A DNA stretch of 64,000 nt, taken from assembly GCA_041649635.1 (NCBI GenBank), contig JBAZMV010000001.1, positions 426,164-490,163 of the forward strand, given 5' to 3'. Each line of letters begins with the position of its first letter. Position 1 is the stretch's first letter. The notes beneath the pieces are model-generated. The model saw only the letters and a list, made by a program, of their open reading frames with translations, did not search any database and was not told the origin of the DNA. Positions 1 through 64,000 of this stretch are shown here, piece by piece. A program made the position numbers and the translations under genes. The stretch is from Dehalococcoidia bacterium (GTDB lineage: Bacteria > Chloroflexota > Dehalococcoidia > E44-bin15).

Positions 1-932
1 GCGGCATAATCTGCAACGTCAAAGAGATGTCCCCGGCCGAGCTCGAGCGCCTGAGCAGGGCCTATGCGCAGTGCGTCTGGAAATTCATCGGACCGGAGCA
101 GGACGTCCCAGCCCCCGATGTCTACACCACCCCGCAGATAATGGCCTGGATGATGGATGAGTATTCCAAGATAGTCGGCAAGAACCAGTTCGGCACCATC
201 ACCGGCAAGCCCCTTTGCATCAGCGGCTCCAAGGGGCGCGGCGACGCGACGGCCCGTGGAGGGATGTTCACACTTAAGGAGGCGGCCAAGGTCTGCAAGA
301 TCGATTTGAGCAAGGCTACCGTGGCCGTGCAGGGATACGGCAATGCCGGCTCCTTCGCCCACAGCCTGAGCCAGGAGCTTTTCGGCTGCAAGGTCGTCGC
401 CGTCAGCGACAGCAAGGGCGGCATCTTCAACGCCAAAGGGCTTGACCCGCAGGCCGTCAGCAAGCACAAGGCTAAGACGGGCTCGGTTGTCAATTTCCCG
501 GGCGCCAAGAATATCTCCAACGCTGAGCTACTGGAGCTTGAGGTCGACGTGCTGCTGCCGAGCGCGCTGGAAAATGTCATTACGGAGAAGAACGCCGGCA
601 ATCTCAAGGCGAAGATAATCGGAGAACTGGCCAACGGGCCGACAACGCCCGAGGCCGACGCCATCATCTACAAGAAAGGCATCCACGTAATACCCGATTT
701 CCTGTGCAACGCCGGCGGCGTGACCGTCTCTTACTTCGAGATGGTGCAGAACTTCTACATGTTCAGCTGGGATGAGGACGAAGTGCGCGAGAAGCTGGAG
801 AAGCGGATGATCAGCGCTTACAACTCGGTGCTGGCTACCTCCAAGAAATACAAGATAAACATGCGCCAGGCGGCCTATGTGGTTGCCGTAGAGCGCGTGG
901 TCGAGGCCATGAAGCTTCGCGGCTGGGTCTAA
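1..932 (+). CDS. gdh: Glu/Leu/Phe/Val dehydrogenase (glutamate dehydrogenase), 5'-truncated by window edge
   Basis: C-terminal ~300 aa of GDH family: NAD-binding [10 protein letters not shown] Rossmann motif and typical C-terminal helices. ORF open to position 1. Confidence 0.85.
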
Positions 933-965
933 GCCGTAAAATATATTCGATATCCAATACGAACC

Positions 966-1002
966 GTACGCCTGCCGTCAATGGCAGGCGTACTTTTTTA
1001 TG
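966..1002 (+). terminator. Rho-independent terminator after gdh
   Basis: Stem gtacgcctgcc / ggcaggcgtac (11 bp) with a 7-nt loop, followed by TTTTTTAT. Confidence 0.7.
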
Positions 1003-1114
1003 TTAGACGCTCGATGGGAAATGCTATGCTATAATACACGTGCGATTCAGTAGGGCGGGCTGTGCCCGCCCTACACCCATAATTCACATACCATTGATCG
1101 ATGAAGAGAACGAT

Positions 1115-1672
1115 ATGACGATTACACTGCCGGAAAATCTCCCCCGCATCGAGACCGAACGCCTGCTGCTCAGGCCGTTCGCGCTTGACGACGCGCCCGT
1201 AGTGCAGGAGCTCGCCGGCGATTACGACATAGCTGCCAATGTGAGAATGATACCGCACCCCTACCCGGACCATATGGCCGAGGACTGGATAGACTCGCAC
1301 CGGGACAAGCTGGAGCACGGCGAGATTCACCTGGCGATAACGCTGCGGGACGAGGGAACGCTAATAGGTTCAATAGGCCTTATAGTTAACCGCGACGACG
1401 AGAACGCGGAGCTGGGATACTGGATAGGCAAGCCCTACTGGAACAAAGGCTACTGCACCGAGGCGGCGCGGGCTTTAGTCAAATACGGATTCGGCAAGCT
1501 GAATCTGCACCGCATCCACTCTTTCTATATGACCAAGAATCCGGCTTCGGGGCGCGTCATGCAGAAGCTGGGGATGAAGTACGAGGGGACGCTGCGCAAG
1601 TGCATCAAGAAGTGGGATGTCTTTGAGGATGTGAACGTCTACTCGATACTGATAAGCGAGTACTCAGGTTGA
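1115..1672 (+). CDS. GNAT family N-acetyltransferase (RimJ/RimL-like)
   Basis: ERLLLRPF..DDAP, LGYWIGKPYWNKGY and GFGKLNLHRI motifs typical of ribosomal-protein acetyltransferase-like GNATs. Start moved to the ATG at 1115 (MTITLPEN) behind an aagaga SD. Confidence 0.75.
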   Translation: MTITLPENLPRIETERLLLRPFALDDAPVVQELAGDYDIAANVRMIPHPYPDHMAEDWIDSHRDKLEHGEIHLAITLRDEGTLIGSIGLIVNRDDENAELGYWIGKPYWNKGYCTEAARALVKYGFGKLNLHRIHSFYMTKNPASGRVMQKLGMKYEGTLRKCIKKWDVFEDVNVYSILISEYSG

Positions 1673-1675
1673 GAA

Positions 1676-2160
1676 TTATGTCAACCCCGTGCTCAAAGCT
1701 GTCATTGCGAGTCCTTCCCCGTTAGGAATATGCGGAAGGACGTGGCAATCTCACAGCTAATCAACCCCCTGCAATCCCCCAATACGTTGGTCCTCTGGTA
1801 GGGGCGACCCTTGTGGTCGCCCGCAGCGGGCAGGCACAAGACCTGCCCCTACATATAGGGGACACCCCTATAACCCCGTCATGAGACCCTGTCTCCTGTA
1901 CCTCTTTCTAAAACTACCCTCTCCCTTGAGGGGAGAGGGCTATGGTGAGAGCGTTGTTAGTTCCCTTCTCTTTGATAAAGAGAGGGACTCAAGGGTGAGT
2001 TCGTGCAAGTTCCCCCTCTTTTTAGAAGAGGGGGTAAGGGGGAGTTTATCTTTAAATTATCTTCCCTCTCCCTCTGCAGGGAGAGGGTCAGGGTGAGGGT
2101 CGTAATCCGTCATTCCGGTGAAAACTGGAATCCGGACAGGGCGAGGCGACCTCGCCCCTA
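1676..2160. repeat. Mosaic block of hairpin repeat modules (F,B,C,A,G,H,G,E,C)
   Basis: The same modules recur >10 times each elsewhere in the window in varying order and orientation. Confidence 0.85.
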
Positions 2161-5100
2161 CTTGCTCTTCTTTCTCCCGCCGCTCTTCTTCCCCGCGCTC
2201 TTCCTGGCCACGGTCTTCTTCTTAACGACGCGCTTCTTCTTCGCGGGAAACACTTTGGATACGGCCGCCGCTATCGACTCGCGGCTGAACGGCTTGGCTA
2301 TAACGCCGTCCACCAGTTTCTTCTTTTCCTCATCGAGATCTATGACCCAGCCCGTTATCAGCAACACGGGCACTTCAGGTTTTATCTTCTTAATGGCTCG
2401 GGCCACATCCCAGCCCGACATTTCAGGCATACCGAGGTCGGTAATTACTATGTCGTATTTGCCGTCCTTGAAAGCCTTGATCGCCTCGACTCCTCTGGTG
2501 AAATCCTTGACCCAGTGGCCGAAGTACTCCAGCGTCAGCCCCAGCGCCTTGAGCACCTCGGGCTCGTCATCGACCGTGAGTATGCTGGCTGGTTTGACCG
2601 CGACAGCCTTGCTCTTCCTGGCCTGCTTCCTAACTTCCTCCACGGCCAGGGGCAGCCTGATGTAGAACGTCGTCCCCCTGCCCACCTCGCTGTCGAACTT
2701 TATCATGCCGTTATGCCTTGAGATTATGCCGTAGGTAACGCTCAGCCCGAGCCCCGAACCCTTGGAGGCCTTGGTGGTAAAGAACGGCTGGAATACCTTG
2801 CTCTTCACCTTTTCAGGTATTCCGACCCCTGTATCCTTTATAATTATCTGAACCCACTCTTCTTCCTGCTCGCTCTTAACGGTGAGCTTGCCGCCTGTAG
2901 GCATGGCGTCCAGGGCATTGAACAGTATGTTCAGGAGCGCCTCACGAAGCTCGGCGGCATCGCCTGATACACGTCCCACAGTACCAAGTTCGTGCGTAAC
3001 CTTGATAGCGATCCCCTTGGTCTGTTCCAGCTCCACCCTGCGGGATTCCACCATCTTGAGGACGCCCTCCGCCACCTCGTTAACGTCAAGCGGCTCGAAG
3101 GGATGCTCCACGCGTATCCGCGCGAAGTCCTGCAGGCGCTTCACCGTCTTGGCCGCGTCGAGGGCCGCCTGCTCTATTATCTGGATGCCCTTCTTCACTT
3201 TATCATCCTTGACGTCATCAATGACGAGCTGCGTGCGCCCCAGTATGACCGCCAGCATATTGTTGAAATCATGCGCTATCCCGCTGGCCATCTCGCCCAT
3301 AGCCCGCAGCTTCTCCGACTGCACCATGCGCTCATGCGCCGTCTTGAGCTCTTCATAGGCGCGCTCCAGTTCCACTTCCGCCTTCTTATGCTCCGTGGTC
3401 TCCATGAAGCTGGCCAGGACGGCGCGCCTTCCCTTATACCTGACGGGCGTGACCCTCTCCATGACCCATATCTGACGGCCGTCCTTCCTCAACGCCCTGA
3501 ACTCATAAGGCTGAACGGATGCCCCCTGGATATTATCTACAGCCTTAGTTCTCACCGTATCCCTGTCATCCGGGTGGACAAAGTCTATCGCCTCCTGTCC
3601 CAAGAGCTCCTCGCTGCTATAACCTACAATCTCTTCGAACATGGGGTTCACGTAGATGAACCTTTTATTCTGCAGCAGATATATACCCATGGCGGCGTTA
3701 TCCAGCATGGATCGCGACAGCTCCTCGCTCTCCCTGAGCGCCTCCTCCGCCTTCTTGCGCTCCGTGATATCCTGCCCCTGGGCGATGATAGCCATAGGGG
3801 TCTTGCCGTCCTCGGCGTATATCGGCGATATGTTCCACAGCACCGTCCTGACACCCCCGTCGAGGTTTGCGATGGGTATCTCCACCACCTCCCACCTGGC
3901 GCCCCTCATCGCCGTCCTGATAAAGCTCATGGACCTTTCCCGCGTACCCTTGGGGAACAGTATCTCAAGGTCTTTGCCGATTACGGACTTGGCCTTCATG
4001 CCCGTGAGCCGCTCAAAGGCGCGATTGAACCTTGTGATGCGGAAATCCGGGGTCCAGACAACCATGGGCACGTTGGCGTGCTCGATGAGGTTCTCCATGT
4101 AGTCGCGGGTCTCCCTGAGCTTCTCCTCGGCCTTCTTGCGCTCAGTGATATCCGTATGCACGCCCACAAGCCCGATGACCTTGCCCTTTTCATCCTTTAT
4201 CGCGTCCGCGCGCTCAAGTACGATGAACCTGCGCCCGCTCTTAGATACCATCTCCACCTCCCCGAACCACGAACCTCCACCCATTATCGTATCGAACACC
4301 TTGCGGGCCACATGTTTATTTGCAAAAGCGGCCGGGCCTCCGCCCGCGGCCTCAAGCTCCTCCGGGGTGTACTCGAACAGCTCGGTGAAAGCCCTGTTGT
4401 GATAGAAGTGGTGCCCCTGCGCATCGGATATGCCGATGGCATCGCTTGATCCTTCAACCGCCTTATTGATGCGAAGCAGGGTTTCCTCCACCTTCTTGCG
4501 TTCGGTGATGTCGGTTATGATTCCCATAATCGCCTTCTCACCGACGTAACTTATTAGCTTGGTGCTAAGAATCGTATCAAGCCTCCGTCCGTCCTTAGTG
4601 ATGAGCGCATATTCGTAAGGATCGACATCCCGTCCTTGCATATGGGCCTGGAACTTCTCCTTTATCAGATCACGATATTCCGGCGCCGTTAAGGAATTAA
4701 AGTCGAAAGCTGGAGAGTAAAATTCCTCACTGGTATAGCCCATCATCTCCTCACAGCGGCGGTTGGCATAGACCACGTGCCCCTTCACGTTGATGAATAT
4801 CATATTGGGAGACTGTTCAGCCAGGTTCCGGAATTTCTCCTCGCTCTCCCTCAGCGCTTCCTCCGCTTCTTTGGCAGCGGTCACCTCTATAAGGGAAATC
4901 AATGCCGCCGGCTTCCCCTCATATTCGTACGACGTAGTAGAACCAGCTACCCATATCACACGGCCATTCACCGTCCTGGCCTTTATAACGGCTAGTTCCT
5001 TCCTTTCGGGATCGGCCATGGATTGAGCGAACTGCTGGAGCACCCAGTCCATATCTTCCGGCAGAACATGCTCCTTGATAGCATCAACGCCGACCATTTC

Positions 5101-8100
5101 ATCCGGCGACTTGAACTCGAACATCCTTGCCATGGAATGATTGGCCAGCACTATCCTGCCGGTCTCCGCATCCACCACCTCCATGCCCAGCAGCGTATGC
5201 TCGAAGAGGTCTCTGTACTTGATTTCGCTCTCACGCAGCGCCTCCTCCGCCCTCTTGCGCTCGGTGATATCCGACATGATGCCGGTTACTCCTACCGTTT
5301 GACCGTCACTCAGCGTCGCCTTGCTCGCGGTACGGACCCAACGCACACTGCCATCCTTGAACCTAGTCCTGAACTCGGCGGGCTCAAAACTCCCGCCTAG
5401 TGTTTTCTCAAAGCTGGCCATCAAGTCTGGCAGGTCCTCCGGCAATATAAAGTCAACAAATGACTTGCCAACTATATCGCTGGGGCAGTAGCCGGACAGG
5501 CGTTCGATAGCCGGACTGACATAGGCAAAGTTGCCTTGCGCGTCAAGGGAGAAAATCAGGTCAGCGGAACCCTCCACCAGTATCCTGTACTTCTCTTCAC
5601 TATCCCGCAGCGCATCCTCAGCCTTCTTGCGTTCGCTGATGTCGCGACTGGCGATAATAAAACGCGAGGCGTTTCCAGAAGCATCAAGCAGTGCCCTGGC
5701 GGAGGCTTCTCCCCAAACATAGTGTCCATCGGCATGGCGGAAACGGTACTGATAACTGGCCTCTCCCTTTTCCTGTATCCCATCCAGAGAAGCTATCACG
5801 CTGTTCACATCCTCCGGGCAAAGGAAATCGAAAACAGGCTTTCCTACCAAATCTTCCGTTCTATATCCCAGTATTTTCTGATGAGATGGGCTTGCGTATA
5901 TAATGATTCCCTTCTCATTGACCAGAGATACCGCATCGAGCATATTCTCCGTGATCTCGCGGAACCTTTCTTCGCTCTCCCGCAACGCATCATCCGCCTG
6001 TTTGCGCATCAGCGCCACGCCTATGCTGGCGGCGATGCCCTCGAAGAAGCGTATCATCTCCGGGGTGAAACAGCCCTTGCGTCGATCGTTGAGCTGCAGC
6101 AGGCCAACGATCTCATTGCCGCTGCGGATGGGCATGAGCGCCACGGACTGGAAGCCGGCGTGGATGCAGCGGTTGCGCGGATGGTGCCGCGGGTCCTGCT
6201 CAAGCGGAACGTCGAGTAAAGCCGGCGAATCATTTGTCCAGGCGCTGCCGCCCGGTGTGAAGAGCGGATTGGATGGATCGGTCTTCCCGGACAGCACCAG
6301 GCCGCAGGTGCACTCCAGGCTCACATTGCCGTCCTTGTCGCGGCATATCCCGCCATGCGAGTCGCGGACGACAATCGTATTTTCAGTGAGCAGGAAATCC
6401 TCGGAGAATCCGTTCTGGACAAAGTACGGGAAGTCCTCGTCCTTTTTCAATCGAATTCCAACAGCGTAGAATCCCGTCTCCCGCTTGATGGCGGTAAGGA
6501 TGCGGTTGATGGCATCAGGCAGCGCCAACGGCTCATTAAGGATACCCAGTATCTCAGCGGCCAGCTTCTGATGAGCTTCCGCCTGCCTGCGTTCGATTAA
6601 ATCCCTCGCTACAACCACAATGCCGACCGGCTTGCCATTCGCGTCCAACATCAGGCTGCCCGAGGACTCAAGCGGCACTCTGCGCCCGCTCCTTGTAACT
6701 ATATTGTACCGGGCTACAGCCGGCTGTCCGCTTGTAATCAGTTCCTGCAGCGCCGCGGCAACCACCTCCCTATCTTCAGGAGCAACAGGTTCCAGCGCAC
6801 TTACGCCAATCTCATCTGTTTCAAAAAGCTTTCGTGCCGACTCGTTCAAATTTCTGACATTGCCTTCCATGTCAAGGATCAGGACAGGATCAAGCGTTGC
6901 CATAAACGCGTTGGAGAGTTCGATGATCCGGGATTCCGCCTTCTTACGTTCGGTGATATCGCGGAGTATGGCCATCATGCCCGTGGGTTTCCCGGTCTCA
7001 CCACGTATGAACGATACCATCATTTCGACAACGACTATGGAACCGTTTTTGTGGATCATCTCCAGTTCCAGGGTTTGCCCCAATCCGCTCTCCGGGTGGC
7101 GTTTTTCACGTTCCAACCCGGCCAGGAAGTACTTGGCAGCCTTCTCCATTGAGTCGGACGTCATTCTACCTTCCATGGTGCCTTCCAGCGCTTCTTCCAC
7201 GGAGTAGCCCAGCACGCGGTTGACGGACGGGCTGAAATAAACAGGTTTGGCATTCATATCCATGAGCATTATGACGTCAGAAGCGTTTTCGGCCAGCAGG
7301 CGGTACTTCTCCTCGCTCTCGCGCAGCGCCTCCTCAATCCGCTTGCGCTCGGTAATATCACGGTGCGTAACGATCAGCCCTATCGGATTTCCATTGGCGT
7401 CCTGCATCACTGTAGTATCGGTGTCAGCCAGATATTCACTGCCGTCCTTTCGCAGCAGAGTGAGCTCTATCGGCACACCCAGACCTGAGGCTAAATTATT
7501 AGACAGAGCCTGAGCCGCCCTGTCGCGATCCTTTTCACTGATAAAGTCAAATCCGTTTCTCCCGATGACTTCTTCTTTGCGGTCAAATCCGGTCAATTTC
7601 AACAATTCTGCATTAACATCAATGATTTTCCCTGACACATCGGTTACCGTGATACCAACGCCAACGGTCTGGAATAATATGCGCAGCTTCTCCTCGCTCT
7701 CCTGCAGCGCCTTATCCATGCGCTTGCGCTCGGTAACGTCTCTGGTAATGGCAATAACGGCGGGCCTGCCCTCATACTGAATAAGCTTCGTCGAGTTCTC
7801 CATCTCCTTGACCGAGCCGTCCTTGCACAGCATCCTGGTCTCAAAAATCTCGGGAACTTCTTTGCCTTCGGCACGCAGGCGGAATCTCTCTTCTAATACA
7901 GGGGCGAAGTCCGGCGGCACCAGATCGAACGTTGACATTGCAGTCAATTCTTCAACGGTATAACCGGACATCTCAGACATGCGTTTATTGACGAACTTTA
8001 GGGCCTGGTCCTGGATAATGCTGACGCCATCCGTCGCGTTCTCAACAAGGGTCGAGTATTTCTCCTCGCTCTCCCGCAGCGTTTCTTCCATGCGCTTGCG

Positions 8101-10095
8101 GTTGGTGATATCCGTATTAAACCCATGCCAGATTACACTGCCGTCAGCCAATTTCTCCGGCGTAGACTGGCCTAGCAACCATCTCACGGGCTTCCCGGGA
8201 ACCTGCACCCGGTATTCACACTGCCAGAGAGTCATATGTTCGGCTGAATACTCTATCGATTCCACTAACCTGCCGAGGTCCTCGGGCAAGACCACCCTGG
8301 TTACCGGAGAGAAATCATCGCGCACATCTTCCGGAGAGCATCCTAGAATATCCTTTATAGAATCCGTAGAAAAGGGAGCGCAGTACGTTCCATCAGGCCT
8401 TCTCAAGAACTGATAGATCATTCCGGGGACGTTATAAGCTAGTTTCTTGAATAGCCGGTCGCTTTCCCGCAGCGCCTCCTCCGCCCGCTTGCGCTCGTTG
8501 ATATCGCGCGAGACAGCGTATAGGCCGGTGATTTTCCCCTGCTCATCCCTGTTAGCACTGACCACGTGCTCCAGCCACACCGTGGAGCCGTTCTTGTGAT
8601 AGTACTCGGCTTCTATCGTTATAGTCCTATCGGGATCCACACCCTCCTTCCCATCCCGTTCCATCTCGGCTGTAAATACATTCATGATATGCTCGTAGGA
8701 CTGTGGTGTTACCGCTTCGTGATTTGTTATACCGACACGTTCCTCCGGTGTGAATCCGAGAACTTTAAATACGGACGGGCTGGTATAGGTAGGGCGGAAA
8801 TCAAGTCCCATGGTCCATACAATATCGTTCATCCTCTCCGTGAGGATACGATATTTCTCCTCGCCCTGGTGCAACGCCTCCTCCGCCCGCTTGCGTTCCG
8901 TTATATCACGCAGGTTCACAACTATGCCGCCGACAGCGGGATCATCGAGGAAACTTGTGGCGCTTACCTCAAAAGAATGCCACGAGCCGTCTTTATGACG
9001 CGCACGTACTTCGGAACGGCCCACAACATCTGATTCGATTCTTTTCATTCCATCGATCAGCGCATGCATATCATCCGGATGTATCGGATCAAAAACAACC
9101 TGCCCTATACGTTCCCCTTCGCTGTACCCCAGCAGGCGCGAGCAGCTAGGGCTTTCGTAAAGGATTTTCCCTCTGCTGTCCAGCACCATGATTCCGTCGG
9201 AGCTGTTTTCAATCAGCGACCGGAAGTACCTCTCCTTTTCCGTAAGCGCTTCCTCCATGCGCTTGCGCTCGGTGATGTCGACGTTTAACTCGGAGACCAG
9301 CCACTCGCCGTCGGCGCTCTGGAAAGGTATTGTATGCACTTCGACAATGCGGTTGTTCTCGCGCGGCAGCACATGCTCGGCCACGCCTGTCTGGTGAGTA
9401 CGGAAAGTATCGGGGATGGCGCAATCCCGGCATGCTTCCTTTTGCCCCCTGAAATACTCGTAGCATTTCCGGCCCGCGGGATCGCCATAGACCTTCTGCC
9501 ATTCCGGATCTACATAGCGCAGGTTGAACTCGCTATCGATTACATCGATATTGGTTTTACTCAAACCTATGATTTCTTCGAACCATTCATTTACTTTCTT
9601 GAGTTCTCCCTGCGCCTGCTTGAGCTTGGTGACGTCATGAAAATTTACAACGATGCCGCCGATAGCGGGCTCCTCAAGATGATTACGCGCTTCCGAATCC
9701 AGGGTATGCCAGGTGCCGTCGGGGTACAGCGCCCGTATCTGCATCCGCACGATCGTTTTGGGGTTCTTGATTATTTCAGTGAAATTCTTCCCTATCACAG
9801 GGATATCATCGGGGTGAATATTCTTGAACAAGTCCTGCCCCAGCACGCCCTCCGCCTTAAAACCCCACACCTTCTCGAAGTTCGGGCTGATATAGGTGAC
9901 GTTGCCCTGGCTCCCCAGTACGACGGTAACGTCCGATGCGGACTCGACCAGGGTGCGGAACCGTTCCTCGCTGCGCCGCAGCACCTCATCTATCTTCACG
10001 CGCTCAGCCGCAACAGCTTCAAGCTCGGCCGTCCGCCGGCGCAAACGATCCAGTTCGTCGATGAGCTGTCCCTGATCCCTGTTCTGATCATCCAT
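2158..10095 (-). CDS. Giant hybrid sensor histidine kinase/response regulator (2645 aa) with ~16 PAS/PAC modules and one GAF
   Basis: PAS modules are separated by a recurring coiled-coil linker ITERK(R/K)AEEALRESEEKYR. Has a GAF with a Cys-rich segment, HisKA H-box AHDFNNMLAVI, HATPase_c (DTGVGIP, GSGLGLS), a C-terminal REC (VDDEPEV...ITDLGMPEMSG) and a Lys-rich tail. Confidence 0.9.
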   Translation of the reverse strand: MDDQNRDQGQLIDELDRLRRRTAELEAVAAERVKIDEVLRRSEERFRTLVESASDVTVVLGSQGNVTYISPNFEKVWGFKAEGVLGQDLFKNIHPDDIPVIGKNFTEIIKNPKTIVRMQIRALYPDGTWHTLDSEARNHLEEPAIGGIVVNFHDVTKLKQAQGELKKVNEWFEEIIGLSKTNIDVIDSEFNLRYVDPEWQKVYGDPAGRKCYEYFRGQKEACRDCAIPDTFRTHQTGVAEHVLPRENNRIVEVHTIPFQSADGEWLVSELNVDITERKRMEEALTEKERYFRSLIENSSDGIMVLDSRGKILYESPSCSRLLGYSEGERIGQVVFDPIHPDDMHALIDGMKRIESDVVGRSEVRARHKDGSWHSFEVSATSFLDDPAVGGIVVNLRDITERKRAEEALHQGEEKYRILTERMNDIVWTMGLDFRPTYTSPSVFKVLGFTPEERVGITNHEAVTPQSYEHIMNVFTAEMERDGKEGVDPDRTITIEAEYYHKNGSTVWLEHVVSANRDEQGKITGLYAVSRDINERKRAEEALRESDRLFKKLAYNVPGMIYQFLRRPDGTYCAPFSTDSIKDILGCSPEDVRDDFSPVTRVVLPEDLGRLVESIEYSAEHMTLWQCEYRVQVPGKPVRWLLGQSTPEKLADGSVIWHGFNTDITNRKRMEETLRESEEKYSTLVENATDGVSIIQDQALKFVNKRMSEMSGYTVEELTAMSTFDLVPPDFAPVLEERFRLRAEGKEVPEIFETRMLCKDGSVKEMENSTKLIQYEGRPAVIAITRDVTERKRMDKALQESEEKLRILFQTVGVGITVTDVSGKIIDVNAELLKLTGFDRKEEVIGRNGFDFISEKDRDRAAQALSNNLASGLGVPIELTLLRKDGSEYLADTDTTVMQDANGNPIGLIVTHRDITERKRIEEALRESEEKYRLLAENASDVIMLMDMNAKPVYFSPSVNRVLGYSVEEALEGTMEGRMTSDSMEKAAKYFLAGLEREKRHPESGLGQTLELEMIHKNGSIVVVEMMVSFIRGETGKPTGMMAILRDITERKKAESRIIELSNAFMATLDPVLILDMEGNVRNLNESARKLFETDEIGVSALEPVAPEDREVVAAALQELITSGQPAVARYNIVTRSGRRVPLESSGSLMLDANGKPVGIVVVARDLIERRQAEAHQKLAAEILGILNEPLALPDAINRILTAIKRETGFYAVGIRLKKDEDFPYFVQNGFSEDFLLTENTIVVRDSHGGICRDKDGNVSLECTCGLVLSGKTDPSNPLFTPGGSAWTNDSPALLDVPLEQDPRHHPRNRCIHAGFQSVALMPIRSGNEIVGLLQLNDRRKGCFTPEMIRFFEGIAASIGVALMRKQADDALRESEERFREITENMLDAVSLVNEKGIIIYASPSHQKILGYRTEDLVGKPVFDFLCPEDVNSVIASLDGIQEKGEASYQYRFRHADGHYVWGEASARALLDASGNASRFIIASRDISERKKAEDALRDSEEKYRILVEGSADLIFSLDAQGNFAYVSPAIERLSGYCPSDIVGKSFVDFILPEDLPDLMASFEKTLGGSFEPAEFRTRFKDGSVRWVRTASKATLSDGQTVGVTGIMSDITERKRAEEALRESEIKYRDLFEHTLLGMEVVDAETGRIVLANHSMARMFEFKSPDEMVGVDAIKEHVLPEDMDWVLQQFAQSMADPERKELAVIKARTVNGRVIWVAGSTTSYEYEGKPAALISLIEVTAAKEAEEALRESEEKFRNLAEQSPNMIFINVKGHVVYANRRCEEMMGYTSEEFYSPAFDFNSLTAPEYRDLIKEKFQAHMQGRDVDPYEYALITKDGRRLDTILSTKLISYVGEKAIMGIITDITERKKVEETLLRINKAVEGSSDAIGISDAQGHHFYHNRAFTELFEYTPEELEAAGGGPAAFANKHVARKVFDTIMGGGSWFGEVEMVSKSGRRFIVLERADAIKDEKGKVIGLVGVHTDITERKKAEEKLRETRDYMENLIEHANVPMVVWTPDFRITRFNRAFERLTGMKAKSVIGKDLEILFPKGTRERSMSFIRTAMRGARWEVVEIPIANLDGGVRTVLWNISPIYAEDGKTPMAIIAQGQDITERKKAEEALRESEELSRSMLDNAAMGIYLLQNKRFIYVNPMFEEIVGYSSEELLGQEAIDFVHPDDRDTVRTKAVDNIQGASVQPYEFRALRKDGRQIWVMERVTPVRYKGRRAVLASFMETTEHKKAEVELERAYEELKTAHERMVQSEKLRAMGEMASGIAHDFNNMLAVILGRTQLVIDDVKDDKVKKGIQIIEQAALDAAKTVKRLQDFARIRVEHPFEPLDVNEVAEGVLKMVESRRVELEQTKGIAIKVTHELGTVGRVSGDAAELREALLNILFNALDAMPTGGKLTVKSEQEEEWVQIIIKDTGVGIPEKVKSKVFQPFFTTKASKGSGLGLSVTYGIISRHNGMIKFDSEVGRGTTFYIRLPLAVEEVRKQARKSKAVAVKPASILTVDDEPEVLKALGLTLEYFGHWVKDFTRGVEAIKAFKDGKYDIVITDLGMPEMSGWDVARAIKKIKPEVPVLLITGWVIDLDEEKKKLVDGVIAKPFSRESIAAAVSKVFPAKKKRVVKKKTVARKSAGKKSGGRKKSK

Positions 10096-10242
10096 GGCGC
10101 CAACCTCCGGGTTCGATCGTACAACTCGATGTGTAAACGTGCCTCGATTGCGAGGAAAAACGTATCTGAATGGGAGTGAAATTTACCACAATTCCCGAGT
10201 AAAGTCAATCTGTGGAAGATAGAAATGAGGCGTCGGGCAGGT

Positions 10243-12069
10243 TTAGAACGCGGATTCTGACAACGAGGCCACTTTGCCCTTCATGACGCCGGCGCGCTTG
10301 CGCAGGCGGATGGATTTGGGCGTGACCTCAACCAGCTCGTCATCGTTGATGAACGTGATGCAGTCCTCCAGGCTCATCTCCACCGGAGGCGTGAGCACGA
10401 CGTTCTCGTCGGAGCCGGCGGCGCGCATGTTGGTCATCTTCTTGGCCTTGCCGGGATTGACCACGAGGTCGTTGTCCCTGCTGTTCTCGCCGATTATCTG
10501 CCCGCTGTATACATTGACGCCAGGCCCGATGAAGAAGCGGCCCCTGTCCTGCAGGTGGTAAAGCGCGTAGGCTACCGTGGTGCAGGCCTCCTGCGCCACG
10601 ATGGCGCCGTTCCTGCGGTTCCTCATATCGCCGGCGAATTCCCCGTAATCGGAGAAGATGTAGTTCATCACGCCCATGCCCTTGGTGTCGGTCATGAACT
10701 CCGATTTGAAGCCGAGCAGGCCGCGCGTGGGTATCCTGAACACCAGGCGCGTCATGCCCTCGCCCTGCATCATCTCCAGCATGCGTCCCTTCCTGGCGCC
10801 CAGCTTCTCGATGACGGCGCCCATATACTGTTTATCGACGTCGATTATGAGCTCCTCGTAGGGCTCCAGCAGCTTCCCGCCCTCCATCCTCATAATGACC
10901 TGCGGCCTCGTTACCTGGAACTCGTAGCCCTCCCGGCGCATGCGCTCGATGAGGATGGACAGGTGCAGCTCGCCGCGACCGGAGACCTTGAAGCCGGGGA
11001 CGTCATCAAGCTCCTCGACGACAAGGGCCACATCGCTCAGCGTCTCGCGGAAGAGCCTGTCCTTGAGGTGGCGCGACGTAACGAACCGTCCCTCGCGGCC
11101 GGCGAAGGGCGAACTGTTGGGCACGAAGTTCATGGACAGCGTGGGCGGGTCTATAGCCACGGGCGGCAGCGGGCGCGGGTCCTCCGGGTCGGTGTAGGTC
11201 ACGCCGACCGTGACCTCCTCCATGCCGGCCACGGCCACGATCTCCCCAACGCCGGCCTCCTCGATGGGAACCTTCTGGTTGCCCACGAAGCGGTACAGCT
11301 TGGTGATACGTGTCGGGACCATGGAGCCGTCGCGGCGCGCCACCACGATATCCTTGTTGATATTCAGGCGGCCCCCAGTTATCTTGCCTATGCCCAGCCG
11401 GCCCAGATAGGGCGAGTAGTCGATGGAGCTGACGTGCATCTGAAGCGGCTCGTCCTCCGAGCCACCGGGCGGCGGTATGTGCGCGATTATCTTCTCGTAC
11501 AGGGGCTCCATGGAGCCCCCCTCCACCACCGGCTCATCCGAGGCGTAGCCGTCCCTTGCCGAGGCATAGACGACCGGGAAGTCCAATATCGCGTCCGGGG
11601 CGCCCAGCTTTACGAACAGGTCGAAGACCTGATTTATGCTCCAGTCCGGCCTGGCCGCGGACTTGTCTATCTTGTTTATGACCACGATGACCGGCATGTG
11701 CAGCGCCAGCGCCTTCTTGAGCACGAAGTACGTCTGCGGCATCGGCCCTTCCTGGGCGTCGACCAGCAGCAGCGCGCCGTCGGCCATCTCCAGCACGCGC
11801 TCCACCTGCCCGCCGAAGTCGGCGTGGCCCGGCGTGTCGATGATATTGACCCAGTAGCCTTTATAGGTGAACGATCCGTTCTTGGATGCTATGGTGATGC
11901 CGCGCTCCCGCTCCAGGTCGATGGAGTCCATGAGGCGCTCGGCCACGACCTGGTTCTCGCGGAAGGTGCCGCTCTGCCGGAACAGCTGATCGACCAGCGT
12001 CGTCTTGCCATGATCCACGTGCGCGATAATGGCGATGTTGCGGATATTCTCTTGTTTCAATAGTCCCAT
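10243..12069 (-). CDS. typA: Translational GTPase TypA/BipA
   Basis: [18 protein letters not shown]1 motif and EF-G-like domain order. ATG at 12069 ([15 protein letters not shown]) matches the BipA N-terminus. The ORF track extends to a GTG at 12102. Confidence 0.85.
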
Positions 12070-12109
12070 ATAAAAACTCGATCCGGCGGAAGATAGGGCC
12101 ACTCCCTTA

Positions 12110-13045
12110 TCCGAGGCGTACGTGCGGCTGTCGGCGGGTGATGCTGTGGCGGTATGCTCCGTTATTAAAAATAGCCCGGCTTCGCCGAGCGTCGGTTCAC
12201 GCTTACATTATACTACCAAATCGATTGTAAGGTAATTGCGGGTTTATGTCAAGAATATGATGGTGTCGGTCGATAGGAAACCGAACCCCCTGTCAGGCCC
12301 CTTTCTCAAAGCTGTCATTGCGAGTCCTTCCACGATAAAATTAGGCGGAAGGACGACGTGGCAATCTCGTAGCTGGTCAACCCCCTGTATCCCCCAATCA
12401 TGGGGGATGAAAAAAAAGATATAGGGGACACCCCTATAACCCCGTCAGGAGACTCTGTCTCCTGTACCTCTCTTAGCTAGCTAACCCCTCTCTCGGAGAG
12501 GTGCCTGGATTCGGATTGTAATATTAATAAACCCGTCTTGTAGGGGCGAGGTCATCTCGCCCTTCAGCCCCACCGTAGGGGCACGGCATGCCGTGCCCGT
12601 TGTGTTCCCCCTCTTTTTAGAAGAGGGGGTTAGGGGGTGTTAATTTAAAATTATTTCCCTCTCCCTGCGCAGGGAGAGGGTCAGGGTGAGGGTCGTACTC
12701 GTCATTCCGGCGAAGGCCGGAATCCGCGTAGGGGCGTATGGCCATACGCCCGTTATTTGGTGGGTTTCTGAACCCACCCTACATACGATCGTTGCGTAAG
12801 GGCTTGATTAATCAAGCCCTTACATCCCGGCCCCTATCGGCGAAAGAGACGACCTCGCCCCTACGCAAATCCCCCTTGCTCCCCCCTTTCATAAAGGGGG
12901 GAGATATATCTCGTTTATATGCTGTTGATGGTGTTCTTCACCTTCAACAATTAGAGGGTGTCCTTCTGCGGAAGGACTCCCGTTATTTGGTGGGTTTGCG
13001 AACCCACCCTACATACTACATACGATCGTTGCGTAGGGGCGAATC
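12110..13045. repeat. Mosaic repeat block (~0.9 kb; F,B,A,C,H,G,E,C,D,I,D,C modules)
   Basis: Contains no coding potential. ORF 12738..13076 in the six-frame track is a translation of D/C/I modules. Confidence 0.85.
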
Positions 13046-13072
13046 TTGTATTCGCCCTTCACGTTCCCCCTC

Positions 13073-13101
13073 TTGACAGAATGGCGGCTATGTGGTACTT
13101 T
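13073..13101 (+). promoter_or_regulatory. Sigma70-like promoter (TTGACA-17-TACTTT) for the first CAP-domain gene
   Basis: -35 TTGACA at 13073-78, 17-nt spacer, -10 TACTTT. The whole leader is duplicated upstream of the paralog at 13864. Confidence 0.4.
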
Positions 13102-13129
13102 ATCCAAATTTCCATTTGAGGGTAGGAAT

Positions 13130-13597
13130 ATGTCTATTATGAACTGGATAAACAAGTGGCGCCTGGCGAAACAGATAAACGATGTCAGGGCAAGCAACGG
13201 CCTGAACTCGCTGACGAGGGACAGGTCGCTGGATAACGTAGCCTGGCAGCACGCCATGTATATGGCCAATAACAACAGGCTGGGCTACGACGGCTTCGAG
13301 AATAGGGCCGCTATCATCAGGTGGCAGAGCAAGAGATCCGACAGGAAATGCGTGGGTGAAAACTGCGGCAAGCACACCGGCTCCTCGCTCGATGCAAACG
13401 TCATCCGGGCCACGATGGACGGCTGGATGAAGTCCGACAGCCACAGGAATGCCATTATGAATCCCGTTTATAACAAAACGGGGATAGCCGGCGTCGTCGA
13501 GCAGGGACACGTTTATGTAGTGCAGGTTTTCGCGGGCGAAGGCGTGAAGGCCAGGCGGCTCCCCGCGGTTTCAGCTACCCCCGCCTTCTCCGAGTAA
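13130..13597 (+). CDS. CAP/SCP/PR-1 (YkwD-like) domain protein, no signal peptide
   Basis: GYDGFENRA, VGENCG and DGWMKSDSHRNAIMNP motifs of the CAP superfamily. Start ATG at 13130 behind a gagggtagg SD. Confidence 0.75.
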   Translation: MSIMNWINKWRLAKQINDVRASNGLNSLTRDRSLDNVAWQHAMYMANNNRLGYDGFENRAAIIRWQSKRSDRKCVGENCGKHTGSSLDANVIRATMDGWMKSDSHRNAIMNPVYNKTGIAGVVEQGHVYVVQVFAGEGVKARRLPAVSATPAFSE

Positions 13598-13860
13598 TCA
13601 ACCCCCTGCTATTCCCCTATATGTTGGTTATTGCGTAGGGGCGAACCTATGTGTTCGCCCACAGCGGGCAGGCACAATCCTTCCATATGCCTTAATGTCA
13701 TGGAAGGATGCCCCTACGTTGGATGGGTAACCACAGGGGGTTACCCCTACGCGGTGGGTTTGCTGAATCAAACCCCTACGTTTCGTTATCGGGTTGCGGC
13801 GAATCGTGAGGGGCATCTCAGGGCTCAGGGCGGGGGAATTTTGATTTTGGTCGCTTTTTA
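13598..13860. repeat. Repeat block (B,C,J,D-like modules)
   Basis: gtaggggcgaacctatgtgttcgccc and ccttccatatgccttaatgtcatggaagg hairpins. Confidence 0.7.
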
Positions 13861-13863
13861 GTC

Positions 13864-13892
13864 TTGACTGCCCGGCAACTATGGAGTATATT
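13864..13892 (+). promoter_or_regulatory. Sigma70-like promoter (TTGACT-17-TATATT) for the second CAP-domain gene
   Basis: Well-spaced hexamers. Leader sequence tatggAGtaTAttatccCaatttGcat is near-identical to the leader at 13089. Confidence 0.5.
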
Positions 13893-13940
13893 ATCCCAAT
13901 TTGCATAGACGGAGCGTATGTGATCAAGAGGGACACAGCT

Positions 13941-14351
13941 ATGTTTTTTTTGAAATGGATCAACAAGTGGCGGCTGACGGAGGAGATCAACGACATCAGG
14001 CACAGGAACGGTTTGGAGCCGCTTTCAAGGATGAGGTTCCTTGATAAGATCGCCTGGCAGCATGCCAGGTATATGGCCAGGAACGATAAGCTGGGACATG
14101 ACGGTTTTCACGCCAGGTCCCTGTTGATAAGGGAGCAAAAGAAAACGATACCGAGTAAATACGTGGGTGAAAACTGCGGCAAATGCCCGGGCCGGTCCTT
14201 CAACAAAGAAGTTATCAGGGCTACCACGGACGGATGGATGAAGTCGGCCAGCCACAGGAAAGCGATCCTGAATCCGGAATACAATATGACAGGCGTAGGC
14301 TGTATCACAAATAAGGAATATGTTTATATCGTGCAGATTTTTGTTGGTTGA
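13941..14351 (+). CDS. CAP/SCP/PR-1 domain protein (paralog of 13130..13597)
   Basis: ~50% identical to the upstream paralog over its full length (WINKWRL...VGENCG...DGWMKS.SHR.AI.NP). ATG at 13941 behind an agaggga SD. Confidence 0.75.
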   Translation: MFFLKWINKWRLTEEINDIRHRNGLEPLSRMRFLDKIAWQHARYMARNDKLGHDGFHARSLLIREQKKTIPSKYVGENCGKCPGRSFNKEVIRATTDGWMKSASHRKAILNPEYNMTGVGCITNKEYVYIVQIFVG

Positions 14352-14940
14352 TGAGGCTCATAAGTAGTCAACCCCCTGCAATCCCCCTTGTCAAGGGGGA
14401 AACAATAACCGAACCCCCTATAGTCCCCCATACGTTGGGGGACAGATATTGTCCGGGGGACACCCCCGGTTCCCCCGGCCCCGATATATCGGGGCACCTC
14501 TTTCTTAAGGGCTGTCACTGAAATGATATAGGGGACACCCCTATAACCCCGTCAGATGGAGCGCTCTCTGTACTCCCCAGCTGTCATTGCGAGGAGTCCT
14601 TCTGTACACCCTAATTATGGAAGGACGACGTGGCAATCTCGTAGCTGTTCAACCCCCTGTTATCCCCCATACGTCGGTCATTATGCAGAGACGCAAAATA
14701 TTGCGTCTCTACGGGGGCGCCCCGCCGTTCGGTCGTCGCGTAGTGGCGAATCTTGTGTTCGCCTTTTACGTCCCTTTGTAGGGGCACGGCATGCCGTGCC
14801 CGTCGTGTTCCCCCTCTTTTTAGAAGAGGGGGTAAGGGGGAGTTAAATACCCTCTCTATTGACTTTGATATCCATAATCGCTAATCTAATCGCATTACAG
14901 AAGCCCGTTCAAATATCCATCAGGGGCAATCTTACTGAGG
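14352..14940. repeat. Mosaic repeat block (B,B',A,F,B,C,C',H)
   Basis: Modules as defined in the summary. Confidence 0.85.
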
Positions 14941-14950
14941 GGGTGCAGAC

Positions 14951-15553
14951 ATGTTTATCGCATCGGGTGTGCTGGGACTTATCATTCCACTGTTCGTCAT
15001 CGGCGTCATCCTCTATCTTGTTCTGAAGCGCCGCAACGACAGGGAGGGCGTTTCAGCTTATAAGGGCCTCCTCATGGTCTATTTCTACACTCTTATAGGA
15101 GCCAGCATCATTATCGCCGCTATAGGCGCGGGGTATCTCCTATCAGCCGCTTTCAGCTCGGCCTACAGCGACAGGTCGATCGTAAATGACCTCACAGCGG
15201 GCATCACGATGTTCTGTACCGGCACCATCATCTGCGTGCTGCATGTAGTAGGCAAGAAGGCCGTGGAGGCCAGAGAGGGAAAGACCACGCCGCTGCTGAG
15301 GCGGGTATATCTGTTCATCATGCTCGGCATCTTCAGCATGGGAGGCATCGTGTCTCTGCCGCTGGCGATATATGAAACCGCCCGCTACTATGTGAAAGAT
15401 GAAACTTCCTGGGGCGATCCGTCCGGAGCCATCGCGGCGGCGGTCGTTATCGTGCCGCTGTGGATATACTACCTGATGAGGGTCATGCGCGAGGCGCGCG
15501 CCGCGAGGAACGAAGAGGCGTCGTCGGATGATACGACCGGAGGAGTGACATAG
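14951..15553 (+). CDS. Hypothetical integral membrane protein (4 predicted TM helices)
   Basis: ATG behind a ctgagggggtg SD. Hydrophobic segments alternate with charged loops. No recognisable catalytic motif. Confidence 0.6.
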   Translation: MFIASGVLGLIIPLFVIGVILYLVLKRRNDREGVSAYKGLLMVYFYTLIGASIIIAAIGAGYLLSAAFSSAYSDRSIVNDLTAGITMFCTGTIICVLHVVGKKAVEAREGKTTPLLRRVYLFIMLGIFSMGGIVSLPLAIYETARYYVKDETSWGDPSGAIAAAVVIVPLWIYYLMRVMREARAARNEEASSDDTTGGVT

Positions 15554-16200
15554 TCAACCCCCTGCTATCCCTTTCTCAAAGCTGTCATTGCCACGTCCTT
15601 CCCCTTATGAATATGAGGAAGGACGTGGCAATCTCCTAGCTAGTCAACCCCCTGCTATCCCCCAATCTTGGGGGATGTAAAAAAGAGTTAGGGGACACCC
15701 CTATAACCCCGTCAGGAGAGGAATCTCCTGAATCTCTCTTCTCTTGGACTGTCATTCTGAGTCCTTGCGGAGAATGACGAAGAATCTCGGCTACGTGGTG
15801 GGTTTGCGAACCCACCCTACATGCGATCGTCGCGTAGGGGCGAATAATCATTCGCCCGTTCCGTTCGTAGGGGCATGGCGTGCCGTGCCCGTCGGATTCC
15901 CCCTCTTTTGAGAAGAGGGGGTAAGGGGGTGTTCAAAATTAATTTTCTTCCCTCTCCCTCCGCAGGGAGAGGGTCAGGGTGAGGGTATGCGCGACGCAGA
16001 TGGGATGTCGTTGGTCGATAATATACCGAACCCCCTATAGCCCCCCATACGTTTCCTTCCATAATAGGTGCTATTTAGAAGAATTCCGGATTGGAAGGGA
16101 ATATTTGAAGGTTAGGGGGACACCCCCGGTTCCCCCGGCAGAGGGAAGACCCTCTGCACACCCTCATTAACGCGCATAGACCCTCATATCATTATGCCCC
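15554..16200. repeat. Mosaic repeat block (B-half,F,B,A,F',D,C,C',H,G,B')
   Basis: Includes a 21-bp perfect direct repeat tagtcaaccccctgctatccc flanking an F module (15551-15571 and 15640-15660). Confidence 0.85.
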
Positions 16201-16260
16201 TGCTATGGGATTAGTACTAACGTAAGGGTAATAGATACATTAAAAAACTATATAAAAAGG

Positions 16261-16289
16261 TTGACAAATACACGCAGGAGTGCTATAAA
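16261..16289 (+). promoter_or_regulatory. Sigma70 promoter TTGACA-17-TATAAA
   Basis: -35 at 16261-66, -10 TATAAA at 16284-89. It sits ~200 nt upstream of the CDS, implying a long leader. Confidence 0.55.
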
Positions 16290-16337
16290 TGACTAATCCT
16301 ATCTTCGTACTATGCAAAGCTGAATATGGGATGCCTG

Positions 16338-16425
16338 GCCGATAAAGGTAAACCCCGGGCGATCGGGGGGCGCAAAGCTACAGGTCTCGAGGTTGAGAGA
16401 GACGGCTGAGCTGCCGAAACAGAGT
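16338..16425 (+). ncRNA. Candidate c-di-GMP-I (GEMM) riboswitch in the 5' leader
   Basis: GGTAAACC + P1 hairpin CCCCGG-GCGA-TCGGGG (GNRA loop) + GGCGCAAAGC, then a second hairpin gcuacagGUCUC..GAGACggcugagc. This matches the GGCAAACC...GNRA...GGACGCAAAGC hallmark of GEMM-I. Confidence 0.45.
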
Positions 16426-16490
16426 CGCGAAGGCCCTTAAACATCGAGAAGGCCCTGTGATTTCTGAAGGATCTTATTCAGGGGGTGTTC

Positions 16491-17270
16491 ATGAGCGCAC
16501 AGAGAAGACATTTTCACACAAGAGTCATCTCGGCTATAGTGATTCTTATTGCCATCACGCTCGTGATGATACCCGGCATAGAGGATGAAGGCGTGGTCTA
16601 CGGTTACGGCGGCGGAGGCGGTGGCGGCGGAGGCGGAGCCCCCACCAATCAGAACTGGGGCGTGTGCATCGACGGGAACTGCGACAGAGGCAACGTCAAT
16701 TTCTGGGGCACCACCCTCGATAATTTCTGGGCCGTATCTAATGACATATCGATATACATACCCAAATACACGGACATGAAGGGCCCAGAAAACTCACGCC
16801 TCACCGGGTTCAACGCATATGAAATAGACGATCCCCCCTCTCCCCCCTCGGGCTACCAGGTGCTCGCCGCCTTCGACTTCAACCCGGACGGCGCGACCTT
16901 CGACCCGGGCATCACGATAAACATCAAGTTCGACGAGGGCGACATCCCGGCGGGAAAGACCCCGGTCATCGCATATTACAACGAGACCAAAGGCGAGTGG
17001 GAGTTCATAGAGGGCACGATACAGGACGGGCAGGCGGTCTTCACCATCACCCACTGCTCCATCTACGGCCTGCTGGTTCAGGCGGCCCCGGCCCCCACGT
17101 CCACGCCGTCGGGCGGCACCCCGACCCCGGCCCCCACGGATGACGGAGGCGGACTCGGCATAGGCGCCATCATCGGCATCGTCATCGCGGCGCTGGTGGT
17201 TCTGGCCATCGTAGTCTACATATTCCTGGGCAAGAAATACGGCTGGAAGAAGACGGGCGGGTCGGCGTAG
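16491..17270 (+). CDS. Gly-rich cell-surface protein with N-terminal signal/anchor and C-terminal TM anchor
   Basis: ATG at 16491 behind an aggggg SD. Has a G12 run, a Thr/Pro-rich linker, then GLGIGAIIGIVIAALVVLAIVVYIFLGKKYGWKK, a hydrophobic segment plus basic tail. Confidence 0.65.
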   Translation: MSAQRRHFHTRVISAIVILIAITLVMIPGIEDEGVVYGYGGGGGGGGGGAPTNQNWGVCIDGNCDRGNVNFWGTTLDNFWAVSNDISIYIPKYTDMKGPENSRLTGFNAYEIDDPPSPPSGYQVLAAFDFNPDGATFDPGITINIKFDEGDIPAGKTPVIAYYNETKGEWEFIEGTIQDGQAVFTITHCSIYGLLVQAAPAPTSTPSGGTPTPAPTDDGGGLGIGAIIGIVIAALVVLAIVVYIFLGKKYGWKKTGGSA

Positions 17271-17321
17271 TAGAAATCGTATAAAAGGCTATCTATCGGC
17301 CGGTGTTACCGGGCTTGTATT

Positions 17322-18608
17322 ATGAGGATATCAGTTATCGGCAACGGCTATGTCGGACTGGCGACGGCCGTTGGGCTCGCCGGCGACGGGCACCGGGTGG
17401 TCTGCATAGATAACAACCCCGACAAGGTCCGAATCATCAATCAGGGCGCATCGCCCGTCTACGAAAAAGGCCTCAACGAACTTGTATCCTCGTGCGTCGC
17501 GAACGGGACGCTCCGCGCCTCCGGCGATTACGGCGACGTATCGGACACCGATATCACATTCCTCTGCGTCGGCACGTACTCCCCGTCATGCAACGGCACA
17601 GATTTCACGCAGATAGAGCGGGCCGCGGAAGACGTGGGCAAGGTATTATCGAAGAAGGACGGATACCACGTGGTCGCCGTCAAGAGCACGGTGGCACCCG
17701 GCACCACCGAGCGCGTCATAATCCCCGCCCTGGAGAAGTCCTCGGGCAAAAAGATCGGCGCGGACATCGGCGCGGCGGTCAACCCCGAATTCCTTGAGGA
17801 GGGCCGGGCCGTAGACTGCTTCCTCAACCCGTACCGCGTCATCATAGGGGAATACGACGCGAGGTCCGGCGACACCGTCGAGATTCTGTACCGCGATTTC
17901 AACGCGCCCATCATACGCACCACGCCGGCCGCGGCCGAGATGATAAAGTACGCCAGCAACGCCTTCCTCTCGGCCAAGATATCCTTCATCAACGAGATAG
18001 GCAACATCTGCGGCAGGCTGGGCATAGACGTGTACGACGTGGCCGGCGCCATGGGCCACGACCCGCGCATCGGCAGAAAATTCCTCAACGCGGGGGCGGG
18101 CTTCGGCGGCTCGTGCCTGCCCAAGGACATAGAGGAGCTCATCGACACGGCGGCAAAGGCCGGATACGACGCCGGCATGCTGAAATCGATACTGGAGCTG
18201 AACCGGCAACAGCCGCTGAAGATGGTCGAGGCGGCAGAGGCCGCCGTCGGCGATCTCAAGGGCAAGACCGTGGCCGTGCTGGGACTGTCCTTCAAGCCGG
18301 GCACGGACGACATGCGCGACGCCCCGTCGCTCAGGGTCATCGCCGCCCTGCTGGACAAGGGCGCGTCGGTGCGGGCCTACGACCCAGCGGCCGTCGAGAA
18401 CGCGCGCAAGGTCATCGAGGGGCAGGTCGAATACTGCGGCAGCGCGGCGCAGGCCATCGACAATGCGGACTGCGTGCTCATCGTTACGGAATGGGATGAG
18501 TTCAAGGCGGAATCGCTATATAACGGCAAGGTGGTGATCGACGGCAGGCGCGTGCTGGATCCGCGCCGGGCCAAAGGGCTCTGCGATTACCGCGGCATAT
18601 GCTGGTAG
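17322..18608 (+). CDS. ugd: UDP-glucose 6-dehydrogenase (nucleotide-sugar dehydrogenase family)
   Basis: N-terminal VIGNGYVGL Rossmann motif and catalytic GFGGSCLPKD, 428 aa. Confidence 0.85.
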   Translation: MRISVIGNGYVGLATAVGLAGDGHRVVCIDNNPDKVRIINQGASPVYEKGLNELVSSCVANGTLRASGDYGDVSDTDITFLCVGTYSPSCNGTDFTQIERAAEDVGKVLSKKDGYHVVAVKSTVAPGTTERVIIPALEKSSGKKIGADIGAAVNPEFLEEGRAVDCFLNPYRVIIGEYDARSGDTVEILYRDFNAPIIRTTPAAAEMIKYASNAFLSAKISFINEIGNICGRLGIDVYDVAGAMGHDPRIGRKFLNAGAGFGGSCLPKDIEELIDTAAKAGYDAGMLKSILELNRQQPLKMVEAAEAAVGDLKGKTVAVLGLSFKPGTDDMRDAPSLRVIAALLDKGASVRAYDPAAVENARKVIEGQVEYCGSAAQAIDNADCVLIVTEWDEFKAESLYNGKVVIDGRRVLDPRRAKGLCDYRGICW

Positions 18609-18611
18609 AAA

Positions 18612-19000
18612 ATGTCGCTGGGCGCTAGCTGACCGAACCCCCTGTAATCCCCCATACGTTGGGGGATTTTTTATTAATATAGGGGACACCCCTATAACCC
18701 CGGCAGGAGAGTATCTCCTGCATCTCTGTCCAGAACCGTCATTCCGGCGAAGGCCGGAATCCACGTAGGGGCGAATAATCATTCGCCCATTATTCGGTGG
18801 GTTTGCGAACCCACCCTACGTTCTACGTTCGGTCATCGTGTAGAGACGTCCTTCCGCGGAAGGACGTCTCTACGGGGGCGCCCCGCCGTTCGCCCCTACA
18901 CGCTACCCACTACATGCTATATATGGTAGAATCGTTTCATAATCGTACTTCAACAATTAACGTAGATTTCGGTGGGCACAGCCCAACCTACGCAACTACT
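18612..19000. repeat. Repeat block (B,A,E,C,D modules)
   Basis: The N-terminal extension of ORF 18797 in the six-frame track is a repeat translation. Confidence 0.8.
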
Positions 19001-19024
19001 GCTAGCATGGGGGGGAACCGCATC

Positions 19025-19978
19025 ATGGAAAGCATTCTCGTCACCGGCGGCGCCGGATTCATAGGAAGCCATCTCTGCGAACGCCTGCTGTCTCAGGGCT
19101 GGTTCGTGGTGTGCCTGGACAACTTCGATCCATACTACTCACCCGACGTTAAGAGGAAGAACATCGCCAAATCCCTCAAGAACAAGCGTTTCTACCTGGA
19201 CGAGTGCGATATCAGGGATAAGGAGAGGATGTCCGGACTGTTCTCCTCGCGCAAGTTCGACGCGGTGGTGCACCTGGCGGCGCGGGCCGGCGTCAGGCCG
19301 TCGATACAGGACCCGCACATCTACCAGGACGTCAACATCGGCGGGACGATAAACCTGCTGGAGCTGTGCCGCGAGTACGATGTGAAACGCTTCATCTTCG
19401 GCTCATCGTCATCGGTATACGGGGACAATTCGGACGTGCCGTTCAAGGAGAGCTCCCCGCTGATGAAGCCCGTCTCCCCCTACGCCGCCTCCAAGCAGGC
19501 CTGCGAGCTGTTCTGCTACACCTACCACCACCTCTACGATATCCGCATCGCCTGCCTGCGCTTCTTCACCGTCTACGGCCCGCGACAGAGGCCGGACATG
19601 GCGATTCATAAGTTCACCCGCCTCATAAGCGGCGGCAACCGCGTCGAGCTCTACGGCGACGGCTCATCGAAACGCGACTACACCTACATCGACGACATCA
19701 TCGACGGGGTGCAGGCGGCCGTCGACAAGAACCCGGCTTTCGAGATAATCAACCTGGGCGGCTCGCAAACGACGGAGCTGAGACAGCTTGTATCGCTCAT
19801 CGAGAAGAGCACGGGCAAGAAGGCCCGCACCATCAAGTCGCCGGATCAGCCGGGCGACGTGCCGGTGACGTACGCGGATGTGTCGAAGGCGAAGAAGCTG
19901 CTGGGCTACAAGCCCAGGGTCAAGGTCGAGGACGGCATCCCGCTGTTCGTGAAATGGTATAAGGTGCAGAAGCGGTAA
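19025..19978 (+). CDS. NAD-dependent epimerase/dehydratase (UDP-glucuronate 4-epimerase-like, GalE family)
   Basis: VTGGAGFIGSHL and YAASKQACE (YxxxK) motifs. Adjacent to ugd. ATG at 19025 behind a ggggg SD. Confidence 0.8.
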   Translation: MESILVTGGAGFIGSHLCERLLSQGWFVVCLDNFDPYYSPDVKRKNIAKSLKNKRFYLDECDIRDKERMSGLFSSRKFDAVVHLAARAGVRPSIQDPHIYQDVNIGGTINLLELCREYDVKRFIFGSSSSVYGDNSDVPFKESSPLMKPVSPYAASKQACELFCYTYHHLYDIRIACLRFFTVYGPRQRPDMAIHKFTRLISGGNRVELYGDGSSKRDYTYIDDIIDGVQAAVDKNPAFEIINLGGSQTTELRQLVSLIEKSTGKKARTIKSPDQPGDVPVTYADVSKAKKLLGYKPRVKVEDGIPLFVKWYKVQKR

Positions 19979-19984
19979 AAGGTC

Positions 19985-20560
19985 GTTGGGCGATAGCTAA
20001 TCAACCCCCTATTATCCCCCAATCATGGGGGATTTTTTTATTAATATAGGGGACACCCCTATAACCCCGTCAGGAGACGCCGTCTCCTGTACCTCTGTAT
20101 GAAGCTAACCTCTCCCTTGAAGGGAGAGGACTACGGTGAGGGTGATAATATGCCCCGCATCTGTCATTCTGAGTCCTTCCATGATAGAGCTATTTAGAAG
20201 GATGAAGAATCTCGTCAACGCGGTGGGTTTGCGAACCCACCCTACGGACCGTCATTCCGGTGAAAACCGGAATCCATATCGGGCGAGGCAACCTCGCCCC
20301 TACTGTCATTCTGAATCCTCCTGACGAACGATGAAGAATCTCGTCTATTCACCGTTCGGTCGTCGCGTAGGGGCGAATCCTGTATTCGCCCGTTATTCTA
20401 CGTATCGTCATTCCGGCGAAGGCCGGAATCCATGGCGGGCGAGGCAACCTCGCCCCTACATGTGATGACGCTACACGCTATATGTGGTAGAATCCTTTCA
20501 TAATCGTGCCGAGCCGCTTTTCAGCGGGTATGATGACGGGGTAAAATTGTTGTAGAGGTG
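19985..20560. repeat. Mosaic repeat block (B,A,G,F',D,E,C,F',C,E,C)
   Basis: Modules as defined in the summary. Confidence 0.85.
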
Positions 20561-20567
20561 CGGGAGA

Positions 20568-20837
20568 ATGAAGGAATACACGATAATATTGAAGAAATCC
20601 GGCGACCAGTACGTGTCGCTGTGCCTTGAGCTGACAGTTGTCGGATGCGGCGATACCAGAGGGGAAGCTATAGCCAGCGTAAAGGATGCCATCGAGTCGT
20701 ATGTCGATTGCATGGGGGATGAAGCGCCGATCGACCGGCCGATATCATTGCAACTGCTTCACGATTTCCTTTCCGAGGGCGAAGCGGATTCGGGTCCTGA
20801 AGGCGCGCCCCGCCTCAAGGTGCTGGCCTATGGCTAA
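20568..20837 (+). CDS. hicB: HicB-family antitoxin (UPF0150-like, short form)
   Basis: MKEYTIILKKSGDQYVSLCLEL..GCGDTRGEAIASVKDAIE matches the HicB N-terminal domain. Confidence 0.7.
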   Translation: MKEYTIILKKSGDQYVSLCLELTVVGCGDTRGEAIASVKDAIESYVDCMGDEAPIDRPISLQLLHDFLSEGEADSGPEGAPRLKVLAYG

Positions 20838-21075
20838 CAGGGGGAAGATCCCCTCGATGTCCAGCAAGAAGCTCATCAAACTGCTGGAGCAGTCCGGGGC
20901 CTCGTTCGACCGGCAGGGAAAAGGCGACCACGCCATTTATCGCAGGGAAGTAAAGGGCAAGGTTCTCAAAGCCCCCGTCCTGCAGGGAAAGAATAACCTG
21001 CCGCCGGAATACAGCCTGGTGGTTTTCAAGCAGCTCGGCCTGACCGACGAGGAGATATCCCGCCTGCTGAGGTAG
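20830..21075 (+). CDS. hicA: HicA-family mRNA interferase toxin
   Basis: SSKKLIKLLEQSGASFDRQGKGDHAIYRR matches the HicA/YcfA fold. Its ATG overlaps the hicB stop by 8 nt. Confidence 0.7.
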   Translation: MANRGKIPSMSSKKLIKLLEQSGASFDRQGKGDHAIYRREVKGKVLKAPVLQGKNNLPPEYSLVVFKQLGLTDEEISRLLR

Positions 21076-21084
21076 AAGAGGTCG

Positions 21085-21440
21085 TTGGGCGATAGCAGAC
21101 CGAACCCCCTGTAATCCCCCATACGTTGGGGGATTTTTTTATTAATATAGGGGACACCCCTATAACCCCGTCAGGAGACGCCGTCTCCTGTACCTCTATC
21201 TAGAACCGTCATTCCGGCGAAGGCCGGAATCCATATCGCGGGCGAGAAGACCTCGCCCCTACATGTGATGACGATACACGCTATATATGGTAGAATCCTT
21301 TAATCGATATGCTGTTGAAGGTGTTCTTCACCTTCAACAATCAACGCAGGATTTCGGCGAGGTGAAGAACACCACGCCGAGCAAAGAATATCCAAACCGG
21401 ACGCCCCGCGGCTGAGGGGTTGTGCAACACGAGCCGATGA
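21085..21440. repeat. Repeat block (B,A,E,C,I modules)
   Basis: Modules as defined in the summary. Confidence 0.8.
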
Positions 21441-21468
21441 TGTATAAATGTCTTCAAGGAACTCAGAT

Positions 21469-22404
21469 ATGAAACTTTCCATAGTAATCCCCACCTACAA
21501 CGAGGAGAAGAACGTGTCGCTGCTGCACGATGAGATAAGCGCGGCGCTCAAGAATATCGACGCCGGTTACGAGATCATCTTCGTCGATGACGGCTCAACG
21601 GACGGGACCTACAGCGCGTTGAAGGAGATGCGCGGGCGCGACGGCAGGGTCAAGATCGTCAAGTTCAAGAAGAACTTCGGCCAGTCGGCGGCCATGGCCG
21701 CGGGCTTCGAGCACGCAAAAGGCGGCATCGTGGTCACCATGGACGCGGACATGCAGAACGACCCGTCGGACATACCGCTGTTGCTCGTCGAACTGGAAAA
21801 AGGTTACGACGTCGTCTGCGGCTGGCGCAAGAAGCGCAAGGATTCCATATCGAAAAAGCTGTTCTCACGGTTTGCCAACCTGCTGCGCAGGAAACTTACC
21901 GGGGCCACGATACACGACTCCGGATGCAGCCTGCGCGCCTACAGGAAGGAGTGCCTCAAGTCGCTGGAGCTCTACGGCGAGATGCACCGCTACATTCCGG
22001 CCATGCTGTCATGGAAGGGCTACAGGATAGGCGAGGTGCGCACCAACCACAGGCCGCGCGCCCACGGCAGGACCAAGTACGGCTACCAAAGGCTTATCAA
22101 GGGCTTCCTCGATCTGATACTGATCCTGTTCTGGCAGAAGTACTCCATGCGCCCCATCCACCTGCTGGGCGGGTCCGGGATAGTGCTGGCTATCATCGGC
22201 GTGCTGCTCGGCCTCTACCTGGGCATAGAGAGGCTGGCCTTCGGCACTCCACTTGGCGACCGTCCTCTGTTCATGCTGGCGATACTGATGATAATCGTGG
22301 GCATCCAGTTCCTGGTCTTCGGCGTGCTGGCCGATATACTGGTGCGCATATACTACGGGCAGGGCGAGCGTAAATACTATACCGTCGAAGAGGTGCTGGA
22401 ATAA
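21469..22404 (+). CDS. GT2 polyprenyl-phosphate glycosyltransferase (GtrB/DPM1/ArnC-like)
   Basis: LSIVIPTYNEE, DDGSTD and DAD motifs, plus two C-terminal TM helices. Confidence 0.85.
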   Translation: MKLSIVIPTYNEEKNVSLLHDEISAALKNIDAGYEIIFVDDGSTDGTYSALKEMRGRDGRVKIVKFKKNFGQSAAMAAGFEHAKGGIVVTMDADMQNDPSDIPLLLVELEKGYDVVCGWRKKRKDSISKKLFSRFANLLRRKLTGATIHDSGCSLRAYRKECLKSLELYGEMHRYIPAMLSWKGYRIGEVRTNHRPRAHGRTKYGYQRLIKGFLDLILILFWQKYSMRPIHLLGGSGIVLAIIGVLLGLYLGIERLAFGTPLGDRPLFMLAILMIIVGIQFLVFGVLADILVRIYYGQGERKYYTVEEVLE

Positions 22405-22412
22405 AAGTCCTG

Positions 22413-23525
22413 ATGCTCAACTACGAGTATCCTCCTCTGGGCGGCGGGGCGGCCAACGCCTGCAAGTACATACTGGGCGAGCTGGCGCGGAAACAGATAG
22501 AAGTAGACCTGGTCACATCCGCGGCTAACGACAAATTCGAACAGGAGAAGATCGGCGATACGGTAACGCTGTACAAGCTGCCCGTAAACAAGAAGGACAT
22601 CCACTACTGGACGCAGAAGGAAATCCTGTCGTATACGCTTAAAGCGACTAAATTCATGCGGCGGCTGATGAAGGACAACCATTACGATGTGTGCCACGCC
22701 TTCTTCGGCATCCCGTGCGGCGCGATGGCTTACCTGTTCAAGAGACGTCTGTCTTATATCGTCTCCCTCAGGGGCTCGGACGTGCCCGGATTCAACAAGC
22801 GCTTCTCCGCCGAGTACGTTGTGCTGAAACCGATAATCAAAGAGGTGTGGAGAAGGTCCGCGTCGGTGGTAGCCAACAGCCAGGGCTTGAAGGAGCTGGC
22901 GCTGCGTTCAGACCCGAAGCGGAATATAGATATCATCTACAACGGCATAGACACGGCGCAGTTCATACCAGGCAGCGGCGGCGGGGATAAGGTAAAAATC
23001 CTCTGCGTGTCGCGGCTGATCGGACGCAAGGGCATCAGCCACCTGATAGAGAGCGCGCCCATCATCAAAGAGAAATACAATGGAAAATTTGAGATATCGA
23101 TAGTGGGCGAGGGCAACCTGGAGCAGGAGCTGCGCGCCCTGTCCGCGAGCCTGGGCGCGGACGACGTGGTTTCCTTTGCCGGGTACGTGGAGCATAGTAA
23201 ACTGCCGGAGATATACGCGGGCTCGGATATTTTCATACTGCCCTCCATGAACGAGGGCATGTCCAACACGGTGCTTGAGGCCATGGCCTGCGGCCTGCCC
23301 ATCATCACAACGGACACGGGCGGCACGCGGGAGCTGATAAAGGATAACGGCATAGTATTGAGCGAGGTTAGCGGCGCTGCCATAGCCGATGCGGTACTGC
23401 GCCTGATGACGGATGATAAGGCGCGGCGGGAGATGGGACGCAAGTCAAGGGAGTTAGCGGAGGGTTTGAGCTGGGAGAAGGTTGCGGAGAGCTATTTGAG
23501 GATGTATGAAACCATCAAACTTTAG
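22413..23525 (+). CDS. GT4 family glycosyltransferase
   Basis: EYPPLGGG N-terminal motif and EGMSNTVLEAMACGLPIITTDTGG (E-x7-E) C-terminal motif. Confidence 0.85.
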   Translation: MLNYEYPPLGGGAANACKYILGELARKQIEVDLVTSAANDKFEQEKIGDTVTLYKLPVNKKDIHYWTQKEILSYTLKATKFMRRLMKDNHYDVCHAFFGIPCGAMAYLFKRRLSYIVSLRGSDVPGFNKRFSAEYVVLKPIIKEVWRRSASVVANSQGLKELALRSDPKRNIDIIYNGIDTAQFIPGSGGGDKVKILCVSRLIGRKGISHLIESAPIIKEKYNGKFEISIVGEGNLEQELRALSASLGADDVVSFAGYVEHSKLPEIYAGSDIFILPSMNEGMSNTVLEAMACGLPIITTDTGGTRELIKDNGIVLSEVSGAAIADAVLRLMTDDKARREMGRKSRELAEGLSWEKVAESYLRMYETIKL

Positions 23526-23557
23526 TGAATATCCAATATTAAATATGACGGAATGGC

Positions 23558-24343
23558 GTGGTAATGCGGTTTCAGTTTGGTAAAAATTGGCAGTCTTTTT
23601 CCCGGAGCGCCCTGAATGAAGATAAGATAAATCAGGCGAGAAATGATTTTCTTGCACTCTTCTCAGACATTGACTTAAAGGGGAAGCGCTTCTTTGACAT
23701 AGGCTTTGGCCAGGGCCTCACTTTGCTGCTTGCCGGGGAGGCTGGAGCCAATGTTTACGGAATAGATATAGATGCGGATAACCTGTCCGCTCTGAGCGAA
23801 ACGAAGAAATTCTTTCCTGCCATCGAGATGCCTGATACGGAAGTTGTTTCAATACTGGATAACAATTTCATCGAGAGGCAGATCAAGTCCGGCGGATATG
23901 ATGTAGTGCATTCCTGGGGGGTGCTGCATCATACCGGCAATATGGAACAAGCTATCAAGAATGCGACTAAGCTGACGAAAGACCGGGGGTTCCTGATTAT
24001 ATCCATCTATAATAAACACTGGTCTTCCCCGCTCTGGCGCTGCATAAAGTGGACTTATAATAAGGCTCCCAATGTAATGCGGTGTGCGATGCTCAGGGCA
24101 TTGTATCCCATAGTCTACACGGCGAAGTGGTGTGTTACGCGGCGAAATCCGAAAAAGCATAAGCGCGGCATGGATTTCTGGCATAATCTGGTTGATTGGG
24201 TAGGAGGGTATCCTTACGAGTACGCAACGCCGCAGGCGGTACAGAAATCCGTTTGTGACCTGGGTTTCACAGTTGTGAAATACACTCCCGCGGCTGTTCC
24301 GACCGGCTGCAACGAGTTTGTATTTCAGAAGAAGGCTTCCTGA
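23558..24343 (+). CDS. Class I SAM-dependent methyltransferase
   Basis: FDIGFGQGL SAM-binding motif I, 261 aa. Confidence 0.7.
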   Translation: MVMRFQFGKNWQSFSRSALNEDKINQARNDFLALFSDIDLKGKRFFDIGFGQGLTLLLAGEAGANVYGIDIDADNLSALSETKKFFPAIEMPDTEVVSILDNNFIERQIKSGGYDVVHSWGVLHHTGNMEQAIKNATKLTKDRGFLIISIYNKHWSSPLWRCIKWTYNKAPNVMRCAMLRALYPIVYTAKWCVTRRNPKKHKRGMDFWHNLVDWVGGYPYEYATPQAVQKSVCDLGFTVVKYTPAAVPTGCNEFVFQKKAS

Positions 24344-26263
24344 ATGTGCGGGATATGCGGGCAGTTCATATTCAACGGCATAGCGCCGTCCGATATTGCT
24401 GCTACGAGCAACATGTGCTCGGTTCTGAAGCATCGCGGCCCGGATGACGAGGGTTTTTACAACGACGGCTTTATTTCGCTGGGTCATAGGCGACTGAGCA
24501 TCATAGATATAGAGGGCGGCCATCAGCCTATAAGCAATGAGGATGGAACGGTCTGGGTTATAACCAATGGCGAAATCTACAATTTTAAAGAGTTGCGAAA
24601 TGCTCTTGAGAAAAGCGGCCATGTTTTTTCCAGCAGGAGCGACAGCGAAGTTCTCGTTCACTTATATGAAGAGCAAGGACGCGCTTTGGTTAAAGAACTG
24701 CGGGGAATGTTCGCCTTCGCTATCTGGGATTCACGTAATAAGACTCTGCTTCTTGGAAGGGATAGATTAGGTAAGAAGCCTCTGTTCTATGCTTATAACC
24801 AAGAGCGTTTTCTGTTCGCATCAGAGCTCAAAGCTCTACTGCAAGAGCCAAGTATTAAACATGAAGTGAACTTAACTTCCCTGCACCACTTTCTGACGCT
24901 GCAATGGGTGCCCGGCCCCCAGACCATTATTCAGGGCGTTAACCAGCTACAGGCAGGCCATACTCTTGTCTGCTCCAACGGGCAGGTGAAAATAGAAAGA
25001 TACTGGGAACCGGAGTTCCTTCCCAAAAACAAGCTGTCAAAAGACGAAGCCCTGGAAGCCACGCAGTCATTGTTGGAAGAGGCGGTCAAGTTACGCCTGG
25101 TGAGCGATGTTCCCCTGGGAGCCTTCCTGAGCGGCGGGCTTGATTCTAGCTTGATCGTAGCCCTGATGGCGCGGGCAACGGATAAAAAGGTTAAGACCTT
25201 CTCCGTGGGGTTTACGGAAGAAGCCTTCAGCGAGTTAGAACATGCGCGTGCAGTTGCCAAATACTTTGATACCGAACACGAAGAGATATTTGTTAAGCCG
25301 GATATCATAGCATTGCTTCCCAAGCTCATATGGCATCTTGACCAACCTTTAGCCGACCCTGCCGCAATTCCAACATATTATCTATCGGAGTCTACAAGAA
25401 GGCATGTTACCGTAGCCCTCAATGGCGATGGCGGAGACGAAACCTTTGCAGGCTATCAGCGCTATTTTGCCGACGGTATAGCCGATGCTTATGCTGTTGT
25501 GCCTGCAGCAGTAAGAAATAAGCTCATTCTTCCTGTGTTGAGGAGGTTTACCGGCGTTTCGGATAAGCCCGTTGATACCGATGTTTGGGGTGCCGTAATA
25601 CGCATGCATCAGGCGGCTGATATTGCGCAGGAAGCCAGTATCATCAGGTGGGGTTCATATTTCAACTCCGACATGAAAGATGATATTTATAGTGATGAGC
25701 TGCGCAATACTCTGCGGAATACGGACTCCGTAGAACTGCTGCGTGAGACTTTCCGCCGCGCAGAAAATCATGCGGATAACAGGTTGGACAAGACACTGTA
25801 TGTTGATATGATGAACTATCTCCCCGACGACCTTCTGGTCAAGATTGACCGGATGTGCATGGCTAACTCATTAGAAGGGAGGTCGCCGTTTCTGGATCAA
25901 AAATTTGTGGAGTTTGCCTGCCGCATGCCAATAGAATTTAAGGATAAGAGAACGACTACAAAATACCTGCTGCGGGAACTGGCGAAAAAGATAATCCCTC
26001 AGGATATTGCCGCGCGGCGCAAGCACGGTTTCTCGGTTCCCATTGGAAGCTGGATCCGGTCGGAACTGAGAGATATGACATATGAAACATTGCTGAGCCC
26101 ACAGGCATTGAGCAGAGGCTATTTCAAGCAGCAAGCGCTTGAAAATCTTCTGGACGAACATTGTGCAAAAAAGGCTGACCATGGAAAGCGGATATGGGCA
26201 TTGCTTTGCCTGGAATTATGGCATCAAGTTGTTATAGATTATACAAAAATACCGATGAGTTAA
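24344..26263 (+). CDS. asnB: Asparagine synthase (glutamine-hydrolysing) family amidotransferase, glycan-cluster type
   Basis: N-terminal MCGI Cys nucleophile, SGGLDSS PP-loop motif, 639 aa. Confidence 0.85.
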   Translation: MCGICGQFIFNGIAPSDIAATSNMCSVLKHRGPDDEGFYNDGFISLGHRRLSIIDIEGGHQPISNEDGTVWVITNGEIYNFKELRNALEKSGHVFSSRSDSEVLVHLYEEQGRALVKELRGMFAFAIWDSRNKTLLLGRDRLGKKPLFYAYNQERFLFASELKALLQEPSIKHEVNLTSLHHFLTLQWVPGPQTIIQGVNQLQAGHTLVCSNGQVKIERYWEPEFLPKNKLSKDEALEATQSLLEEAVKLRLVSDVPLGAFLSGGLDSSLIVALMARATDKKVKTFSVGFTEEAFSELEHARAVAKYFDTEHEEIFVKPDIIALLPKLIWHLDQPLADPAAIPTYYLSESTRRHVTVALNGDGGDETFAGYQRYFADGIADAYAVVPAAVRNKLILPVLRRFTGVSDKPVDTDVWGAVIRMHQAADIAQEASIIRWGSYFNSDMKDDIYSDELRNTLRNTDSVELLRETFRRAENHADNRLDKTLYVDMMNYLPDDLLVKIDRMCMANSLEGRSPFLDQKFVEFACRMPIEFKDKRTTTKYLLRELAKKIIPQDIAARRKHGFSVPIGSWIRSELRDMTYETLLSPQALSRGYFKQQALENLLDEHCAKKADHGKRIWALLCLELWHQVVIDYTKIPMS

Positions 26264-26375
26264 CTAATCTAGAGGAGGTATAGGTATTAGTTCTCTTATA
26301 TCGCACTTAATTAAGCCTAAACGACATTCAAGAACAGGGAAAATAAATGTACTCCACGTAATAGATCATCTTGGA

Positions 26376-27491
26376 TTGGGCGGAGCACAGACACTGTTAT
26401 TGGATTTGTTAAAGGATTGGGACAGCGAAAAATACAGAGTATATGTCTGCGCTTTAAAGAAGCCAGGGGTATTGGATAAGCAAGCGAAAGCTCAGGGTTT
26501 AAACGTAAGTTATTTTGACAGACAGAAGTATGATCCCAGAAAGATTCTTGACCTGATCAGATTCATCAGGAAGAATAAGATTCAAATAGTTCACACGCAT
26601 CTGCTTGGCGCGGGCATTATTGGGCGGATTGCCGCAACTATTTGCCAAGTGCCAGTTGTGATTGTGCACGACCATAGCGGGTTCCCAATGTTGAGCAATA
26701 TCCCTACAGTATATTCGCGTCTTCTACGTATGATGGATAAACCACTGACGTATGTTACTGATAGAGTTATTGCAGTATCGTATTCAGTGAAAGAGCGGCG
26801 TATTAAAAGGGGATTACCAGATAAAAATAAGGTTGTTGTTATCCACAATGGTATAGATATAAATAAATTCAATAGTGATCTTTATGACAATGACAAAATC
26901 AGAGAGACTATGTCTATCGGTGCATCGGATGTAGTTATAGGGGCTGTTGGGCGTTTAAGTCCTGAGAAGGGGCTTGATTTTCTACTTGAGGCTGCGTCAA
27001 AGATTTATAGTAAATATACGGAAGCTAAGTTGGTCATAATTGGCGATGGGCCATGCAGAAATATGTTAGAGCAACAAACCATCGACCTGGGGATAAGTGA
27101 GAAGGTCATTTTCACCGGATTCAGAGATGATGTTCCCGAATTGTTATCGGCGATGGACATATTTGTTTCATCGTCGCTTTTTGAAGCGTTTCCGATGGTT
27201 ATACTAGAGGCAATGTCAATGTCCAAACCGGTGGTTGCTACAAATGTGGGGGGTATTCCAGAGATGATAATACCCGGTGTGACAGGTTTTATAGTGCCGC
27301 CAGGTGATTCAGAGGCTTTATATACAGCTATTATTCAATTGTTGGATGATCCGGACAGAAGGATAACGTTTGGTCAAAATGGGCGGCAACGTATTGAAGA
27401 GTTTTTTACAACGCAAGTCATAGTGAATAAACTAGTAGAGTTATATGATGAACTTGTAGGTTGTAAATTAAATAAGGCACATCTTGAATGA
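26376..27491 (+). CDS. GT4 family glycosyltransferase (true start probably upstream, non-canonical)
   Basis: GGAQ motif and EAFPMVILEAMSMSKPVVATNVGG. The conserved first beta-strand VLHVIDHLGLGGAQ lies in-frame upstream of the first TTG (26376). There is no ATG/GTG/TTG back to the in-frame stop at 26265. A GAGGAGG SD at 26272-78 sits 7 nt before an ATT at 26286. Confidence 0.7.
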   Translation: MGGAQTLLLDLLKDWDSEKYRVYVCALKKPGVLDKQAKAQGLNVSYFDRQKYDPRKILDLIRFIRKNKIQIVHTHLLGAGIIGRIAATICQVPVVIVHDHSGFPMLSNIPTVYSRLLRMMDKPLTYVTDRVIAVSYSVKERRIKRGLPDKNKVVVIHNGIDINKFNSDLYDNDKIRETMSIGASDVVIGAVGRLSPEKGLDFLLEAASKIYSKYTEAKLVIIGDGPCRNMLEQQTIDLGISEKVIFTGFRDDVPELLSAMDIFVSSSLFEAFPMVILEAMSMSKPVVATNVGGIPEMIIPGVTGFIVPPGDSEALYTAIIQLLDDPDRRITFGQNGRQRIEEFFTTQVIVNKLVELYDELVGCKLNKAHLE

Positions 27492-27506
27492 TGATGGAGA
27501 TCAAAT

Positions 27507-28730
27507 TTGAAAACTAATCTTCAAATAATTTCTAGGTTGCTATTAAATCTTCTGTTGTATAGTTTGTCTTATATAACTCCCAAAAATGAAGAATTGATAT
27601 TATTGGGGTCCGGCAAAGGGGGTTCCTTTAAAGGAAATCCGAAATATTTATATCTCTATGCCAATCGTGAAAGGGAGGTTAAGAACCGTTTCCAGTTTGT
27701 GTGGATTACTCAGAATAGAACCATACTTAAAAAACTCAAGGATGAGGGGTATCCAGTCGTTGATAAGTATAGTTTGAAAGGTTTTTGGACCATATTAAGG
27801 TCCAGTAATTTAGTTATAGAGCAATCCGCTAAAGATGTCAGCTATTTAGGTGTGCTTAACGGAAGGTTTAACATTATTCAAACTTGGCACGGAACCTTAT
27901 TTAAGAAAGTTGCTTTTGACGCCAAAAAAGTAGATCAAGAGAAAACATTGTTGACTCGAATATTCGATTATTTTCTTAATAAAGAATTTAATAATTACAT
28001 ATTCATTTGTTCTGCATCGGAGGAGACCTCTAGTAAGTTGATCCCAGCATTCAGAAATAATAATGTAGTGATTACCGGTTATCCGAGGAATGATATATTT
28101 TATTCCAATGAGATATCGTTTAACGATGTATTCAAAATCCTATCCCTAGGTTCTTATGAAAGGGTTGTAGTGTATGCTCCGACTTTTAGAGAAATCGCAA
28201 CATGTAAAGGCCCGTTTTCGGATACATTACTAGTTAGATTGAATAGTTTCCTAGCGGACAATAATTACATAATGCTGATTAAGAAACATCCTTTTGAAAA
28301 GGTATTGGTATCTATAACGGGATACTCTAATATCAAAGACGTGTCTAAAGAAGTTGATGATGTACAGGAACTATTAGCATATACGGACATTCTTATCACT
28401 GATTATTCAAGTGTTTATTTCGACTATTCGTTAACTGATAAACCAATTATCTATTACCCTTATGACTATAAAGGATATTTAAAGAACTGCCGGGAATTCT
28501 ATTATGACTATTATGAAGAGCAACCCGGGCCGTTCGCACACACTGAAGAGGAGCTATTAGTATTGCTTAAAGATATCAATGACTGGTTTAATGATGAAGG
28601 ATACAGAATTAAATATAGAAATTTTAAGAACAAATACAATCACTTTCAAGATGGTAATAGTTCTGAAAGGACTTATCAGATAATTATCGATCTTCTGAAT
28701 TCAAGAAAATCTGCAGGAAAGTTAGAGTAA
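27507..28730 (+). CDS. CDP-glycerol/CDP-alcohol poly(polyol-phosphate) phosphotransferase family (TagB/TagF-like)
   Basis: ILITDYSSVYFDY signature of the TagF family. TTG start behind a ggaga SD. Very AT-rich (~30% GC). Confidence 0.7.
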   Translation: MKTNLQIISRLLLNLLLYSLSYITPKNEELILLGSGKGGSFKGNPKYLYLYANREREVKNRFQFVWITQNRTILKKLKDEGYPVVDKYSLKGFWTILRSSNLVIEQSAKDVSYLGVLNGRFNIIQTWHGTLFKKVAFDAKKVDQEKTLLTRIFDYFLNKEFNNYIFICSASEETSSKLIPAFRNNNVVITGYPRNDIFYSNEISFNDVFKILSLGSYERVVVYAPTFREIATCKGPFSDTLLVRLNSFLADNNYIMLIKKHPFEKVLVSITGYSNIKDVSKEVDDVQELLAYTDILITDYSSVYFDYSLTDKPIIYYPYDYKGYLKNCREFYYDYYEEQPGPFAHTEEELLVLLKDINDWFNDEGYRIKYRNFKNKYNHFQDGNSSERTYQIIIDLLNSRKSAGKLE

Positions 28731-28735
28731 CGGCA

Positions 28736-29260
28736 ATGAGACAAAGAGTAATGGACTTATTGATGGCAACTAAGTTTTTAGAAGTTACTGAAATCAAAGC
28801 GTCACAACTAGCCTTTGAGGAGAGAGTACACCTGAACTGTTTTCACTGTATACGTTATGGTGTGAACTGGACCTGCCCTCCAAAAATTCCACAAGTAGAC
28901 TATCAAAAGCTCATTTGTGAATATGAAAACCTACTGTTAGTTTACTGCAAAATGCCGTTGACAGCCGATAAATTTGAAGTCGTTAGAAGGACGTCAACTA
29001 ACACTCTTCACCATGCTTTGCTTGCCGCCGAGAAGCTATTATGGGAATCAAACTATCCGCTGGCCATTTCTTTTATGGGGGGTTCATGTAAACTTTGCCC
29101 CGAAGGTTGTGATGAACTTGCCTGCCGGCATCCTGATAAAGCAAGAATTCCTCTGGAAGGAATCGGGGTAAACGTAGTAAAATCAGCTGAGAATGTTGGA
29201 TTAAATATTGTTTTCCCACCTGTGGATTACATGTTCCGGGTAGGATTACTAGGATGGTGA
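28736..29260 (+). CDS. Cys-rich hypothetical protein (putative metal-binding, possibly DUF2284-like)
   Basis: CFHC...C and CKLCPEGCDELAC clusters. AT-rich. Confidence 0.5.
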   Translation: MRQRVMDLLMATKFLEVTEIKASQLAFEERVHLNCFHCIRYGVNWTCPPKIPQVDYQKLICEYENLLLVYCKMPLTADKFEVVRRTSTNTLHHALLAAEKLLWESNYPLAISFMGGSCKLCPEGCDELACRHPDKARIPLEGIGVNVVKSAENVGLNIVFPPVDYMFRVGLLGW

Positions 29261-29263
29261 GAA

Positions 29264-29980
29264 ATGAAAGTGATTATCCTCGCTGCAGGTTTGGGAACAA
29301 GACTTAGACCACTGACCACAAATATACCCAAGTGCCTTTTTAAATTAAGTAAGGATCAGACTATCATTGGCAGAATGGTAAACATCATTAAGAAAATTTC
29401 AGATTCTCCTGTTTACGTTGTTACCGGTTTTATGCATGAAAAAATAGAGGGTCAACTGGCAGGCGTGGAATTTGTTCATAACCCTTTCTACCGTGTAACC
29501 AATAGTATCGTATCTCTTTGGTTTGCCCGTGAACATCTCGATGATGATGTGATCATCATTAATTCTGATATAGTCATACAAGCCCCAATATTCGAAGAGG
29601 TTTTGAAAATTGAACATCCCGCCGCAGTATTGATAGATTCATCCAAAGCGCGCACTGCAGATTACAAGGTAGCCACCTATAATGATAGGGTTATCATGAT
29701 GAGTAAAGAACTTACTGCTAATTCCGGTGAATACGTTGGTATCACCAAACTTTCCAGGGCAGCAGCAGGCAGTCTAAAACAAAAAATTGAAGAAATGGTT
29801 AAAAATGATCAGATAGACGAGTGGTACGAGAATGCATTGGTGAACATGATACTCGATGATGATTTTGACCTGAATTATGTTGACGTCTCGCATCTGCAGT
29901 GGGTTGAAATTGACACAGTAGATGATCTCTTAATGGCCAGAAAAATATGTGATATGGAAAGAAGTGGTAATGACGTTTAA
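29264..29980 (+). CDS. Sugar/alcohol-phosphate nucleotidyltransferase (LicC-like cytidylyltransferase family)
   Basis: MKVIILAAGLGTRLRPLT NTP-transferase signature. 238 aa, like LicC. Confidence 0.75.
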   Translation: MKVIILAAGLGTRLRPLTTNIPKCLFKLSKDQTIIGRMVNIIKKISDSPVYVVTGFMHEKIEGQLAGVEFVHNPFYRVTNSIVSLWFAREHLDDDVIIINSDIVIQAPIFEEVLKIEHPAAVLIDSSKARTADYKVATYNDRVIMMSKELTANSGEYVGITKLSRAAAGSLKQKIEEMVKNDQIDEWYENALVNMILDDDFDLNYVDVSHLQWVEIDTVDDLLMARKICDMERSGNDV

Positions 29981-30650
29981 TGTCGCCTTGGTCACAGGAG
30001 CTACCGGCGGAATAGGTAGCGCTATCAGTGAAGAATTAAGAACCAGCGGGTTTCGGCTCGCTCTTCTCAGTCGGAGCATTTCTTGTCATGAATCCGAGAG
30101 CATGCTGGCACAACGTTGTGATGTTACTAAGGTAGATGAAGTGGAAAAAGCCGTTACCGCTACTTTGAAAAAATTCGGCAACATTGATGTTGTAATCAAT
30201 TGTGCTGGCAGGAGTCATCTTGGTACAGTAGATGAACTCACAGAACAAGATATACAGGCTGTATACGACGTTAATGTCAAAGGAACAATCAATGTCTGTA
30301 AAGCGGTTTTACCATGTATGAAGAAACAGAAGTCAGGTTATATTATCAATATCGGGTCATTGCGCGGTATTGAATACGGCGTTGGTAAGTCTGCATATTC
30401 AATGAGTAAATCTGCTGTAATTGCTTTTTCCAATGTCTTAGCTATGGAAACCGCCGAGTACGGAATAAAAGTTACCGTGATTAATCCGGGCTTTGTCCAG
30501 ACCAGCCTGATAAGGCATAGGATAGCTGAAGAAAAACTCAGGGCTGAAGATCTTACTCAGCCTGGTGATATTGCCAAAGTCGTGTTGTTCCTTCTCGAAT
30601 TGTCTCCAGGCGCCAGTATTGTTGAGTTAAATATTGGGCGTTTATGGTAA
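29970..30650 (+). CDS. SDR family oxidoreductase
   Basis: TGATGGIGS and YSMSK (YxxxK) motifs. Overlaps the upstream gene by 11 nt. Confidence 0.8.
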   Translation: MTFNVALVTGATGGIGSAISEELRTSGFRLALLSRSISCHESESMLAQRCDVTKVDEVEKAVTATLKKFGNIDVVINCAGRSHLGTVDELTEQDIQAVYDVNVKGTINVCKAVLPCMKKQKSGYIINIGSLRGIEYGVGKSAYSMSKSAVIAFSNVLAMETAEYGIKVTVINPGFVQTSLIRHRIAEEKLRAEDLTQPGDIAKVVLFLLELSPGASIVELNIGRLW

Positions 30651-30741
30651 TGCGGTTTCAAAACATGAAAACTTAACCGCGCAGCTCACTGCAGACACAT
30701 ATTTTCAGCAAGAACTTATAGAGTTTCGCAAAGACGAATGA

Positions 30742-32028
30742 ATGATCAAACGCTTTTATGATTTAACCAAGTATAAGCTTGCAACGATTGTTTCCGCGAA
30801 ACTGATAAAGGAAACTGCTTGGAGCTTCTTGGCGCAAGGCTCTGCCTTTATTTTTTTCATAGGGCTCAATCTTTTTCTCGCCCGTTACCTTGGCCCGGAC
30901 CGCTTCGGTGAATGGTCTTTCTTCTTTTCCATCTTAAGCATAGTCCTTCTTGTTTCATATTTAGGCATTAACGCGTCAGCCCGCAAGTTTATCGCTCAGC
31001 ATAATGAGACGGCTGAATTGAAGGCTGTATTGCGCTCCTCGGTTAAACTGAGGGTCATCCTAAGCCTGGTTTTTGCCCTGGTTATGCTGTCTTTAAGCAA
31101 GCCTCTGGCCGTCTGGCTGGATCGCCCAAGCTTTGAGGTTTTGTTCTATGCCGCCGCCCCGCTAGTATTCTTTGCCAGCCTAGTTGAATATCTGAAAAAT
31201 GCTTTTCAAGGGCTGCACCGCCTGAAATATGACTTCTATATAAATCTGTCTGAATACGGACTCAAGCTTTTACTGGCTGTTTGCTTTTTGCTCATTCTTA
31301 ACGAGATTATTGGGTTGGTTTTCGCCTTTAACCTGGCTTTTATCGTTACAACGGTATTGGGTTTTTACTTTCTTTACCGCCATTTCTATAAGAACCGGCC
31401 GGATTCAGGGACTGATTACACCAGACAGCTATTGCAATACAGCCTGCCGCTGTTCGTTATCAGCATCGGCTTTCTAATTGCTACTGAAATAGATACTGTA
31501 ATGATAGGTATTCTAAGCACGGATTACGAGGTGGGTATATACGCGGTGGCCAAGCAGATAATCATCAAGCTGCCGCATATCGCCTTGGTGATATCGCTGG
31601 GCACCATGCCGCTGTTTGCCAAGTTGAATCAGGATAATAAAGAGTATCTGAAAGCACTGTTCTACCGGTTGTTGAAAATCAACACGGTGATATTTGGCTC
31701 GATCATTATATTAATACTAGCTGCGGGTTGGTATTTCATCCCTTTGATATTTGGCGCAGAATATAAGGACTCAGTCTTGCCCCTGGTTATACTGATACCA
31801 TATTTGATTATTTATTCTTATTCAATATTCCTGTCTTCCTTCCTCGACTACCGGGGCAAGGCTAGAAAAAGGGCCATTAACTTGATTATCGCGTTATTAC
31901 TAAACCTTGGACTGAATCTGGTTCTAATTCCAAGATACGGAGCAGTAGGTGCGGCAATTGCCACCTCTGTTTCCTATTTCCCGTATTTAGTGCTGAATTG
32001 GCTTGAAGTAAGAAAAAGCTTCCAATAG
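30742..32028 (+). CDS. Polysaccharide biosynthesis protein / Wzx-like flippase (MOP superfamily)
   Basis: 428 aa, ~12 predicted TM segments, and located within the glycan cluster. Confidence 0.7.
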   Translation: MIKRFYDLTKYKLATIVSAKLIKETAWSFLAQGSAFIFFIGLNLFLARYLGPDRFGEWSFFFSILSIVLLVSYLGINASARKFIAQHNETAELKAVLRSSVKLRVILSLVFALVMLSLSKPLAVWLDRPSFEVLFYAAAPLVFFASLVEYLKNAFQGLHRLKYDFYINLSEYGLKLLLAVCFLLILNEIIGLVFAFNLAFIVTTVLGFYFLYRHFYKNRPDSGTDYTRQLLQYSLPLFVISIGFLIATEIDTVMIGILSTDYEVGIYAVAKQIIIKLPHIALVISLGTMPLFAKLNQDNKEYLKALFYRLLKINTVIFGSIIILILAAGWYFIPLIFGAEYKDSVLPLVILIPYLIIYSYSIFLSSFLDYRGKARKRAINLIIALLLNLGLNLVLIPRYGAVGAAIATSVSYFPYLVLNWLEVRKSFQ

Positions 32029-32037
32029 CCCGCCATT

Positions 32038-34749
32038 TTATTCCCTTACTTCTACGATCCAAATACAATCATTTGGATTATTATTTATACATATTTTTTC
32101 GATGGGTTCATATGTATAATATTCAATTAGCGGAGTTTCCGCAGCAACTCTAGCATATAAATATCTTTCTCCTTCTTCATATGCTTTCACATGCTTTTCC
32201 CAAATAGGCTGTATATGTGAGGATAGTACTAAATACTCTATTTCAAGTTCCTCATTAAATGGGTTGTCACGTCCTCTCCAATAACTTGTGCCTATAAAAA
32301 ATCTATCAAAGCCCTCTACGTCAACCCAGACTACCATATTTTCTGCGTTATCCCAAGAATTGACGATTTGTGCTAGTTTGTACCCGCCCATTCCCCATGA
32401 ATAAGAAATTCGATAATCTTTAATGTTCAAATGATTGTTATATAAAAGAAAGTAAGGTGCTGCAAAAAATGTTGTGATAAGTGCTGCAGCTATCAATGCG
32501 GTAGTAACTATTTTCGTATGTTTAAAAACGTAAATAAAAAAAGTTGCTGATAATATTGAGTAAAGAGGATATAACATAATCTGGTATCTACATGAAGTCA
32601 CAAAACCACCTAAAGAAGAACCGACTATATATACAAACATTGTTAAAAAGATAATAGATATTAAGAACTTATCTTGGTTGGTGATATTTATATTTAAACG
32701 TTTCTTTAAAGGTAATATCAAAGCCCAAAAACATATTCCGAAAAGTATTGGAAATGTCATGGTGAAGGCTGTCATGTAAGATGATGTGAATAAATCTTTG
32801 TAGAAAGACACCTCACCCCTTGCAGATTCGTAAAAAATGTAATGGTTAAAATCAAAAAGTGCGTTGTTAAGAAATATATTAGCCATTAATACAATAAGAG
32901 CTATTAATGTAAGTGAGCTAAAAACGTATATTACCACAGTGGGAATATCGAATTTGCTTTTTAAATACTTAGTAATACGGCCTCGAAGAGCTATCAATTC
33001 GATGAATATTAACAGCAGTATAAGTAGGAAATACTTCAGACCTGGTGTTAGAATTCCTGCACCAATAGTTCCTTTGATAATCCGGGATGGTTCTACCCAT
33101 GTTGCTGGAAATAGAATTGTATAAATAATAATGGAAATTACGTACAGTGCCAAGATATGCAGACAACGTGAAAAGAATTGTTCACGGGTAGTATTTCTTG
33201 AGAGATATTCTAGATAGATGCTAAGGAAAAAGATGACATAGAAAATGGCGGCAAAGTATTTGCATATCAACGCAAGGCCCAAGAACACTCCTGAATATAT
33301 AATGTATCTCAATTTATTTGTTTTAAGATAGAGAAAGAATGTGATGAACGATAAAAATGAGACGCTCCAGAGAGTAGCGTCCGGATTAACAATCTGGCTA
33401 ATTCCAATAAGGATAGGATTGAGCGCAACAAGCCCTGTTACTAATAGAGCATGGTTTTTCCGCAGTAATTTTTTAAGGAAATGGTATATAAGAAATAGCA
33501 TGAGGAAATTAAATATGACAATTGGTAACCGCCAATAAAATAAATAATTTTCATATATTAAAGGGTCTGCTTTATATTCCTCATGATCCATAAAAAAGTT
33601 GACAGTGCCAGCGAGAAGAGACGGCAGCACGCCAGGTTTATCATTGATATACGTGCCTTCCCAGTCACCGGAGGCGAGTGAATCATAGAGTTGCGGCACC
33701 CTGGTATCTACCCATTTTGGCTCGTCAACTGTCATAAATTGACCAAGGTGGTGTGTTCCGAAACCAAGAAAGAGAAAGCAGCAGAGTAGAAGTGCTGCGC
33801 TATACCACCACCCCTCTTTATACATCCACCTAATGAACCACCTAAAAATTGGGACCCTGTTAATCCGAGGGAACCGCGTACCAAAAGATCTCTTCCTCTC
33901 CGCTTCTTCCGCTCCTTCCTCCTCTATTTTAACTGTGACTTTCAGCTTCTGCCGGTTCATCCAGAAGAACATGATACCAAAGATAACGGTGGCCACTATA
34001 AGACCGGTTCGGCTGCCCTCCAGTGATGTCAGGTCAAAAATAGCTTGCAGAGCCAGAACCAATAGAAGTACTAAGAACAGAGCCATCGTCGCCACCCGCG
34101 CAACCCTTCCAACCCATCGCCTCTTCCCATGTCCCGCCATCGTCTCCGCGGGCGCGACGTCGGGGGTTGAGAGGCCCGCGGCCGCTCGTTCCGCCCTTAT
34201 CACCGAGGCCAGCGTGCGGGGGGCGGGTCTGCTGGGTTTCGATCTGCCTGTCCTCAGCCGGGACCTGTACAGCATGACCATCACGGCTATAATAGCTATC
34301 AACTCCGCGGCTATGGTGCTGATGATCAGGGCGTTGAGGTTTATGTGGTATGAGACGCTGCCCTCCCAGAATGTTTCCACCGCAACCAGCGTCAGCAGGA
34401 TGATGGGAAATATCAGCAGCAGCGCCAGAGCGGCGCGGCTCACCGTCCTCACCGTCTCGCTCTGGCCGGACTGCCATTCCGCGAACCGCTCCCTCAGCCC
34501 GCTCAGGCTTATCCCGCGCGCGCGCAGGTAGCGCCCCAGATATTTATTGAGGATGACAGCGACTATCAGGAAGGCCAGGACGATGGCAAGAACTACCAGC
34601 ACGCTGATGTTCATGAGGTTGCCCACGCTGTCGTCCCAGATATACTCGATGAGGATGAGCAATATGGAAACGGCCAGCAGCGAGATGCCGGCGCCCTTGA
34701 GGGAGATGTATTGGTCTATCTTTTTGATCAGGGATTTAATGGTTTCCAT
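32038..34749 (-). CDS. GT-C fold membrane glycosyltransferase (GT39/ArnT/PMT-like) with a ~290-aa GC-rich N-terminal membrane extension; compositionally chimeric
   Basis: VDEPKW acidic DE motif in the first extracytoplasmic loop after TM1 of the GT-C core, multiple TM helices, and a C-terminal soluble domain. GC drops from ~65% (34.7-33.9 kb) to ~30% (33.7-32.0 kb) inside one ORF. Confidence 0.7.
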   Translation of the reverse strand: METIKSLIKKIDQYISLKGAGISLLAVSILLILIEYIWDDSVGNLMNISVLVVLAIVLAFLIVAVILNKYLGRYLRARGISLSGLRERFAEWQSGQSETVRTVSRAALALLLIFPIILLTLVAVETFWEGSVSYHINLNALIISTIAAELIAIIAVMVMLYRSRLRTGRSKPSRPAPRTLASVIRAERAAAGLSTPDVAPAETMAGHGKRRWVGRVARVATMALFLVLLLVLALQAIFDLTSLEGSRTGLIVATVIFGIMFFWMNRQKLKVTVKIEEEGAEEAERKRSFGTRFPRINRVPIFRWFIRWMYKEGWWYSAALLLCCFLFLGFGTHHLGQFMTVDEPKWVDTRVPQLYDSLASGDWEGTYINDKPGVLPSLLAGTVNFFMDHEEYKADPLIYENYLFYWRLPIVIFNFLMLFLIYHFLKKLLRKNHALLVTGLVALNPILIGISQIVNPDATLWSVSFLSFITFFLYLKTNKLRYIIYSGVFLGLALICKYFAAIFYVIFFLSIYLEYLSRNTTREQFFSRCLHILALYVISIIIYTILFPATWVEPSRIIKGTIGAGILTPGLKYFLLILLLIFIELIALRGRITKYLKSKFDIPTVVIYVFSSLTLIALIVLMANIFLNNALFDFNHYIFYESARGEVSFYKDLFTSSYMTAFTMTFPILFGICFWALILPLKKRLNINITNQDKFLISIIFLTMFVYIVGSSLGGFVTSCRYQIMLYPLYSILSATFFIYVFKHTKIVTTALIAAALITTFFAAPYFLLYNNHLNIKDYRISYSWGMGGYKLAQIVNSWDNAENMVVWVDVEGFDRFFIGTSYWRGRDNPFNEELEIEYLVLSSHIQPIWEKHVKAYEEGERYLYARVAAETPLIEYYTYEPIEKICINNNPNDCIWIVEVRE

Positions 34750-35395
34750 ATGTTTAGATGAGTGTAATAGTGTGGGTAAATATTATCAACCCCCTGGAAT
34801 CCCCCTTGAAAGGGGGAAACAACATCCGAACCCCCTGTAGTCCCCCATACGTTGGGGGACGTTTTAATTAATATAGGGGACACCCCTATAACCCCGTCAG
34901 GAGACCCTGTCTCCTGTACCTCTGTTTCAGCCTGTCATTGCGAGAAGTCCTTCTAGATATCTTTATTCTGGAAGGACGCCGCGGCAATCTCAACTATAAT
35001 CAACCCCCTGTATCCCCCAATCTTGGGGGACGTAAAAAAAGAGCTGGGGGACACCCCCAGTTCCCCCGGAAGGAGCTTCTCCTTCACCTCTTTCCTTTGC
35101 AACACAGGGGACACCCCTATAACCCCGTTCCTTCCGCGGAAGGATACCTCTGTTTCAGACTGTCATTCTGAATCCTTGCCTGGAATGATGAAGAATCTCG
35201 ACGAGATCCTTCGGCGCTACCTCAGGATGACATGCTGCGAAATAATTAATCCCTACGTGGTGGGTTAAACAAACCCACCCTACAACTACGAACCGTCATT
35301 CCGGCCCCGTATCGCCGTACGGGGTAAACTCCGGCCGGAATCCATATCGGGCGAACGCCGTTCGCCCCTACTACACGCTACACGCTACCCGCTAC
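34750..35395. repeat. Mosaic repeat block (B,B',A,F,B,A',A,F',D,E)
   Basis: Modules as defined in the summary. Confidence 0.85.
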
Positions 35396-37669
35396 TCATT
35401 TCCACACCGGCGGGATCTCCAGCTCGATAACGATGGAATCCACAGGGATGGTCTTGTCCGCATCGGCAGCCAGGTCCAGGTGCGGCACCATCAGGCAGAA
35501 GCTCAGCGTGTCATCGACGATAGACAGGTCCTCCGTCTTCCATCTGGCCCGCGCCGTCGTCCAGCCGTCGTAGCTGTCGGTCACATAGTAGCCGTCGTAG
35601 TTCACGACGATGTAATCCACGTACTCCTTGAAATCCGAGACGTAGGTCTCAAGGCCGGCCACCTCGCAGCGCCTGGGCAGGAAGAAGGAGTCCGGCGTGA
35701 AGGACATGTAGCCGTTGAACTCCAGCGTCAGGTTCTGCCTGGCCGTCACTATCATGTACGAGCCCGGCGCGAGGTTCACCGCGAAGGGCTTATCCATCTC
35801 ATCGATGTAGAGCCCGGCATAGAAGCCGTCCCCGATCACGGCCGCCTGCTGAATGCCGCTTGCGTCATCGCAGGAGAACTCCGCCCGCTGCAGCGACAGG
35901 CCCTGCGTGTACAGCGCCAGCGCGTCGGCCGGTGCGCCCGCGTTGGAGGTGTAGCCCGTGTCCGCCGGGGCGGGGGTGATGCTGTCGTCCAGCACCAGCT
36001 TGCCCTGATTGATGCTTATTTGCCTTATCAGGAGGTCTTCACCCGTCATCTCTATGCGATATGCCCCCGTCGACAGATTGGAGGCCGTAAGCGACGCACC
36101 CTGCATCGGGCCCGGTTCGCCGCCCGCCGAGGCGTCGCCGTCGTCCGCTATCGAGGCGTTGGCCGTTAGATCGCCGGCGAGGTCGTAGATTTCGATGCTC
36201 AATGCGTCCGCGCCCTCGTCCTGATTCAAATCCTGTTTCGTCACGCTCAGCTCAAGGACGCCGTTATCGACGAATGTCCAGAAGGTGTGGCTTCCCTTTA
36301 ATGAAATATTTATGTCAAGCCAGCCCTTGCCCTCCTCTACGGTGTTGAAGGACGGGATGAAGAGAGATTCCTCCGTTAGCGAGATGAGGGCCCCGGTGGC
36401 TTCCAACGCAACATCGCCCAAGCTCGACCTCAGGCGGTAGAGTCCCGGCTCCAGAGCGCCGGACGTGTACCACGTTCCCGACTCGTTGACGTACGTCTCC
36501 AGCCTCATCTCATCGCCCCAGACGGTGACGTACTGCGGCACCTGCTCCCCGGGCGAGGAGAACCTTATCTCGCCGGGGGCCGCCAGGTACAGCCAGGCCT
36601 CGGCCGCGGCCGTGTTCCCGCCTTCGTAGCTGTAGCCCGCCAGGTACAGTCCGTCCGCGGCTATCGCTTTGCCCTGGTTATAGGCGATGTTCGTGATTAT
36701 GAAATCGATCTCCTCACCCTGCGGCGCGACGGCGAGGCGGTAGACGCCCCTGTCGCTCTGCTCCATGTTTATATGGCAGCGCTGTTTCTGTCCCAGCATC
36801 TTGCTGTCCGTGAAATTAAAATCGTCGAATATAACCTCGCTCACGGCAAGGGTCCCGTCCGGCGCGTAGAGCGACACGTTAATGTTATCCAGCCCCGCGA
36901 TGCGGTTCAGGTCGCGCTTCTCCACCGTCAGCTCGAATTCTCCGCCGTTGGAGTACAGGTAGAATTCCTGCGCGCCCAGCAGCGCGGCGCCGCCGTCCAG
37001 GGGGGCGTACGCGGCGCGGGGATCCGGCAGCAGCGCGGAGAGCCCGGCCCCGGCATCGTAATCGCCGAACTGCGTATTGACGTACTCCTGCAGCGTCACC
37101 ACCTGGTTTATGTCCAGCGACGGGTCGCCGCTGGCTATCAGCGAGCCCAGCGGCGGGTTGCCCAGGGGGTCCATGACCGTGGACAGGGGCGGGGGGTTCT
37201 CCGTGTCGGTGGCGTAGACCATCATCGAGCCGTTCTGCGTCACCAGCGGCAGATCGACGAGCTGGCCGTAGAACGGAACGTATGCGTACCTCAGGCTGTA
37301 GCCTTCTTCACACTGCGCGCCGATGACGAAGATGCCGTCCTCCGGGAAGTTGTCCGCGAACCTGACGGCCACCGCGACCTCGTCCGCCTGCGATAATCTC
37401 GGATCGGTGAGCTCGAAATAGACCGTGTCACCCGTTATCTCGCGATAGGTCACGCTGCCGTTGGACATCGCCTCCGAGAAGCCGGACGCGTTCCCCGAGA
37501 GGCGCGCCTTGCCGCTCAAATCGTTGCCGCCGACATCGATCCTGTGTTCGGGCGAGCCGCCCAGGGGCAGGAAGTTGATGTAGAGGATGATGAGCACGAC
37601 CGCAAGCGGCGCCAGCCAGAGGAGCCTGACGTACTTCTTCTTTGACGACGGTCTGCTCTCTTCGCTCAT
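35396..37669 (-). CDS. Large secreted/membrane-anchored hypothetical protein (757 aa)
   Basis: N-terminal KKKYVRLLWLAPLAVVLIIL signal anchor, then a long Gly/Asp/Tyr-rich, apparently beta-rich ectodomain. Translationally coupled (4-nt overlap) to the upstream GT-C gene. Confidence 0.6.
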   Translation of the reverse strand: MSEESRPSSKKKYVRLLWLAPLAVVLIILYINFLPLGGSPEHRIDVGGNDLSGKARLSGNASGFSEAMSNGSVTYREITGDTVYFELTDPRLSQADEVAVAVRFADNFPEDGIFVIGAQCEEGYSLRYAYVPFYGQLVDLPLVTQNGSMMVYATDTENPPPLSTVMDPLGNPPLGSLIASGDPSLDINQVVTLQEYVNTQFGDYDAGAGLSALLPDPRAAYAPLDGGAALLGAQEFYLYSNGGEFELTVEKRDLNRIAGLDNINVSLYAPDGTLAVSEVIFDDFNFTDSKMLGQKQRCHINMEQSDRGVYRLAVAPQGEEIDFIITNIAYNQGKAIAADGLYLAGYSYEGGNTAAAEAWLYLAAPGEIRFSSPGEQVPQYVTVWGDEMRLETYVNESGTWYTSGALEPGLYRLRSSLGDVALEATGALISLTEESLFIPSFNTVEEGKGWLDINISLKGSHTFWTFVDNGVLELSVTKQDLNQDEGADALSIEIYDLAGDLTANASIADDGDASAGGEPGPMQGASLTASNLSTGAYRIEMTGEDLLIRQISINQGKLVLDDSITPAPADTGYTSNAGAPADALALYTQGLSLQRAEFSCDDASGIQQAAVIGDGFYAGLYIDEMDKPFAVNLAPGSYMIVTARQNLTLEFNGYMSFTPDSFFLPRRCEVAGLETYVSDFKEYVDYIVVNYDGYYVTDSYDGWTTARARWKTEDLSIVDDTLSFCLMVPHLDLAADADKTIPVDSIVIELEIPPVWK

Positions 37670-39231
37670 TCGCTATCGATGACCTCTGCCGGGGCGCTCG
37701 CGTTGGGCCAGCCGTAGACCAGCACCGTGCCGGCGGCCATGGCGCGCGAGCCCTCCTCGTAATAGGCCAGGTTCTGCTCGATGTAGCGCACCGTCTCCTG
37801 CGGCAGCCTGTAGGCCGCCAGCTTGTCCATCACCAGCCAGCCGGACGGCGAGGCGTTTATGACCGCCTCCAGCTCTATAACGTCCTGTATGCAGGAGATG
37901 TTGGCATAACGGTCGCGGCCGTCTATGCAGTATTTGCCGTGGGTGCCCGCTATATCGAAGTCCAGCCAGTAATCCGGCTCCCGCTCCAGGTAGAATAATC
38001 CCACCGAGGGCCACGTGTCGATGATGACGTCCCCTTCCCGCGCGTTATCGTTGACGAAATTATAGGCCAGCTTGAAATCCGGCTGCGGCGCGGTCATGTC
38101 CAGCCAGTGCTCGCTCTGCGGCAGGAAGTTGAAGCCCGCGCCCGGCAGCGAGAGCCCGATGATCACGACGCAGAGCGCGGGGCCGAGCCACCTGTTCAAC
38201 TGCTCCGCCCCGCCCGATCCTTTCAGGCGTTTCTTCAGCGCACGCGCCAGTATGTTGCCGACATACGTGACGGTATAGGCGAAGTAGATGATGAGCACGG
38301 GCATGAAGAGGTAGAGGTAGCGCATGGACAGCAGTTTCACCTGGAAGCAGAAGAAATAGAACGGGACGGCCAGCGCCAGCAGCAGGAGCAGGGAGGTTTT
38401 CCATTCCCTCTTGAACATAACGATGATCCCTGCGGCGCCCATGTAGAGTATGACGGGCAGGAACTCCGCCAGGTAATTGGTGTACTCGGTGAAGTAGTTC
38501 ATCTTGAAGCCCCACGCTCCGGAGAACACGTGGAAGACCGCCTGCGCCACTATCAGCGTTATGGCGGCGAACAGGATAAAGGCGATGGTCTGCTTGCTCT
38601 TGAGGAATTCCCTGTTCGCGTATCTGCGTATGTTCCTGATGTTGGCCAGCAGAAGCCAGGCCAGGAACACCAGCACAACCGAGGCGCCGGAGGTATGGCT
38701 CAGCACGGCGCATATCGTCGAGACGACGGTCAGTATAAGCAGCTTATTGCTTCGTTTCTGCGTATAGAGATAGAAGAGATAGAGCGACAGGATATAGAAG
38801 AACTGCAATTGCTGATACATGCGCGCCTGACGCGACCAGGCTATCTCCAGGGCCAGGAACGTGACGATGAATGCCGCGATGAGCGCCGTCCTCGTCCCGC
38901 CTATCCTCCGCGCGAAGAAGAAGACCAGCGGTATGGTCAGCGTGCCGAATATCACGGAGGGCAGGCGCGCCGCCAGCTCGGTCTCGCCGAACATGCCCAT
39001 GGAGGCGGCTATGAAGCTCGTATTCAGCAGTCCGTGCGTGTAGAACCAGCCGGAGGGCAGCACGGGCGCGCCTTTATCCAGCATGGCCAGCGCCGCCTGT
39101 ATGCTGTAGCCTTCGTCGTACCACAGCGACTGGCTGCCCAGGTCGTACATCCTGAGCGCAAAGCCGAACACGGTGAGGAATATGAGGACTAAAATGCACG
39201 GGTCTATTCTGGATAATCTCGCGCTAATCAC
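37666..39231 (-). CDS. GT-C fold glycosyltransferase family 39 (ArnT/PMT-like, PMT_2)
   Basis: LWYDEGYS DE motif after TM1, Arg-rich cytoplasmic loops, ~12 TM helices, 521 aa. Confidence 0.75.
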   Translation of the reverse strand: MISARLSRIDPCILVLIFLTVFGFALRMYDLGSQSLWYDEGYSIQAALAMLDKGAPVLPSGWFYTHGLLNTSFIAASMGMFGETELAARLPSVIFGTLTIPLVFFFARRIGGTRTALIAAFIVTFLALEIAWSRQARMYQQLQFFYILSLYLFYLYTQKRSNKLLILTVVSTICAVLSHTSGASVVLVFLAWLLLANIRNIRRYANREFLKSKQTIAFILFAAITLIVAQAVFHVFSGAWGFKMNYFTEYTNYLAEFLPVILYMGAAGIIVMFKREWKTSLLLLLALAVPFYFFCFQVKLLSMRYLYLFMPVLIIYFAYTVTYVGNILARALKKRLKGSGGAEQLNRWLGPALCVVIIGLSLPGAGFNFLPQSEHWLDMTAPQPDFKLAYNFVNDNAREGDVIIDTWPSVGLFYLEREPDYWLDFDIAGTHGKYCIDGRDRYANISCIQDVIELEAVINASPSGWLVMDKLAAYRLPQETVRYIEQNLAYYEEGSRAMAAGTVLVYGWPNASAPAEVIDSE

Positions 39232-39234
39232 TTA

Positions 39235-40210
39235 TATCTAATTCCTTGTCGACAATCCTTTTGCCGGGTTTTAAACTCACCCTTCCTTCCATATACCGAG
39301 ATGTCATGGAAGGATTCCCTCTCTTTCGTAAAGAGAGGGATGCTTTATATGCTGTTGAAGGTGTTCTTCTCCTTCAACAATTAATTGGGCGAGACAACCT
39401 CGCCCCTACACGCTACCCTCTATGCGCCACCCGTTTTTTTATGGTAGAATCCTGTCATGTTCAAACTGAAATCGTCCCGCGTGCGTGAAGTGGCGGACAC
39501 CACCTTTATCCTTCTGGTCATAGCCCTCACATTCATCCTTTTACTGGGCAGATTCGCCGATGTCAGGCAGTACGTTAGCCTGGACTACTTATTGGCTATT
39601 ATACTTCTAATAGGAGTTTTTTCAATCCTGCTGCGTTCGGAATAACGCAAAACCCGCATGAACTCACCCTCAGGTCCCTCTCTTTCGCAAAGAGAGGGGA
39701 CGAGCTATATCTCCCCCCTTTGGTAAAGGGGGATCGAGGGGGATTTACGTAGGGTGGGTTCAGAAACCCACCAAATAACGCTCGTATGGCCATACGCCCC
39801 TACGCGCCGACCGAATGTAGGGGTTTGATTCATCAAACCCGCGGCCCCCTCCATGGATTCCGGTTTTCACCGGAATGACGAAACGTAGGGTGGGTTTGCG
39901 AACCCACCACGTTGACGAGATTCTTCATCATTCCTAACAAGGATTCAGAATGACAGTCCAAGAGAAGAGAGATTCAGGAGATTCCTCTCCTGACGGGGTT
40001 ATAGGGGTGTCCCCTATCTCTTTTTTTACATCCCCCAAGATTGGGGGATAGCAGGGGGTTGACTAGCAATTGAGATTGCCACGTCGTCCTTCCGAACTGC
40101 GGAGGGACTCCTCGCAATGACAGCCTTGAGAAAGGATGTCCCGTAGGGGCAATTCATGAATTGCCCCTACACGATGACCGAAACGTATGGGGGATTCCAG
40201 GGGGCACAGA
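39235..40210. repeat. Mosaic repeat block (~1 kb; J,I,C,D,C,E,D,F',A,B,F,C' in both orientations)
   Basis: Six-frame ORFs 39246..39488 and 39599..39793 are repeat translations. Confidence 0.85.
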
Positions 40211-40212
40211 TA

Positions 40213-41163
40213 TTATACCCTCTCCCTCCAGTAGTTCAGCAGGTCCTCCATCGTCTTCTCAAAGGGAATCTTTGGCTTCCAGCCGGTCTGTTTTTTAAAC
40301 TTGGAGTAATCGCCCTGGAGCAGCTCCACATCCGAGGGCCTGATGCGATCAGGGTCCTGTTTGACCTTTATCTTTTTCTTGGTCATGGACAGCAACAGGT
40401 CCAGCATCTCGCTTATCTTCACGGCGTTGCCGGAGCAGATGTTGTAAACCTCTCCCGGTTCGCACTTCTCCACCGCCAGCAGGTAGGCGCGGACCATGTC
40501 CCTGACATCGGTGAAGTCCCTCCTGGACTCAAGGTTGCCCACGTACATCACGGGCTCCTTGCCCTTCTCTATCTCGGCTATCTGCTTGGCGAAGGCGGAG
40601 GTCACGAAAACCTCTCCCCTGCGGGGGCCGGTGTGATTGAAGCCGCGCGTGACAATCGTTTTTAATCCATATGACTTGTTGTACTGGTATGCCAGCTTAT
40701 CCGCCGCCACCTTGGACACGCCGTACGTGGAGAGCGGGCGCAGGGGATTGTCTTCCTTTATAGGCACCTCGTCCGGATACACCATGCCGTATTCCTCCGA
40801 GCTTCCCGCCACCTGTATCACGGGATCGATGCCGGCCCTCCTCACCGCCTCGAACAGGTTTATCGTGCCGACCACGTTGGTCTCTATGGTGTCGGCCGGG
40901 GCCAGCCAGCTCATGGCCACAAAGGACTGCGCCGCCAGGTGGAAGATGTAGTCCGGCTTGATATCCTTTATCACGTTATCAAGAGAATGACCGTCCCTGA
41001 TATCGGCGTTGACCAGGTGCAGGTCGCCCTTGATGTTCTTTATGTTTTCGCGCTTGCTGCGCCAGCGGTCCGTGCCGTGGACCTCAATGCCCTTGCCCAG
41101 CAGGTGCTCCGCGAGGTGGCTCCCGGCGAAGCCGGTGATGCCTGTGATCAAAGCTTTTTTCAT
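40213..41163 (-). CDS. GDP-6-deoxy-D-mannose reductase (Rmd)-like / GDP-mannose 4,6-dehydratase family
   Basis: GITGFAGSHL, YGVSKVAADKLAYQY, and FNHTGPRRGEVFVTSAFAKQIAEIEKG...VGNLESRRDFTDVRD typical of Rmd/Gmd. Confidence 0.75.
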   Translation of the reverse strand: MKKALITGITGFAGSHLAEHLLGKGIEVHGTDRWRSKRENIKNIKGDLHLVNADIRDGHSLDNVIKDIKPDYIFHLAAQSFVAMSWLAPADTIETNVVGTINLFEAVRRAGIDPVIQVAGSSEEYGMVYPDEVPIKEDNPLRPLSTYGVSKVAADKLAYQYNKSYGLKTIVTRGFNHTGPRRGEVFVTSAFAKQIAEIEKGKEPVMYVGNLESRRDFTDVRDMVRAYLLAVEKCEPGEVYNICSGNAVKISEMLDLLLSMTKKKIKVKQDPDRIRPSDVELLQGDYSKFKKQTGWKPKIPFEKTMEDLLNYWRERV

Positions 41164-41269
41164 CTGTCACCTCTTCGTTCTATCGTTAAAAGCAATCCAG
41201 GCGTTTGCCTGTTTATTGCTTAGTTTAATATAACAGCTTCATTTATACAATGCGAAAGTTTGTCTCTGT

Positions 41270-41600
41270 CTGCAAGCCGCGGCATATTATGCGAATATCG
41301 AGTGTAGGGGCGTATGGCCATACGCCCCTACGTGGATTCCGGCATCCGCCGGAATGACGAAACGTAGGGGTTTGATTCATCAAACCCGCAGTCGGCTGCG
41401 CCCACCCCCTGGTTCCAATTGTTGAAGGTGAAGAACACCATCAACAGCATATAAGGACTCGCAATGACAGCTGCGAGAGACAGGGGAGTCCAGAGGGTTC
41501 TCCCTCTGACGGGGGTTTGGGGGTGTCCCCCATTCTTTTTTTTACATCCCCCAAGACTGGGGGATTGCAGGGGGTTGACAACATTTCATTTATTGAAATA
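41270..41600. repeat. Repeat block (C,E,D-like,I,F,A,B reversed)
   Basis: Modules as defined in the summary. Confidence 0.8.
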
Positions 41601-41604
41601 ATCC

Positions 41605-42366
41605 CTACCCCTGCGCCTGATCGTCCGCGCGTTTGTTTTTTCTCCGCCGCCCCAGCCATATAAGCACACCGCCCGCGATGATCAAAGTAACGCCCACCGC
41701 CACCAGCAGCCAGCCCCACCAGGCTATCCCCCCCAGCCATAATTGCACGGCTTCCATCTCGCTCCAGCCGATGTAGGTCAAATAGCATCCCACGAATGTT
41801 TTAGGCAAACGTCCGGCCAGCGTAGCCAGGAGGTACTTCCAGAAAGGGAACCTGAGAGCCCCCGCAACCAGTCCGACGATATCGAAAGGGAGCGGCGTCA
41901 GGGCAAAGATAAAAACGGTCAGGCTCCCGTGGCGTCTCATCCAAACCTCGGCTCTCTGGTACCATACGGATCGCTGCTTGCTGATGATGACCCGGCCGGC
42001 GTATCCTACCGCATATCCCGTGAACTCGCCGAGGGCGCTGCCCACGCTGGAGGCCAGGGCTATCACAGCCCAGTTGGTTGCCGGGCTCACCACGAGAGCG
42101 CCGATGATTACGAATGCGAAAACAGGGAAAAATATCGTGGTGCTGGCGATGAACGACACCAGGAAAGCCCCCAGCGCTCCGTATTCCGTGAAGCCCTCCA
42201 GGTAGCTGGACGCCCGAAAGATGGCATAGCCCATGCCTAGAGTGGCTATGACCAGCAACGCCACGATAGACCACTGCTGCCCCCGGCTCAGCTTATCGAT
42301 CTTCTCGGAGGAGCGACGGACCAGGTCGGCGGTGCGGTTAATCAACCCTTGATACAGTTTCGACAA
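41605..42366 (-). CDS. DedA/TVP38/VTT-domain family membrane protein
   Basis: FALTPLPFDIVGLVAGALRFPFWKYLLATLAGRLPKTF, the VTT-domain consensus. 253 aa. Confidence 0.75.
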   Translation of the reverse strand: MSKLYQGLINRTADLVRRSSEKIDKLSRGQQWSIVALLVIATLGMGYAIFRASSYLEGFTEYGALGAFLVSFIASTTIFFPVFAFVIIGALVVSPATNWAVIALASSVGSALGEFTGYAVGYAGRVIISKQRSVWYQRAEVWMRRHGSLTVFIFALTPLPFDIVGLVAGALRFPFWKYLLATLAGRLPKTFVGCYLTYIGWSEMEAVQLWLGGIAWWGWLLVAVGVTLIIAGGVLIWLGRRRKNKRADDQAQG

Positions 42367-43279
42367 GGTAAGTCTCCAGCCCCAATTCCTTTAACGAACG
42401 ATGTATTTTCCCCGCCCGCGCGCGGTCGCGCATAAGGGCGAACAGCGTCGGCCCCGCCCCCGCCAGATGCGCCTCGTCTGCGCCCGCTTCATCGAATTTA
42501 TTCCGATACCATTCCATGCCCTCGTACATCTCGCAGGCCACGAAATCGAATGTGTTATATCCCTGAAAAAGAGGTACAGGATTATTCCTGACGGGGGCTT
42601 GGGGGTGTCCCCCAATTTTTTTAATTCCCCCATGATTGGGGGATACAGGGGGTTGATGTCCCTCAACCGCAGACTCGATAAATGCCTCCGTCTTTCTAGC
42701 ATAATCGCCCTTGCTATAGTGAGACGGCCTCAGCGCGCCGTACATGGCCTTCGTCTTCGATACCGGAACCGTAACCGACGGTTTCAGCAGAACGACGTAC
42801 GACAGCGGCAGCGGCGGCAAAGGCGTGACGCGCTCCCCGCGGCCCTCGGCCAGAGCCGTGCCGCCCCGGATGAAATAAGGGACATCGGAGCCCAGAGTCG
42901 CCGCCATCTCGACCAGTTCTTCAGTCGAGAGGTTGAGCTTCCACAACCTGTTCAAAGCGACAAGCGCCGCGCCCGCGTCGCTCGAGCCTCCCCCCAACCC
43001 GGCGGCGACCGGTATGCCCTTCTTCAAAATAATCTTCGCGCCGCCTTTGTACCCCGATTCCTTCTTCAGCAGCCTCGCGGCCTTGAGCGCCAGGTTATCG
43101 GACGGGCGAAGTTCGACATTATCGCAATCGATAGAAAGCGACGGAGCGGCCTCGAACTGAATGGTGTCCTTCAGATCGATCTCCTGCAATATGGAAACAA
43201 TATCGTGATAGCCGTCCTCGCGGCGGCCCAGCACCTCGAACGTGATATTTATCTTGGCGTATGCGTATGCCGTTATCAT
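42338..43279 (-). CDS. ispE: 4-diphosphocytidyl-2-C-methyl-D-erythritol kinase carrying an in-frame 99-nt repeat (A+B module) insertion
   Basis: GHMP kinase motifs KINITF, PVAAGLGGGSSDAGAALVALN and AGAGPTLFAL. ATG at 43279 overlaps the rsmA stop (ATGA). Codons ~219-251 (plus 42563-42661) are a repeat copy read in-frame. Confidence 0.8.
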   Translation of the reverse strand: MITAYAYAKINITFEVLGRREDGYHDIVSILQEIDLKDTIQFEAAPSLSIDCDNVELRPSDNLALKAARLLKKESGYKGGAKIILKKGIPVAAGLGGGSSDAGAALVALNRLWKLNLSTEELVEMAATLGSDVPYFIRGGTALAEGRGERVTPLPPLPLSYVVLLKPSVTVPVSKTKAMYGALRPSHYSKGDYARKTEAFIESAVEGHQPPVSPNHGGIKKIGGHPQAPVRNNPVPLFQGYNTFDFVACEMYEGMEWYRNKFDEAGADEAHLAGAGPTLFALMRDRARAGKIHRSLKELGLETYLVETVSRVD

Positions 43280-44109
43280 CTCTTCTTCGAAAACACCCGA
43301 TAGAGCTCGGCCCACTCCGCGATGCTCAATGTCTCCGCCCGGCGCTTCGGGTCTATGCCCGCGCCGTCGAGGATATCGCCCGCCTCGTTCGGCGCTATGC
43401 GAAGCCCGTGCGACAGCGAGTTGCGCAGCTGCTTGCGCGGCGTTGAGAAGCCGCCGCGAACCACGTTGAAGAATGCGGCCTCGTCATCCACCTTGACCGG
43501 CGGGTCGCGGTAAACATCTATGTGCACGATGGCGGAATCGACCTTGGGCTGCGGGTAGAAGCTGCGCGGCGGTATGATTTTCACGATCGCAGGCTTGCCG
43601 TATAGCTGCACCCCCACGCTGAGCAGGCTCATATCTCCCGGCTTGGCCGCTATCGACTGCCCGACCTCCTTCTGCACCACGGCGACGATCACTGTCGGCT
43701 TGCGGCCCGCTTCCAGGAAACGGCGCAGCACCGCCGAGGCGATGTTGTAAGGCAGAGCGCCGACGACTTTGTAATCTCGATCTGACGGCACCAGCGATTC
43801 CGGAGCGCAATCCAGTATGTCCGCCTCGATGATCTCAACATTATTCGAATCCGCGAACTTCTCCCTCAGCGCCGCGGCCATCGTCCTGTCCAGTTCGACC
43901 GCGACAACACGGCCGGCTTCTTTTGCCAGTTCCTGCGTAAGCACACCGAGCCCGGGCCCGACCTCAACGACGTAATCATCGGGCGTAAGCTTTGCAGCCG
44001 CGACGATTCTATCCAGAGCATGCTTATCGACAAGGAAGTTCTGCCCCAGCCCCTTCCTGGCGCGGGTATCCAGCCGCCGCAGTTCCCTTTTCGTCTCGCT
44101 TAGAAGCAT
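43276..44109 (-). CDS. rsmA: 16S rRNA (adenine1518/1519-N6)-dimethyltransferase RsmA/KsgA
   Basis: GQNFLVD and VVEVGPGLG motifs, 277 aa, in the conserved ksgA-ispE arrangement. Confidence 0.9.
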   Translation of the reverse strand: MLLSETKRELRRLDTRARKGLGQNFLVDKHALDRIVAAAKLTPDDYVVEVGPGLGVLTQELAKEAGRVVAVELDRTMAAALREKFADSNNVEIIEADILDCAPESLVPSDRDYKVVGALPYNIASAVLRRFLEAGRKPTVIVAVVQKEVGQSIAAKPGDMSLLSVGVQLYGKPAIVKIIPPRSFYPQPKVDSAIVHIDVYRDPPVKVDDEAAFFNVVRGGFSTPRKQLRNSLSHGLRIAPNEAGDILDGAGIDPKRRAETLSIAEWAELYRVFSKKR

Positions 44110-44114
44110 ATCGA

Positions 44115-45105
44115 CTCTTTAACTAATCCCTGACTCAGGAATCCCCTGGCACTCACCTTTCGAAACGTCGTTCTTCAGAATCGGGAAGTGCAGAGGGCTC
44201 TCCCTCTGCCGGGGTTTCAGGGGTGTCCCCTGTCTCTCTATTTTATGTCCCCCATGATTGGGGGATACAGGGGGTTGATATATCATTTTCAACTCAACCC
44301 ATAAATAAAAAAGGCCGTGCACCCGCCGTCGATCTTACCCCGCGGATCGCCCCTGCCGTTCAGCTCAAACCAGGCAACCCTGCGGCACCCAGAAACCGCT
44401 ATTTACCGCTGCTTCCTTCCGGACCTGACGGGGTTCATAGCATTCTGCCGCGCAGGACCCAATCATCAACACCTCCCTACAGAGACAACTGCCGACAGGA
44501 TTAAGACCTTGGACGGGAATTCAGCCCCGCTATAGCGGATTTCGGGTACAGGGCACCGCTGGCTCCCCGCCTAGCACGACCAAACCTGATACTATCTTAC
44601 CGATATTTCGTTGTCAAGCTTATCGAACTCACCCCGGCCCTCTCTCGCATGAGAAAGAGGTGAAGGAGAAGCTCCTTCCGGGGTAGTACAGGGGTGTCCC
44701 CTGTTTATTTAAATTCCCCCAAGACTGGGGGATAACAGGGGGTTGATGAGATTGCCGCGTCGTCCTTCCGTAGTCAGAGTGTATGGAAGGACTCCTCGCA
44801 ATGACAGTCAGAAATAGATACGTAGGGTGGGTTCGCAAACCCACCGCGTAGGGGTAACCCCCCGTGGTTACCCTCCCAAAGGGCAGGGCAAGCCCTGCCC
44901 CTACGTTTATTCCGGCCTTCGCCGGAATGACGGCTTCGGAAAGAGGTGCCCCGATAAATCGGGGCCGGGGGAACCGGGGGTGTCCCCCGGATTATTCTAT
45001 GTCCCCCAACGTATGGGGGACTACCAGGGGGTTCGGTTATTGTTTCCCCCTTAAAAAGGGGGATTCCAGGGGGTTGACACCTCTTATCTCATTCCTATAT
45101 GTTGT
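44115..45105. repeat. Mosaic repeat block (~1 kb; A,B reversed; A,B,F,D,E,A',B,B')
   Basis: The N-terminal 83 codons of six-frame ORF 44864..45991 are a repeat translation. Confidence 0.85.
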
Positions 45106-45112
45106 TATCGCC

Positions 45113-45991
45113 ATGACCAAACCTACAGAAATCGCTGAAGGTATTTACCGCATAGAGACGCCTCTCAAGGTAATGCAGTTCCAGCCGACGGCGTTTTTAA
45201 TAAAAGATGCCGGAGTGTTAATCGAGCCCGGCCCCGCGATATGCATCCCTTCCCTGCATCGAGCGCTGGAGCATCTCGGCATCAAGAAACTCGACTACAT
45301 CATACCGACCCACGTACATATGGATCACGCCGGCGGCACGGGAACGCTGGCTAGACTCTATCCCGAAGCGACAGTGCTGGTACACCCTCGCGGCCTCAAA
45401 CACGCCGTCGACCCGTCGCGCCTCATCGACAGCGTCAAGATGGTATGGGGCGAGAGGTTCGAGGATAACTTCGGGCCCATAGTATCGGTTCCCGAATCTC
45501 AGATAAAAACTGTCGCTGACGGCGAGGTGATAAACGCGGGTGACAGGGACCTGGAGTTCATCTACACGCCGGGTCACGCGCCGCACCATATCGCCATATT
45601 TGATCACAAGCTGAAGGGGCTGTTCTGCGGCGAGGCGCTGGGCATGCCGGGCTATCAACTGCCGACCGCCGCGCCGATGAGCTTTGACCTGGCCGGCTAC
45701 CTGTCGACGATCGAGAAACTGCAGCACAGCGACCTTGGCATCGAGACGCTGATATACTCGCACGGCGGCATCGAGCGTAATCCGGCTGACTGCATGAGCA
45801 GGGCTGTGGAGAACGCGCTCGCGTTTCGAGACATAGTCATGAAGGCGATGGAGCAGGGAAAGAGCCGCGCTGAAACCGGCAAGGCGTTAGGCTCATACAT
45901 ACAAAGCAAATACGACAGCAATATTGAGTCGGACTTGCAGGGTTTCGAGACCATCGCCACCGGATATATAACGTACTTCGAGAAGAAGTGA
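45113..45991 (+). CDS. MBL-fold metallo-hydrolase
   Basis: IPTHVHMDHAGG (HxHxDH) motif. Start at the ATG at 45113 (MTKPTEIAEG), downstream of the repeats. Confidence 0.8.
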   Translation: MTKPTEIAEGIYRIETPLKVMQFQPTAFLIKDAGVLIEPGPAICIPSLHRALEHLGIKKLDYIIPTHVHMDHAGGTGTLARLYPEATVLVHPRGLKHAVDPSRLIDSVKMVWGERFEDNFGPIVSVPESQIKTVADGEVINAGDRDLEFIYTPGHAPHHIAIFDHKLKGLFCGEALGMPGYQLPTAAPMSFDLAGYLSTIEKLQHSDLGIETLIYSHGGIERNPADCMSRAVENALAFRDIVMKAMEQGKSRAETGKALGSYIQSKYDSNIESDLQGFETIATGYITYFEKK

Positions 45992-46785
45992 ACTCGCCCT
46001 TCCTTCCATGATATTGAGGTATATCTCCCCCCTTTATGAAAGGGGGATCAGGGGGATTTACGTAGGGCGGGTTTCCAACCCGCCGCGTAGGGAGACGTAT
46101 TCGTATGGTGGGTTCACAAACCCACCATGTTGACGAGATTCTTCATCGTTCCCAGCAAGGATTCAGAATGACAGCCTTGAGAAAGGGGAGTCCAGAGGGA
46201 GCACCCTCTGACGGGGTTATAGGGGTGTCCCCTATATCTTTTTTTTCATCCCCCAAGATTGGGGGATACAGGGGGTTGATGATAGTTGAGATTGCCACGT
46301 CGTCTTTCCGAACTGCTGAAGTACTCCTCGCAATGACAGTCCAAGAGAACAGAGGTTCAGTTTGTAGGGCGGGTTTCCAACCCGCCGAATAACGGGCGAA
46401 TGATTATTCGCCCCTACGTGGATTCCGGCCTTCGCCGGAATGACGGGTACGACCCTCACCCTGACCCTCTCCCTGCAGAGGGAGAGGGAAATAATTTTTA
46501 AATTAACACCCCCTAACCCCCTCTTCTCAAAAGAGGGGGAAGAGGCTCCGCCTCGGGGTTTTACCGACACTAAAGATTATGGTTTATTCACGCTCACTTT
46601 AGTCCTCTCCCCTCAAGGTAGAGGTTAGCTTCTCACAGAGGTACAGGAGACCCTGTCTCCTGACGGGGTTATAGGGGTGTCCCCTATCTATTTTTTTATA
46701 TCCCCCATGACTGGGGGATTCCAGGGGGTTGAACCTAACCTACCGGACGGTTGCCTAATTCTCAATCTCCATATAAAATAGTAAA
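45992..46785. repeat. Mosaic repeat block (J,D,D,F',A,B,F,D,C,E,G,H,A,B mostly reversed)
   Basis: Modules as defined in the summary. Confidence 0.85.
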
Positions 46786-46788
46786 ACC

Positions 46789-47661
46789 ATGTCCCGGAAA
46801 ATACGCAAGGCAGTGATACCCGCCGCGGGCTGGGGAACCAGGTTCCTTCCGGCCACTAAAGCAGTTCCAAAGGAGCTTCTCCCGCTGTACGACAAGCCCA
46901 TCATCCAGCACACGGTGGAGGAGGCGATAGCCTCCGGCATCGAGGAGATAATAATCATCACCTCCCCCGGCAAATCCTCCCTGGAAGACCACTTCGCCCC
47001 GCACAGGAAGCTGGAGTCCGCCCTGAAGAAGAAGGGCGACACCGAACTGCTGGAGAAGGTGCAGCGAACCTCAAGGCTCGCCGATATACGCTTCGTTCCC
47101 CAGAACAATCCCAGGGGGCTGGGACACGCCGTGCTCATGGCGGCGAAGGAGGTTGGCGACGAGCCCTTCGCCGTCTTCCTGCCTGACGACCTCTTCGGCG
47201 CCGATCCGACCGTGATAAAACAGATGTCGAAGGTGTATAAGAAATACGGGGGAAGCGTGCTGGCCCTGCTGAAAGTCGCGCCTGAGGATATCAGCCGATA
47301 CGGCATCGTCAAGCCGGAGGAAGTGGCAAAGCGCACATACCGCATACTCGATACCGTTGAGAAGCCGGAGACTGAGAAGGCACCATCGCGGCTGGCCATC
47401 ATGGGACGATACATCCTCACGCCTGAGATATTCGACGCGCTGCGGGCCACAAAGCCGGGCAAGGGCGGTGAGATACAGCTGACCGACGGTTTGGCTATTT
47501 TGCGGAAGAAGCAGAACTTATACGGCTATGAATTCGAAGGAACCTACTACGACGCGGGCAAACCGATGGGACTGCTTAAAACATCGATCGCCTGGGGACT
47601 GAAACAGCCCGGAATCGGTTTGGAACTGCGTGAATACCTCTATAAGCTCCTGTCGGGCTAG
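46789..47661 (+). CDS. galU: UTP--glucose-1-phosphate uridylyltransferase
   Basis: [23 protein letters not shown] signature, 290 aa. Confidence 0.9.
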
Positions 47662-49484
47662 ATCCTGAGCACCTCGACGAAGGCCTCCGGCGGTATCTCC
47701 ACCCTGCCCACCATCTTCATCTTCCTCTTGCCCTCGGCCTGCTTCGCCAGCAGCTTGCGCTTGCGTGTGATATCGCCGCCGTAGCACTTGGCGATGACGT
47801 CCTTGCGATACGGCTTGATCGTCTCCCTGACGATGACCTTGCTGCCGATGGCCGCCTGTATCGCCACCTCGAAATTCTGGCGCGGTATGAGCTTCCGCAG
47901 CTTCGTCACCAGATCGCGTCCCTGCCTGTAAGCCCGCTCCCGCGGCACGATGAGGGAGAAGGCATCAACCGGCTGGCTGTTGATCAGTATCTCAAGCTTC
48001 ACCAGCTCGGCCGGCAGATAGGCCGCGAAGGCATAGTCCATCGAGGCGTAGCCCTGCGTGCGCGACTTCAGGTGATCGTAAAAGTCGATGATGAGCTCGG
48101 AGAGAGGGACGTCGTATTTCAGCATAACGCGCAGTGCGCCGCCCGTTTCGCGCGATTGCACGTCCTCTTTGAGGAAATACTCCATGCCGCGATAATCGCC
48201 GCGCCGCTCCCGCAGCAGCTCCATCACGCTGCCGATGTACTTGGCCGGTATGATAATATCCACCGAGACCCACGGCTCCCTCAGTTCAGCTATCTCGGCG
48301 GGCGGCGGCAGCAGGGAGGGGTTGGCCAGAGAAAGCTCCTCGCCCCCGGTGGTGGTGACCTGATAAGCTACGCTGGGGGCGGTGGCCACCAGCTCCAGGT
48401 CATATTCCCGCTCCAGCCTCTCCTTGACGATATCCATGTGAAGCAGCCCAAGGAACCCGCAGCGGAATCCAAAGCCCAGAGCGGCGCTGCTCTCCGCCTC
48501 GAACACGAGGGACGCGTCGTTAAGGCTCAGCTTATCCAGGCTCTCGCGCAGTGCGGCATAGTCGTCGGTATTTATAGGATAGATGCCGGCGAAAACCATG
48601 GGCTGGGCCGGGCGGTAGCCCGGCAGCGGCGTATCCGCGCCTTCCTCCGCCGTAGTAACCGTATCTCCCACATGGCACTCGGCGACGGTCTTCAGCCCGG
48701 TGGCTATATAGCCGACCTCTCCGGTGTTCAGCCTGTTTACAGGCGTCATCCCCGGCTTGAAAACCCCCAGCTCGACCGGCTCCACTTCCTTACCGTTAGC
48801 CATCAGCCGCAGCTTGGCGTCTTTCGCCACAGCGCCGTCCATCACGCGCACATAGGCCACCACCCCTTTATATGAATCGTACTTGGAATCGAAGATAAGG
48901 GCGCGCAGCGGCTTCCTCGAATCGCCGCTCGGCGCAGGAATCCTCTTAACGATGGCCTCCAGGATATCCTTAGCCCCGGCGCCCGTCTTGGCCGAAGCCA
49001 TGATGATCTCGTCAGCGAAAAAGCCTATAACGTTTTGAATCTCCTCGGACACCTTCTCCGGCTCGGCATTAAACAGATCGATCTTGTTGACAACCGGTAT
49101 CAGCGTCAGCCTGTTCTCCTGAGCGATGTGCACGTTGGCCAGCGTCTGCGCCTGTATCCCCTGCGTCGCATCGACGACCAGCACCGCCCCCTCGCATGCC
49201 GCCAGGCTGCGCGACACCTCGTAGCTGAAATCCACGTGCCCCGGCGTATCGATAAGGTTAAGCTGATAATCAAGGCCGTCCGATGCCTTGTAATTCATGC
49301 AAACCGCTTTCAGCTTGATGGTGATGCCGCGCTCCCGCTCCAGGTCCATCTGATCGAGAAGCTGCTCGCGCATCTCCCGCAGGCTGACGGTGAACGTCTC
49401 CTCGAGAAGACGGTCGGCCAGCGTGGACTTGCCGTGATCTATGTGAGCGATGATGCAGAAGTTTCTTATGCGAGCCTGTTCCAT
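47658..49484 (-). CDS. lepA: Elongation factor 4 (LepA)
   Basis: [23 protein letters not shown]-domain, 608 aa. Convergent 4-nt overlap with galU. Confidence 0.9.
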
Positions 49485-49598
49485 AGCTGAATCCTAACAT
49501 AAGGGACTATTAATCTCAAGCTCATCAAATATAAAAAAGGGGCCCTGTTTACCTACAGTGCCCCTCGCTTTGTTAAGTCGCAAAATTGACTTATGTTA

Positions 49599-50057
49599 TT
49601 ATTTCTCGTACTTACCGGCGCCCAGTATACCTACCACGCCGCCCAGTAATCCGAGGAACCCCCCGATGGCCGCCACCGGCGACATCAGCGGAACCACCGC
49701 CTCGGCCAACCCGGCTCCCTCAAGCGTAGGCCCGTCCACAAATCCCAGAATCGTATTAAGTATGATCCAGAATGAAACCAGCATAAGGATGTAAGATAGA
49801 TTTATCTTTGTTTTCTTGCCTCCGACGACCAGCGTAGCGCTGGCACAGAAGAAGCCTATCAACATCGGCCATAGATGCGCATGATTTATCATCACAACAG
49901 TTTGAGTGCTTCCGTCATCCAGATCAACTATCTTAGCTACAAAAGCGGTCATCATGACCATTATCAAACCTATCCACCCCAAGATTACACATATCAGCGC
50001 AGATAGTTTGGCCATTATCTTGTTCATAGTCTCGGGGCCGAGCATTGACTCTAACAC
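49599..50057 (-). CDS. Hypothetical 4-TM membrane protein (paralog A)
   Basis: 152 aa, behind an aggagga SD. ~75% identical to 50280..50738. Confidence 0.6.
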   Translation of the reverse strand: MLESMLGPETMNKIMAKLSALICVILGWIGLIMVMMTAFVAKIVDLDDGSTQTVVMINHAHLWPMLIGFFCASATLVVGGKKTKINLSYILMLVSFWIILNTILGFVDGPTLEGAGLAEAVVPLMSPVAAIGGFLGLLGGVVGILGAGKYEK

Positions 50058-50279
50058 GTTTCCTCCTTGAGATATTTATCCAATTTTATATTACATTATG
50101 CCTGATTGATGCTCGCTCGTCAATATGATGACCTATTGAAGTCACGAACAGCCTCAACGCGAAAACCCTGTCGCCGTTTTCTCCCCGCGCAACCATCCAG
50201 CAAAAGAGGCACATAAAAAGAGAGCCTCGCACAGGAACGTGTAAGGCTCTCTTGATTTTAAGGAAAAACCGGCTAAGAA

Positions 50280-50738
50280 TCAGCTGGCGTATTTGCCGGC
50301 GCCCATTATCCCGACAACGCCGCCAAGTATACCAAGGAAACCGCCTATGGCCGCCACCGGCGACATCAGCGGAACCACGGCCTCGGCCAGGCCCGCGCCC
50401 GCCAGCGTCGGCCCCGCTACGAAATTCATGATTGAATTCAGCATAACCCAGAAAGAAACAACGAACAGGATATAGGAAAGATTTATCTTTGTCTTCTTGC
50501 CTCCGGCCACCAGAGCGGCGCCGGCGCAGAAGAAGCCTATTAACATCGGCCACAAATGCGCATGATTGATCATCACAACAGTTTTCATACTCCCGTCATC
50601 CAGATCGACAGTCTTTGCGACAAACGCGGTCATCATGACCATTATCAAACCGATCCATGCCACGATCACACATATAAGCGCCGCCAGCTTGGCCATTATT
50701 TTCTTCATGACATCGGGGCCGAGCATTGACTCTAACAT
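50280..50738 (-). CDS. Hypothetical 4-TM membrane protein (paralog B)
   Basis: 152 aa, identical N-terminus MLESMLGP, behind an aggagga SD. Tandem duplicate. Confidence 0.6.
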   Translation of the reverse strand: MLESMLGPDVMKKIMAKLAALICVIVAWIGLIMVMMTAFVAKTVDLDDGSMKTVVMINHAHLWPMLIGFFCAGAALVAGGKKTKINLSYILFVVSFWVMLNSIMNFVAGPTLAGAGLAEAVVPLMSPVAAIGGFLGILGGVVGIMGAGKYAS

Positions 50739-50988
50739 TCTATTCCTCCTTTAGCCGATCCTTTTTCTAAAATAACATTATTTTCTCTAATTTCACCTTC
50801 AGGCCAATGACCTGACTCCCTGTCGGCATAGCGCCTCCTCGTTACTTCTGCTCTATTGTTGGTGAATGCTAACACAAGACAAGGATAATTTCAACCTTTT
50901 TCTTACGATTTTATATCAACTTGTATCAAACAACCGTGCCGGCTAAAATCCCTGAGCCGTGAAGGATGCGGAAATAAGCGCCTTTTAA

Positions 50989-51073
50989 TGGTGGGGAAGG
51001 AGGGACTCGAACCCTCAAGCCTTGCGGCACATGATCCTAAGTCATGCTCGTCTGCCAATTCCGACACTCCCCC
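50989..51073 (-). tRNA. tRNA-Leu (anticodon TAG)
   Basis: Revcomp GGGGGAGTGTCGG...CATGACTTAGGATCATG...GGGTTCGAGTCCCTCCTTCCCCACCA. 7-bp acceptor stem, long variable arm, anticodon loop CTTAGGA, encoded CCA. Confidence 0.85.
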
Positions 51074-51216
51074 GAAAGTAAATTACTACGCAGTCGATTC
51101 CTTAACGCATGGGCGGCACCATTACAGGGATGGAACAAAGTATCGACCTAAGTTCGGTTAAAAAACATTATCAGAGTACGGGCGGCCTGTCAACACGAAC
51201 CGAACCATAAAGCTGT

Positions 51217-51435
51217 TCACCCCTGTCTCCGCGGCCGGAAGAAGAACCACCTGGCGAGAACGGCCATGATAGCAGCGCTGGAGATCACGCCGAATATGAG
51301 GAGAAAGATCAATACCGGCACTATGAGCACGCTAACCCACAGCGGACACGTCACCCACCACCAGCTCCAGTCTATGACATGGGTTAGCTTCAAGATTAGA
51401 AAAATTATGAAAACAGTAAACAATGTTCCGCCCAT
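51217..51435 (-). CDS. Small hypothetical membrane protein (72 aa, 2 TM)
   Basis: Hydrophobic W-rich segments. ORF only. Confidence 0.4.
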   Translation of the reverse strand: MGGTLFTVFIIFLILKLTHVIDWSWWWVTCPLWVSVLIVPVLIFLLIFGVISSAAIMAVLARWFFFRPRRQG

Positions 51436-51462
51436 ATTAACCTCCCCCCGCCGTAAACTATG

Positions 51463-52062
51463 CTACCGCCCCGCCTTCGCCAGCCACTTCGTTGAGTTAT
51501 CGAAACTTACGGCGGCCTCGTTGAAATCGGCCATCCCCTCGTTCAGGCAGGTGCTGTCGCCGGTCTCAACCCACCTGATATAGGAGCGGCAACCATCCAT
51601 GTAGGACTCTATACCCTTTAGCACGCTCTTCCTGGATTCCTTATACTCTTCTCTCGATGGCTCCGGTATCTCCTCCATAGCCTGGAGCAGTATAGGAAGG
51701 CGTCTGCTCGCTTCATTCAAGGCATCCAGCATCTCCGAGTCGCCGCCGCCCGCGGCCTTGCTCACCCTGCTCATGACGGGTGCGGCCTGGCTCCGTATAC
51801 ATTCGAAAGTGGCCAGCCACTGCACATCGGATGGCATCCCGTCCATCATCTTCTTCAGCCTGGCGCTGTCCTTCTCCGACACTACGTTCCGTGATTCCGT
51901 TTTTCCCTTGCACTCGGGATAACGAACGCAGACATGAAACTCCCTGCCGGCATTCGCGCCTTTTTTAGCCGTACGCAGAGTTGTCGCGGCTCCGCACAGC
52001 GGGCATTTGACCTCATCCTTCATCGAATATCCTCGCACGTCTTGGATAGCCTTTGTAATCAT
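51463..52062 (-). CDS. Hypothetical protein with N-terminal topoisomerase-type C4 zinc ribbon
   Basis: CPLCGA...GREFHVCVRYPECKG resembles zf-C4_Topoisom. The C-terminal ~130 aa are helical with no known motif. Confidence 0.55.
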   Translation of the reverse strand: MITKAIQDVRGYSMKDEVKCPLCGAATTLRTAKKGANAGREFHVCVRYPECKGKTESRNVVSEKDSARLKKMMDGMPSDVQWLATFECIRSQAAPVMSRVSKAAGGGDSEMLDALNEASRRLPILLQAMEEIPEPSREEYKESRKSVLKGIESYMDGCRSYIRWVETGDSTCLNEGMADFNEAAVSFDNSTKWLAKAGR

Positions 52063-52377
52063 AATATCATTTGGCCCGACAGAGCAACTGCAAGTTCGGA
52101 GACCGACGAAAAAGAGGTGCCCCGATATATCGGGGCCGGGGGAACCGGGGATGTACCGTAGGGGCGCCGCTTGCTGCGCCCTTCTTGTCGGGCAGGGCTT
52201 GCCCTGCCCCTACCCGATGACCAACGTATGGGGGATACAGGGGGTTGATTGGGACTTTTTCAGCAGTCTGGTTCGGCGATATGCCTGCACCGTATTGGAA
52301 TAATCGCTATTCCCGGCATCTCGATACAGGATTCAATATCACTCCTCCGCCGAATATGAGATGGTATAATAGTCTCT

Positions 52378-52563
52378 ATGCAAATAGGCGATATCGTAAT
52401 AATAGGAAACGAACGGCGCTATGCCTACAAGGTCATGGCGATAGTCGACACAGGATTTGGCACGATAGTCAAATACAAAGCGGAAGACCCTACTGTCAGG
52501 CCGCAAGAAATCACGCGGGAGCTGCCTGCCAAGAAAAAACCAAAGAAGAAAAAGGGTAAATGA
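52378..52563 (+). CDS. Small basic protein (61 aa), probably leaderless mRNA
   Basis: Extended -10 TGgTATAAT at 52362-70, 7 nt before the ATG. Beta-strand-like DIVIIG..YKVMAIVD core with a KKKPKKKKGK tail. Confidence 0.35.
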   Translation: MQIGDIVIIGNERRYAYKVMAIVDTGFGTIVKYKAEDPTVRPQEITRELPAKKKPKKKKGK

Positions 52564-52612
52564 GAAAAATATTCCGAGGACTACGCAAACAGGCAAGCTG
52601 CCAAGAATATGC

Positions 52613-53338
52613 TTAATCCAGCAACTCGAAGCTATTCAGCATAGCATTGAAGGTACTTTCCATAGTATCCCAGCATTCGGGTTCACAGGAAAATGTGATC
52701 AGCCAACCTGTATCCCCTTTAACCAGCACGCACTGCAGCATCTGACTAGTAGCCCCCCCAATAACAACCGTATATATCATCTGCTTGGCTGGCATGCCAT
52801 CTATTGTTATCTCCTCTTCAGAGAGAATGTCATAATCTCCAAAGGCTTCCAGACCGATTTTGCTAGCCTCATAGAAAGTCTGCAAACTCAAGCCGCTTGC
52901 GTCCATTTCTGCCACGATAACCATAGCGCCGCTGCCCGAACACGCCGAAATAGAATAATAGGCAGTCCCTTCTTCTACCAATCCAGCCGGAGTCTCCTCC
53001 CAACCTTCAGGGAGAGTTATAGAAAAGCCTTTCTCCGACATCGAGGACATTCCTGTTTCTACAAAAAAGGCAGTAACTGACTTGTCTGAATTCATTGTTA
53101 TCGTAACCAGACCGTTATCCCCGCTTGCCGCTCCTTCCCAATGGTCGAACTCCCAACCCGACGCCGGTTTGGCCAGCAAAATACATGATTTACCCTCCAG
53201 ATAATCCCCGCTAACAGGCATGACGCTGCCCTGGCCATTAACGGAAGTAGATAAATGATATGTAGGCGTAGCACAAGCGATAGATGATAACAGCAATGTA
53301 CTCAGTAATAACACTCCACCGATTTTAACCAATCTCAT
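52613..53338 (-). CDS. Hypothetical lipoprotein (241 aa)
   Basis: Signal peptide with LSSIAC lipobox. Confidence 0.6.
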   Translation of the reverse strand: MRLVKIGGVLLLSTLLLSSIACATPTYHLSTSVNGQGSVMPVSGDYLEGKSCILLAKPASGWEFDHWEGAASGDNGLVTITMNSDKSVTAFFVETGMSSMSEKGFSITLPEGWEETPAGLVEEGTAYYSISACSGSGAMVIVAEMDASGLSLQTFYEASKIGLEAFGDYDILSEEEITIDGMPAKQMIYTVVIGGATSQMLQCVLVKGDTGWLITFSCEPECWDTMESTFNAMLNSFELLD

Positions 53339-53504
53339 GCTACCCTCCTACTGAAAACCCATTTCGGGTTAAATACCGACTAATAAGATAGTAACACTTT
53401 AATGTAGTAAGAAACTAGTGTCAAGCACAAATGAGTCTATTGAGCCTAGCAGGTTAACATAGATAATAGAAGTAAGATTTAGAGATGATTAGCTGCAAAA
53501 ACGT

Positions 53505-53580
<76 letters not shown>

Positions 53581-53584
53581 ATAT

Positions 53585-53613
53585 TTCAAAGTTAAAGGCG
53601 GGGTATCCCCGCC
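53585..53613 (-). terminator. Possible intrinsic terminator downstream of the tautomerase gene
   Basis: Minus-strand GGCGGGG-AUAC-CCCGCC hairpin followed by UUUAACUUU. Confidence 0.35.
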
Positions 53614-53769
53614 GCTTGGCACCGAGATGCTATTTTATAACATATCAGGACGATTGAGCAAGTATTACAGCTAGCGCCGCTGGCAGGGTCGACAATATTG
53701 GTCAACCCCCTGCACCTCCCCAAAATCTCAGCCACCATGTAGGGGCAATTCATGAATTGCCCCTACACA

Positions 53770-53955
53770 TCACGCATCGGAAGCGAGCTTGCCGCCGATA
53801 GCCCAGTTCTCTTTGGCCACGTCCTCAAATACGACTGTAGTGGCCTCCGGCGGCGACTTGACGATTTTCACGATCGCATCCGTTATCGCCTTGGCCAACT
53901 CCGCCTTCTGCTTCCGGGTCCTGCCGGGCCACATCTCAACTCTAACGATTGGCAT
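53770..53955 (-). CDS. 4-oxalocrotonate tautomerase family protein
   Basis: MPIVRVEMWPGRTRKQKAELAKAITDAI, the N-terminal Pro-1 tautomerase fold. 61 aa from the ATG at 53955. Confidence 0.75.
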   Translation of the reverse strand: MPIVRVEMWPGRTRKQKAELAKAITDAIVKIVKSPPEATTVVFEDVAKENWAIGGKLASDA

Positions 53956-54021
53956 TTCACAACCTCCTGTTGCTAACATCGCATTGACATAGTATAGTAA
54001 AATCACTCTGAGTTGAATATT

Positions 54022-54180
54022 ATGAACTTCTGGGACAAGCTGAAATTAAAATTCAAGAAGGCCGCAGGCCGTAACATTTTCCTTTGCGACAGCTGCAAAT
54101 GGGACTGGCGCAGCACATGTCACCGCCCCGAGCGCCCCAACGCCGTGAAATGCCCCGACTACGAGAAGCGCGGCACGTAA
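54022..54180 (+). CDS. Small Cys4 zinc-ribbon protein (52 aa), absent from the ORF track
   Basis: MNFWDKLKLKFKKAAGRNIFLCDSCKWDW...CHRP...VKCPDYEKRGT. CxxC...C...C spacing. Sits between divergent genes. Confidence 0.3.
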   Translation: MNFWDKLKLKFKKAAGRNIFLCDSCKWDWRSTCHRPERPNAVKCPDYEKRGT

Positions 54181-54903
54181 TCACAGGCCGTCGCTCAATC
54201 TCAGCGACAGGTACTCCGGCAGTCCGGCCTCCCTCATCTTCTCCTGCACCGCGGCTATATCGTAAGGTACGCGGTAGCTGTAGATAACCCGCTCGGCATC
54301 GTCATAGATAGCATAGCTTGCTCTGGGATCGCCGTCGCGGGGCTGGCCCACCCCGCCGGGGTTTACGATCATCCGCCCGCCCAGCTGCAACACCGGAAGC
54401 AGCGATTCCTTACGGCAAATCCCCTCGCAGTACGAAAAGACAGCCGGCACATGAGTGTGCCCTATAAGGCAATGCGCCGTGCCGACGCTTAGCAGGTTGT
54501 CCTCCGCGCTCACGACGGAGAAGATATATTCATAGAGGGGATCGAGCGGACTGCCATGCGCCAGGGTGAAATCGCCGCGGACTAATGTTAACGGAAGATT
54601 CTGCAAGTATTGCTTATCCGACTGATTCAACTGAATGGCCGTCCACTCGCAAGCCGCCGCCGCATCCGGATTGAAATCCGCAGTGTCTATCTTACCGGCG
54701 GCGGCCCAGTCATGGTTGCCCGCCACACAGATATGAGGATGCTCTCTGATAATATCCAGGCAGGTCGAGGGCTCGGGACCATAGCCGACCATGTCGCCCA
54801 GGCACCACAGTTCATCGACCCCTCCCCTTTCGTCGATGTCCCGCAGCACCGCCCGGAAGGCATCCAGATTGCCGTGAATATCGGCAAGTATCGCGTAACG
54901 CAT
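54181..54903 (-). CDS. Metallophosphoesterase (calcineurin-like, YfcE-like)
   Basis: ADIHGN, GDMVGYG and GNHD motifs. Confidence 0.85.
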   Translation of the reverse strand: MRYAILADIHGNLDAFRAVLRDIDERGGVDELWCLGDMVGYGPEPSTCLDIIREHPHICVAGNHDWAAAGKIDTADFNPDAAAACEWTAIQLNQSDKQYLQNLPLTLVRGDFTLAHGSPLDPLYEYIFSVVSAEDNLLSVGTAHCLIGHTHVPAVFSYCEGICRKESLLPVLQLGGRMIVNPGGVGQPRDGDPRASYAIYDDAERVIYSYRVPYDIAAVQEKMREAGLPEYLSLRLSDGL

Positions 54904-54969
54904 AGCAGGATTACTATAGCAAGTTTCAGCAACGTTCGCTAGATAACGGCTGGGAAAGCGGGTATAATC

Positions 54970-55968
54970 TTGATTATGAAAATATCGGAACTGGGTGAAT
55001 TTAAGCTCATCGAACTGATATCAAAGACCGTCGGGAAGACCGGCGGCGGGCGGCTGCTCATGGGCATCGGCGACGATGCGGCGTGCTGGAAGGCCAAAGG
55101 GCTGCAGATGGCAACGACGGACACCCTTATCGAGGGCGTACACTTCGATCTCCGGAACATCACCTGGACGGAGCTGGGCCGGAAGGCGATGGCGGTCAAC
55201 CTGAGCGATATCGCCGCCATGGGCGGGCGTCCCCTTTACGCTTTAATATCGATAGGCGTCCCCGCCGACACCGACGCGGAAAACGTTGTCGAACTTTACA
55301 GGGGCATGCTCGATCTCGCTAAGAAGTTCAAAGTGCGCATCGTCGGCGGCGACACCGTTGCTTCGCCGATGATAGCGATAACGATTACACTCATCGGCGA
55401 AACTAAAAACAAGACTAAGCCACTCAGGCGTTCCGCGGCAAAGCCCGGTGATATGATCGCGGTAACAGGCACCGTGGGCGCCTCCGCGGGCGGTCTGGCG
55501 ATGATACACAGGGGACTTTCTCTGGACAAGAAGGCCGCCGCGGCCTTGCTAGAGGCGCATATCAGACCCACGCCCCGACCCAGGGAGGGACTGATACTGG
55601 CGAAGAACGGCGTCAGGGCCGCGATAGACGTCAGCGACGGTCTGCTGGGCGACCTGGAAAAGCTATGCTTCGCCAGCGGTGTCGGCGCCAGGCTTAACAG
55701 CCACCGCATCCCGATCCATCCCGCTGTACTCAAGTCGTTCGGCAACGAGGCCCTTACCCTGGCCCTGACCGGCGGCGAGGATTACGAGCTGATATTCACC
55801 GCATCGCAGAAGATAATGGATAAGTGCAAACGCGATGTCCCCTGCGCGGTAACCGTGATCGGCAAGATAGTTAAAGGCAGGGGTGTGAAGGTCCTTGACG
55901 AAGACGGGAACGAGTTCTCCTGGGGTTATTCGGGGTGGGACCATTTCATGAAGGGAACGCGTTTGTGA
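54970..55968 (+). CDS. thiL: Thiamine-monophosphate kinase
   Basis: AIR synthase-related fold: LLMGIGDDAA, ATTDTLIEGVHF and GGEDYELIFT motifs. Confidence 0.85.
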   Translation: MIMKISELGEFKLIELISKTVGKTGGGRLLMGIGDDAACWKAKGLQMATTDTLIEGVHFDLRNITWTELGRKAMAVNLSDIAAMGGRPLYALISIGVPADTDAENVVELYRGMLDLAKKFKVRIVGGDTVASPMIAITITLIGETKNKTKPLRRSAAKPGDMIAVTGTVGASAGGLAMIHRGLSLDKKAAAALLEAHIRPTPRPREGLILAKNGVRAAIDVSDGLLGDLEKLCFASGVGARLNSHRIPIHPAVLKSFGNEALTLALTGGEDYELIFTASQKIMDKCKRDVPCAVTVIGKIVKGRGVKVLDEDGNEFSWGYSGWDHFMKGTRL

Positions 55969-56426
55969 AGTTCACCAGCCGCAGCCCGGAGGAAACGCAG
56001 CGCCTCGGCAGAGAACTGGGGCGCGCGGCGCGGTCCGGGGATGTGATATTGCTTGTCGGAAATCTTGGCGCGGGCAAGACCTGCCTTACTCAGGGCATCG
56101 CCTGGGGGCTGGATATCGACGGATACGCCAGGAGTCCTTCCTTCGTAGTAGTGAACGAATATAAAGGCCGACTACCGATGTACCACATCGACCTGTACAG
56201 GCTCGACAACATCGCTGAGATTGCCGACATCGGCCTGGACGATTACCTGTACGGACGAGGATTGTGCGTGGTGGAATGGGCCGATAAAGCCATCGACCTC
56301 CTGCCGCCGCAGAACCTGCTTATCGAAATCGATATGATTGGCGATAACGAGCGCAACCTCGCTCTAATGTCGCACGGGGAGCGTTACAAAGCAATGCTTG
56401 CCGATATCAAAAAGAGGTTCAGCTAG
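55965..56426 (+). CDS. tsaE: tRNA t6A37 biosynthesis ATPase TsaE (YjeE)
   Basis: LVGNLGAGKT P-loop. GTG at 55965 overlaps the thiL stop (GTGA). The ORF track's alternative ATG is at 55935. Confidence 0.8.
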   Translation: MKFTSRSPEETQRLGRELGRAARSGDVILLVGNLGAGKTCLTQGIAWGLDIDGYARSPSFVVVNEYKGRLPMYHIDLYRLDNIAEIADIGLDDYLYGRGLCVVEWADKAIDLLPPQNLLIEIDMIGDNERNLALMSHGERYKAMLADIKKRFS

Positions 56427-57121
56427 TGGAACTGGCGATAGACACCGCAACCGATACCGCCTCCGTAACCGTATCGCGCGAAGGCAGGCCGATAGCTGAG
56501 ATAAGCTGGCTCGCGGGCCAGAACCATACGGTCAACCTGATGCCTAACGCATTGCGCTTATTCGAGCTCATAGGCGAAGAATTAAATAAGATCGACGCGG
56601 TATTTATATCGCTGGGGCCGGGCAGCTACAACGGCCTTCGCGCCGGGCTCAGCGCGGCCAAGGGATTGGCGCTGTCGCTCGACATTAAGCTCGTCGGTAT
56701 CGGCACGCTGGAGATCGAGGCTTATCCCCACGCCGACACCGGCCTGCCGGTATGCGTGATACAGAACGCCGGGCGCGGCGAGATAGCCTCGGCCGCATTT
56801 CGTACAGGCGACGACGGATGGCAAAAAACGGTCGATGAAAATATAACGACCCTCGATGCGCTGTGCAAAACCATCGGCGAGAAAACGATTATATGCGGAC
56901 AATTTTTCGCATTCCCCAAGAATCAACCGGACCCGGCGGACTTCATAGCCGAACGCCTCGGCGAGCTGGCCGTTATACGCGAAACCAATTTGCGACGCGC
57001 CGGATTCCTTGCCGAACTGGGCTGGAAACGATTGGAACGCGGCGGGGTCGATGACATAGCAACACTGCAACCTTTATACTTGAGACGACCGTCTATAACT
57101 AAACCGAGAGAGAAAAAATGA
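56426..57121 (+). CDS. tsaB: tRNA t6A37 biosynthesis protein TsaB (YeaZ)
   Basis: ELAIDTATDTASV and ISLGPGSYNGLRAGLSAAKGLA motifs. GTG start overlaps the tsaE stop. Confidence 0.85.
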   Translation: MELAIDTATDTASVTVSREGRPIAEISWLAGQNHTVNLMPNALRLFELIGEELNKIDAVFISLGPGSYNGLRAGLSAAKGLALSLDIKLVGIGTLEIEAYPHADTGLPVCVIQNAGRGEIASAAFRTGDDGWQKTVDENITTLDALCKTIGEKTIICGQFFAFPKNQPDPADFIAERLGELAVIRETNLRRAGFLAELGWKRLERGGVDDIATLQPLYLRRPSITKPREKK

Positions 57122-57546
57122 GCATCTGGAAAAAGGCTTCTCCGCAAGACCTCAAGGAGCTTCCGCTGTGTTTTGCCTGCGGCAAGGATAACGCCATCGG
57201 GCTGCGCTTGAAGTTCCGTCAGGAAGGAGATAAAGCGGTGGCGGAATTCCAACCGAACGGGATGCATCAGGGCTGGCCCCAGGTCATGCACGGCGGTCTT
57301 ACATGCACCTTGCTGGATGAAGCGATAGGCTACGCGGTGACATACAGCGGATTCTATGTAGTGACCGCCAAACTGGAAGTACACTACAGGAAACCGGCCC
57401 CTGTGGACCGGCGGCTGCTCATCAGCGCATGGGTCAAATCCCACAGCAAGCGCACCGTTGAAGGCTCGGGCGAAATAAGGCTGGAGGACGGCACGCTCAT
57501 CGCCGAGGGAACTGCAACGATGCATATTATCTACAATACAGATTAA
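57118..57546 (+). CDS. PaaI-like hotdog-fold thioesterase (paralog 1)
   Basis: PLCFACGKDNAIGL and HGG..CTLLDEA motifs. ATGA overlap with tsaB. Confidence 0.75.
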   Translation: MSIWKKASPQDLKELPLCFACGKDNAIGLRLKFRQEGDKAVAEFQPNGMHQGWPQVMHGGLTCTLLDEAIGYAVTYSGFYVVTAKLEVHYRKPAPVDRRLLISAWVKSHSKRTVEGSGEIRLEDGTLIAEGTATMHIIYNTD

Positions 57547-57614
57547 AACGTGTCCAGTTAGAAGAGTATATCGCATATTCGATCGGCGACAACACAACCG
57601 AGGGAGAGAAGAAG

Positions 57615-58037
57615 ATGAGTATCTGGGAAGAAATCGCGGCGCAGGATGTTAAGGAGACTCCGTTATGCTTCGCCTGCGGCAAGGATAATCCCTTTGGACT
57701 GAAACTCAAGTTCCACAACGAGGACGGCAAGGCGATAGCGGAGTTCGTGCCGGGCAAGAACTACCAGGGATGGCCAAACGTGGCGCACGCCGGCATCACG
57801 TGCACTATGCTCGATGAAGCGATAGGCTACGCCGCGCACTACGAAGGAATATATATTGTGACGACCAAGCTGAATATGAGGCTGATCAAGCCCACCATGA
57901 TAGGCCGGAAGTTCATTATATGCGGCGAAGCCAGACGGGTAAACGAAAAGAAAGCGGAAGGTTACAGCACTATTAAGATGGAGGACGGCACGCTGATAGC
58001 GGATGCCAAGGCCGAGATGCATATCATCATGACATGA
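57615..58037 (+). CDS. PaaI-like hotdog-fold thioesterase (paralog 2)
   Basis: ~55% identical to paralog 1. Own SD gagggagag. Confidence 0.75.
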   Translation: MSIWEEIAAQDVKETPLCFACGKDNPFGLKLKFHNEDGKAIAEFVPGKNYQGWPNVAHAGITCTMLDEAIGYAAHYEGIYIVTTKLNMRLIKPTMIGRKFIICGEARRVNEKKAEGYSTIKMEDGTLIADAKAEMHIIMT

Positions 58038-58039
58038 TT

Positions 58040-58635
58040 AGAGCACGAACTCCCCCTAACCCTCTCTTTAATAAAGAGGGGGAAGTCCTTCCATGGAAGG
58101 ACAGGGGTGTCTCGTATTCCGTAGGGGCATCCTTCCATATGCCTTAATGTCATGGAAGGATTGTGCCTGCCCTCTGTGGGCGACCACGAGGGTCGCCCCT
58201 ACGCGATGACCAACGTATCGGGGATTCAAGGGGTTGAATATCGACTAGATTGCCGCGTCGTCCTTCCATATACCGTGATATCATGAAAGGACTCCTCGCA
58301 ATGACAGGCAGTAACAGGGGAGTATAGAGGGATCGCCCTCTGACGGGGTTTTAGGGGTGTCCCCTATCTTTTTTAACGTCCCCCAAGATTGGGGGACAAC
58401 AGGGGGTTGATTCCAACGAGATTCTTCATCCTTCCAGAGAATCTTATTATGGAAGGATTCAGAATGACAGGTTAAAATTAAAAGAGGTACAGGAGAAATT
58501 CTCCTGATGGGGGAACTGGGGGTGTCCCCCAGATTTATTAATGTCCCCCAACGTATGGGGGACTACTAGGGGGTTCGGTTATCGTTTCCCCCTTCAAGGG
58601 GGACCGCAGGGGGTCCCAACTAAACTAGAGGCGAC
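58040..58635. repeat. Mosaic repeat block (H,J,C-like,B,F,A,B,J,A',B,B')
   Basis: Separates thioesterase paralogs 2 and 3. Confidence 0.85.
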
Positions 58636-58637
58636 AA

Positions 58638-59063
58638 ATGACAAAACAGCAAAAACGCTCATTAAAAGACTTCGAAAACTTCACAAACTGCTGGGGCTGC
58701 GGCGTGGACAATCCCATCGGCCTCAGGCTCAAATTCAAACGTGACGGCGACGTTGCCAGGGCCGAGTTCACGCCCGGCGAGGACCACCAGGGCTGGCCCG
58801 GCTACATCCACGGCGGCATCATCAGCGGCCTGCTCGACGAGGCCGTGGCCTATCCCGCCTACTACAGCGGCTACTACTGCGTCACGGCCAAGATGGAGAC
58901 CCGCTTCAAGAAATCCGCCGCCCCCAGCCAGCGCCTTATGATTACCGCCCGTACCACCGGGGTGCGGGATAAGACGCTTGAAGCCGAAGCCGAGATAAAG
59001 CTTGACGACGGAACGCTCATAGCGCATGCTAAAGCGACGATGTTCATAATGGAGAAAGCATAG
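58638..59063 (+). CDS. PaaI-like hotdog-fold thioesterase (paralog 3)
   Basis: NCWGCGVDNPIGL and HGGIISGLLDEA motifs. Higher GC codon usage than paralogs 1 and 2. Confidence 0.75.
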   Translation: MTKQQKRSLKDFENFTNCWGCGVDNPIGLRLKFKRDGDVARAEFTPGEDHQGWPGYIHGGIISGLLDEAVAYPAYYSGYYCVTAKMETRFKKSAAPSQRLMITARTTGVRDKTLEAEAEIKLDDGTLIAHAKATMFIMEKA

Positions 59064-59074
59064 AGAGGAACAAG

Positions 59075-59509
59075 ATGATTCAACGCACTTTGATATTATG
59101 TAAACCTGATGCCATCGAGCGCAGGCTCGGGGGAGAGATACTCGCCCGACTGGAAAAGGCCGGGCTCAAGATCGTGGCCATGAAGATGCTGTGGATGGAC
59201 GAAGCGCTGGCAAAGCGACATTATGCCGTCCATGCGGATAAGCCCTTCTTTAACGACCTGCTTAAATTCATAACATCCGACCCGATAATCGCCGCCGTCT
59301 TCGAGGGCGAGAACGCCATAGAGGTGGCGCGCAACACTATGGGCAAGACCGATCCGGCCAAGGCCGACAAAGGAACGATCAGAGCCGACCTGGGAGAGAG
59401 CATCGAGCGCAACATGGTCCACGGCTCCGATTCGCCGGAGAATGCCGAGATAGAGATAAAGAACTTCTTCAAGCCCGAGGAGATTCTAAAATATACTACT
59501 CGATCCTGA
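59075..59509 (+). CDS. ndk: Nucleoside diphosphate kinase
   Basis: ERTLILCKPDAIER-like N-terminus and NMVHGSDS active-site His motif. Confidence 0.9.
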   Translation: MIQRTLILCKPDAIERRLGGEILARLEKAGLKIVAMKMLWMDEALAKRHYAVHADKPFFNDLLKFITSDPIIAAVFEGENAIEVARNTMGKTDPAKADKGTIRADLGESIERNMVHGSDSPENAEIEIKNFFKPEEILKYTTRS

Positions 59510-59804
59510 CCAGGGATTTGGCCTTGGACCAGAGCTTGTCCAGCTTGTAGTATTTCCGCTCATCGGCGCCGAAGATGTGGACGATAACGTCGCCGTAGTC
59601 CATGAGCAGCCAGCCGGATTCGACATCGCCTTCTTTATGCTTCAGTTTGGGCCCTTTTTTATGAAACGTTTTGTCGATCTCCTCGGCTATGGCCGACGTC
59701 TGGCGCTGGGAGGCCCCGCTGCATATCACAAAGTAATCGGCGAACGAGCACAACTCCCGCACATCCAGCAGAACGATATCCTCCGCCTGCTTGTCCGAGG
59801 CCAC
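59496..59804 (-). CDS. rsfS: Ribosomal silencing factor RsfS (Iojap); true start probably the CTG at 59840
   Basis: DIVLLDV..CSFADYFVICSG and GDVIVHIF...YKLDKLW motifs. The track's GTG start (59804) truncates helix 1. An in-frame CTG at 59838-40 follows a stop directly and is preceded by AAGGAG with a 7-nt spacer. Confidence 0.8.
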   Translation of the reverse strand: MASDKQAEDIVLLDVRELCSFADYFVICSGASQRQTSAIAEEIDKTFHKKGPKLKHKEGDVESGWLLMDYGDVIVHIFGADERKYYKLDKLWSKAKSLVRIE

Positions 59805-59844
59805 CTCAACTATCTTGCGTGCTGTCTTTTCGCCGTTCAGTTAT

Positions 59845-60095
59845 AGACTCCTTATAAATCGATACTCCAATTATAGCATGTCCTCAACGACCGTCATTGC
59901 GAGCGAAGCGAAGCAATCTCCTATTGCGCCGTGTCACAAAACGACGAGATTGCCACGTCGTCCTTCTGCACACCTCAACCAGAAGAAGGGCTCCTCGCAA
60001 TGACAATAAAAGTTACTACACAAACAACGACAGTTGCTTCCCTTATCCGGTTTTGTTAGACTTCCCCAAAGCCCATATTTTCGCGCCGACGGCCG
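59845..60095. repeat. Repeat block (F-family long hairpin)
   Basis: gtcattgcgagcgaagcgaagcaatctc...gagattgccacgtcgtccttc...ctcctcgcaatgaca. Accounts for the spurious N-terminal 68 codons of ORF 59897. Confidence 0.75.
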
Positions 60096-60100
60096 AAAAG

Positions 60101-60757
60101 ATGAAAACGAAACCTAGCGGCTCAAACCATCGCCCCAGCTTCGCCGAAGAGCAGGCGCTGGTAAAGTGCGGATGTCGCCTCATCGCCGGCATCGACGAGG
60201 TGGGGCGCGGCCCGCTGGCGGGGCCGGTCATGGCCGCCGCCGTCATACTGCCCCTCGGCCTGGATACCGAATGGCTGCACCTGATCAACGACAGCAAGCA
60301 GCTCACGGCAGAGACCCGCGAGCAACTCTTACCTCTGATTCTCGAATCCGCTATAGCCGTCGGCATCGGAGAGATGTCATCGGAGGCCATCGACGAATAC
60401 GGCATTGTCAGAGCTACTAAGATGGCTATGAAAAAGGCGATCGCAAATCTCGATACCAAGCCCGACGCTCTGCTCATCGACTTCGTGCGGCTCACCGAAG
60501 TCAACCTGCCCCAGCGCTGCATCCCCAAGGGCGACTGCATATCGTTGTCGATAGCGTGCGCCTCCATAATCGCCAAGGTCACGCGCGACCGCCTTATGGT
60601 CGAGTTCGACAAAACCTATCCCGGCTACGGCTTCGCCGAGCACAAAGGCTACGCGACCAAGGAACATCTGGAGAGCATCGGTCGGCTGGGCGCCTGCCCC
60701 ATTCACAGGATGTGTTTCTCGCCGTTCAGGCCGGAGATGGATTTAGGAAAGATTTGA
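60101..60757 (+). CDS. rnhB: Ribonuclease HII
   Basis: IAGIDEVGRGPLAGPV and DSKQLT motifs. ATG at 60101. Confidence 0.85.
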   Translation: MKTKPSGSNHRPSFAEEQALVKCGCRLIAGIDEVGRGPLAGPVMAAAVILPLGLDTEWLHLINDSKQLTAETREQLLPLILESAIAVGIGEMSSEAIDEYGIVRATKMAMKKAIANLDTKPDALLIDFVRLTEVNLPQRCIPKGDCISLSIACASIIAKVTRDRLMVEFDKTYPGYGFAEHKGYATKEHLESIGRLGACPIHRMCFSPFRPEMDLGKI

Positions 60758-60759
60758 TC

Positions 60760-61080
60760 GACGATTGTTTTCGATGTAGGGGCGCAGTCTTCGCGCCCTT
60801 TGTTTTGGGCATCTTTCCATATACCAGAATATCATGGAAGGACCTGCCCCAACACGATCGTTTCCAAATGTAGGGGCACAGCATGCTGTGCCCCTACGGA
60901 ATACATCATCGACCGACGACGTAGGAGCGAATAGCCATTCGTCCTCCATGGATTCCGGTTTTCACCGGAATGACGGTTACAGAGAGAGGTGCCCCGATAA
61001 ATCGGGGCCGGGGTTTTAGGGGTGTCCCCTATCTTTATTAAAAATCCCCCAAGATTGGGGGACATAGGGGGTGGTGACTA
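60760..61080. repeat. Repeat block (J,C',E,A',A,B)
   Basis: Modules as defined in the summary. Confidence 0.8.
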
Positions 61081-61082
61081 CC

Positions 61083-61817
61083 TTACTTGGAGATCCTCTC
61101 GATGAATTTCTTGATCTCAGCGAAATACCCCTCGCCGCCCACGATGTAGTTATCGTTATGCATCGCCCCCGCGATGGCGCAGAACTTCTTTGGCTCGTTG
61201 GCTGCTTTAAACAGAGTATAACCCGATTCGAAGGGCACGACATCGTCATGATCGCCGTGCAGCATCAGCAACGGAGCTTTTACACGCTTTATCTTAGAAT
61301 ACGAATCATACTTCACTGAAAAAGCCTTCGGCGGCATCTCAAAAATATCGACGAGCGAAGTGAACGTGGCCTCCAGAATGAGACCCATAATCCTGTTCCT
61401 GCAGGCCAGATCGACGGCGATGGCCCCACCCAGCGACTGTCCAAAGATGATAATCCTATCCTCCTCGACATCCGGGCGCGAGCGCAGGTAGTCCAGGGCC
61501 CCATGCGCATCGCGATATGTCCCGTCCTCGGTGGGCCGCCCCTGGCTCCTGCCGTAGCCGCGGTAGTCGAAGATGAATATATTGACATCGAGCCTGTCGT
61601 GAAGCAGCTTCAATTGGTCCAGACGGTCGCCTATGTTGCCGGCGTTTCCGTGGCACCACAGCAATGTCTCGCGGCGGCTGCCGGGCACGAACCATCCGTG
61701 AAGTGTTAAAGCATCGGCCATTCTAAATGTAATATCCTCGAACTCCAGGCCCAGGTCGCCGGGCTGGCCCAGGAGTTCTTTCTCGGGATAGAAAATAGTG
61801 TCTTCCACCTGCATCAA
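61083..61817 (-). CDS. Alpha/beta hydrolase (prolyl oligopeptidase/DLH-like S9 family)
   Basis: HGNAGN, GYGRSQG and FGQSLGGA nucleophile-elbow motifs. Confidence 0.75.
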   Translation of the reverse strand: MMQVEDTIFYPEKELLGQPGDLGLEFEDITFRMADALTLHGWFVPGSRRETLLWCHGNAGNIGDRLDQLKLLHDRLDVNIFIFDYRGYGRSQGRPTEDGTYRDAHGALDYLRSRPDVEEDRIIIFGQSLGGAIAVDLACRNRIMGLILEATFTSLVDIFEMPPKAFSVKYDSYSKIKRVKAPLLMLHGDHDDVVPFESGYTLFKAANEPKKFCAIAGAMHNDNYIVGGEGYFAEIKKFIERISK

Positions 61818-61818
61818 A

Positions 61819-62697
61819 TCACCTCATTATCGCTACAAAGCTGTTTAACGGTACGCCCATGGAATCGGCAACAGGTTTGCACTTGGCCATGGAGCAGTGA
61901 AACACCTTGCCGGTCGGTGGCAACTCGGTAAGCCCCTCCCAGTGCCCCATCCCCTTGGCTATCACCAGGTCAGCGGCGGCGAACTCGCTCCTGAATTCTT
62001 GCGACGCCGCCTCGAACAAGACACCGGGAGCGTCGAGTCCCGTGGTTATTACGCGGCCAAGCCGCCCATCGAGGCCGGCGCGGCGCAGATCATCGATGGT
62101 GGCGTCGTTCTGGACAGGCGATCCCTTGACAACATATGTGACAGACACGAACTGCCTGAGCCATTTCACCAGCGGCAGGTCGAAAAATACTTCACCCGTG
62201 TTATCGGCGAGGAACATTAATGTTCTGGCCCCCTTCAGCCTTCGCTCGAAATCGGACGAATCATCAACTGCGAATGTTATCGGCGACTCGATGTCCTTCT
62301 TCACCTGCTCAAGGTCGCGGAAGAAATCTATGGCGTTGCCCGCCAGCGCCAGCGACAGATAAGACTTGAAATCGTTCGATGACGGAGCCCCAACCTGAGC
62401 GACAAGTGTACGGGAAAGCTCCATCTCCCGCTCCTTCATAGGAAGATATGGATCAGGATTTCCGGTGATATCCCGGACGACGCGGTGAATCCTGGTGGCG
62501 ACATCTATGGTCAGACAGTCAATGGAGAAGTGCTTGTCGAGCACTACCGTACCCGCCTCGATAGCCTCAGACCGTAAGGCGTGATCAGTCGTTGCATAAC
62601 TCGCCGCTTGACTCAGCAGCCGCGCCAGGCAGTCATAACATTCCGCTACAGCTTTCACTTTTTTATTATACGATAATATTGCCTGCGAGCAACACAA
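61819..62697 (-). CDS. DUF89/ARMT1-like damage-control phosphatase family protein
   Basis: N-terminal CxxC, then LADNTGE and KGMGHWE-type motifs. 292 aa. Confidence 0.5.
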   Translation of the reverse strand: MCCSQAILSYNKKVKAVAECYDCLARLLSQAASYATTDHALRSEAIEAGTVVLDKHFSIDCLTIDVATRIHRVVRDITGNPDPYLPMKEREMELSRTLVAQVGAPSSNDFKSYLSLALAGNAIDFFRDLEQVKKDIESPITFAVDDSSDFERRLKGARTLMFLADNTGEVFFDLPLVKWLRQFVSVTYVVKGSPVQNDATIDDLRRAGLDGRLGRVITTGLDAPGVLFEAASQEFRSEFAAADLVIAKGMGHWEGLTELPPTGKVFHCSMAKCKPVADSMGVPLNSFVAIMR

Positions 62698-62699
62698 AG

Positions 62700-63085
<386 letters not shown>

Positions 63086-63090
63086 AGATT

Positions 63091-63462
63091 ATGAATCGCA
63101 GAGAAACAGGCGCCATCGCGGAGAACATCGCCACAGACTATCTGTTAAAACGCGGCTACAAGATACGCGAGCGCAACTACCGCACCAGGGCCGGCGAGAT
63201 AGACATCATCGCATGGAAGGACGGTGCGCTCGTCTTTATAGAGGTGCGCGCCAAGACGGGCAAGTCGTTCGGCAGTGCTGAAGAGTCGATAACAGAGAGA
63301 AAGAAGAAGCGCCTCGTCGCACTGGCCGAGGCCTACCTGAGCGACACCGGCGAGCAGCCGGAGGCTTGCCGCATCGACTTAATAGCTATAGACCTGAACG
63401 CGAAAGGCGAGCTGCTGAGATTGAATCTTATCGAGAACGCCACGGGTTGGGCGACGACTTAA
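63091..63462 (+). CDS. yraN: YraN family (UPF0102) predicted endonuclease
   Basis: RGYKIRERNYRTRAGEIDIIA..VFIEVRA motif, 123 aa. Confidence 0.8.
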   Translation: MNRRETGAIAENIATDYLLKRGYKIRERNYRTRAGEIDIIAWKDGALVFIEVRAKTGKSFGSAEESITERKKKRLVALAEAYLSDTGEQPEACRIDLIAIDLNAKGELLRLNLIENATGWATT

Positions 63463-63557
63463 AGGTATTAACTGCCTTCACACTTAACCATAACCCTATT
63501 ACTATTTACCATATTGAGTCGATGTGCTAAAATTAACCCTCGGGAATTGAGTGTGTT

Positions 63558-63989
63558 ATGCCCGTTTACGAATATTTATGTAAAGATTGCAACCGCCGCG
63601 TCAGCATACTTTTGCGGAAGTTAGATACTAAACCCAAGTGCCCTATCTGCAAAGGAGAGAGGCTTGAACGCCGTTTCTCGCGTTTCGCCGTTCGCGGAAC
63701 CTACAAGGACATCTACGAAGACATCCTCGGCGACAACCAGCTTACCAGCGGCATGCTGAACAATGATCCCCGCGCCATGGCCGATTGGAACAAGCGCATG
63801 ATGCGCGGCATGGAAACCGGCCACGAGCCCACCGAGTACGACGAGCATCTTGAACGCATGGAAAAGGGCGAATGGCCCATGATACCCGGCGTAACCGCCC
63901 CCCGAACTCCTCCTCCCGATAAGTTGGAAGCAATGAAGGAAAAAGCCGAGAGGAAGAAGAAGGACAAGAAAGTCAAAGAGGACGATTAG
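63558..63989 (+). CDS. FmdB-family regulatory zinc-ribbon protein with acidic/basic C-terminal tail
   Basis: MPVYEYLCKDC...CPICKG N-terminal CxxC-x17-CxxC, 143 aa. Confidence 0.7.
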   Translation: MPVYEYLCKDCNRRVSILLRKLDTKPKCPICKGERLERRFSRFAVRGTYKDIYEDILGDNQLTSGMLNNDPRAMADWNKRMMRGMETGHEPTEYDEHLERMEKGEWPMIPGVTAPRTPPPDKLEAMKEKAERKKKDKKVKEDD

Positions 63990-64000
63990 GGAATATGCCC

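Follow-up and report, generated by a model that had tools for sequence, protein, structure and literature searches.

A dispersed three-hairpin repeat lies in frame within the ispE gene of a Dehalococcoidia bacterium

In-frame insertions of palindromic repeats into housekeeping genes are documented across phyla (PMC3733652, PMC10969869). Rickettsia palindromic elements (RPEs) are often found in ORFs; nearly half of the elements in three of ten families lie in genomic ORFs (Ogata et al. 2000, reviewed in PMC10969869). REP sequences occur as singletons, dimers and clusters inside dnaE, uvrA, tRNA synthetase genes and other housekeeping genes, where they add 20-82 residues to the proteins (Di Nocera et al. 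2013, PMC3733652). Their survey did not record CGTC repeats in Chloroflexi. Bacterial MITEs (ERIC, Coxiella QMITE1/2 and the Anabaena MITEs; PMC10969869, PMC5896051) are small non-autonomous repeats with two hallmarks, terminal inverted repeats and duplication of the target site; they lie mostly between genes, and occasional copies within ORFs add peptides in frame. Intrinsic (rho-independent) terminators, too, are found spread as repeats, as with SPRITE in pneumococcus (PMC10969869). The locus analyzed here, in a 64,000-nt stretch of Dehalococcoidia DNA (hereafter the window), is confirmed as a real case of the phenomenon known from Rickettsia and other bacteria: the gene ispE carries a copy of a dispersed repeat in its reading frame. 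The novelty that the initial annotation attached to this insertion was overstated in view of the reports cited above. Literature searches returned nothing specific on this repeat family or on an insertion in ispE, nor any report of ispE as the target of an in-frame repeat, and the family appears to be undescribed in the searchable literature. The features of the locus and some copies elsewhere in the window are listed in Table 1.

Table 1. Coordinates in the window of the ispE locus, the parts of its repeat copy and selected copies elsewhere
Feature	Position	Strand	Description and basis
ispE CDS, host of the repeat	42338..43279	-	313 aa; 4-diphosphocytidyl-2-C-methyl-D-erythritol kinase
rsmA/ksgA-type rRNA adenine dimethylase gene, upstream of ispE	43276..44109	-	ORF; gene end overlaps ispE start by 4 nt
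VTT/DedA-family membrane protein gene, downstream of ispE	41605..42366	-	Pfam VTT_dom; overlaps ispE end by 29 nt
Repeat-derived in-frame segment, limits of the initial annotation	42563..42661	-	33 codons: GHQPPVSPNHGGIKKIGGHPQAPVRNNPVPLFQ; sequence and translation
Core of the ispE repeat copy	42566..42657	-	92 nt, ATCAACCCCC...CCTCTTTTT; family alignment and insert-free orthologue L003
Hairpin 1	42626..42643	-	TCCCCCA-AUCA-UGGGGGA in mRNA sense; RNA fold and inverted repeat search
A-rich linker	42616..42625	-	On the + strand, the T-run after hairpin 2
Hairpin 2	42599..42615	-	UUGGGGG-ACA-CCCCCAA; RNA fold and inverted repeat search
Hairpin 3	42574..42592	-	After CGTC, before pyrimidine-rich tail; stem of ~5 bp in the ispE copy; RNA fold
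Nearest intergenic copy, just downstream of the DedA-family gene	41494..41582	-	nhmmer E = 9e-11; alignment
Intergenic copy between rsmA and the SRP RNA gene	44194..44283	-	nhmmer E = 3.3e-10
SRP RNA	44315-44579		
Representative full intergenic copy	12376..12474	+	All three hairpins full length (8-bp stems); nhmmer E = 3.2e-13; fold; inverted repeats

The identity of the host gene is supported by several lines of evidence. The TIGR00154 ispE profile scores 218.5 bits, against a curated equivalog cut-off of 138.7, and the protein has a GHMP_kinases_N domain (PF00288, E = 5e-20) and a GHMP_kinases_C domain (PF08544, E = 5e-6). The start codon, the ATG at 43279, was picked by alignment of homologues within a minus-strand ORF that spans 42338-43315. 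The sequence matches solved IspE structures and keeps the columns that are invariant in 117 aligned homologues, including K9, G94-G96 of the GLGGGS motif and D132. The AF2 model has a mean pLDDT of 90.6, and a Foldseek search with this model returned IspE structures for all of the top 18 matches, with target-normalised TM-scores of 0.76-0.87; the best crystal structures were 1oj4, 1uek and 2v2q. An rsmA neighbour (Pfam RrnaAD) was found at all related ispE loci and a VTT/DedA neighbour is also present at related loci, and this conserved rsmA-ispE-VTT synteny identifies the insert-bearing and insert-free ispE genes as orthologues. Outside the insert, dN/dS is 0.16 between the window and L001, 0.17 between the window and L002, and 0.23 between L004 and L005, all of these being pairs of insert carriers. 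With its motifs intact, purifying selection acting on the gene and an IspE fold in the model, ispE with the insert appears to be still functional.

The minus-strand ORF reads without a stop throughout the insert (SAVEG-HQPPVSPNHGGIKKIGGHPQAPVRNNPVPLFQ-GYN); the sequence at 42563-42661 was as first quoted, and the stop-free passage of ispE through the repeat copy was confirmed. Depending on delimitation, this copy measures 92-99 nt. Its core limits were set from the intergenic copies, which cover nhmmer query positions 13-17 to 100-110, and from DNA aligned to the empty site of L003. It lies in sense orientation, in one of its two stop-free sense frames. The segment is an extra loop specific to certain lineages, as suspected: 110 of the 120 closest IspE homologues are without it and have a 9-residue loop at that place. 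Initially 33 residues were said to be added. The repeat does account for 33 codons, but the protein is only 28 residues longer than the nearest insert-free orthologues (313 vs 285 aa), because the repeat replaces part of the ancestral 9-residue loop. No direct repeat was detected at the ispE junctions; the comparison is a weak one, since L003, the closest empty site, differs by ~20% and the repeat has taken the place of some of the old loop. In the AF2 model the insert is a coil between two well-predicted helices, with helix 192-205 on one side and, on the other, the conserved N-x-F-D helix of the C-terminal GHMP domain. Residues 206-240 are without secondary structure and pLDDT falls below 50 only for residues 213-233, while the remainder of the model is confident. 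The AlphaFold check proposed in the initial annotation thus showed the IspE fold preserved, and the insert as a loop of low confidence. The inserted peptide is predicted to lie on the IspE surface in a manner compatible with the fold, and the Pro/Gly-rich, insert-derived loop of ~33 residues is probably disordered.

The repeat unit is composed of three short G/C-run hairpins, with stems of 5-8 bp, and an A-rich linker, in about 85-95 nt. The two-module (A+B) unit described at first was not upheld, RNA folds and the alignment of copies showing three hairpins. The stem of hairpin 1 is identical in all 21 copies. In hairpin 2 the outer two pairs show compensatory changes, AU to GC in 6 copies and UA to CG in 4. 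Hairpin 3 has four different self-complementary stem sequences among the intergenic copies; its stability is -6.5 kcal/mol in the ispE copy and from -6.5 to -17.8 kcal/mol, mostly ~-13, in intergenic copies. The RNA folds, the compensatory pairs in stem 2 and the four self-complementary versions of stem 3 together indicate that the hairpins are real. Hairpin 3 is directly preceded by CGTC in 13 of the 21 copies and by CGGC in 6, while such a tag is absent from hairpins 1 and 2. There are no terminal inverted repeats: the ends are not complementary, and the pairing detected is confined to the internal hairpins plus one internal alternative. At the gathering threshold no Rfam family covers any copy, and only chance-level matches (E 1.7 and 3.7) occur near the insert. 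The terminator consensus is matched on the antisense strand by hairpin 2 and the 7-8 T that follow it, and on the sense strand by hairpin 3 with its pyrimidine tail. In ispE, the + strand of hairpin 2 followed by TTTTTTT forms a terminator-like site directed against the gene. The repeat is strongly strand-polarised, with a terminator-like module on one strand. The family is relevant to the annotation of Dehalococcoidia genomes, where it spawns many spurious small ORFs.

An nhmmer search of the window with the ispE copy found 21 near-full and 9 partial copies. Of these 30 matches only the one in ispE lies deep inside a long ORF. A 30-nt piece of the repeat has 5 occurrences at <=3 mismatches (0 expected by chance) and a 15-mer has 10 (0.24 expected). 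Full and partial units form clusters at 14366-14560, 34783-35158, 44648-45084 and 62766-63078. A scan for other in-frame copies, suggested initially for all CDS of the genome, covered the window and 780 kb of other Dehalococcoidia DNA. The ispE copy was the only one within that scope: truly intragenic copies numbered 0 among 213 HMM matches and 0 among 139 strict-pattern copies in the other DNA. Candidate intragenic copies such as L017 and L101 were rejected; they sit upstream of real start codons, inside long stop-to-stop frames. Intergenic copies commonly have all frames interrupted by stops, and their length is not divisible by 3, which rules out open frames as a property of the family, as has been argued for RPEs. 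Variants with a short stem 3 are also found between genes in other genomes. A scan of GTDB gave at least 120 loci, and the 87 listed all belong to MAGs of Dehalococcoidia/Chloroflexota or to MAGs labelled only 'bacterium'; judged from the matches listed, the family appears to be restricted to Dehalococcoidia/Chloroflexota. No transposase domain was detected with Pfam in the 20 window ORFs scanned. GC skew was discarded as an origin/terminus marker, since gene orientation and a low-GC island both confound it.

Among the described systems, RPEs resemble the ispE copy in being short, palindromic, dispersed repeats, with neither terminal inverted repeats nor a transposase gene evident, that lie in frame in a housekeeping gene and are translated. 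In both cases the added peptide apparently forms a surface loop, and the host protein apparently keeps its function. The present element belongs to Dehalococcoidia/Chloroflexota and has a three-hairpin unit, so that it is set apart from RPEs by phylum and architecture. It also differs in its distribution, with one of 30 window matches and none of 213 elsewhere in a gene, and in that its intergenic copies are not kept open-reading. The likeness to RPEs first proposed thus holds by analogy for the behaviour of the single ispE copy and not for the repeat family overall. REP and BIME sequences share with the family the high copy number of short G/C-rich hairpins, a mainly extragenic location, often side by side in variable combinations, and compensatory stem variation. 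The CGTC that precedes hairpin 3 in 13 of the 21 copies, with the short tail after it, may correspond to the conserved GTAG or CGTC tetranucleotide at one end of REP palindromes. The REP sequences reported in housekeeping genes (PMC3733652) are exactly the ispE situation. However, the Dehalococcoidia repeat has three unlike hairpins in fixed order in a ~90-nt unit, whereas REPs are single palindromes of 20-40 bp; hairpins 1 and 2 have neither a GTAG nor a CGTC tag; and no RAYT-type (IS200/IS605-like tyrosine) transposase was found among the 20 ORFs scanned. Like bacterial MITEs, the repeat is small, non-autonomous and mostly found between genes, with a rare in-frame ORF copy, but it has internal hairpins only, and no duplication was detected at the ispE junctions relative to the diverged empty site. 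A MITE reading was dropped, as terminal inverted repeats are absent. The two terminator-like modules recall SPRITE, although by manual reading most of the copies are oriented with the predicted strong terminator facing against the neighbouring genes.

Assemblies made independently, from other samples and by other pipelines, carry the same or related in-frame inserts (L001, Logan; L002 and L005, ENA; L004, NCBI; L006, JGI). There are six length variants, with net gains of 9, 33, 84, 105, 114 and 123 nt, all multiples of 3 and all stop-free. The allele types are modular: full, without hairpin 1, extended, with another hairpin, and remnant, the smallest keeping a net remnant of only 3 residues. 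L001 lacks exactly 51 nt between two near-identical 9-mers. L002 and L003 are 85-93% identical along the locus, but the ~300 nt of L002 around the insert are instead 94-95% identical to the window. The L002 insert allele is probably a recombinant mosaic, but could instead be part of a chimeric metagenome contig.

We consider it very probable that the insert is a copy of a Dehalococcoidia-specific, REP/BIME-like repeat that is translated as a tolerated passenger loop; that it is tolerated and translated is deduced from frame conservation, dN/dS and structure prediction. The insert would be transcribed and translated with ispE, its loop substituting for the 9-residue loop of the orthologues. As a passenger it would add no new domain and would leave the kinase fold and the catalytic motifs untouched in a gene that remains under purifying selection. 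Inside the insert it is the nucleotides, above all those of the stems, that are conserved or young, and not the peptide. Antisense hairpin 2 with its T-run resembles a strong intrinsic terminator. If it acts as one, only the sense orientation would permit transcription of ispE and of the overlapping downstream gene. The weak sense-strand hairpin 3 of the ispE copy may be the reason why this variant sits in a gene, but it need not be an adaptation to the gene interior, because short-stem-3 variants occur intergenically elsewhere. The history of the insert is less certain, and we lean towards one old insertion at the loop, followed by modular in-frame decay and remodelling, and then by transfer of the insert-bearing stretch among related lineages through homologous recombination. 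Hairpin 1 may have been lost by slippage between TTGAGGGAC and TTGGGGGAC; other remodelling would include the extensions and the reduction to a hairpin-3 remnant.

Misjoins classically occur at repeats, and the window comes from a metagenome-type assembly, so a misassembly at the repeat or a decaying copy of ispE has to be considered. Both flanks are colinear, in-frame ispE sequence, however, and the same or a related insert recurs in the five independent assemblies. The frame is kept in all variants, and the low dN/dS between carriers also speaks against a frameshifted pseudogene, which the initial annotation had named as a refuting outcome. We regard an artefact or pseudogene as extremely unlikely. 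It is hardly credible that ribosomes bypass the insert, or that it is excised from the mRNA, to give a protein without the loop. The insert is made of stable hairpins, which accompany known bypass or processing signals, but a skipped insert would be under no pressure to keep the frame or avoid stops, and yet the six length variants do both, unlike the intergenic copies. More serious is the possibility that resident copies invaded the same IspE loop separately in three clades, as a preferred target or as the only permissive site. In a simple NJ tree the insert carriers do form three separate clades among insert-free relatives, so that a single origin needs lateral spread or several losses, each restoring the 9-residue loop. 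Left junctions vary by clade, with about 30 extra nt in L004 and L005, and the short-stem-3 subfamily is available between genes in other genomes. Nevertheless, the ispE copy of the window shares 85-86% identity and the core length of 85 nt with the ispE copies of another clade, whereas the 20 intergenic copies in the window, 89-95 nt long, are only 67-81% identical to it. L004 and L007, from different clades, have a common right-hand junction, and with no copy in a gene among the 213 matches elsewhere, three hits on one loop would be a remarkable coincidence. Independent insertion therefore seems doubtful to us.

The insert might also be more than a passenger. It could be retained because it is useful, either as a new interaction or regulatory surface on IspE or through a role of its hairpins in the mRNA or DNA, such as a translation pause between the GHMP domains, mRNA stability, ispE/dedA stoichiometry or a block to antisense transcription. 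Persistence in several lineages, apparent spread and a good terminator-like site on the antisense strand would agree with this, as would the synonymous sites, which are 7-25 times more conserved in the insert than in the rest of the gene: dS inside and outside the insert is 0.025 vs 0.63 for the window and L002 and 0.116 vs 0.86 for the window and L004, values that rest inside the insert on only about 20 synonymous sites. Stems are kept while loops vary, and the five insert differences between the window and L002 are all in loops or linkers. At least four of the five alter an amino acid. Against a benefit, omega inside the insert is above 2, in a peptide modelled with low confidence and probably disordered. 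The low dS could reflect recent transfer instead of structural constraint, and recency or recombination would likewise account for the nucleotide conservation. In addition, most of the closest relatives do without the insert, and the alleles retain very different modules, down to the smallest remnant. Retention for a benefit thus appears improbable. A broader version, which we also hold to be unlikely if slightly less so, is that the IspE loop is a long-lived 'coding REP' locus, with stems held for a nucleic-acid function, modules gained and lost in threes, and the cassette exchanged between Dehalococcoidia lineages. The hairpins would then block antisense transcription or serve as mRNA-stability or translation-pausing signals. 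If true, a selfish or regulatory RNA/DNA structure would reside inside an essential enzyme gene and spread as an allele.

Under the preferred reading of a tolerated passenger, the locus is a clean multi-allele case from an uncultured, environmentally important lineage and adds to the small set of selfish palindromic repeats in essential proteins. To gene callers and orthology pipelines the product would otherwise be no more than an odd, long IspE. The alleles form a natural series (no insert, remnant, two hairpins, three hairpins, extended) for gauging the loop tolerance of a GHMP kinase, and can reveal at which level such inserts are constrained, that of RNA/DNA or that of the peptide. Searches with the inserted peptide gave weak negatives. 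A word-indexed search with a 5-sequence profile found only three short hypothetical ORFs and did not recover IspE itself. HMMER with a 40-aa peptide against 1.84 billion cluster representatives, which at 50% identity conceal lineage-specific inserts, also did not return IspE and yielded six ORFs of 52-157 aa. These six ORFs resemble translated intergenic repeats.

The observation that ispE contains an in-frame copy of a dispersed repeat is real and well supported, and its reading in the initial annotation is essentially right. Notable additions are a modular series of alleles, an apparent conservation of nucleotides rather than peptide, a hint of recombinational spread and a strand polarity of the family. 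The window readout reproduced the sequence quoted for the insert, and the minus-strand ORF is open across it, as had been claimed, with the translation SAVEG-HQPPVSPNHGGIKKIGGHPQAPVRNNPVPLFQ-GYN. The host protein is IspE (TIGR00154, 218.5 bits versus a cut-off of 138.7). Both GHMP kinase domains were found, and solved IspE structures align to the N-terminal two-thirds of the protein. The start, set by comparison with homologues, shares a 4-nt overlap with the stop of the upstream rsmA-type gene, likewise in related loci. The order rsmA-ispE-VTT/DedA is identical in every fetched locus, so the homologues are orthologues. Among the 120 best IspE homologues, 110 have about 285 aa and a 9-residue loop at the insert site (e.g. 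GVVKDGLPM), and the window IspE exceeds its nearest insert-free relatives by 28 residues. In the DNA, about 8 nt of the old loop have given way to about 92 nt of repeat. Judged from this alignment, the 33 residues are indeed an extra loop and no conserved part of IspE. In a more distant group of Dehalococcoidia IspE proteins (P0082, P0099, P0100 and P0118; 313-316 aa), the strand ending ...DC(R/D)xP(E/D)L is followed by a Lys/Pro/Glu-rich insert of ~29 residues, which is unrelated and lies elsewhere in the protein (columns 69-97 of the IspE alignment A1).

Positions of ispE, repeat copies and neighbouring features in the window
Feature	Position	Strand	Remarks
Stop-free ORF spanning the repeat copy	42338-43315	minus	
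ispE	42338-43279	minus	ATG at 43279; 313 aa
Insert in ispE	42563-42661		
Repeat in place of old loop	42566-42657		
Hairpin 2 then 7-8 T, ispE copy	42599-42615	plus	predicted terminator-like
Copies before metallo-beta-lactamase gene	44940-45084		
Further repeated modules in copy flanks	12353-12375, 15620-15643, 46285-46303		also downstream of 15745, 21205, 44917
Repeat hits left of 35.2 kb	1855-35158	plus	13 of 13
Repeat hits right of 39.9 kb	39965-63078	minus	17 of 17
Hits facing against neighbouring genes	34783-35158, 46175-46733, 58339-58572		
Low-GC island	24000-34000		GC 0.39-0.44
Repeat hits at right edge of island	34783-35158		
Large bacterial SRP RNA gene	44315-44579	minus	RF01854, 199 bits
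Repeats on both sides of SRP RNA gene	44194-44283, 44648-44748		
c-di-GMP-I-GGC riboswitch	16338-16419	plus	RF03167, 63.4 bits (gathering score 59)
ORF downstream of riboswitch	16485-17270		
Partial repeat copy before riboswitch	16097-16141		
ORF of 2645 aa	2158-10095	minus	
CAP domain genes	13046-13597, 13881-14351	plus	
Repeat cluster after second CAP gene	14366-14560		

As far as sequence can tell, the gene is still functional. The window IspE keeps all columns invariant across 117 aligned homologues, including K9, G94-G96 of the GLGGGS motif and D132. Outside the insert, dN/dS in pairs of carriers is 0.16 (window vs L001), 0.17 (window vs L002) and 0.23 (L004 vs L005), the L handles being related loci from other assemblies. 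An AlphaFold2 model, also built on 117 homologues, has a mean pLDDT of 90.6, and in structure it is most similar to crystallised IspE (1oj4, 1uek, 2v2q and 4emd; target-normalised TM-score ~0.8-0.87). In this otherwise confident model, residues 206-240 are devoid of secondary structure and pLDDT falls below 50 only at residues 213-233, between helix 192-205 and the strand/helix starting at the conserved N-x-F-D motif.

The repeat is dispersed, with more than 20 copies as first stated: nhmmer with the ispE copy detected 21 near-full and 9 partial copies in the 64 kb window. A 30-mer of the insert occurs there 5 times at up to 3 mismatches (0 expected by chance), and a 15-mer 10 times (0.24 expected). 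Read in the sense of ispE, the unit starts with (A/G)TCAACCCCCT, followed by hairpin 1 (TCCCCCA, a loop of 4-5 nt, TGGGGGA), an A-rich linker, hairpin 2 (NN[A/G]GGGG-ACA-CCCC[T/C]NN), (A/T)(A/T)CCCC and hairpin 3, usually preceded by CGTC; the tail is ACCTCT plus pyrimidines. To judge from their substitutions, the hairpins are under structural selection, because the outer two base pairs of hairpin 2 have changed in a compensatory way (AU to GC in 6 copies, UA to CG in 4) and hairpin 3 is present in four self-complementary versions (CAGGAGAC/GTCTCCTG, CAGAGGG/CCCTCTG, GCCCCGAT/ATCGGGGC and GGAAGGAG/CTCCTTC). On the strand opposite to ispE, hairpin 2 and its T run have an intrinsic-terminator-like score, in other copies as well. 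On the sense strand, hairpin 3 with the pyrimidine tail is predicted to be a weaker terminator-like site. Hairpin 3 of the ispE copy is shortened to ~5 bp (-6.5 kcal/mol, versus about -13 in most intergenic copies).

The inserts found in other alleles lie at the same ispE loop, are related and are all in frame. P0003 (the protein of locus L002) has the same three-hairpin insert as the window. P0002 (locus L001), with 95-98% nucleotide identity to the window, lacks exactly 51 nt between the near-identical 9-mers TTGAGGGAC and TTGGGGGAC, and hairpin 1 is gone. The homologues P0004, P0006 and P0048 have three hairpins and ~30 additional nt, while P0021 combines hairpin 3 with a different hairpin. 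P0020, P0023 and P0024 retain no more than a remnant of hairpin 3 (RKSPAPLFQK, net +3 residues), and in them the old loop was replaced, not merely interrupted. All six distinct insert lengths are multiples of three and stop-free, which speaks for translation of the insert and against its being skipped; intergenic copies are often interrupted by stops in all frames and of a length not divisible by three. Between window and L002, dS is 0.025 inside the insert and 0.63 outside, and dN 0.057 and 0.109; between window and L004 (clade ii), dS is 0.116 and 0.86, and dN 0.256 and 0.19. Omega inside the insert exceeds 2 in both comparisons, on a small sample of ~20 synonymous sites, and the 5 window/L002 differences in the insert all fall in loops or linkers, at least 4 of them changing the amino acid. 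By these values the insert peptide is unconstrained, and the stem nucleotides are either constrained or young.

In an NJ tree of IspE built without the insert columns, the carriers form three separate clades amid insert-free relatives. Independent hits on a permissive loop might produce such a scatter, and we regard this as rather unlikely. The window ispE copy has 85-86% identity to the ispE copies of clade ii and the same core length of 85 nt. The 20 intergenic copies of that genome have 89-95 nt and are only 67-81% identical to it. In addition, L004 and L007 (clade iii) have a common right-hand junction, ...CCTCT(Y)TTTC(R)G(A)(W)GTTTCC(Y)ATGTATAAC. Ancestral presence, which would take the 9-residue loop of the insert-free relatives as the product of repeated losses, seems least likely. 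The most economical reading, which we favour with some reserve, is one old insertion, followed by modular in-frame decay and by lateral spread of the insert-bearing segment through homologous recombination. The rsmA-ispE-dedA locus of L002 (ENA ERZ27247969 k141_840397) resembles the insert-free orthologue L003 throughout (85-93% identity), and a ~300-nt tract centred on the insert is window-like (94-95%). This mosaic may stem from true recombination or from a chimeric contig that mimics it; the latter would count against lateral spread.

In the window, only the ispE copy sits deep in a long ORF; the copies before the metallo-beta-lactamase gene fall in the leading, untranslated portion of a stop-to-stop frame. 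The repeat pattern was sought in one genome per GTDB species and matched at least 120 loci. Among the matches listed, 9 of 139 strict-pattern copies were in long stop-to-stop frames, but inspection places them before the real starts or in junk frames. The family HMM gave 213 hits in 780 kb, with one such case, also upstream of a real start. Peptide searches, which are insensitive to lineage-specific inserts and did not recover IspE itself, returned only short ORFs resembling translated intergenic repeats. The likeness to Rickettsia palindromic elements (RPEs) drawn by the initial annotation holds for the in-frame ispE copy, but does not extend to the family, with 0 true intragenic cases among the 213 HMM hits. 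In contrast to the many such cases among RPEs, the ispE copy is a rare survivor.

Manual reading of the unambiguous window sites shows most copies (~11 of 14) oriented like their neighbouring genes. In that orientation, the strong putative terminator of hairpin 2 opposes transcription. A reversed copy within ispE would probably stop transcription of ispE and of the downstream gene that overlaps it. Of the three sense frames of the ispE copy, two are free of stops. We infer that this orientation and frame filter would explain the survival of the copy in an essential gene. Across the window, the polarity of the hits switches once (Table), coinciding with the changes of gene strand and of GC-skew sign at ~32-40 kb, and is loosely tied to flanking genes. 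In other genomes (120 loci), among the matches listed, adjacent copies separated by at least 300 nt have the same orientation in 53 of 63 cases (p = 3e-8). Shared orientation could reflect selection against an antisense terminator in operons, or a replication-linked bias as for IS200/IS605-type single-strand elements.

In-frame palindromic repeats in housekeeping genes are well documented, as in RPEs, ERIC, Coxiella QMITE and Anabaena MITEs (PMC10969869; PMC5896051). REPs tagged with GTAG/CGTC, and clusters of them, add 20-82 residues to the products of dnaE, uvrA, tRNA synthetase and other genes (PMC3733652). The element in ispE behaves like all of these, and its build is closest to REP/BIME mosaics. 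Terminal inverted repeats were looked for and are absent, which places the repeat outside the definition of a MITE, while the different host and rare intragenic residence rule out the RPE label. None of the Rfam families matches the repeat, and a search of open-access papers and preprints found no description of the family or of an ispE insertion. Among the matches listed from the scan of GTDB species (n=87), all are MAGs, 86 labelled Dehalococcoidia, Dehalococcoidales, Chloroflexi, Chloroflexota or Chloroflexia and one only 'bacterium'.

The flanks of many copies carry further repeated modules, ACGACGTGGCAATCTC or CCCTTGAAAGGGGGAAACAATAACCG upstream of the three-hairpin unit and CTGTCATTCTGA, CCGTCATTCCGGCGAAG or CTGTCATTGCGAG downstream, which probably belong to other palindromic repeat families sharing the intergenic mosaics. 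Public protein collections hold 'hypothetical proteins' of 52-157 aa with GGHPQTPGRKNPAPLFQ-type peptides (P0121-P0128). These appear to be translated intergenic copies, and the family thus seeds spurious ORF calls in metagenome annotations. The low-GC island (~0.55-0.60 elsewhere) contains polysaccharide-biosynthesis/flippase and PMT-type glycosyltransferase genes and probably represents cell-envelope glycan DNA gained by horizontal transfer; at its right edge the repeat hits start again. The riboswitch, just over its gathering score, has a partial repeat copy just before it, and the SRP RNA gene has repeats on both sides. Two adjacent CAP (cysteine-rich secretory protein family) genes are followed by a repeat cluster, and a single very long ORF, spanning 8 kb, drives a strongly negative GC skew.

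What the first reader, a model, noticed from the sequence alone, without database searches (positions are those of the whole stretch)
59804..59870. rsfS most likely initiates at CTG directly after an in-frame stop, behind a perfect AAGGAG
The annotated GTG start (59804) gives only 8 residues before the DIVLLDV strand. E. coli RsfS has 20 residues forming helix 1 there. Reading upstream in-frame gives LNGEKTARKIVEVAS, the same length as the E. coli N-terminus, back to a TAA. The first sense codon is CTG (59838-40), preceded by ttatAAGGAGtctataa with a 7-nt spacing. Together with the candidate ATT start at 26286, this suggests the organism uses non-canonical start codons when the SD is strong.
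Basis: partly seen in the sequence, partly recalled or inferred. Interest (0 to 1): 0.5.

Follow-up and report, generated by a model that had tools for sequence, protein, structure and literature searches.

The report
Conserved CTG start codon of rsfS
The ribosome-silencing factor gene in this Dehalococcoidia genome starts at the rare codon CTG rather than at the GTG picked by gene finders, and about 95% of 157 related genomes keep that same weak start codon, which points to deliberate throttling or regulation of the protein.

Summary
On the minus strand the order is AAGGAG (59853-59848), a 7-nt spacer ending in TAA (59843-59841), CTG (59840-59838) and GTG (59804-59802).

The main interpretation is strongly supported. 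Among 157 distinct rsfS genes from Dehalococcoidia genomes and metagenomes, the aligned codon is CTG in 149, TTG in 6 and ATG in 2. It is never another leucine codon. A GGAGG-type Shine-Dalgarno lies 6-9 nt upstream and a TGnTATAAT promoter about 30 nt upstream. Codon-periodic conservation begins exactly at this codon. In 107 loci no canonical start is available upstream.

Starting at the GTG would remove helix 1 (residues 3-16), which a confident AlphaFold model superposes on solved RsfS structures.

In 0.5 Mb of related DNA, SD+CTG candidates outside rsfS are at background. The ATT at 26286 is plausible but seen in one genome only.

Some GenBank records already annotate the CTG start, but I found no paper describing its conservation. 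The most likely function is a weak and possibly IF3-sensitive initiation that keeps RsfS low. This is inferred, not shown.

The parts
59496..59840 (-). rsfS coding sequence as re-defined: 114 codons from CTG (59840-59838) to the TAG stop (59498-59496)
   Evidence: Pfam RsfS 118.9 bits, matching profile positions 2-98. PDB RsfS chains align with identical residue numbering. All 82 genome-derived orthologs are exactly 114 codons from the aligned codon.
59838..59840 (-). CTG initiation codon
   Evidence: The aligned codon is CTG in 149 of 157 distinct orthologs, TTG in 6 and ATG in 2. In the first 85 loci T2 and G3 are invariant (85/85) and C1 is present in 80. No other Leu codon occurs, although CTG makes up only 37% of internal Leu codons in the same genes.
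59841..59843 (-). In-frame TAA immediately 5' of the CTG, which excludes any upstream in-frame start
   Evidence: An in-frame stop lies within 2 codons upstream in 71 of 148 CTG loci.
59848..59853 (-). Shine-Dalgarno AAGGAG, 7 nt from the CTG
   Evidence: A GGAGG/AGGAG/GGAG-type motif lies 6-9 nt upstream in 78 of 82 loci. It is the only low-entropy block (-13..-9) in the upstream alignment.
59870..59878 (-). Extended -10 promoter element TGcTATAAT. A -35-like ATGACG lies at 59897-59892 with a 16-nt spacer.
   Evidence: Promoter scan gives 10 of 12 matches with TG present. TAnAAT lies 20-45 nt upstream in 132 of 155 orthologous loci, 125 of them with TG.
59802..59804 (-). GTG used by public gene calls (102-aa product, P0002). 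Here it is the internal Val13 codon.
   Evidence: There is no SD before it. The first downstream canonical start falls at residue 6, 10, 11, 13, 20, 23, 24 and others up to 79 in different orthologs, so it is not conserved. Starting here would delete helix 3-16.
59805..59837 (-). Codons 2-12 (NGEKTARKIVE), which encode most of helix alpha1
   Evidence: Entropy by codon position is 0.70/0.45/1.54 bits, the same periodicity as codons 2-25. The 45 nt upstream show none (1.72/1.82/1.71). AF2 predicts helix 3-16 with pLDDT 90-96.

Best explanation
rsfS (ribosomal silencing factor, PF02410) of this Dehalococcoidia bacterium is a monocistronic gene. It is transcribed from its own extended -10 promoter with a 5' UTR of about 22 nt, and it is translated from CUG at 59840-59838. 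The strong SD (AAGGAG, 7-nt spacer) places the 30S subunit so that fMet-tRNAfMet pairs with CUG through two Watson-Crick pairs and a first-position C.U mismatch. The product is a 114-residue protein with the complete helix alpha1. The CUG is ancestral in the sampled Dehalococcoidia and is held by purifying selection against the single-base changes to UUG, AUG or GUG that would strengthen initiation. Its most likely role is therefore to keep RsfS synthesis low, and possibly to make it inversely dependent on IF3 proofreading in the way infC's AUU does. Shown here: the position of the start, its conservation and its gene-specificity. Inferred: fMet as first residue, low efficiency, and any IF3 dependence.
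For: Position of the start:
- Pfam and PDB alignments need the 12 extra residues.
- The AF2 model (pLDDT 90) has helix 3-16 and superposes on S. aureus 50S-bound RsfS over 113 of 114 columns, TM 0.87.
- Codon periodicity starts exactly at the CTG.
- TAA lies immediately upstream.

Conservation:
- 149 CTG, 6 TTG and 2 ATG among 157 distinct CDS.
- 107 CTG loci have no canonical in-frame start upstream.
- The exceptions are nested among CTG neighbours.
- Four-fold degenerate sites in the same genes are near saturation (1.6-1.9 bits), while C1 has 0.37 bits.

Initiation signals:
- An SD lies at 6-9 nt and TGnTATAAT about 30 nt upstream.
- The translation initiation region is unstructured (z = +0.55).

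Gene-specificity.

Independent annotation: GenBank records GCA_018830745.1 and GCA_001796765.1 start their 114-aa RsfS at the CTG.

Weakness of CUG:
- It gives 1-2% of AUG in E. coli (bioRxiv 10.1101/063800).
- Initiation complexes on CUG are less stable (PMC11497404).

Precedent for regulation through a non-canonical start: infC AUU and IF3 (PMC5499595).
Against: - There is no protein-level or ribosome-profiling evidence for any of these uncultured genomes.
- A weak start combined with a strong SD and a good promoter is not the obvious way to obtain low expression.
- Six to seven lineages have switched to TTG or ATG, so CTG is not indispensable.
- In E. coli extracts, nutrient limitation and ppGpp depress non-AUG mRNAs (PMC5499595). 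This argues against simple derepression during starvation.
- rsfS starts are ATG in 11 of 14 other bacteria, so RsfS does not generally require a weak start.
- The efficiency of CUG on Dehalococcoidia ribosomes is unknown.
Confidence: 0.9

Rival explanations
1. Translation really starts at GTG 59804, as in the public gene call, giving a 102-aa RsfS without helix 1. The upstream conservation would then reflect a conserved 5' UTR.
For: GTG is a canonical start and is what Prodigal-type callers chose (P0002 and eight other 102-aa entries).
Against: - There is no SD before the GTG.
- The upstream 12 codons vary with coding periodicity, not as a UTR would.
- The first downstream canonical start lies at many different residues, or is missing, in orthologs.
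- Helix 3-16 is part of the fold in all solved RsfS structures.
Confidence: 0.03
2. The TAA-CTG junction is a sequencing or assembly error, or a recent mutation of an ancestral ATG/GTG/TTG start in this one genome. The gene would then be damaged rather than normally CTG-initiated.
For: Three close relatives carry ATG, GTG or TTG one or two codons upstream of the CTG (L001, L085, L092/L095).
Against: - Those upstream codons sit only 0-3 nt from the SD, too close to be used efficiently. The CTG keeps the 6-7-nt spacing in all of them.
- Close relatives L090, L081, L091 and L094 also lack a nearby canonical start.
- 107 independent assemblies show the same situation.
Confidence: 0.02
3. The CTG start is real, but its conservation is neutral. 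It would be a frozen accident kept because RsfS level matters little, with no regulatory purpose.
For: Lineages that switched to TTG or ATG exist and look otherwise normal. No regulatory RNA structure was detected.
Against: C1 is conserved in 149 of 157 genes across lineages down to about 50% protein identity, while synonymous sites are saturated. Three different single-base changes would each give a working and stronger start, yet they are rare. This is the signature of selection against stronger initiation.
Confidence: 0.15
4. Initiation occurs at another near-cognate codon in the same frame, ATA at 59813-59811 (codon 10).
For: ATA is a class-II near-cognate start codon, and it is in frame.
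Against: It has no SD at a suitable distance. The position is not conserved as ATA (ATA/ATT/ATC/GCN/GTN in orthologs). It would still truncate helix 1.
Confidence: 0.01

Closest known systems
infC (IF3) AUU/AUC start codon, autoregulated by IF3 discrimination against non-canonical starts
   Same: Both are phylogenetically conserved non-canonical start codons in a gene of the translation apparatus, placed behind a functional SD (PMC5499595). CUG belongs with AUU/AUC/AUA in the 1-2% near-cognate class in E. coli. IF3 and RsfS both oppose subunit joining; this functional parallel comes from my own knowledge of the two factors.
   Different: The codon is CUG rather than AUU. The gene product is not the discriminating factor itself, so any control would be cross-regulation rather than autoregulation. 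No experimental evidence exists. infC is not in the window or the fetched loci, so its start in this lineage could not be checked.
E. coli rsfS (ybeB), UUG start within the nadD-holA...rsfS-rlmH context
   Same: It is the same protein family and the same N-terminal length, with 20 residues before the first strand. It also uses a non-AUG start (UUG; PMC10917681; TTG confirmed in L171).
   Different: UUG is a canonical start read at 10-100% of AUG, whereas CUG is about tenfold weaker. E. coli rsfS is followed by rlmH in an operon. Here rsfS is monocistronic, lies divergent from rnhB and converges on ndk. A weak start is not general: 11 of 14 diverse bacteria use ATG.
pcnB (poly(A) polymerase I) AUU start, which limits expression in enterobacteria (own knowledge: Binns and Masters 2002)
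   Same: A non-canonical start is used to hold down a protein that is harmful in excess.
   Different: The gene, codon and lineage are all different. The comparison rests on recollection and was not tested here.

Membership tests
RsfS / iojap / DUF143 (PF02410) | Sequence match to the family profile above the curated threshold | tested here: met
   118.9 bits against a cutoff of 21.6, matching profile positions 2-98 of 98 with the CTG start. The GTG start gives 114.1 bits and positions 7-98.
RsfS / iojap / DUF143 (PF02410) | Alpha/beta fold with an N-terminal helix packed on the sheet, as in solved RsfS structures | tested here: met
   AF2 model: pLDDT 90, pTM 0.84, helix 3-16. Foldseek against 6sj6_9: TM 0.87, rmsd 1.8 A over 113 columns. 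4wcw, 2o5a and 7bl2 also match. phmmer against PDB reaches 4e-26.
RsfS / iojap / DUF143 (PF02410) | Binds uL14 on the 50S subunit and blocks subunit joining | not testable with these tools
   Inferred from homology only.
Bacterial non-canonical (near-cognate) start codon | No canonical in-frame start can yield the conserved full-length N-terminus | tested here: met
   TAA lies directly upstream and the next canonical start is codon 13, inside helix 1. The same holds in 107 of 148 CTG loci.
Bacterial non-canonical (near-cognate) start codon | Shine-Dalgarno at functional spacing (about 5-10 nt) | tested here: met
   AAGGAG plus 7 nt. Spacing is 6-9 nt in 78 of 82 loci.
Bacterial non-canonical (near-cognate) start codon | Across orthologs the codon is replaced only by other start codons, and coding periodicity begins at it | tested here: met
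   149 CTG, 6 TTG, 2 ATG and no other Leu codon. Periodicity starts at +4.
Bacterial non-canonical (near-cognate) start codon | Direct evidence of initiation (N-terminal fMet peptide, toeprint or start-site ribosome profiling) | not testable with these tools
   No such data were found for Dehalococcoidia in the literature searches.
infC-type IF3-dependent translational control | Expression rises when IF3 activity falls, and this depends on the non-canonical codon | not testable with these tools
   Only the prerequisite, a conserved non-canonical start, is met. This is an analogy, not membership.

The most novel reading that the evidence does not exclude
The conserved CUG start makes RsfS synthesis a read-out of IF3 proofreading capacity. 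When IF3 is limiting relative to free 30S subunits, CUG initiation escapes discrimination and more RsfS is made, which then sequesters 50S subunits. This would be a cross-regulatory circuit between the two anti-association factors of the bacterial ribosome, fixed in a slow-growing, ribosome-poor lineage.
Probability: 0.2. Interest if true: 0.75.

Novelty: new member of a known kind. Interest (0 to 1): 0.55.

Why it matters
Start codons other than AUG, GUG or UUG that are conserved across a whole lineage are very rare in bacteria. The best-studied case, infC AUU, is a regulatory device. A class-wide CUG start on a ribosome-silencing factor gives a concrete new case for asking why a cell would select the weakest usable start codon behind a strong SD and promoter.

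There is also a practical consequence. Of the 120 closest database proteins, only 13 begin at the right residue; 42 are truncated into helix 1 and 65 are extended into non-coding DNA. Family alignments, structure predictions and ortholog lengths for Dehalococcoidia RsfS are therefore systematically wrong unless homology-aware annotation is used.

Tried and rejected
- A genome-wide tendency to use CTG behind strong SDs. In 0.5 Mb (window plus loci), 40 of 44 SD+CTG candidates are rsfS itself and the rest are at the level of arbitrary codons. Rejected.
- A weak start as a universal rsfS trait. In 14 diverse bacteria the starts are ATG 11, TTG 2 and GTG 1. Rejected.
- A regulatory RNA structure around the start. 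The fold is no better than shuffles, z = +0.55. Rejected.
- A coupled upstream ORF in the window. The only in-frame uORF (TTG at about 59870 to TAA 59841) begins inside or just after the -10 box, so it is probably not fully transcribed, and it is not conserved. Rejected. In L081-L084, however, an inserted upstream gene stops 2 nt before the CTG.
- infC and initiator tRNA of this lineage. Neither is in the window or the fetched loci, so IF3 autoregulation and the tRNAfMet anticodon stem could not be examined.
- Literature. No paper was found linking rsfS/iojap or Dehalococcoidia with a CTG/CUG start.
- Significance of the motif alone. AAGGAG-N7-CTG is not significant window-wide.

Full report
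**1. What is in the sequence**

All features below are on the minus strand.
- An extended -10 element TGcTATAAT lies at 59878-59870. A -35-like ATGACG sits 16 nt upstream of it; the promoter scan scores 10 of 12 matches with TG present.
- AAGGAG lies at 59853-59848, followed by the spacer TCTATAA. The last three bases of the spacer are an in-frame TAA (59843-59841).
- CTG lies at 59840-59838. An open frame of 114 codons runs from it to TAG at 59498-59496.
- The first canonical start in that frame is GTG at 59804-59802 (codon 13). The mechanical ORF list uses it, and so does the public gene call for this same sequence (P0002, 102 aa).
- From the CTG there are 20 residues before the DIVLLDV strand, the same as in E. 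coli RsfS.

The motif AAGGAG-N7-CTG alone would occur by chance somewhere in the window in about a quarter of shuffles. The case therefore rests on position and comparison.

**2. The twelve extra codons are coding**
- With the extension, the Pfam RsfS profile is matched from position 2 instead of 7 (118.9 against 114.1 bits).
- Solved RsfS chains from B. halodurans, S. aureus, E. coli and others align with identical residue numbers.
- An AlphaFold2 model built on 22 relatives (mean pLDDT 90, pTM 0.84) places helix alpha1 at residues 3-16. It superposes on 50S-bound S. aureus RsfS over 113 of 114 columns (TM 0.87, rmsd 1.8 A).
- A GTG start would leave only four residues of that helix.

**3. 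Comparative evidence**

I fetched 80 loci from species-representative genomes, 80 from metagenomes and a few by exact-protein look-up. All are Dehalococcoidia or unclassified Chloroflexota MAGs with 55-91% protein identity to the window.

*The aligned codon.*
- Among 157 distinct coding sequences it is CTG in 148. One more (L096) has the CTG two codons upstream because of a two-residue insertion. The codon is TTG in 6 and ATG in 2.
- No other leucine codon occurs, although CTG makes up only 37% (316 of 849) of internal Leu codons in the same genes.

*Where coding begins (first 85 loci).*
- The second and third bases of the codon are invariant, and the first is C in 80.
- Third positions of neighbouring conserved codons carry 1.6-1.9 bits of entropy, so they are near saturation.
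- Entropy by codon position is 0.70/0.45/1.54 bits for codons 2-12, the same as for codons 2-25.
- The 45 nt upstream show no periodicity (1.72/1.82/1.71). Their only conserved block is a purine-rich stretch at -13..-9.

*Signals and alternative starts.*
- The conserved block is a GGAGG/AGGAG/GGAG motif 6-9 nt from the codon in 78 of 82 loci.
- TAnAAT lies 20-45 nt upstream in 132 of 155 loci, 125 of them with the TG of an extended -10.
- 107 of the 148 CTG loci have no canonical in-frame start between the upstream stop and the CTG, and 71 have the stop within two codons.
- The first downstream canonical start falls at residue 6, 10, 11, 13, 20, 23, 24 and others up to 79 in different genomes, or is absent. 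No alternative start is conserved.
- All 82 genome-derived genes are exactly 114 codons long from the aligned codon.

*The window's own sub-clade (84-91% identity).* The 6-7-nt spacer changes freely: tctataa, tctctca, tatagcg, taaaccg, tatggcg, tacggtg, ttgtcg, ctggcg, ttggcg. The CTG and its distance from the SD stay fixed. ATG, GTG or TTG appear by chance inside that spacer in L001, L085, L092 and L095, but they lie 0-3 nt from the SD.

**4. Direction of selection**
- The eight TTG/ATG genes are each nested among CTG neighbours. CTG is therefore ancestral, and six to seven independent switches to canonical starts have occurred.
- CTG to TTG, ATG or GTG is a single substitution that still gives a start codon, and a stronger one.
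- The persistence of C in about 95% of lineages, across divergence down to about 50% protein identity, argues for selection against stronger initiation. It is more than selection for having some start codon.

**5. Gene-specific, not genome-wide**

I scanned 0.5 Mb (window plus loci) for a strong SD at the right distance from any codon that lies upstream of the first canonical start of an ORF of at least 100 codons.
- CTG gave 44 hits, of which 40 are rsfS.
- The remaining 4 are in the range seen for arbitrary codons, 1-9 each.

The companion case, ATT at 26286, is a GT4 glycosyltransferase.
- AGGAGG lies 7 nt upstream of the ATT.
- The first canonical start (TTG 26376, codon 31) falls inside the GLGGA loop. 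Using it would delete the beta1 strand INVLHVIDHLG, which every homolog retains.
- The closest relative (80% identity) has a normal GGGAGG-10-nt-ATG five codons before that strand and unrelated DNA upstream.

The window gene therefore lost its native 5' end. An ATT start is plausible but cannot be checked by conservation.

**6. Context in other bacteria and in databases**
- E. coli rsfS starts with UUG (PMC10917681; confirmed in L171).
- Across 14 diverse bacteria the annotated starts are ATG 11, TTG 2 and GTG 1. A weak start is therefore not a general property of rsfS.
- GenBank records GCA_018830745.1 and GCA_001796765.1 already annotate a 114-aa ribosome silencing factor beginning at the CTG. 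Homology-aware annotation has found individual instances.
- Of the 120 closest database proteins, only 13 start at the right residue, 42 are truncated and 65 are extended.
- Full-text searches found no paper connecting rsfS/iojap or Dehalococcoidia with a CTG/CUG start.

**7. Mechanism**

*Shown.* The start position, the SD and promoter architecture, an unstructured initiation region, and monocistronic organisation. The gene is divergent from rnhB, and it converges on ndk with a 14-nt overlap.

*Inferred from established knowledge.*
- fMet-tRNAfMet reads CUG with a first-position mismatch.
- Such complexes are less stable than those on AUG, GUG or UUG (PMC11497404).
- They yield 1-2% of AUG output in E. 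coli (bioRxiv 10.1101/063800).
- IF3 discriminates against non-canonical starts, which is the basis of infC autoregulation (PMC5499595).

*Most likely reading.* The CUG holds RsfS, a 50S anti-association factor, at a low level.

*More speculative reading.* RsfS output is tied to IF3 proofreading capacity.

*Against a simple starvation-derepression picture.* ppGpp and nutrient limitation depress non-AUG mRNAs in E. coli extracts. The efficiency of CUG on Dehalococcoidia ribosomes is unknown. infC and tRNAfMet of this lineage were not available.

**8. Verdict**

The added generalisation is not supported. The feature is a new, lineage-wide member of a known kind, the bacterial non-canonical start codon. 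It has been found implicitly by some annotation pipelines but, as far as I could find, has not been described or explained.

Noticed in passing
window 26273-26376 (+): GT4 glycosyltransferase whose first canonical in-frame start (TTG 26376) would delete the conserved beta1 strand INVLHVIDHLG. AGGAGG plus 7 nt plus ATT (26286) lies 30 codons upstream in frame. The closest relative (L170, 80% identity) has GGGAGG-10-nt-ATG and unrelated upstream DNA, so the 5' end was replaced here. The gene is either ATT-initiated or a start-less remnant.
   Followed up: partly
window 59893-60004, with related modules near 12348, 14583-14642, 34934, 40072-40121, 44748-44805, 46288-46337, 58242-58305 and 62872-62933: Dispersed short palindromic (REP/MITE-like) repeat family with GTCATTGCGAGGAG termini: 9 hits against 0.67 expected. 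The 112-bp copy between rnhB and rsfS has perfect 11-nt terminal inverted repeats and is absent at the same place in L001. Its end overlaps the -35-like hexamer of the rsfS promoter.
   Followed up: partly
window 16338-16419 (+): Rfam match to the c-di-GMP-I-GGC riboswitch variant (63.4 bits, gathering threshold 59). The downstream gene was not examined.
   Followed up: no
window 44315-44579 (-): Bacterial large SRP RNA (199 bits). A copy of the palindromic repeat lies just downstream, at about 44748-44805.
   Followed up: no
window 59496-59509: rsfS (-) and ndk (+, 59075-59509) converge and overlap by 14 nt at their 3' ends. The order rnhB / rsfS / ndk / 4HBT thioesterase is kept in relatives (L081, L086, L087).
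   Followed up: partly
L081-L084, about 870-1465: In one close sub-clade a 159-196-aa gene (weak Phage_T4_End_IV hit) is inserted between rnhB and rsfS. It stops 2 nt before the rsfS CTG, so termination-reinitiation coupling at a CTG is possible there.
   Followed up: no
database proteins P0001-P0120: Only 13 of the 120 closest public RsfS entries start at the conserved residue; 42 are truncated and 65 are extended. This is a systematic mis-annotation caused by the CTG start.
   Followed up: yes
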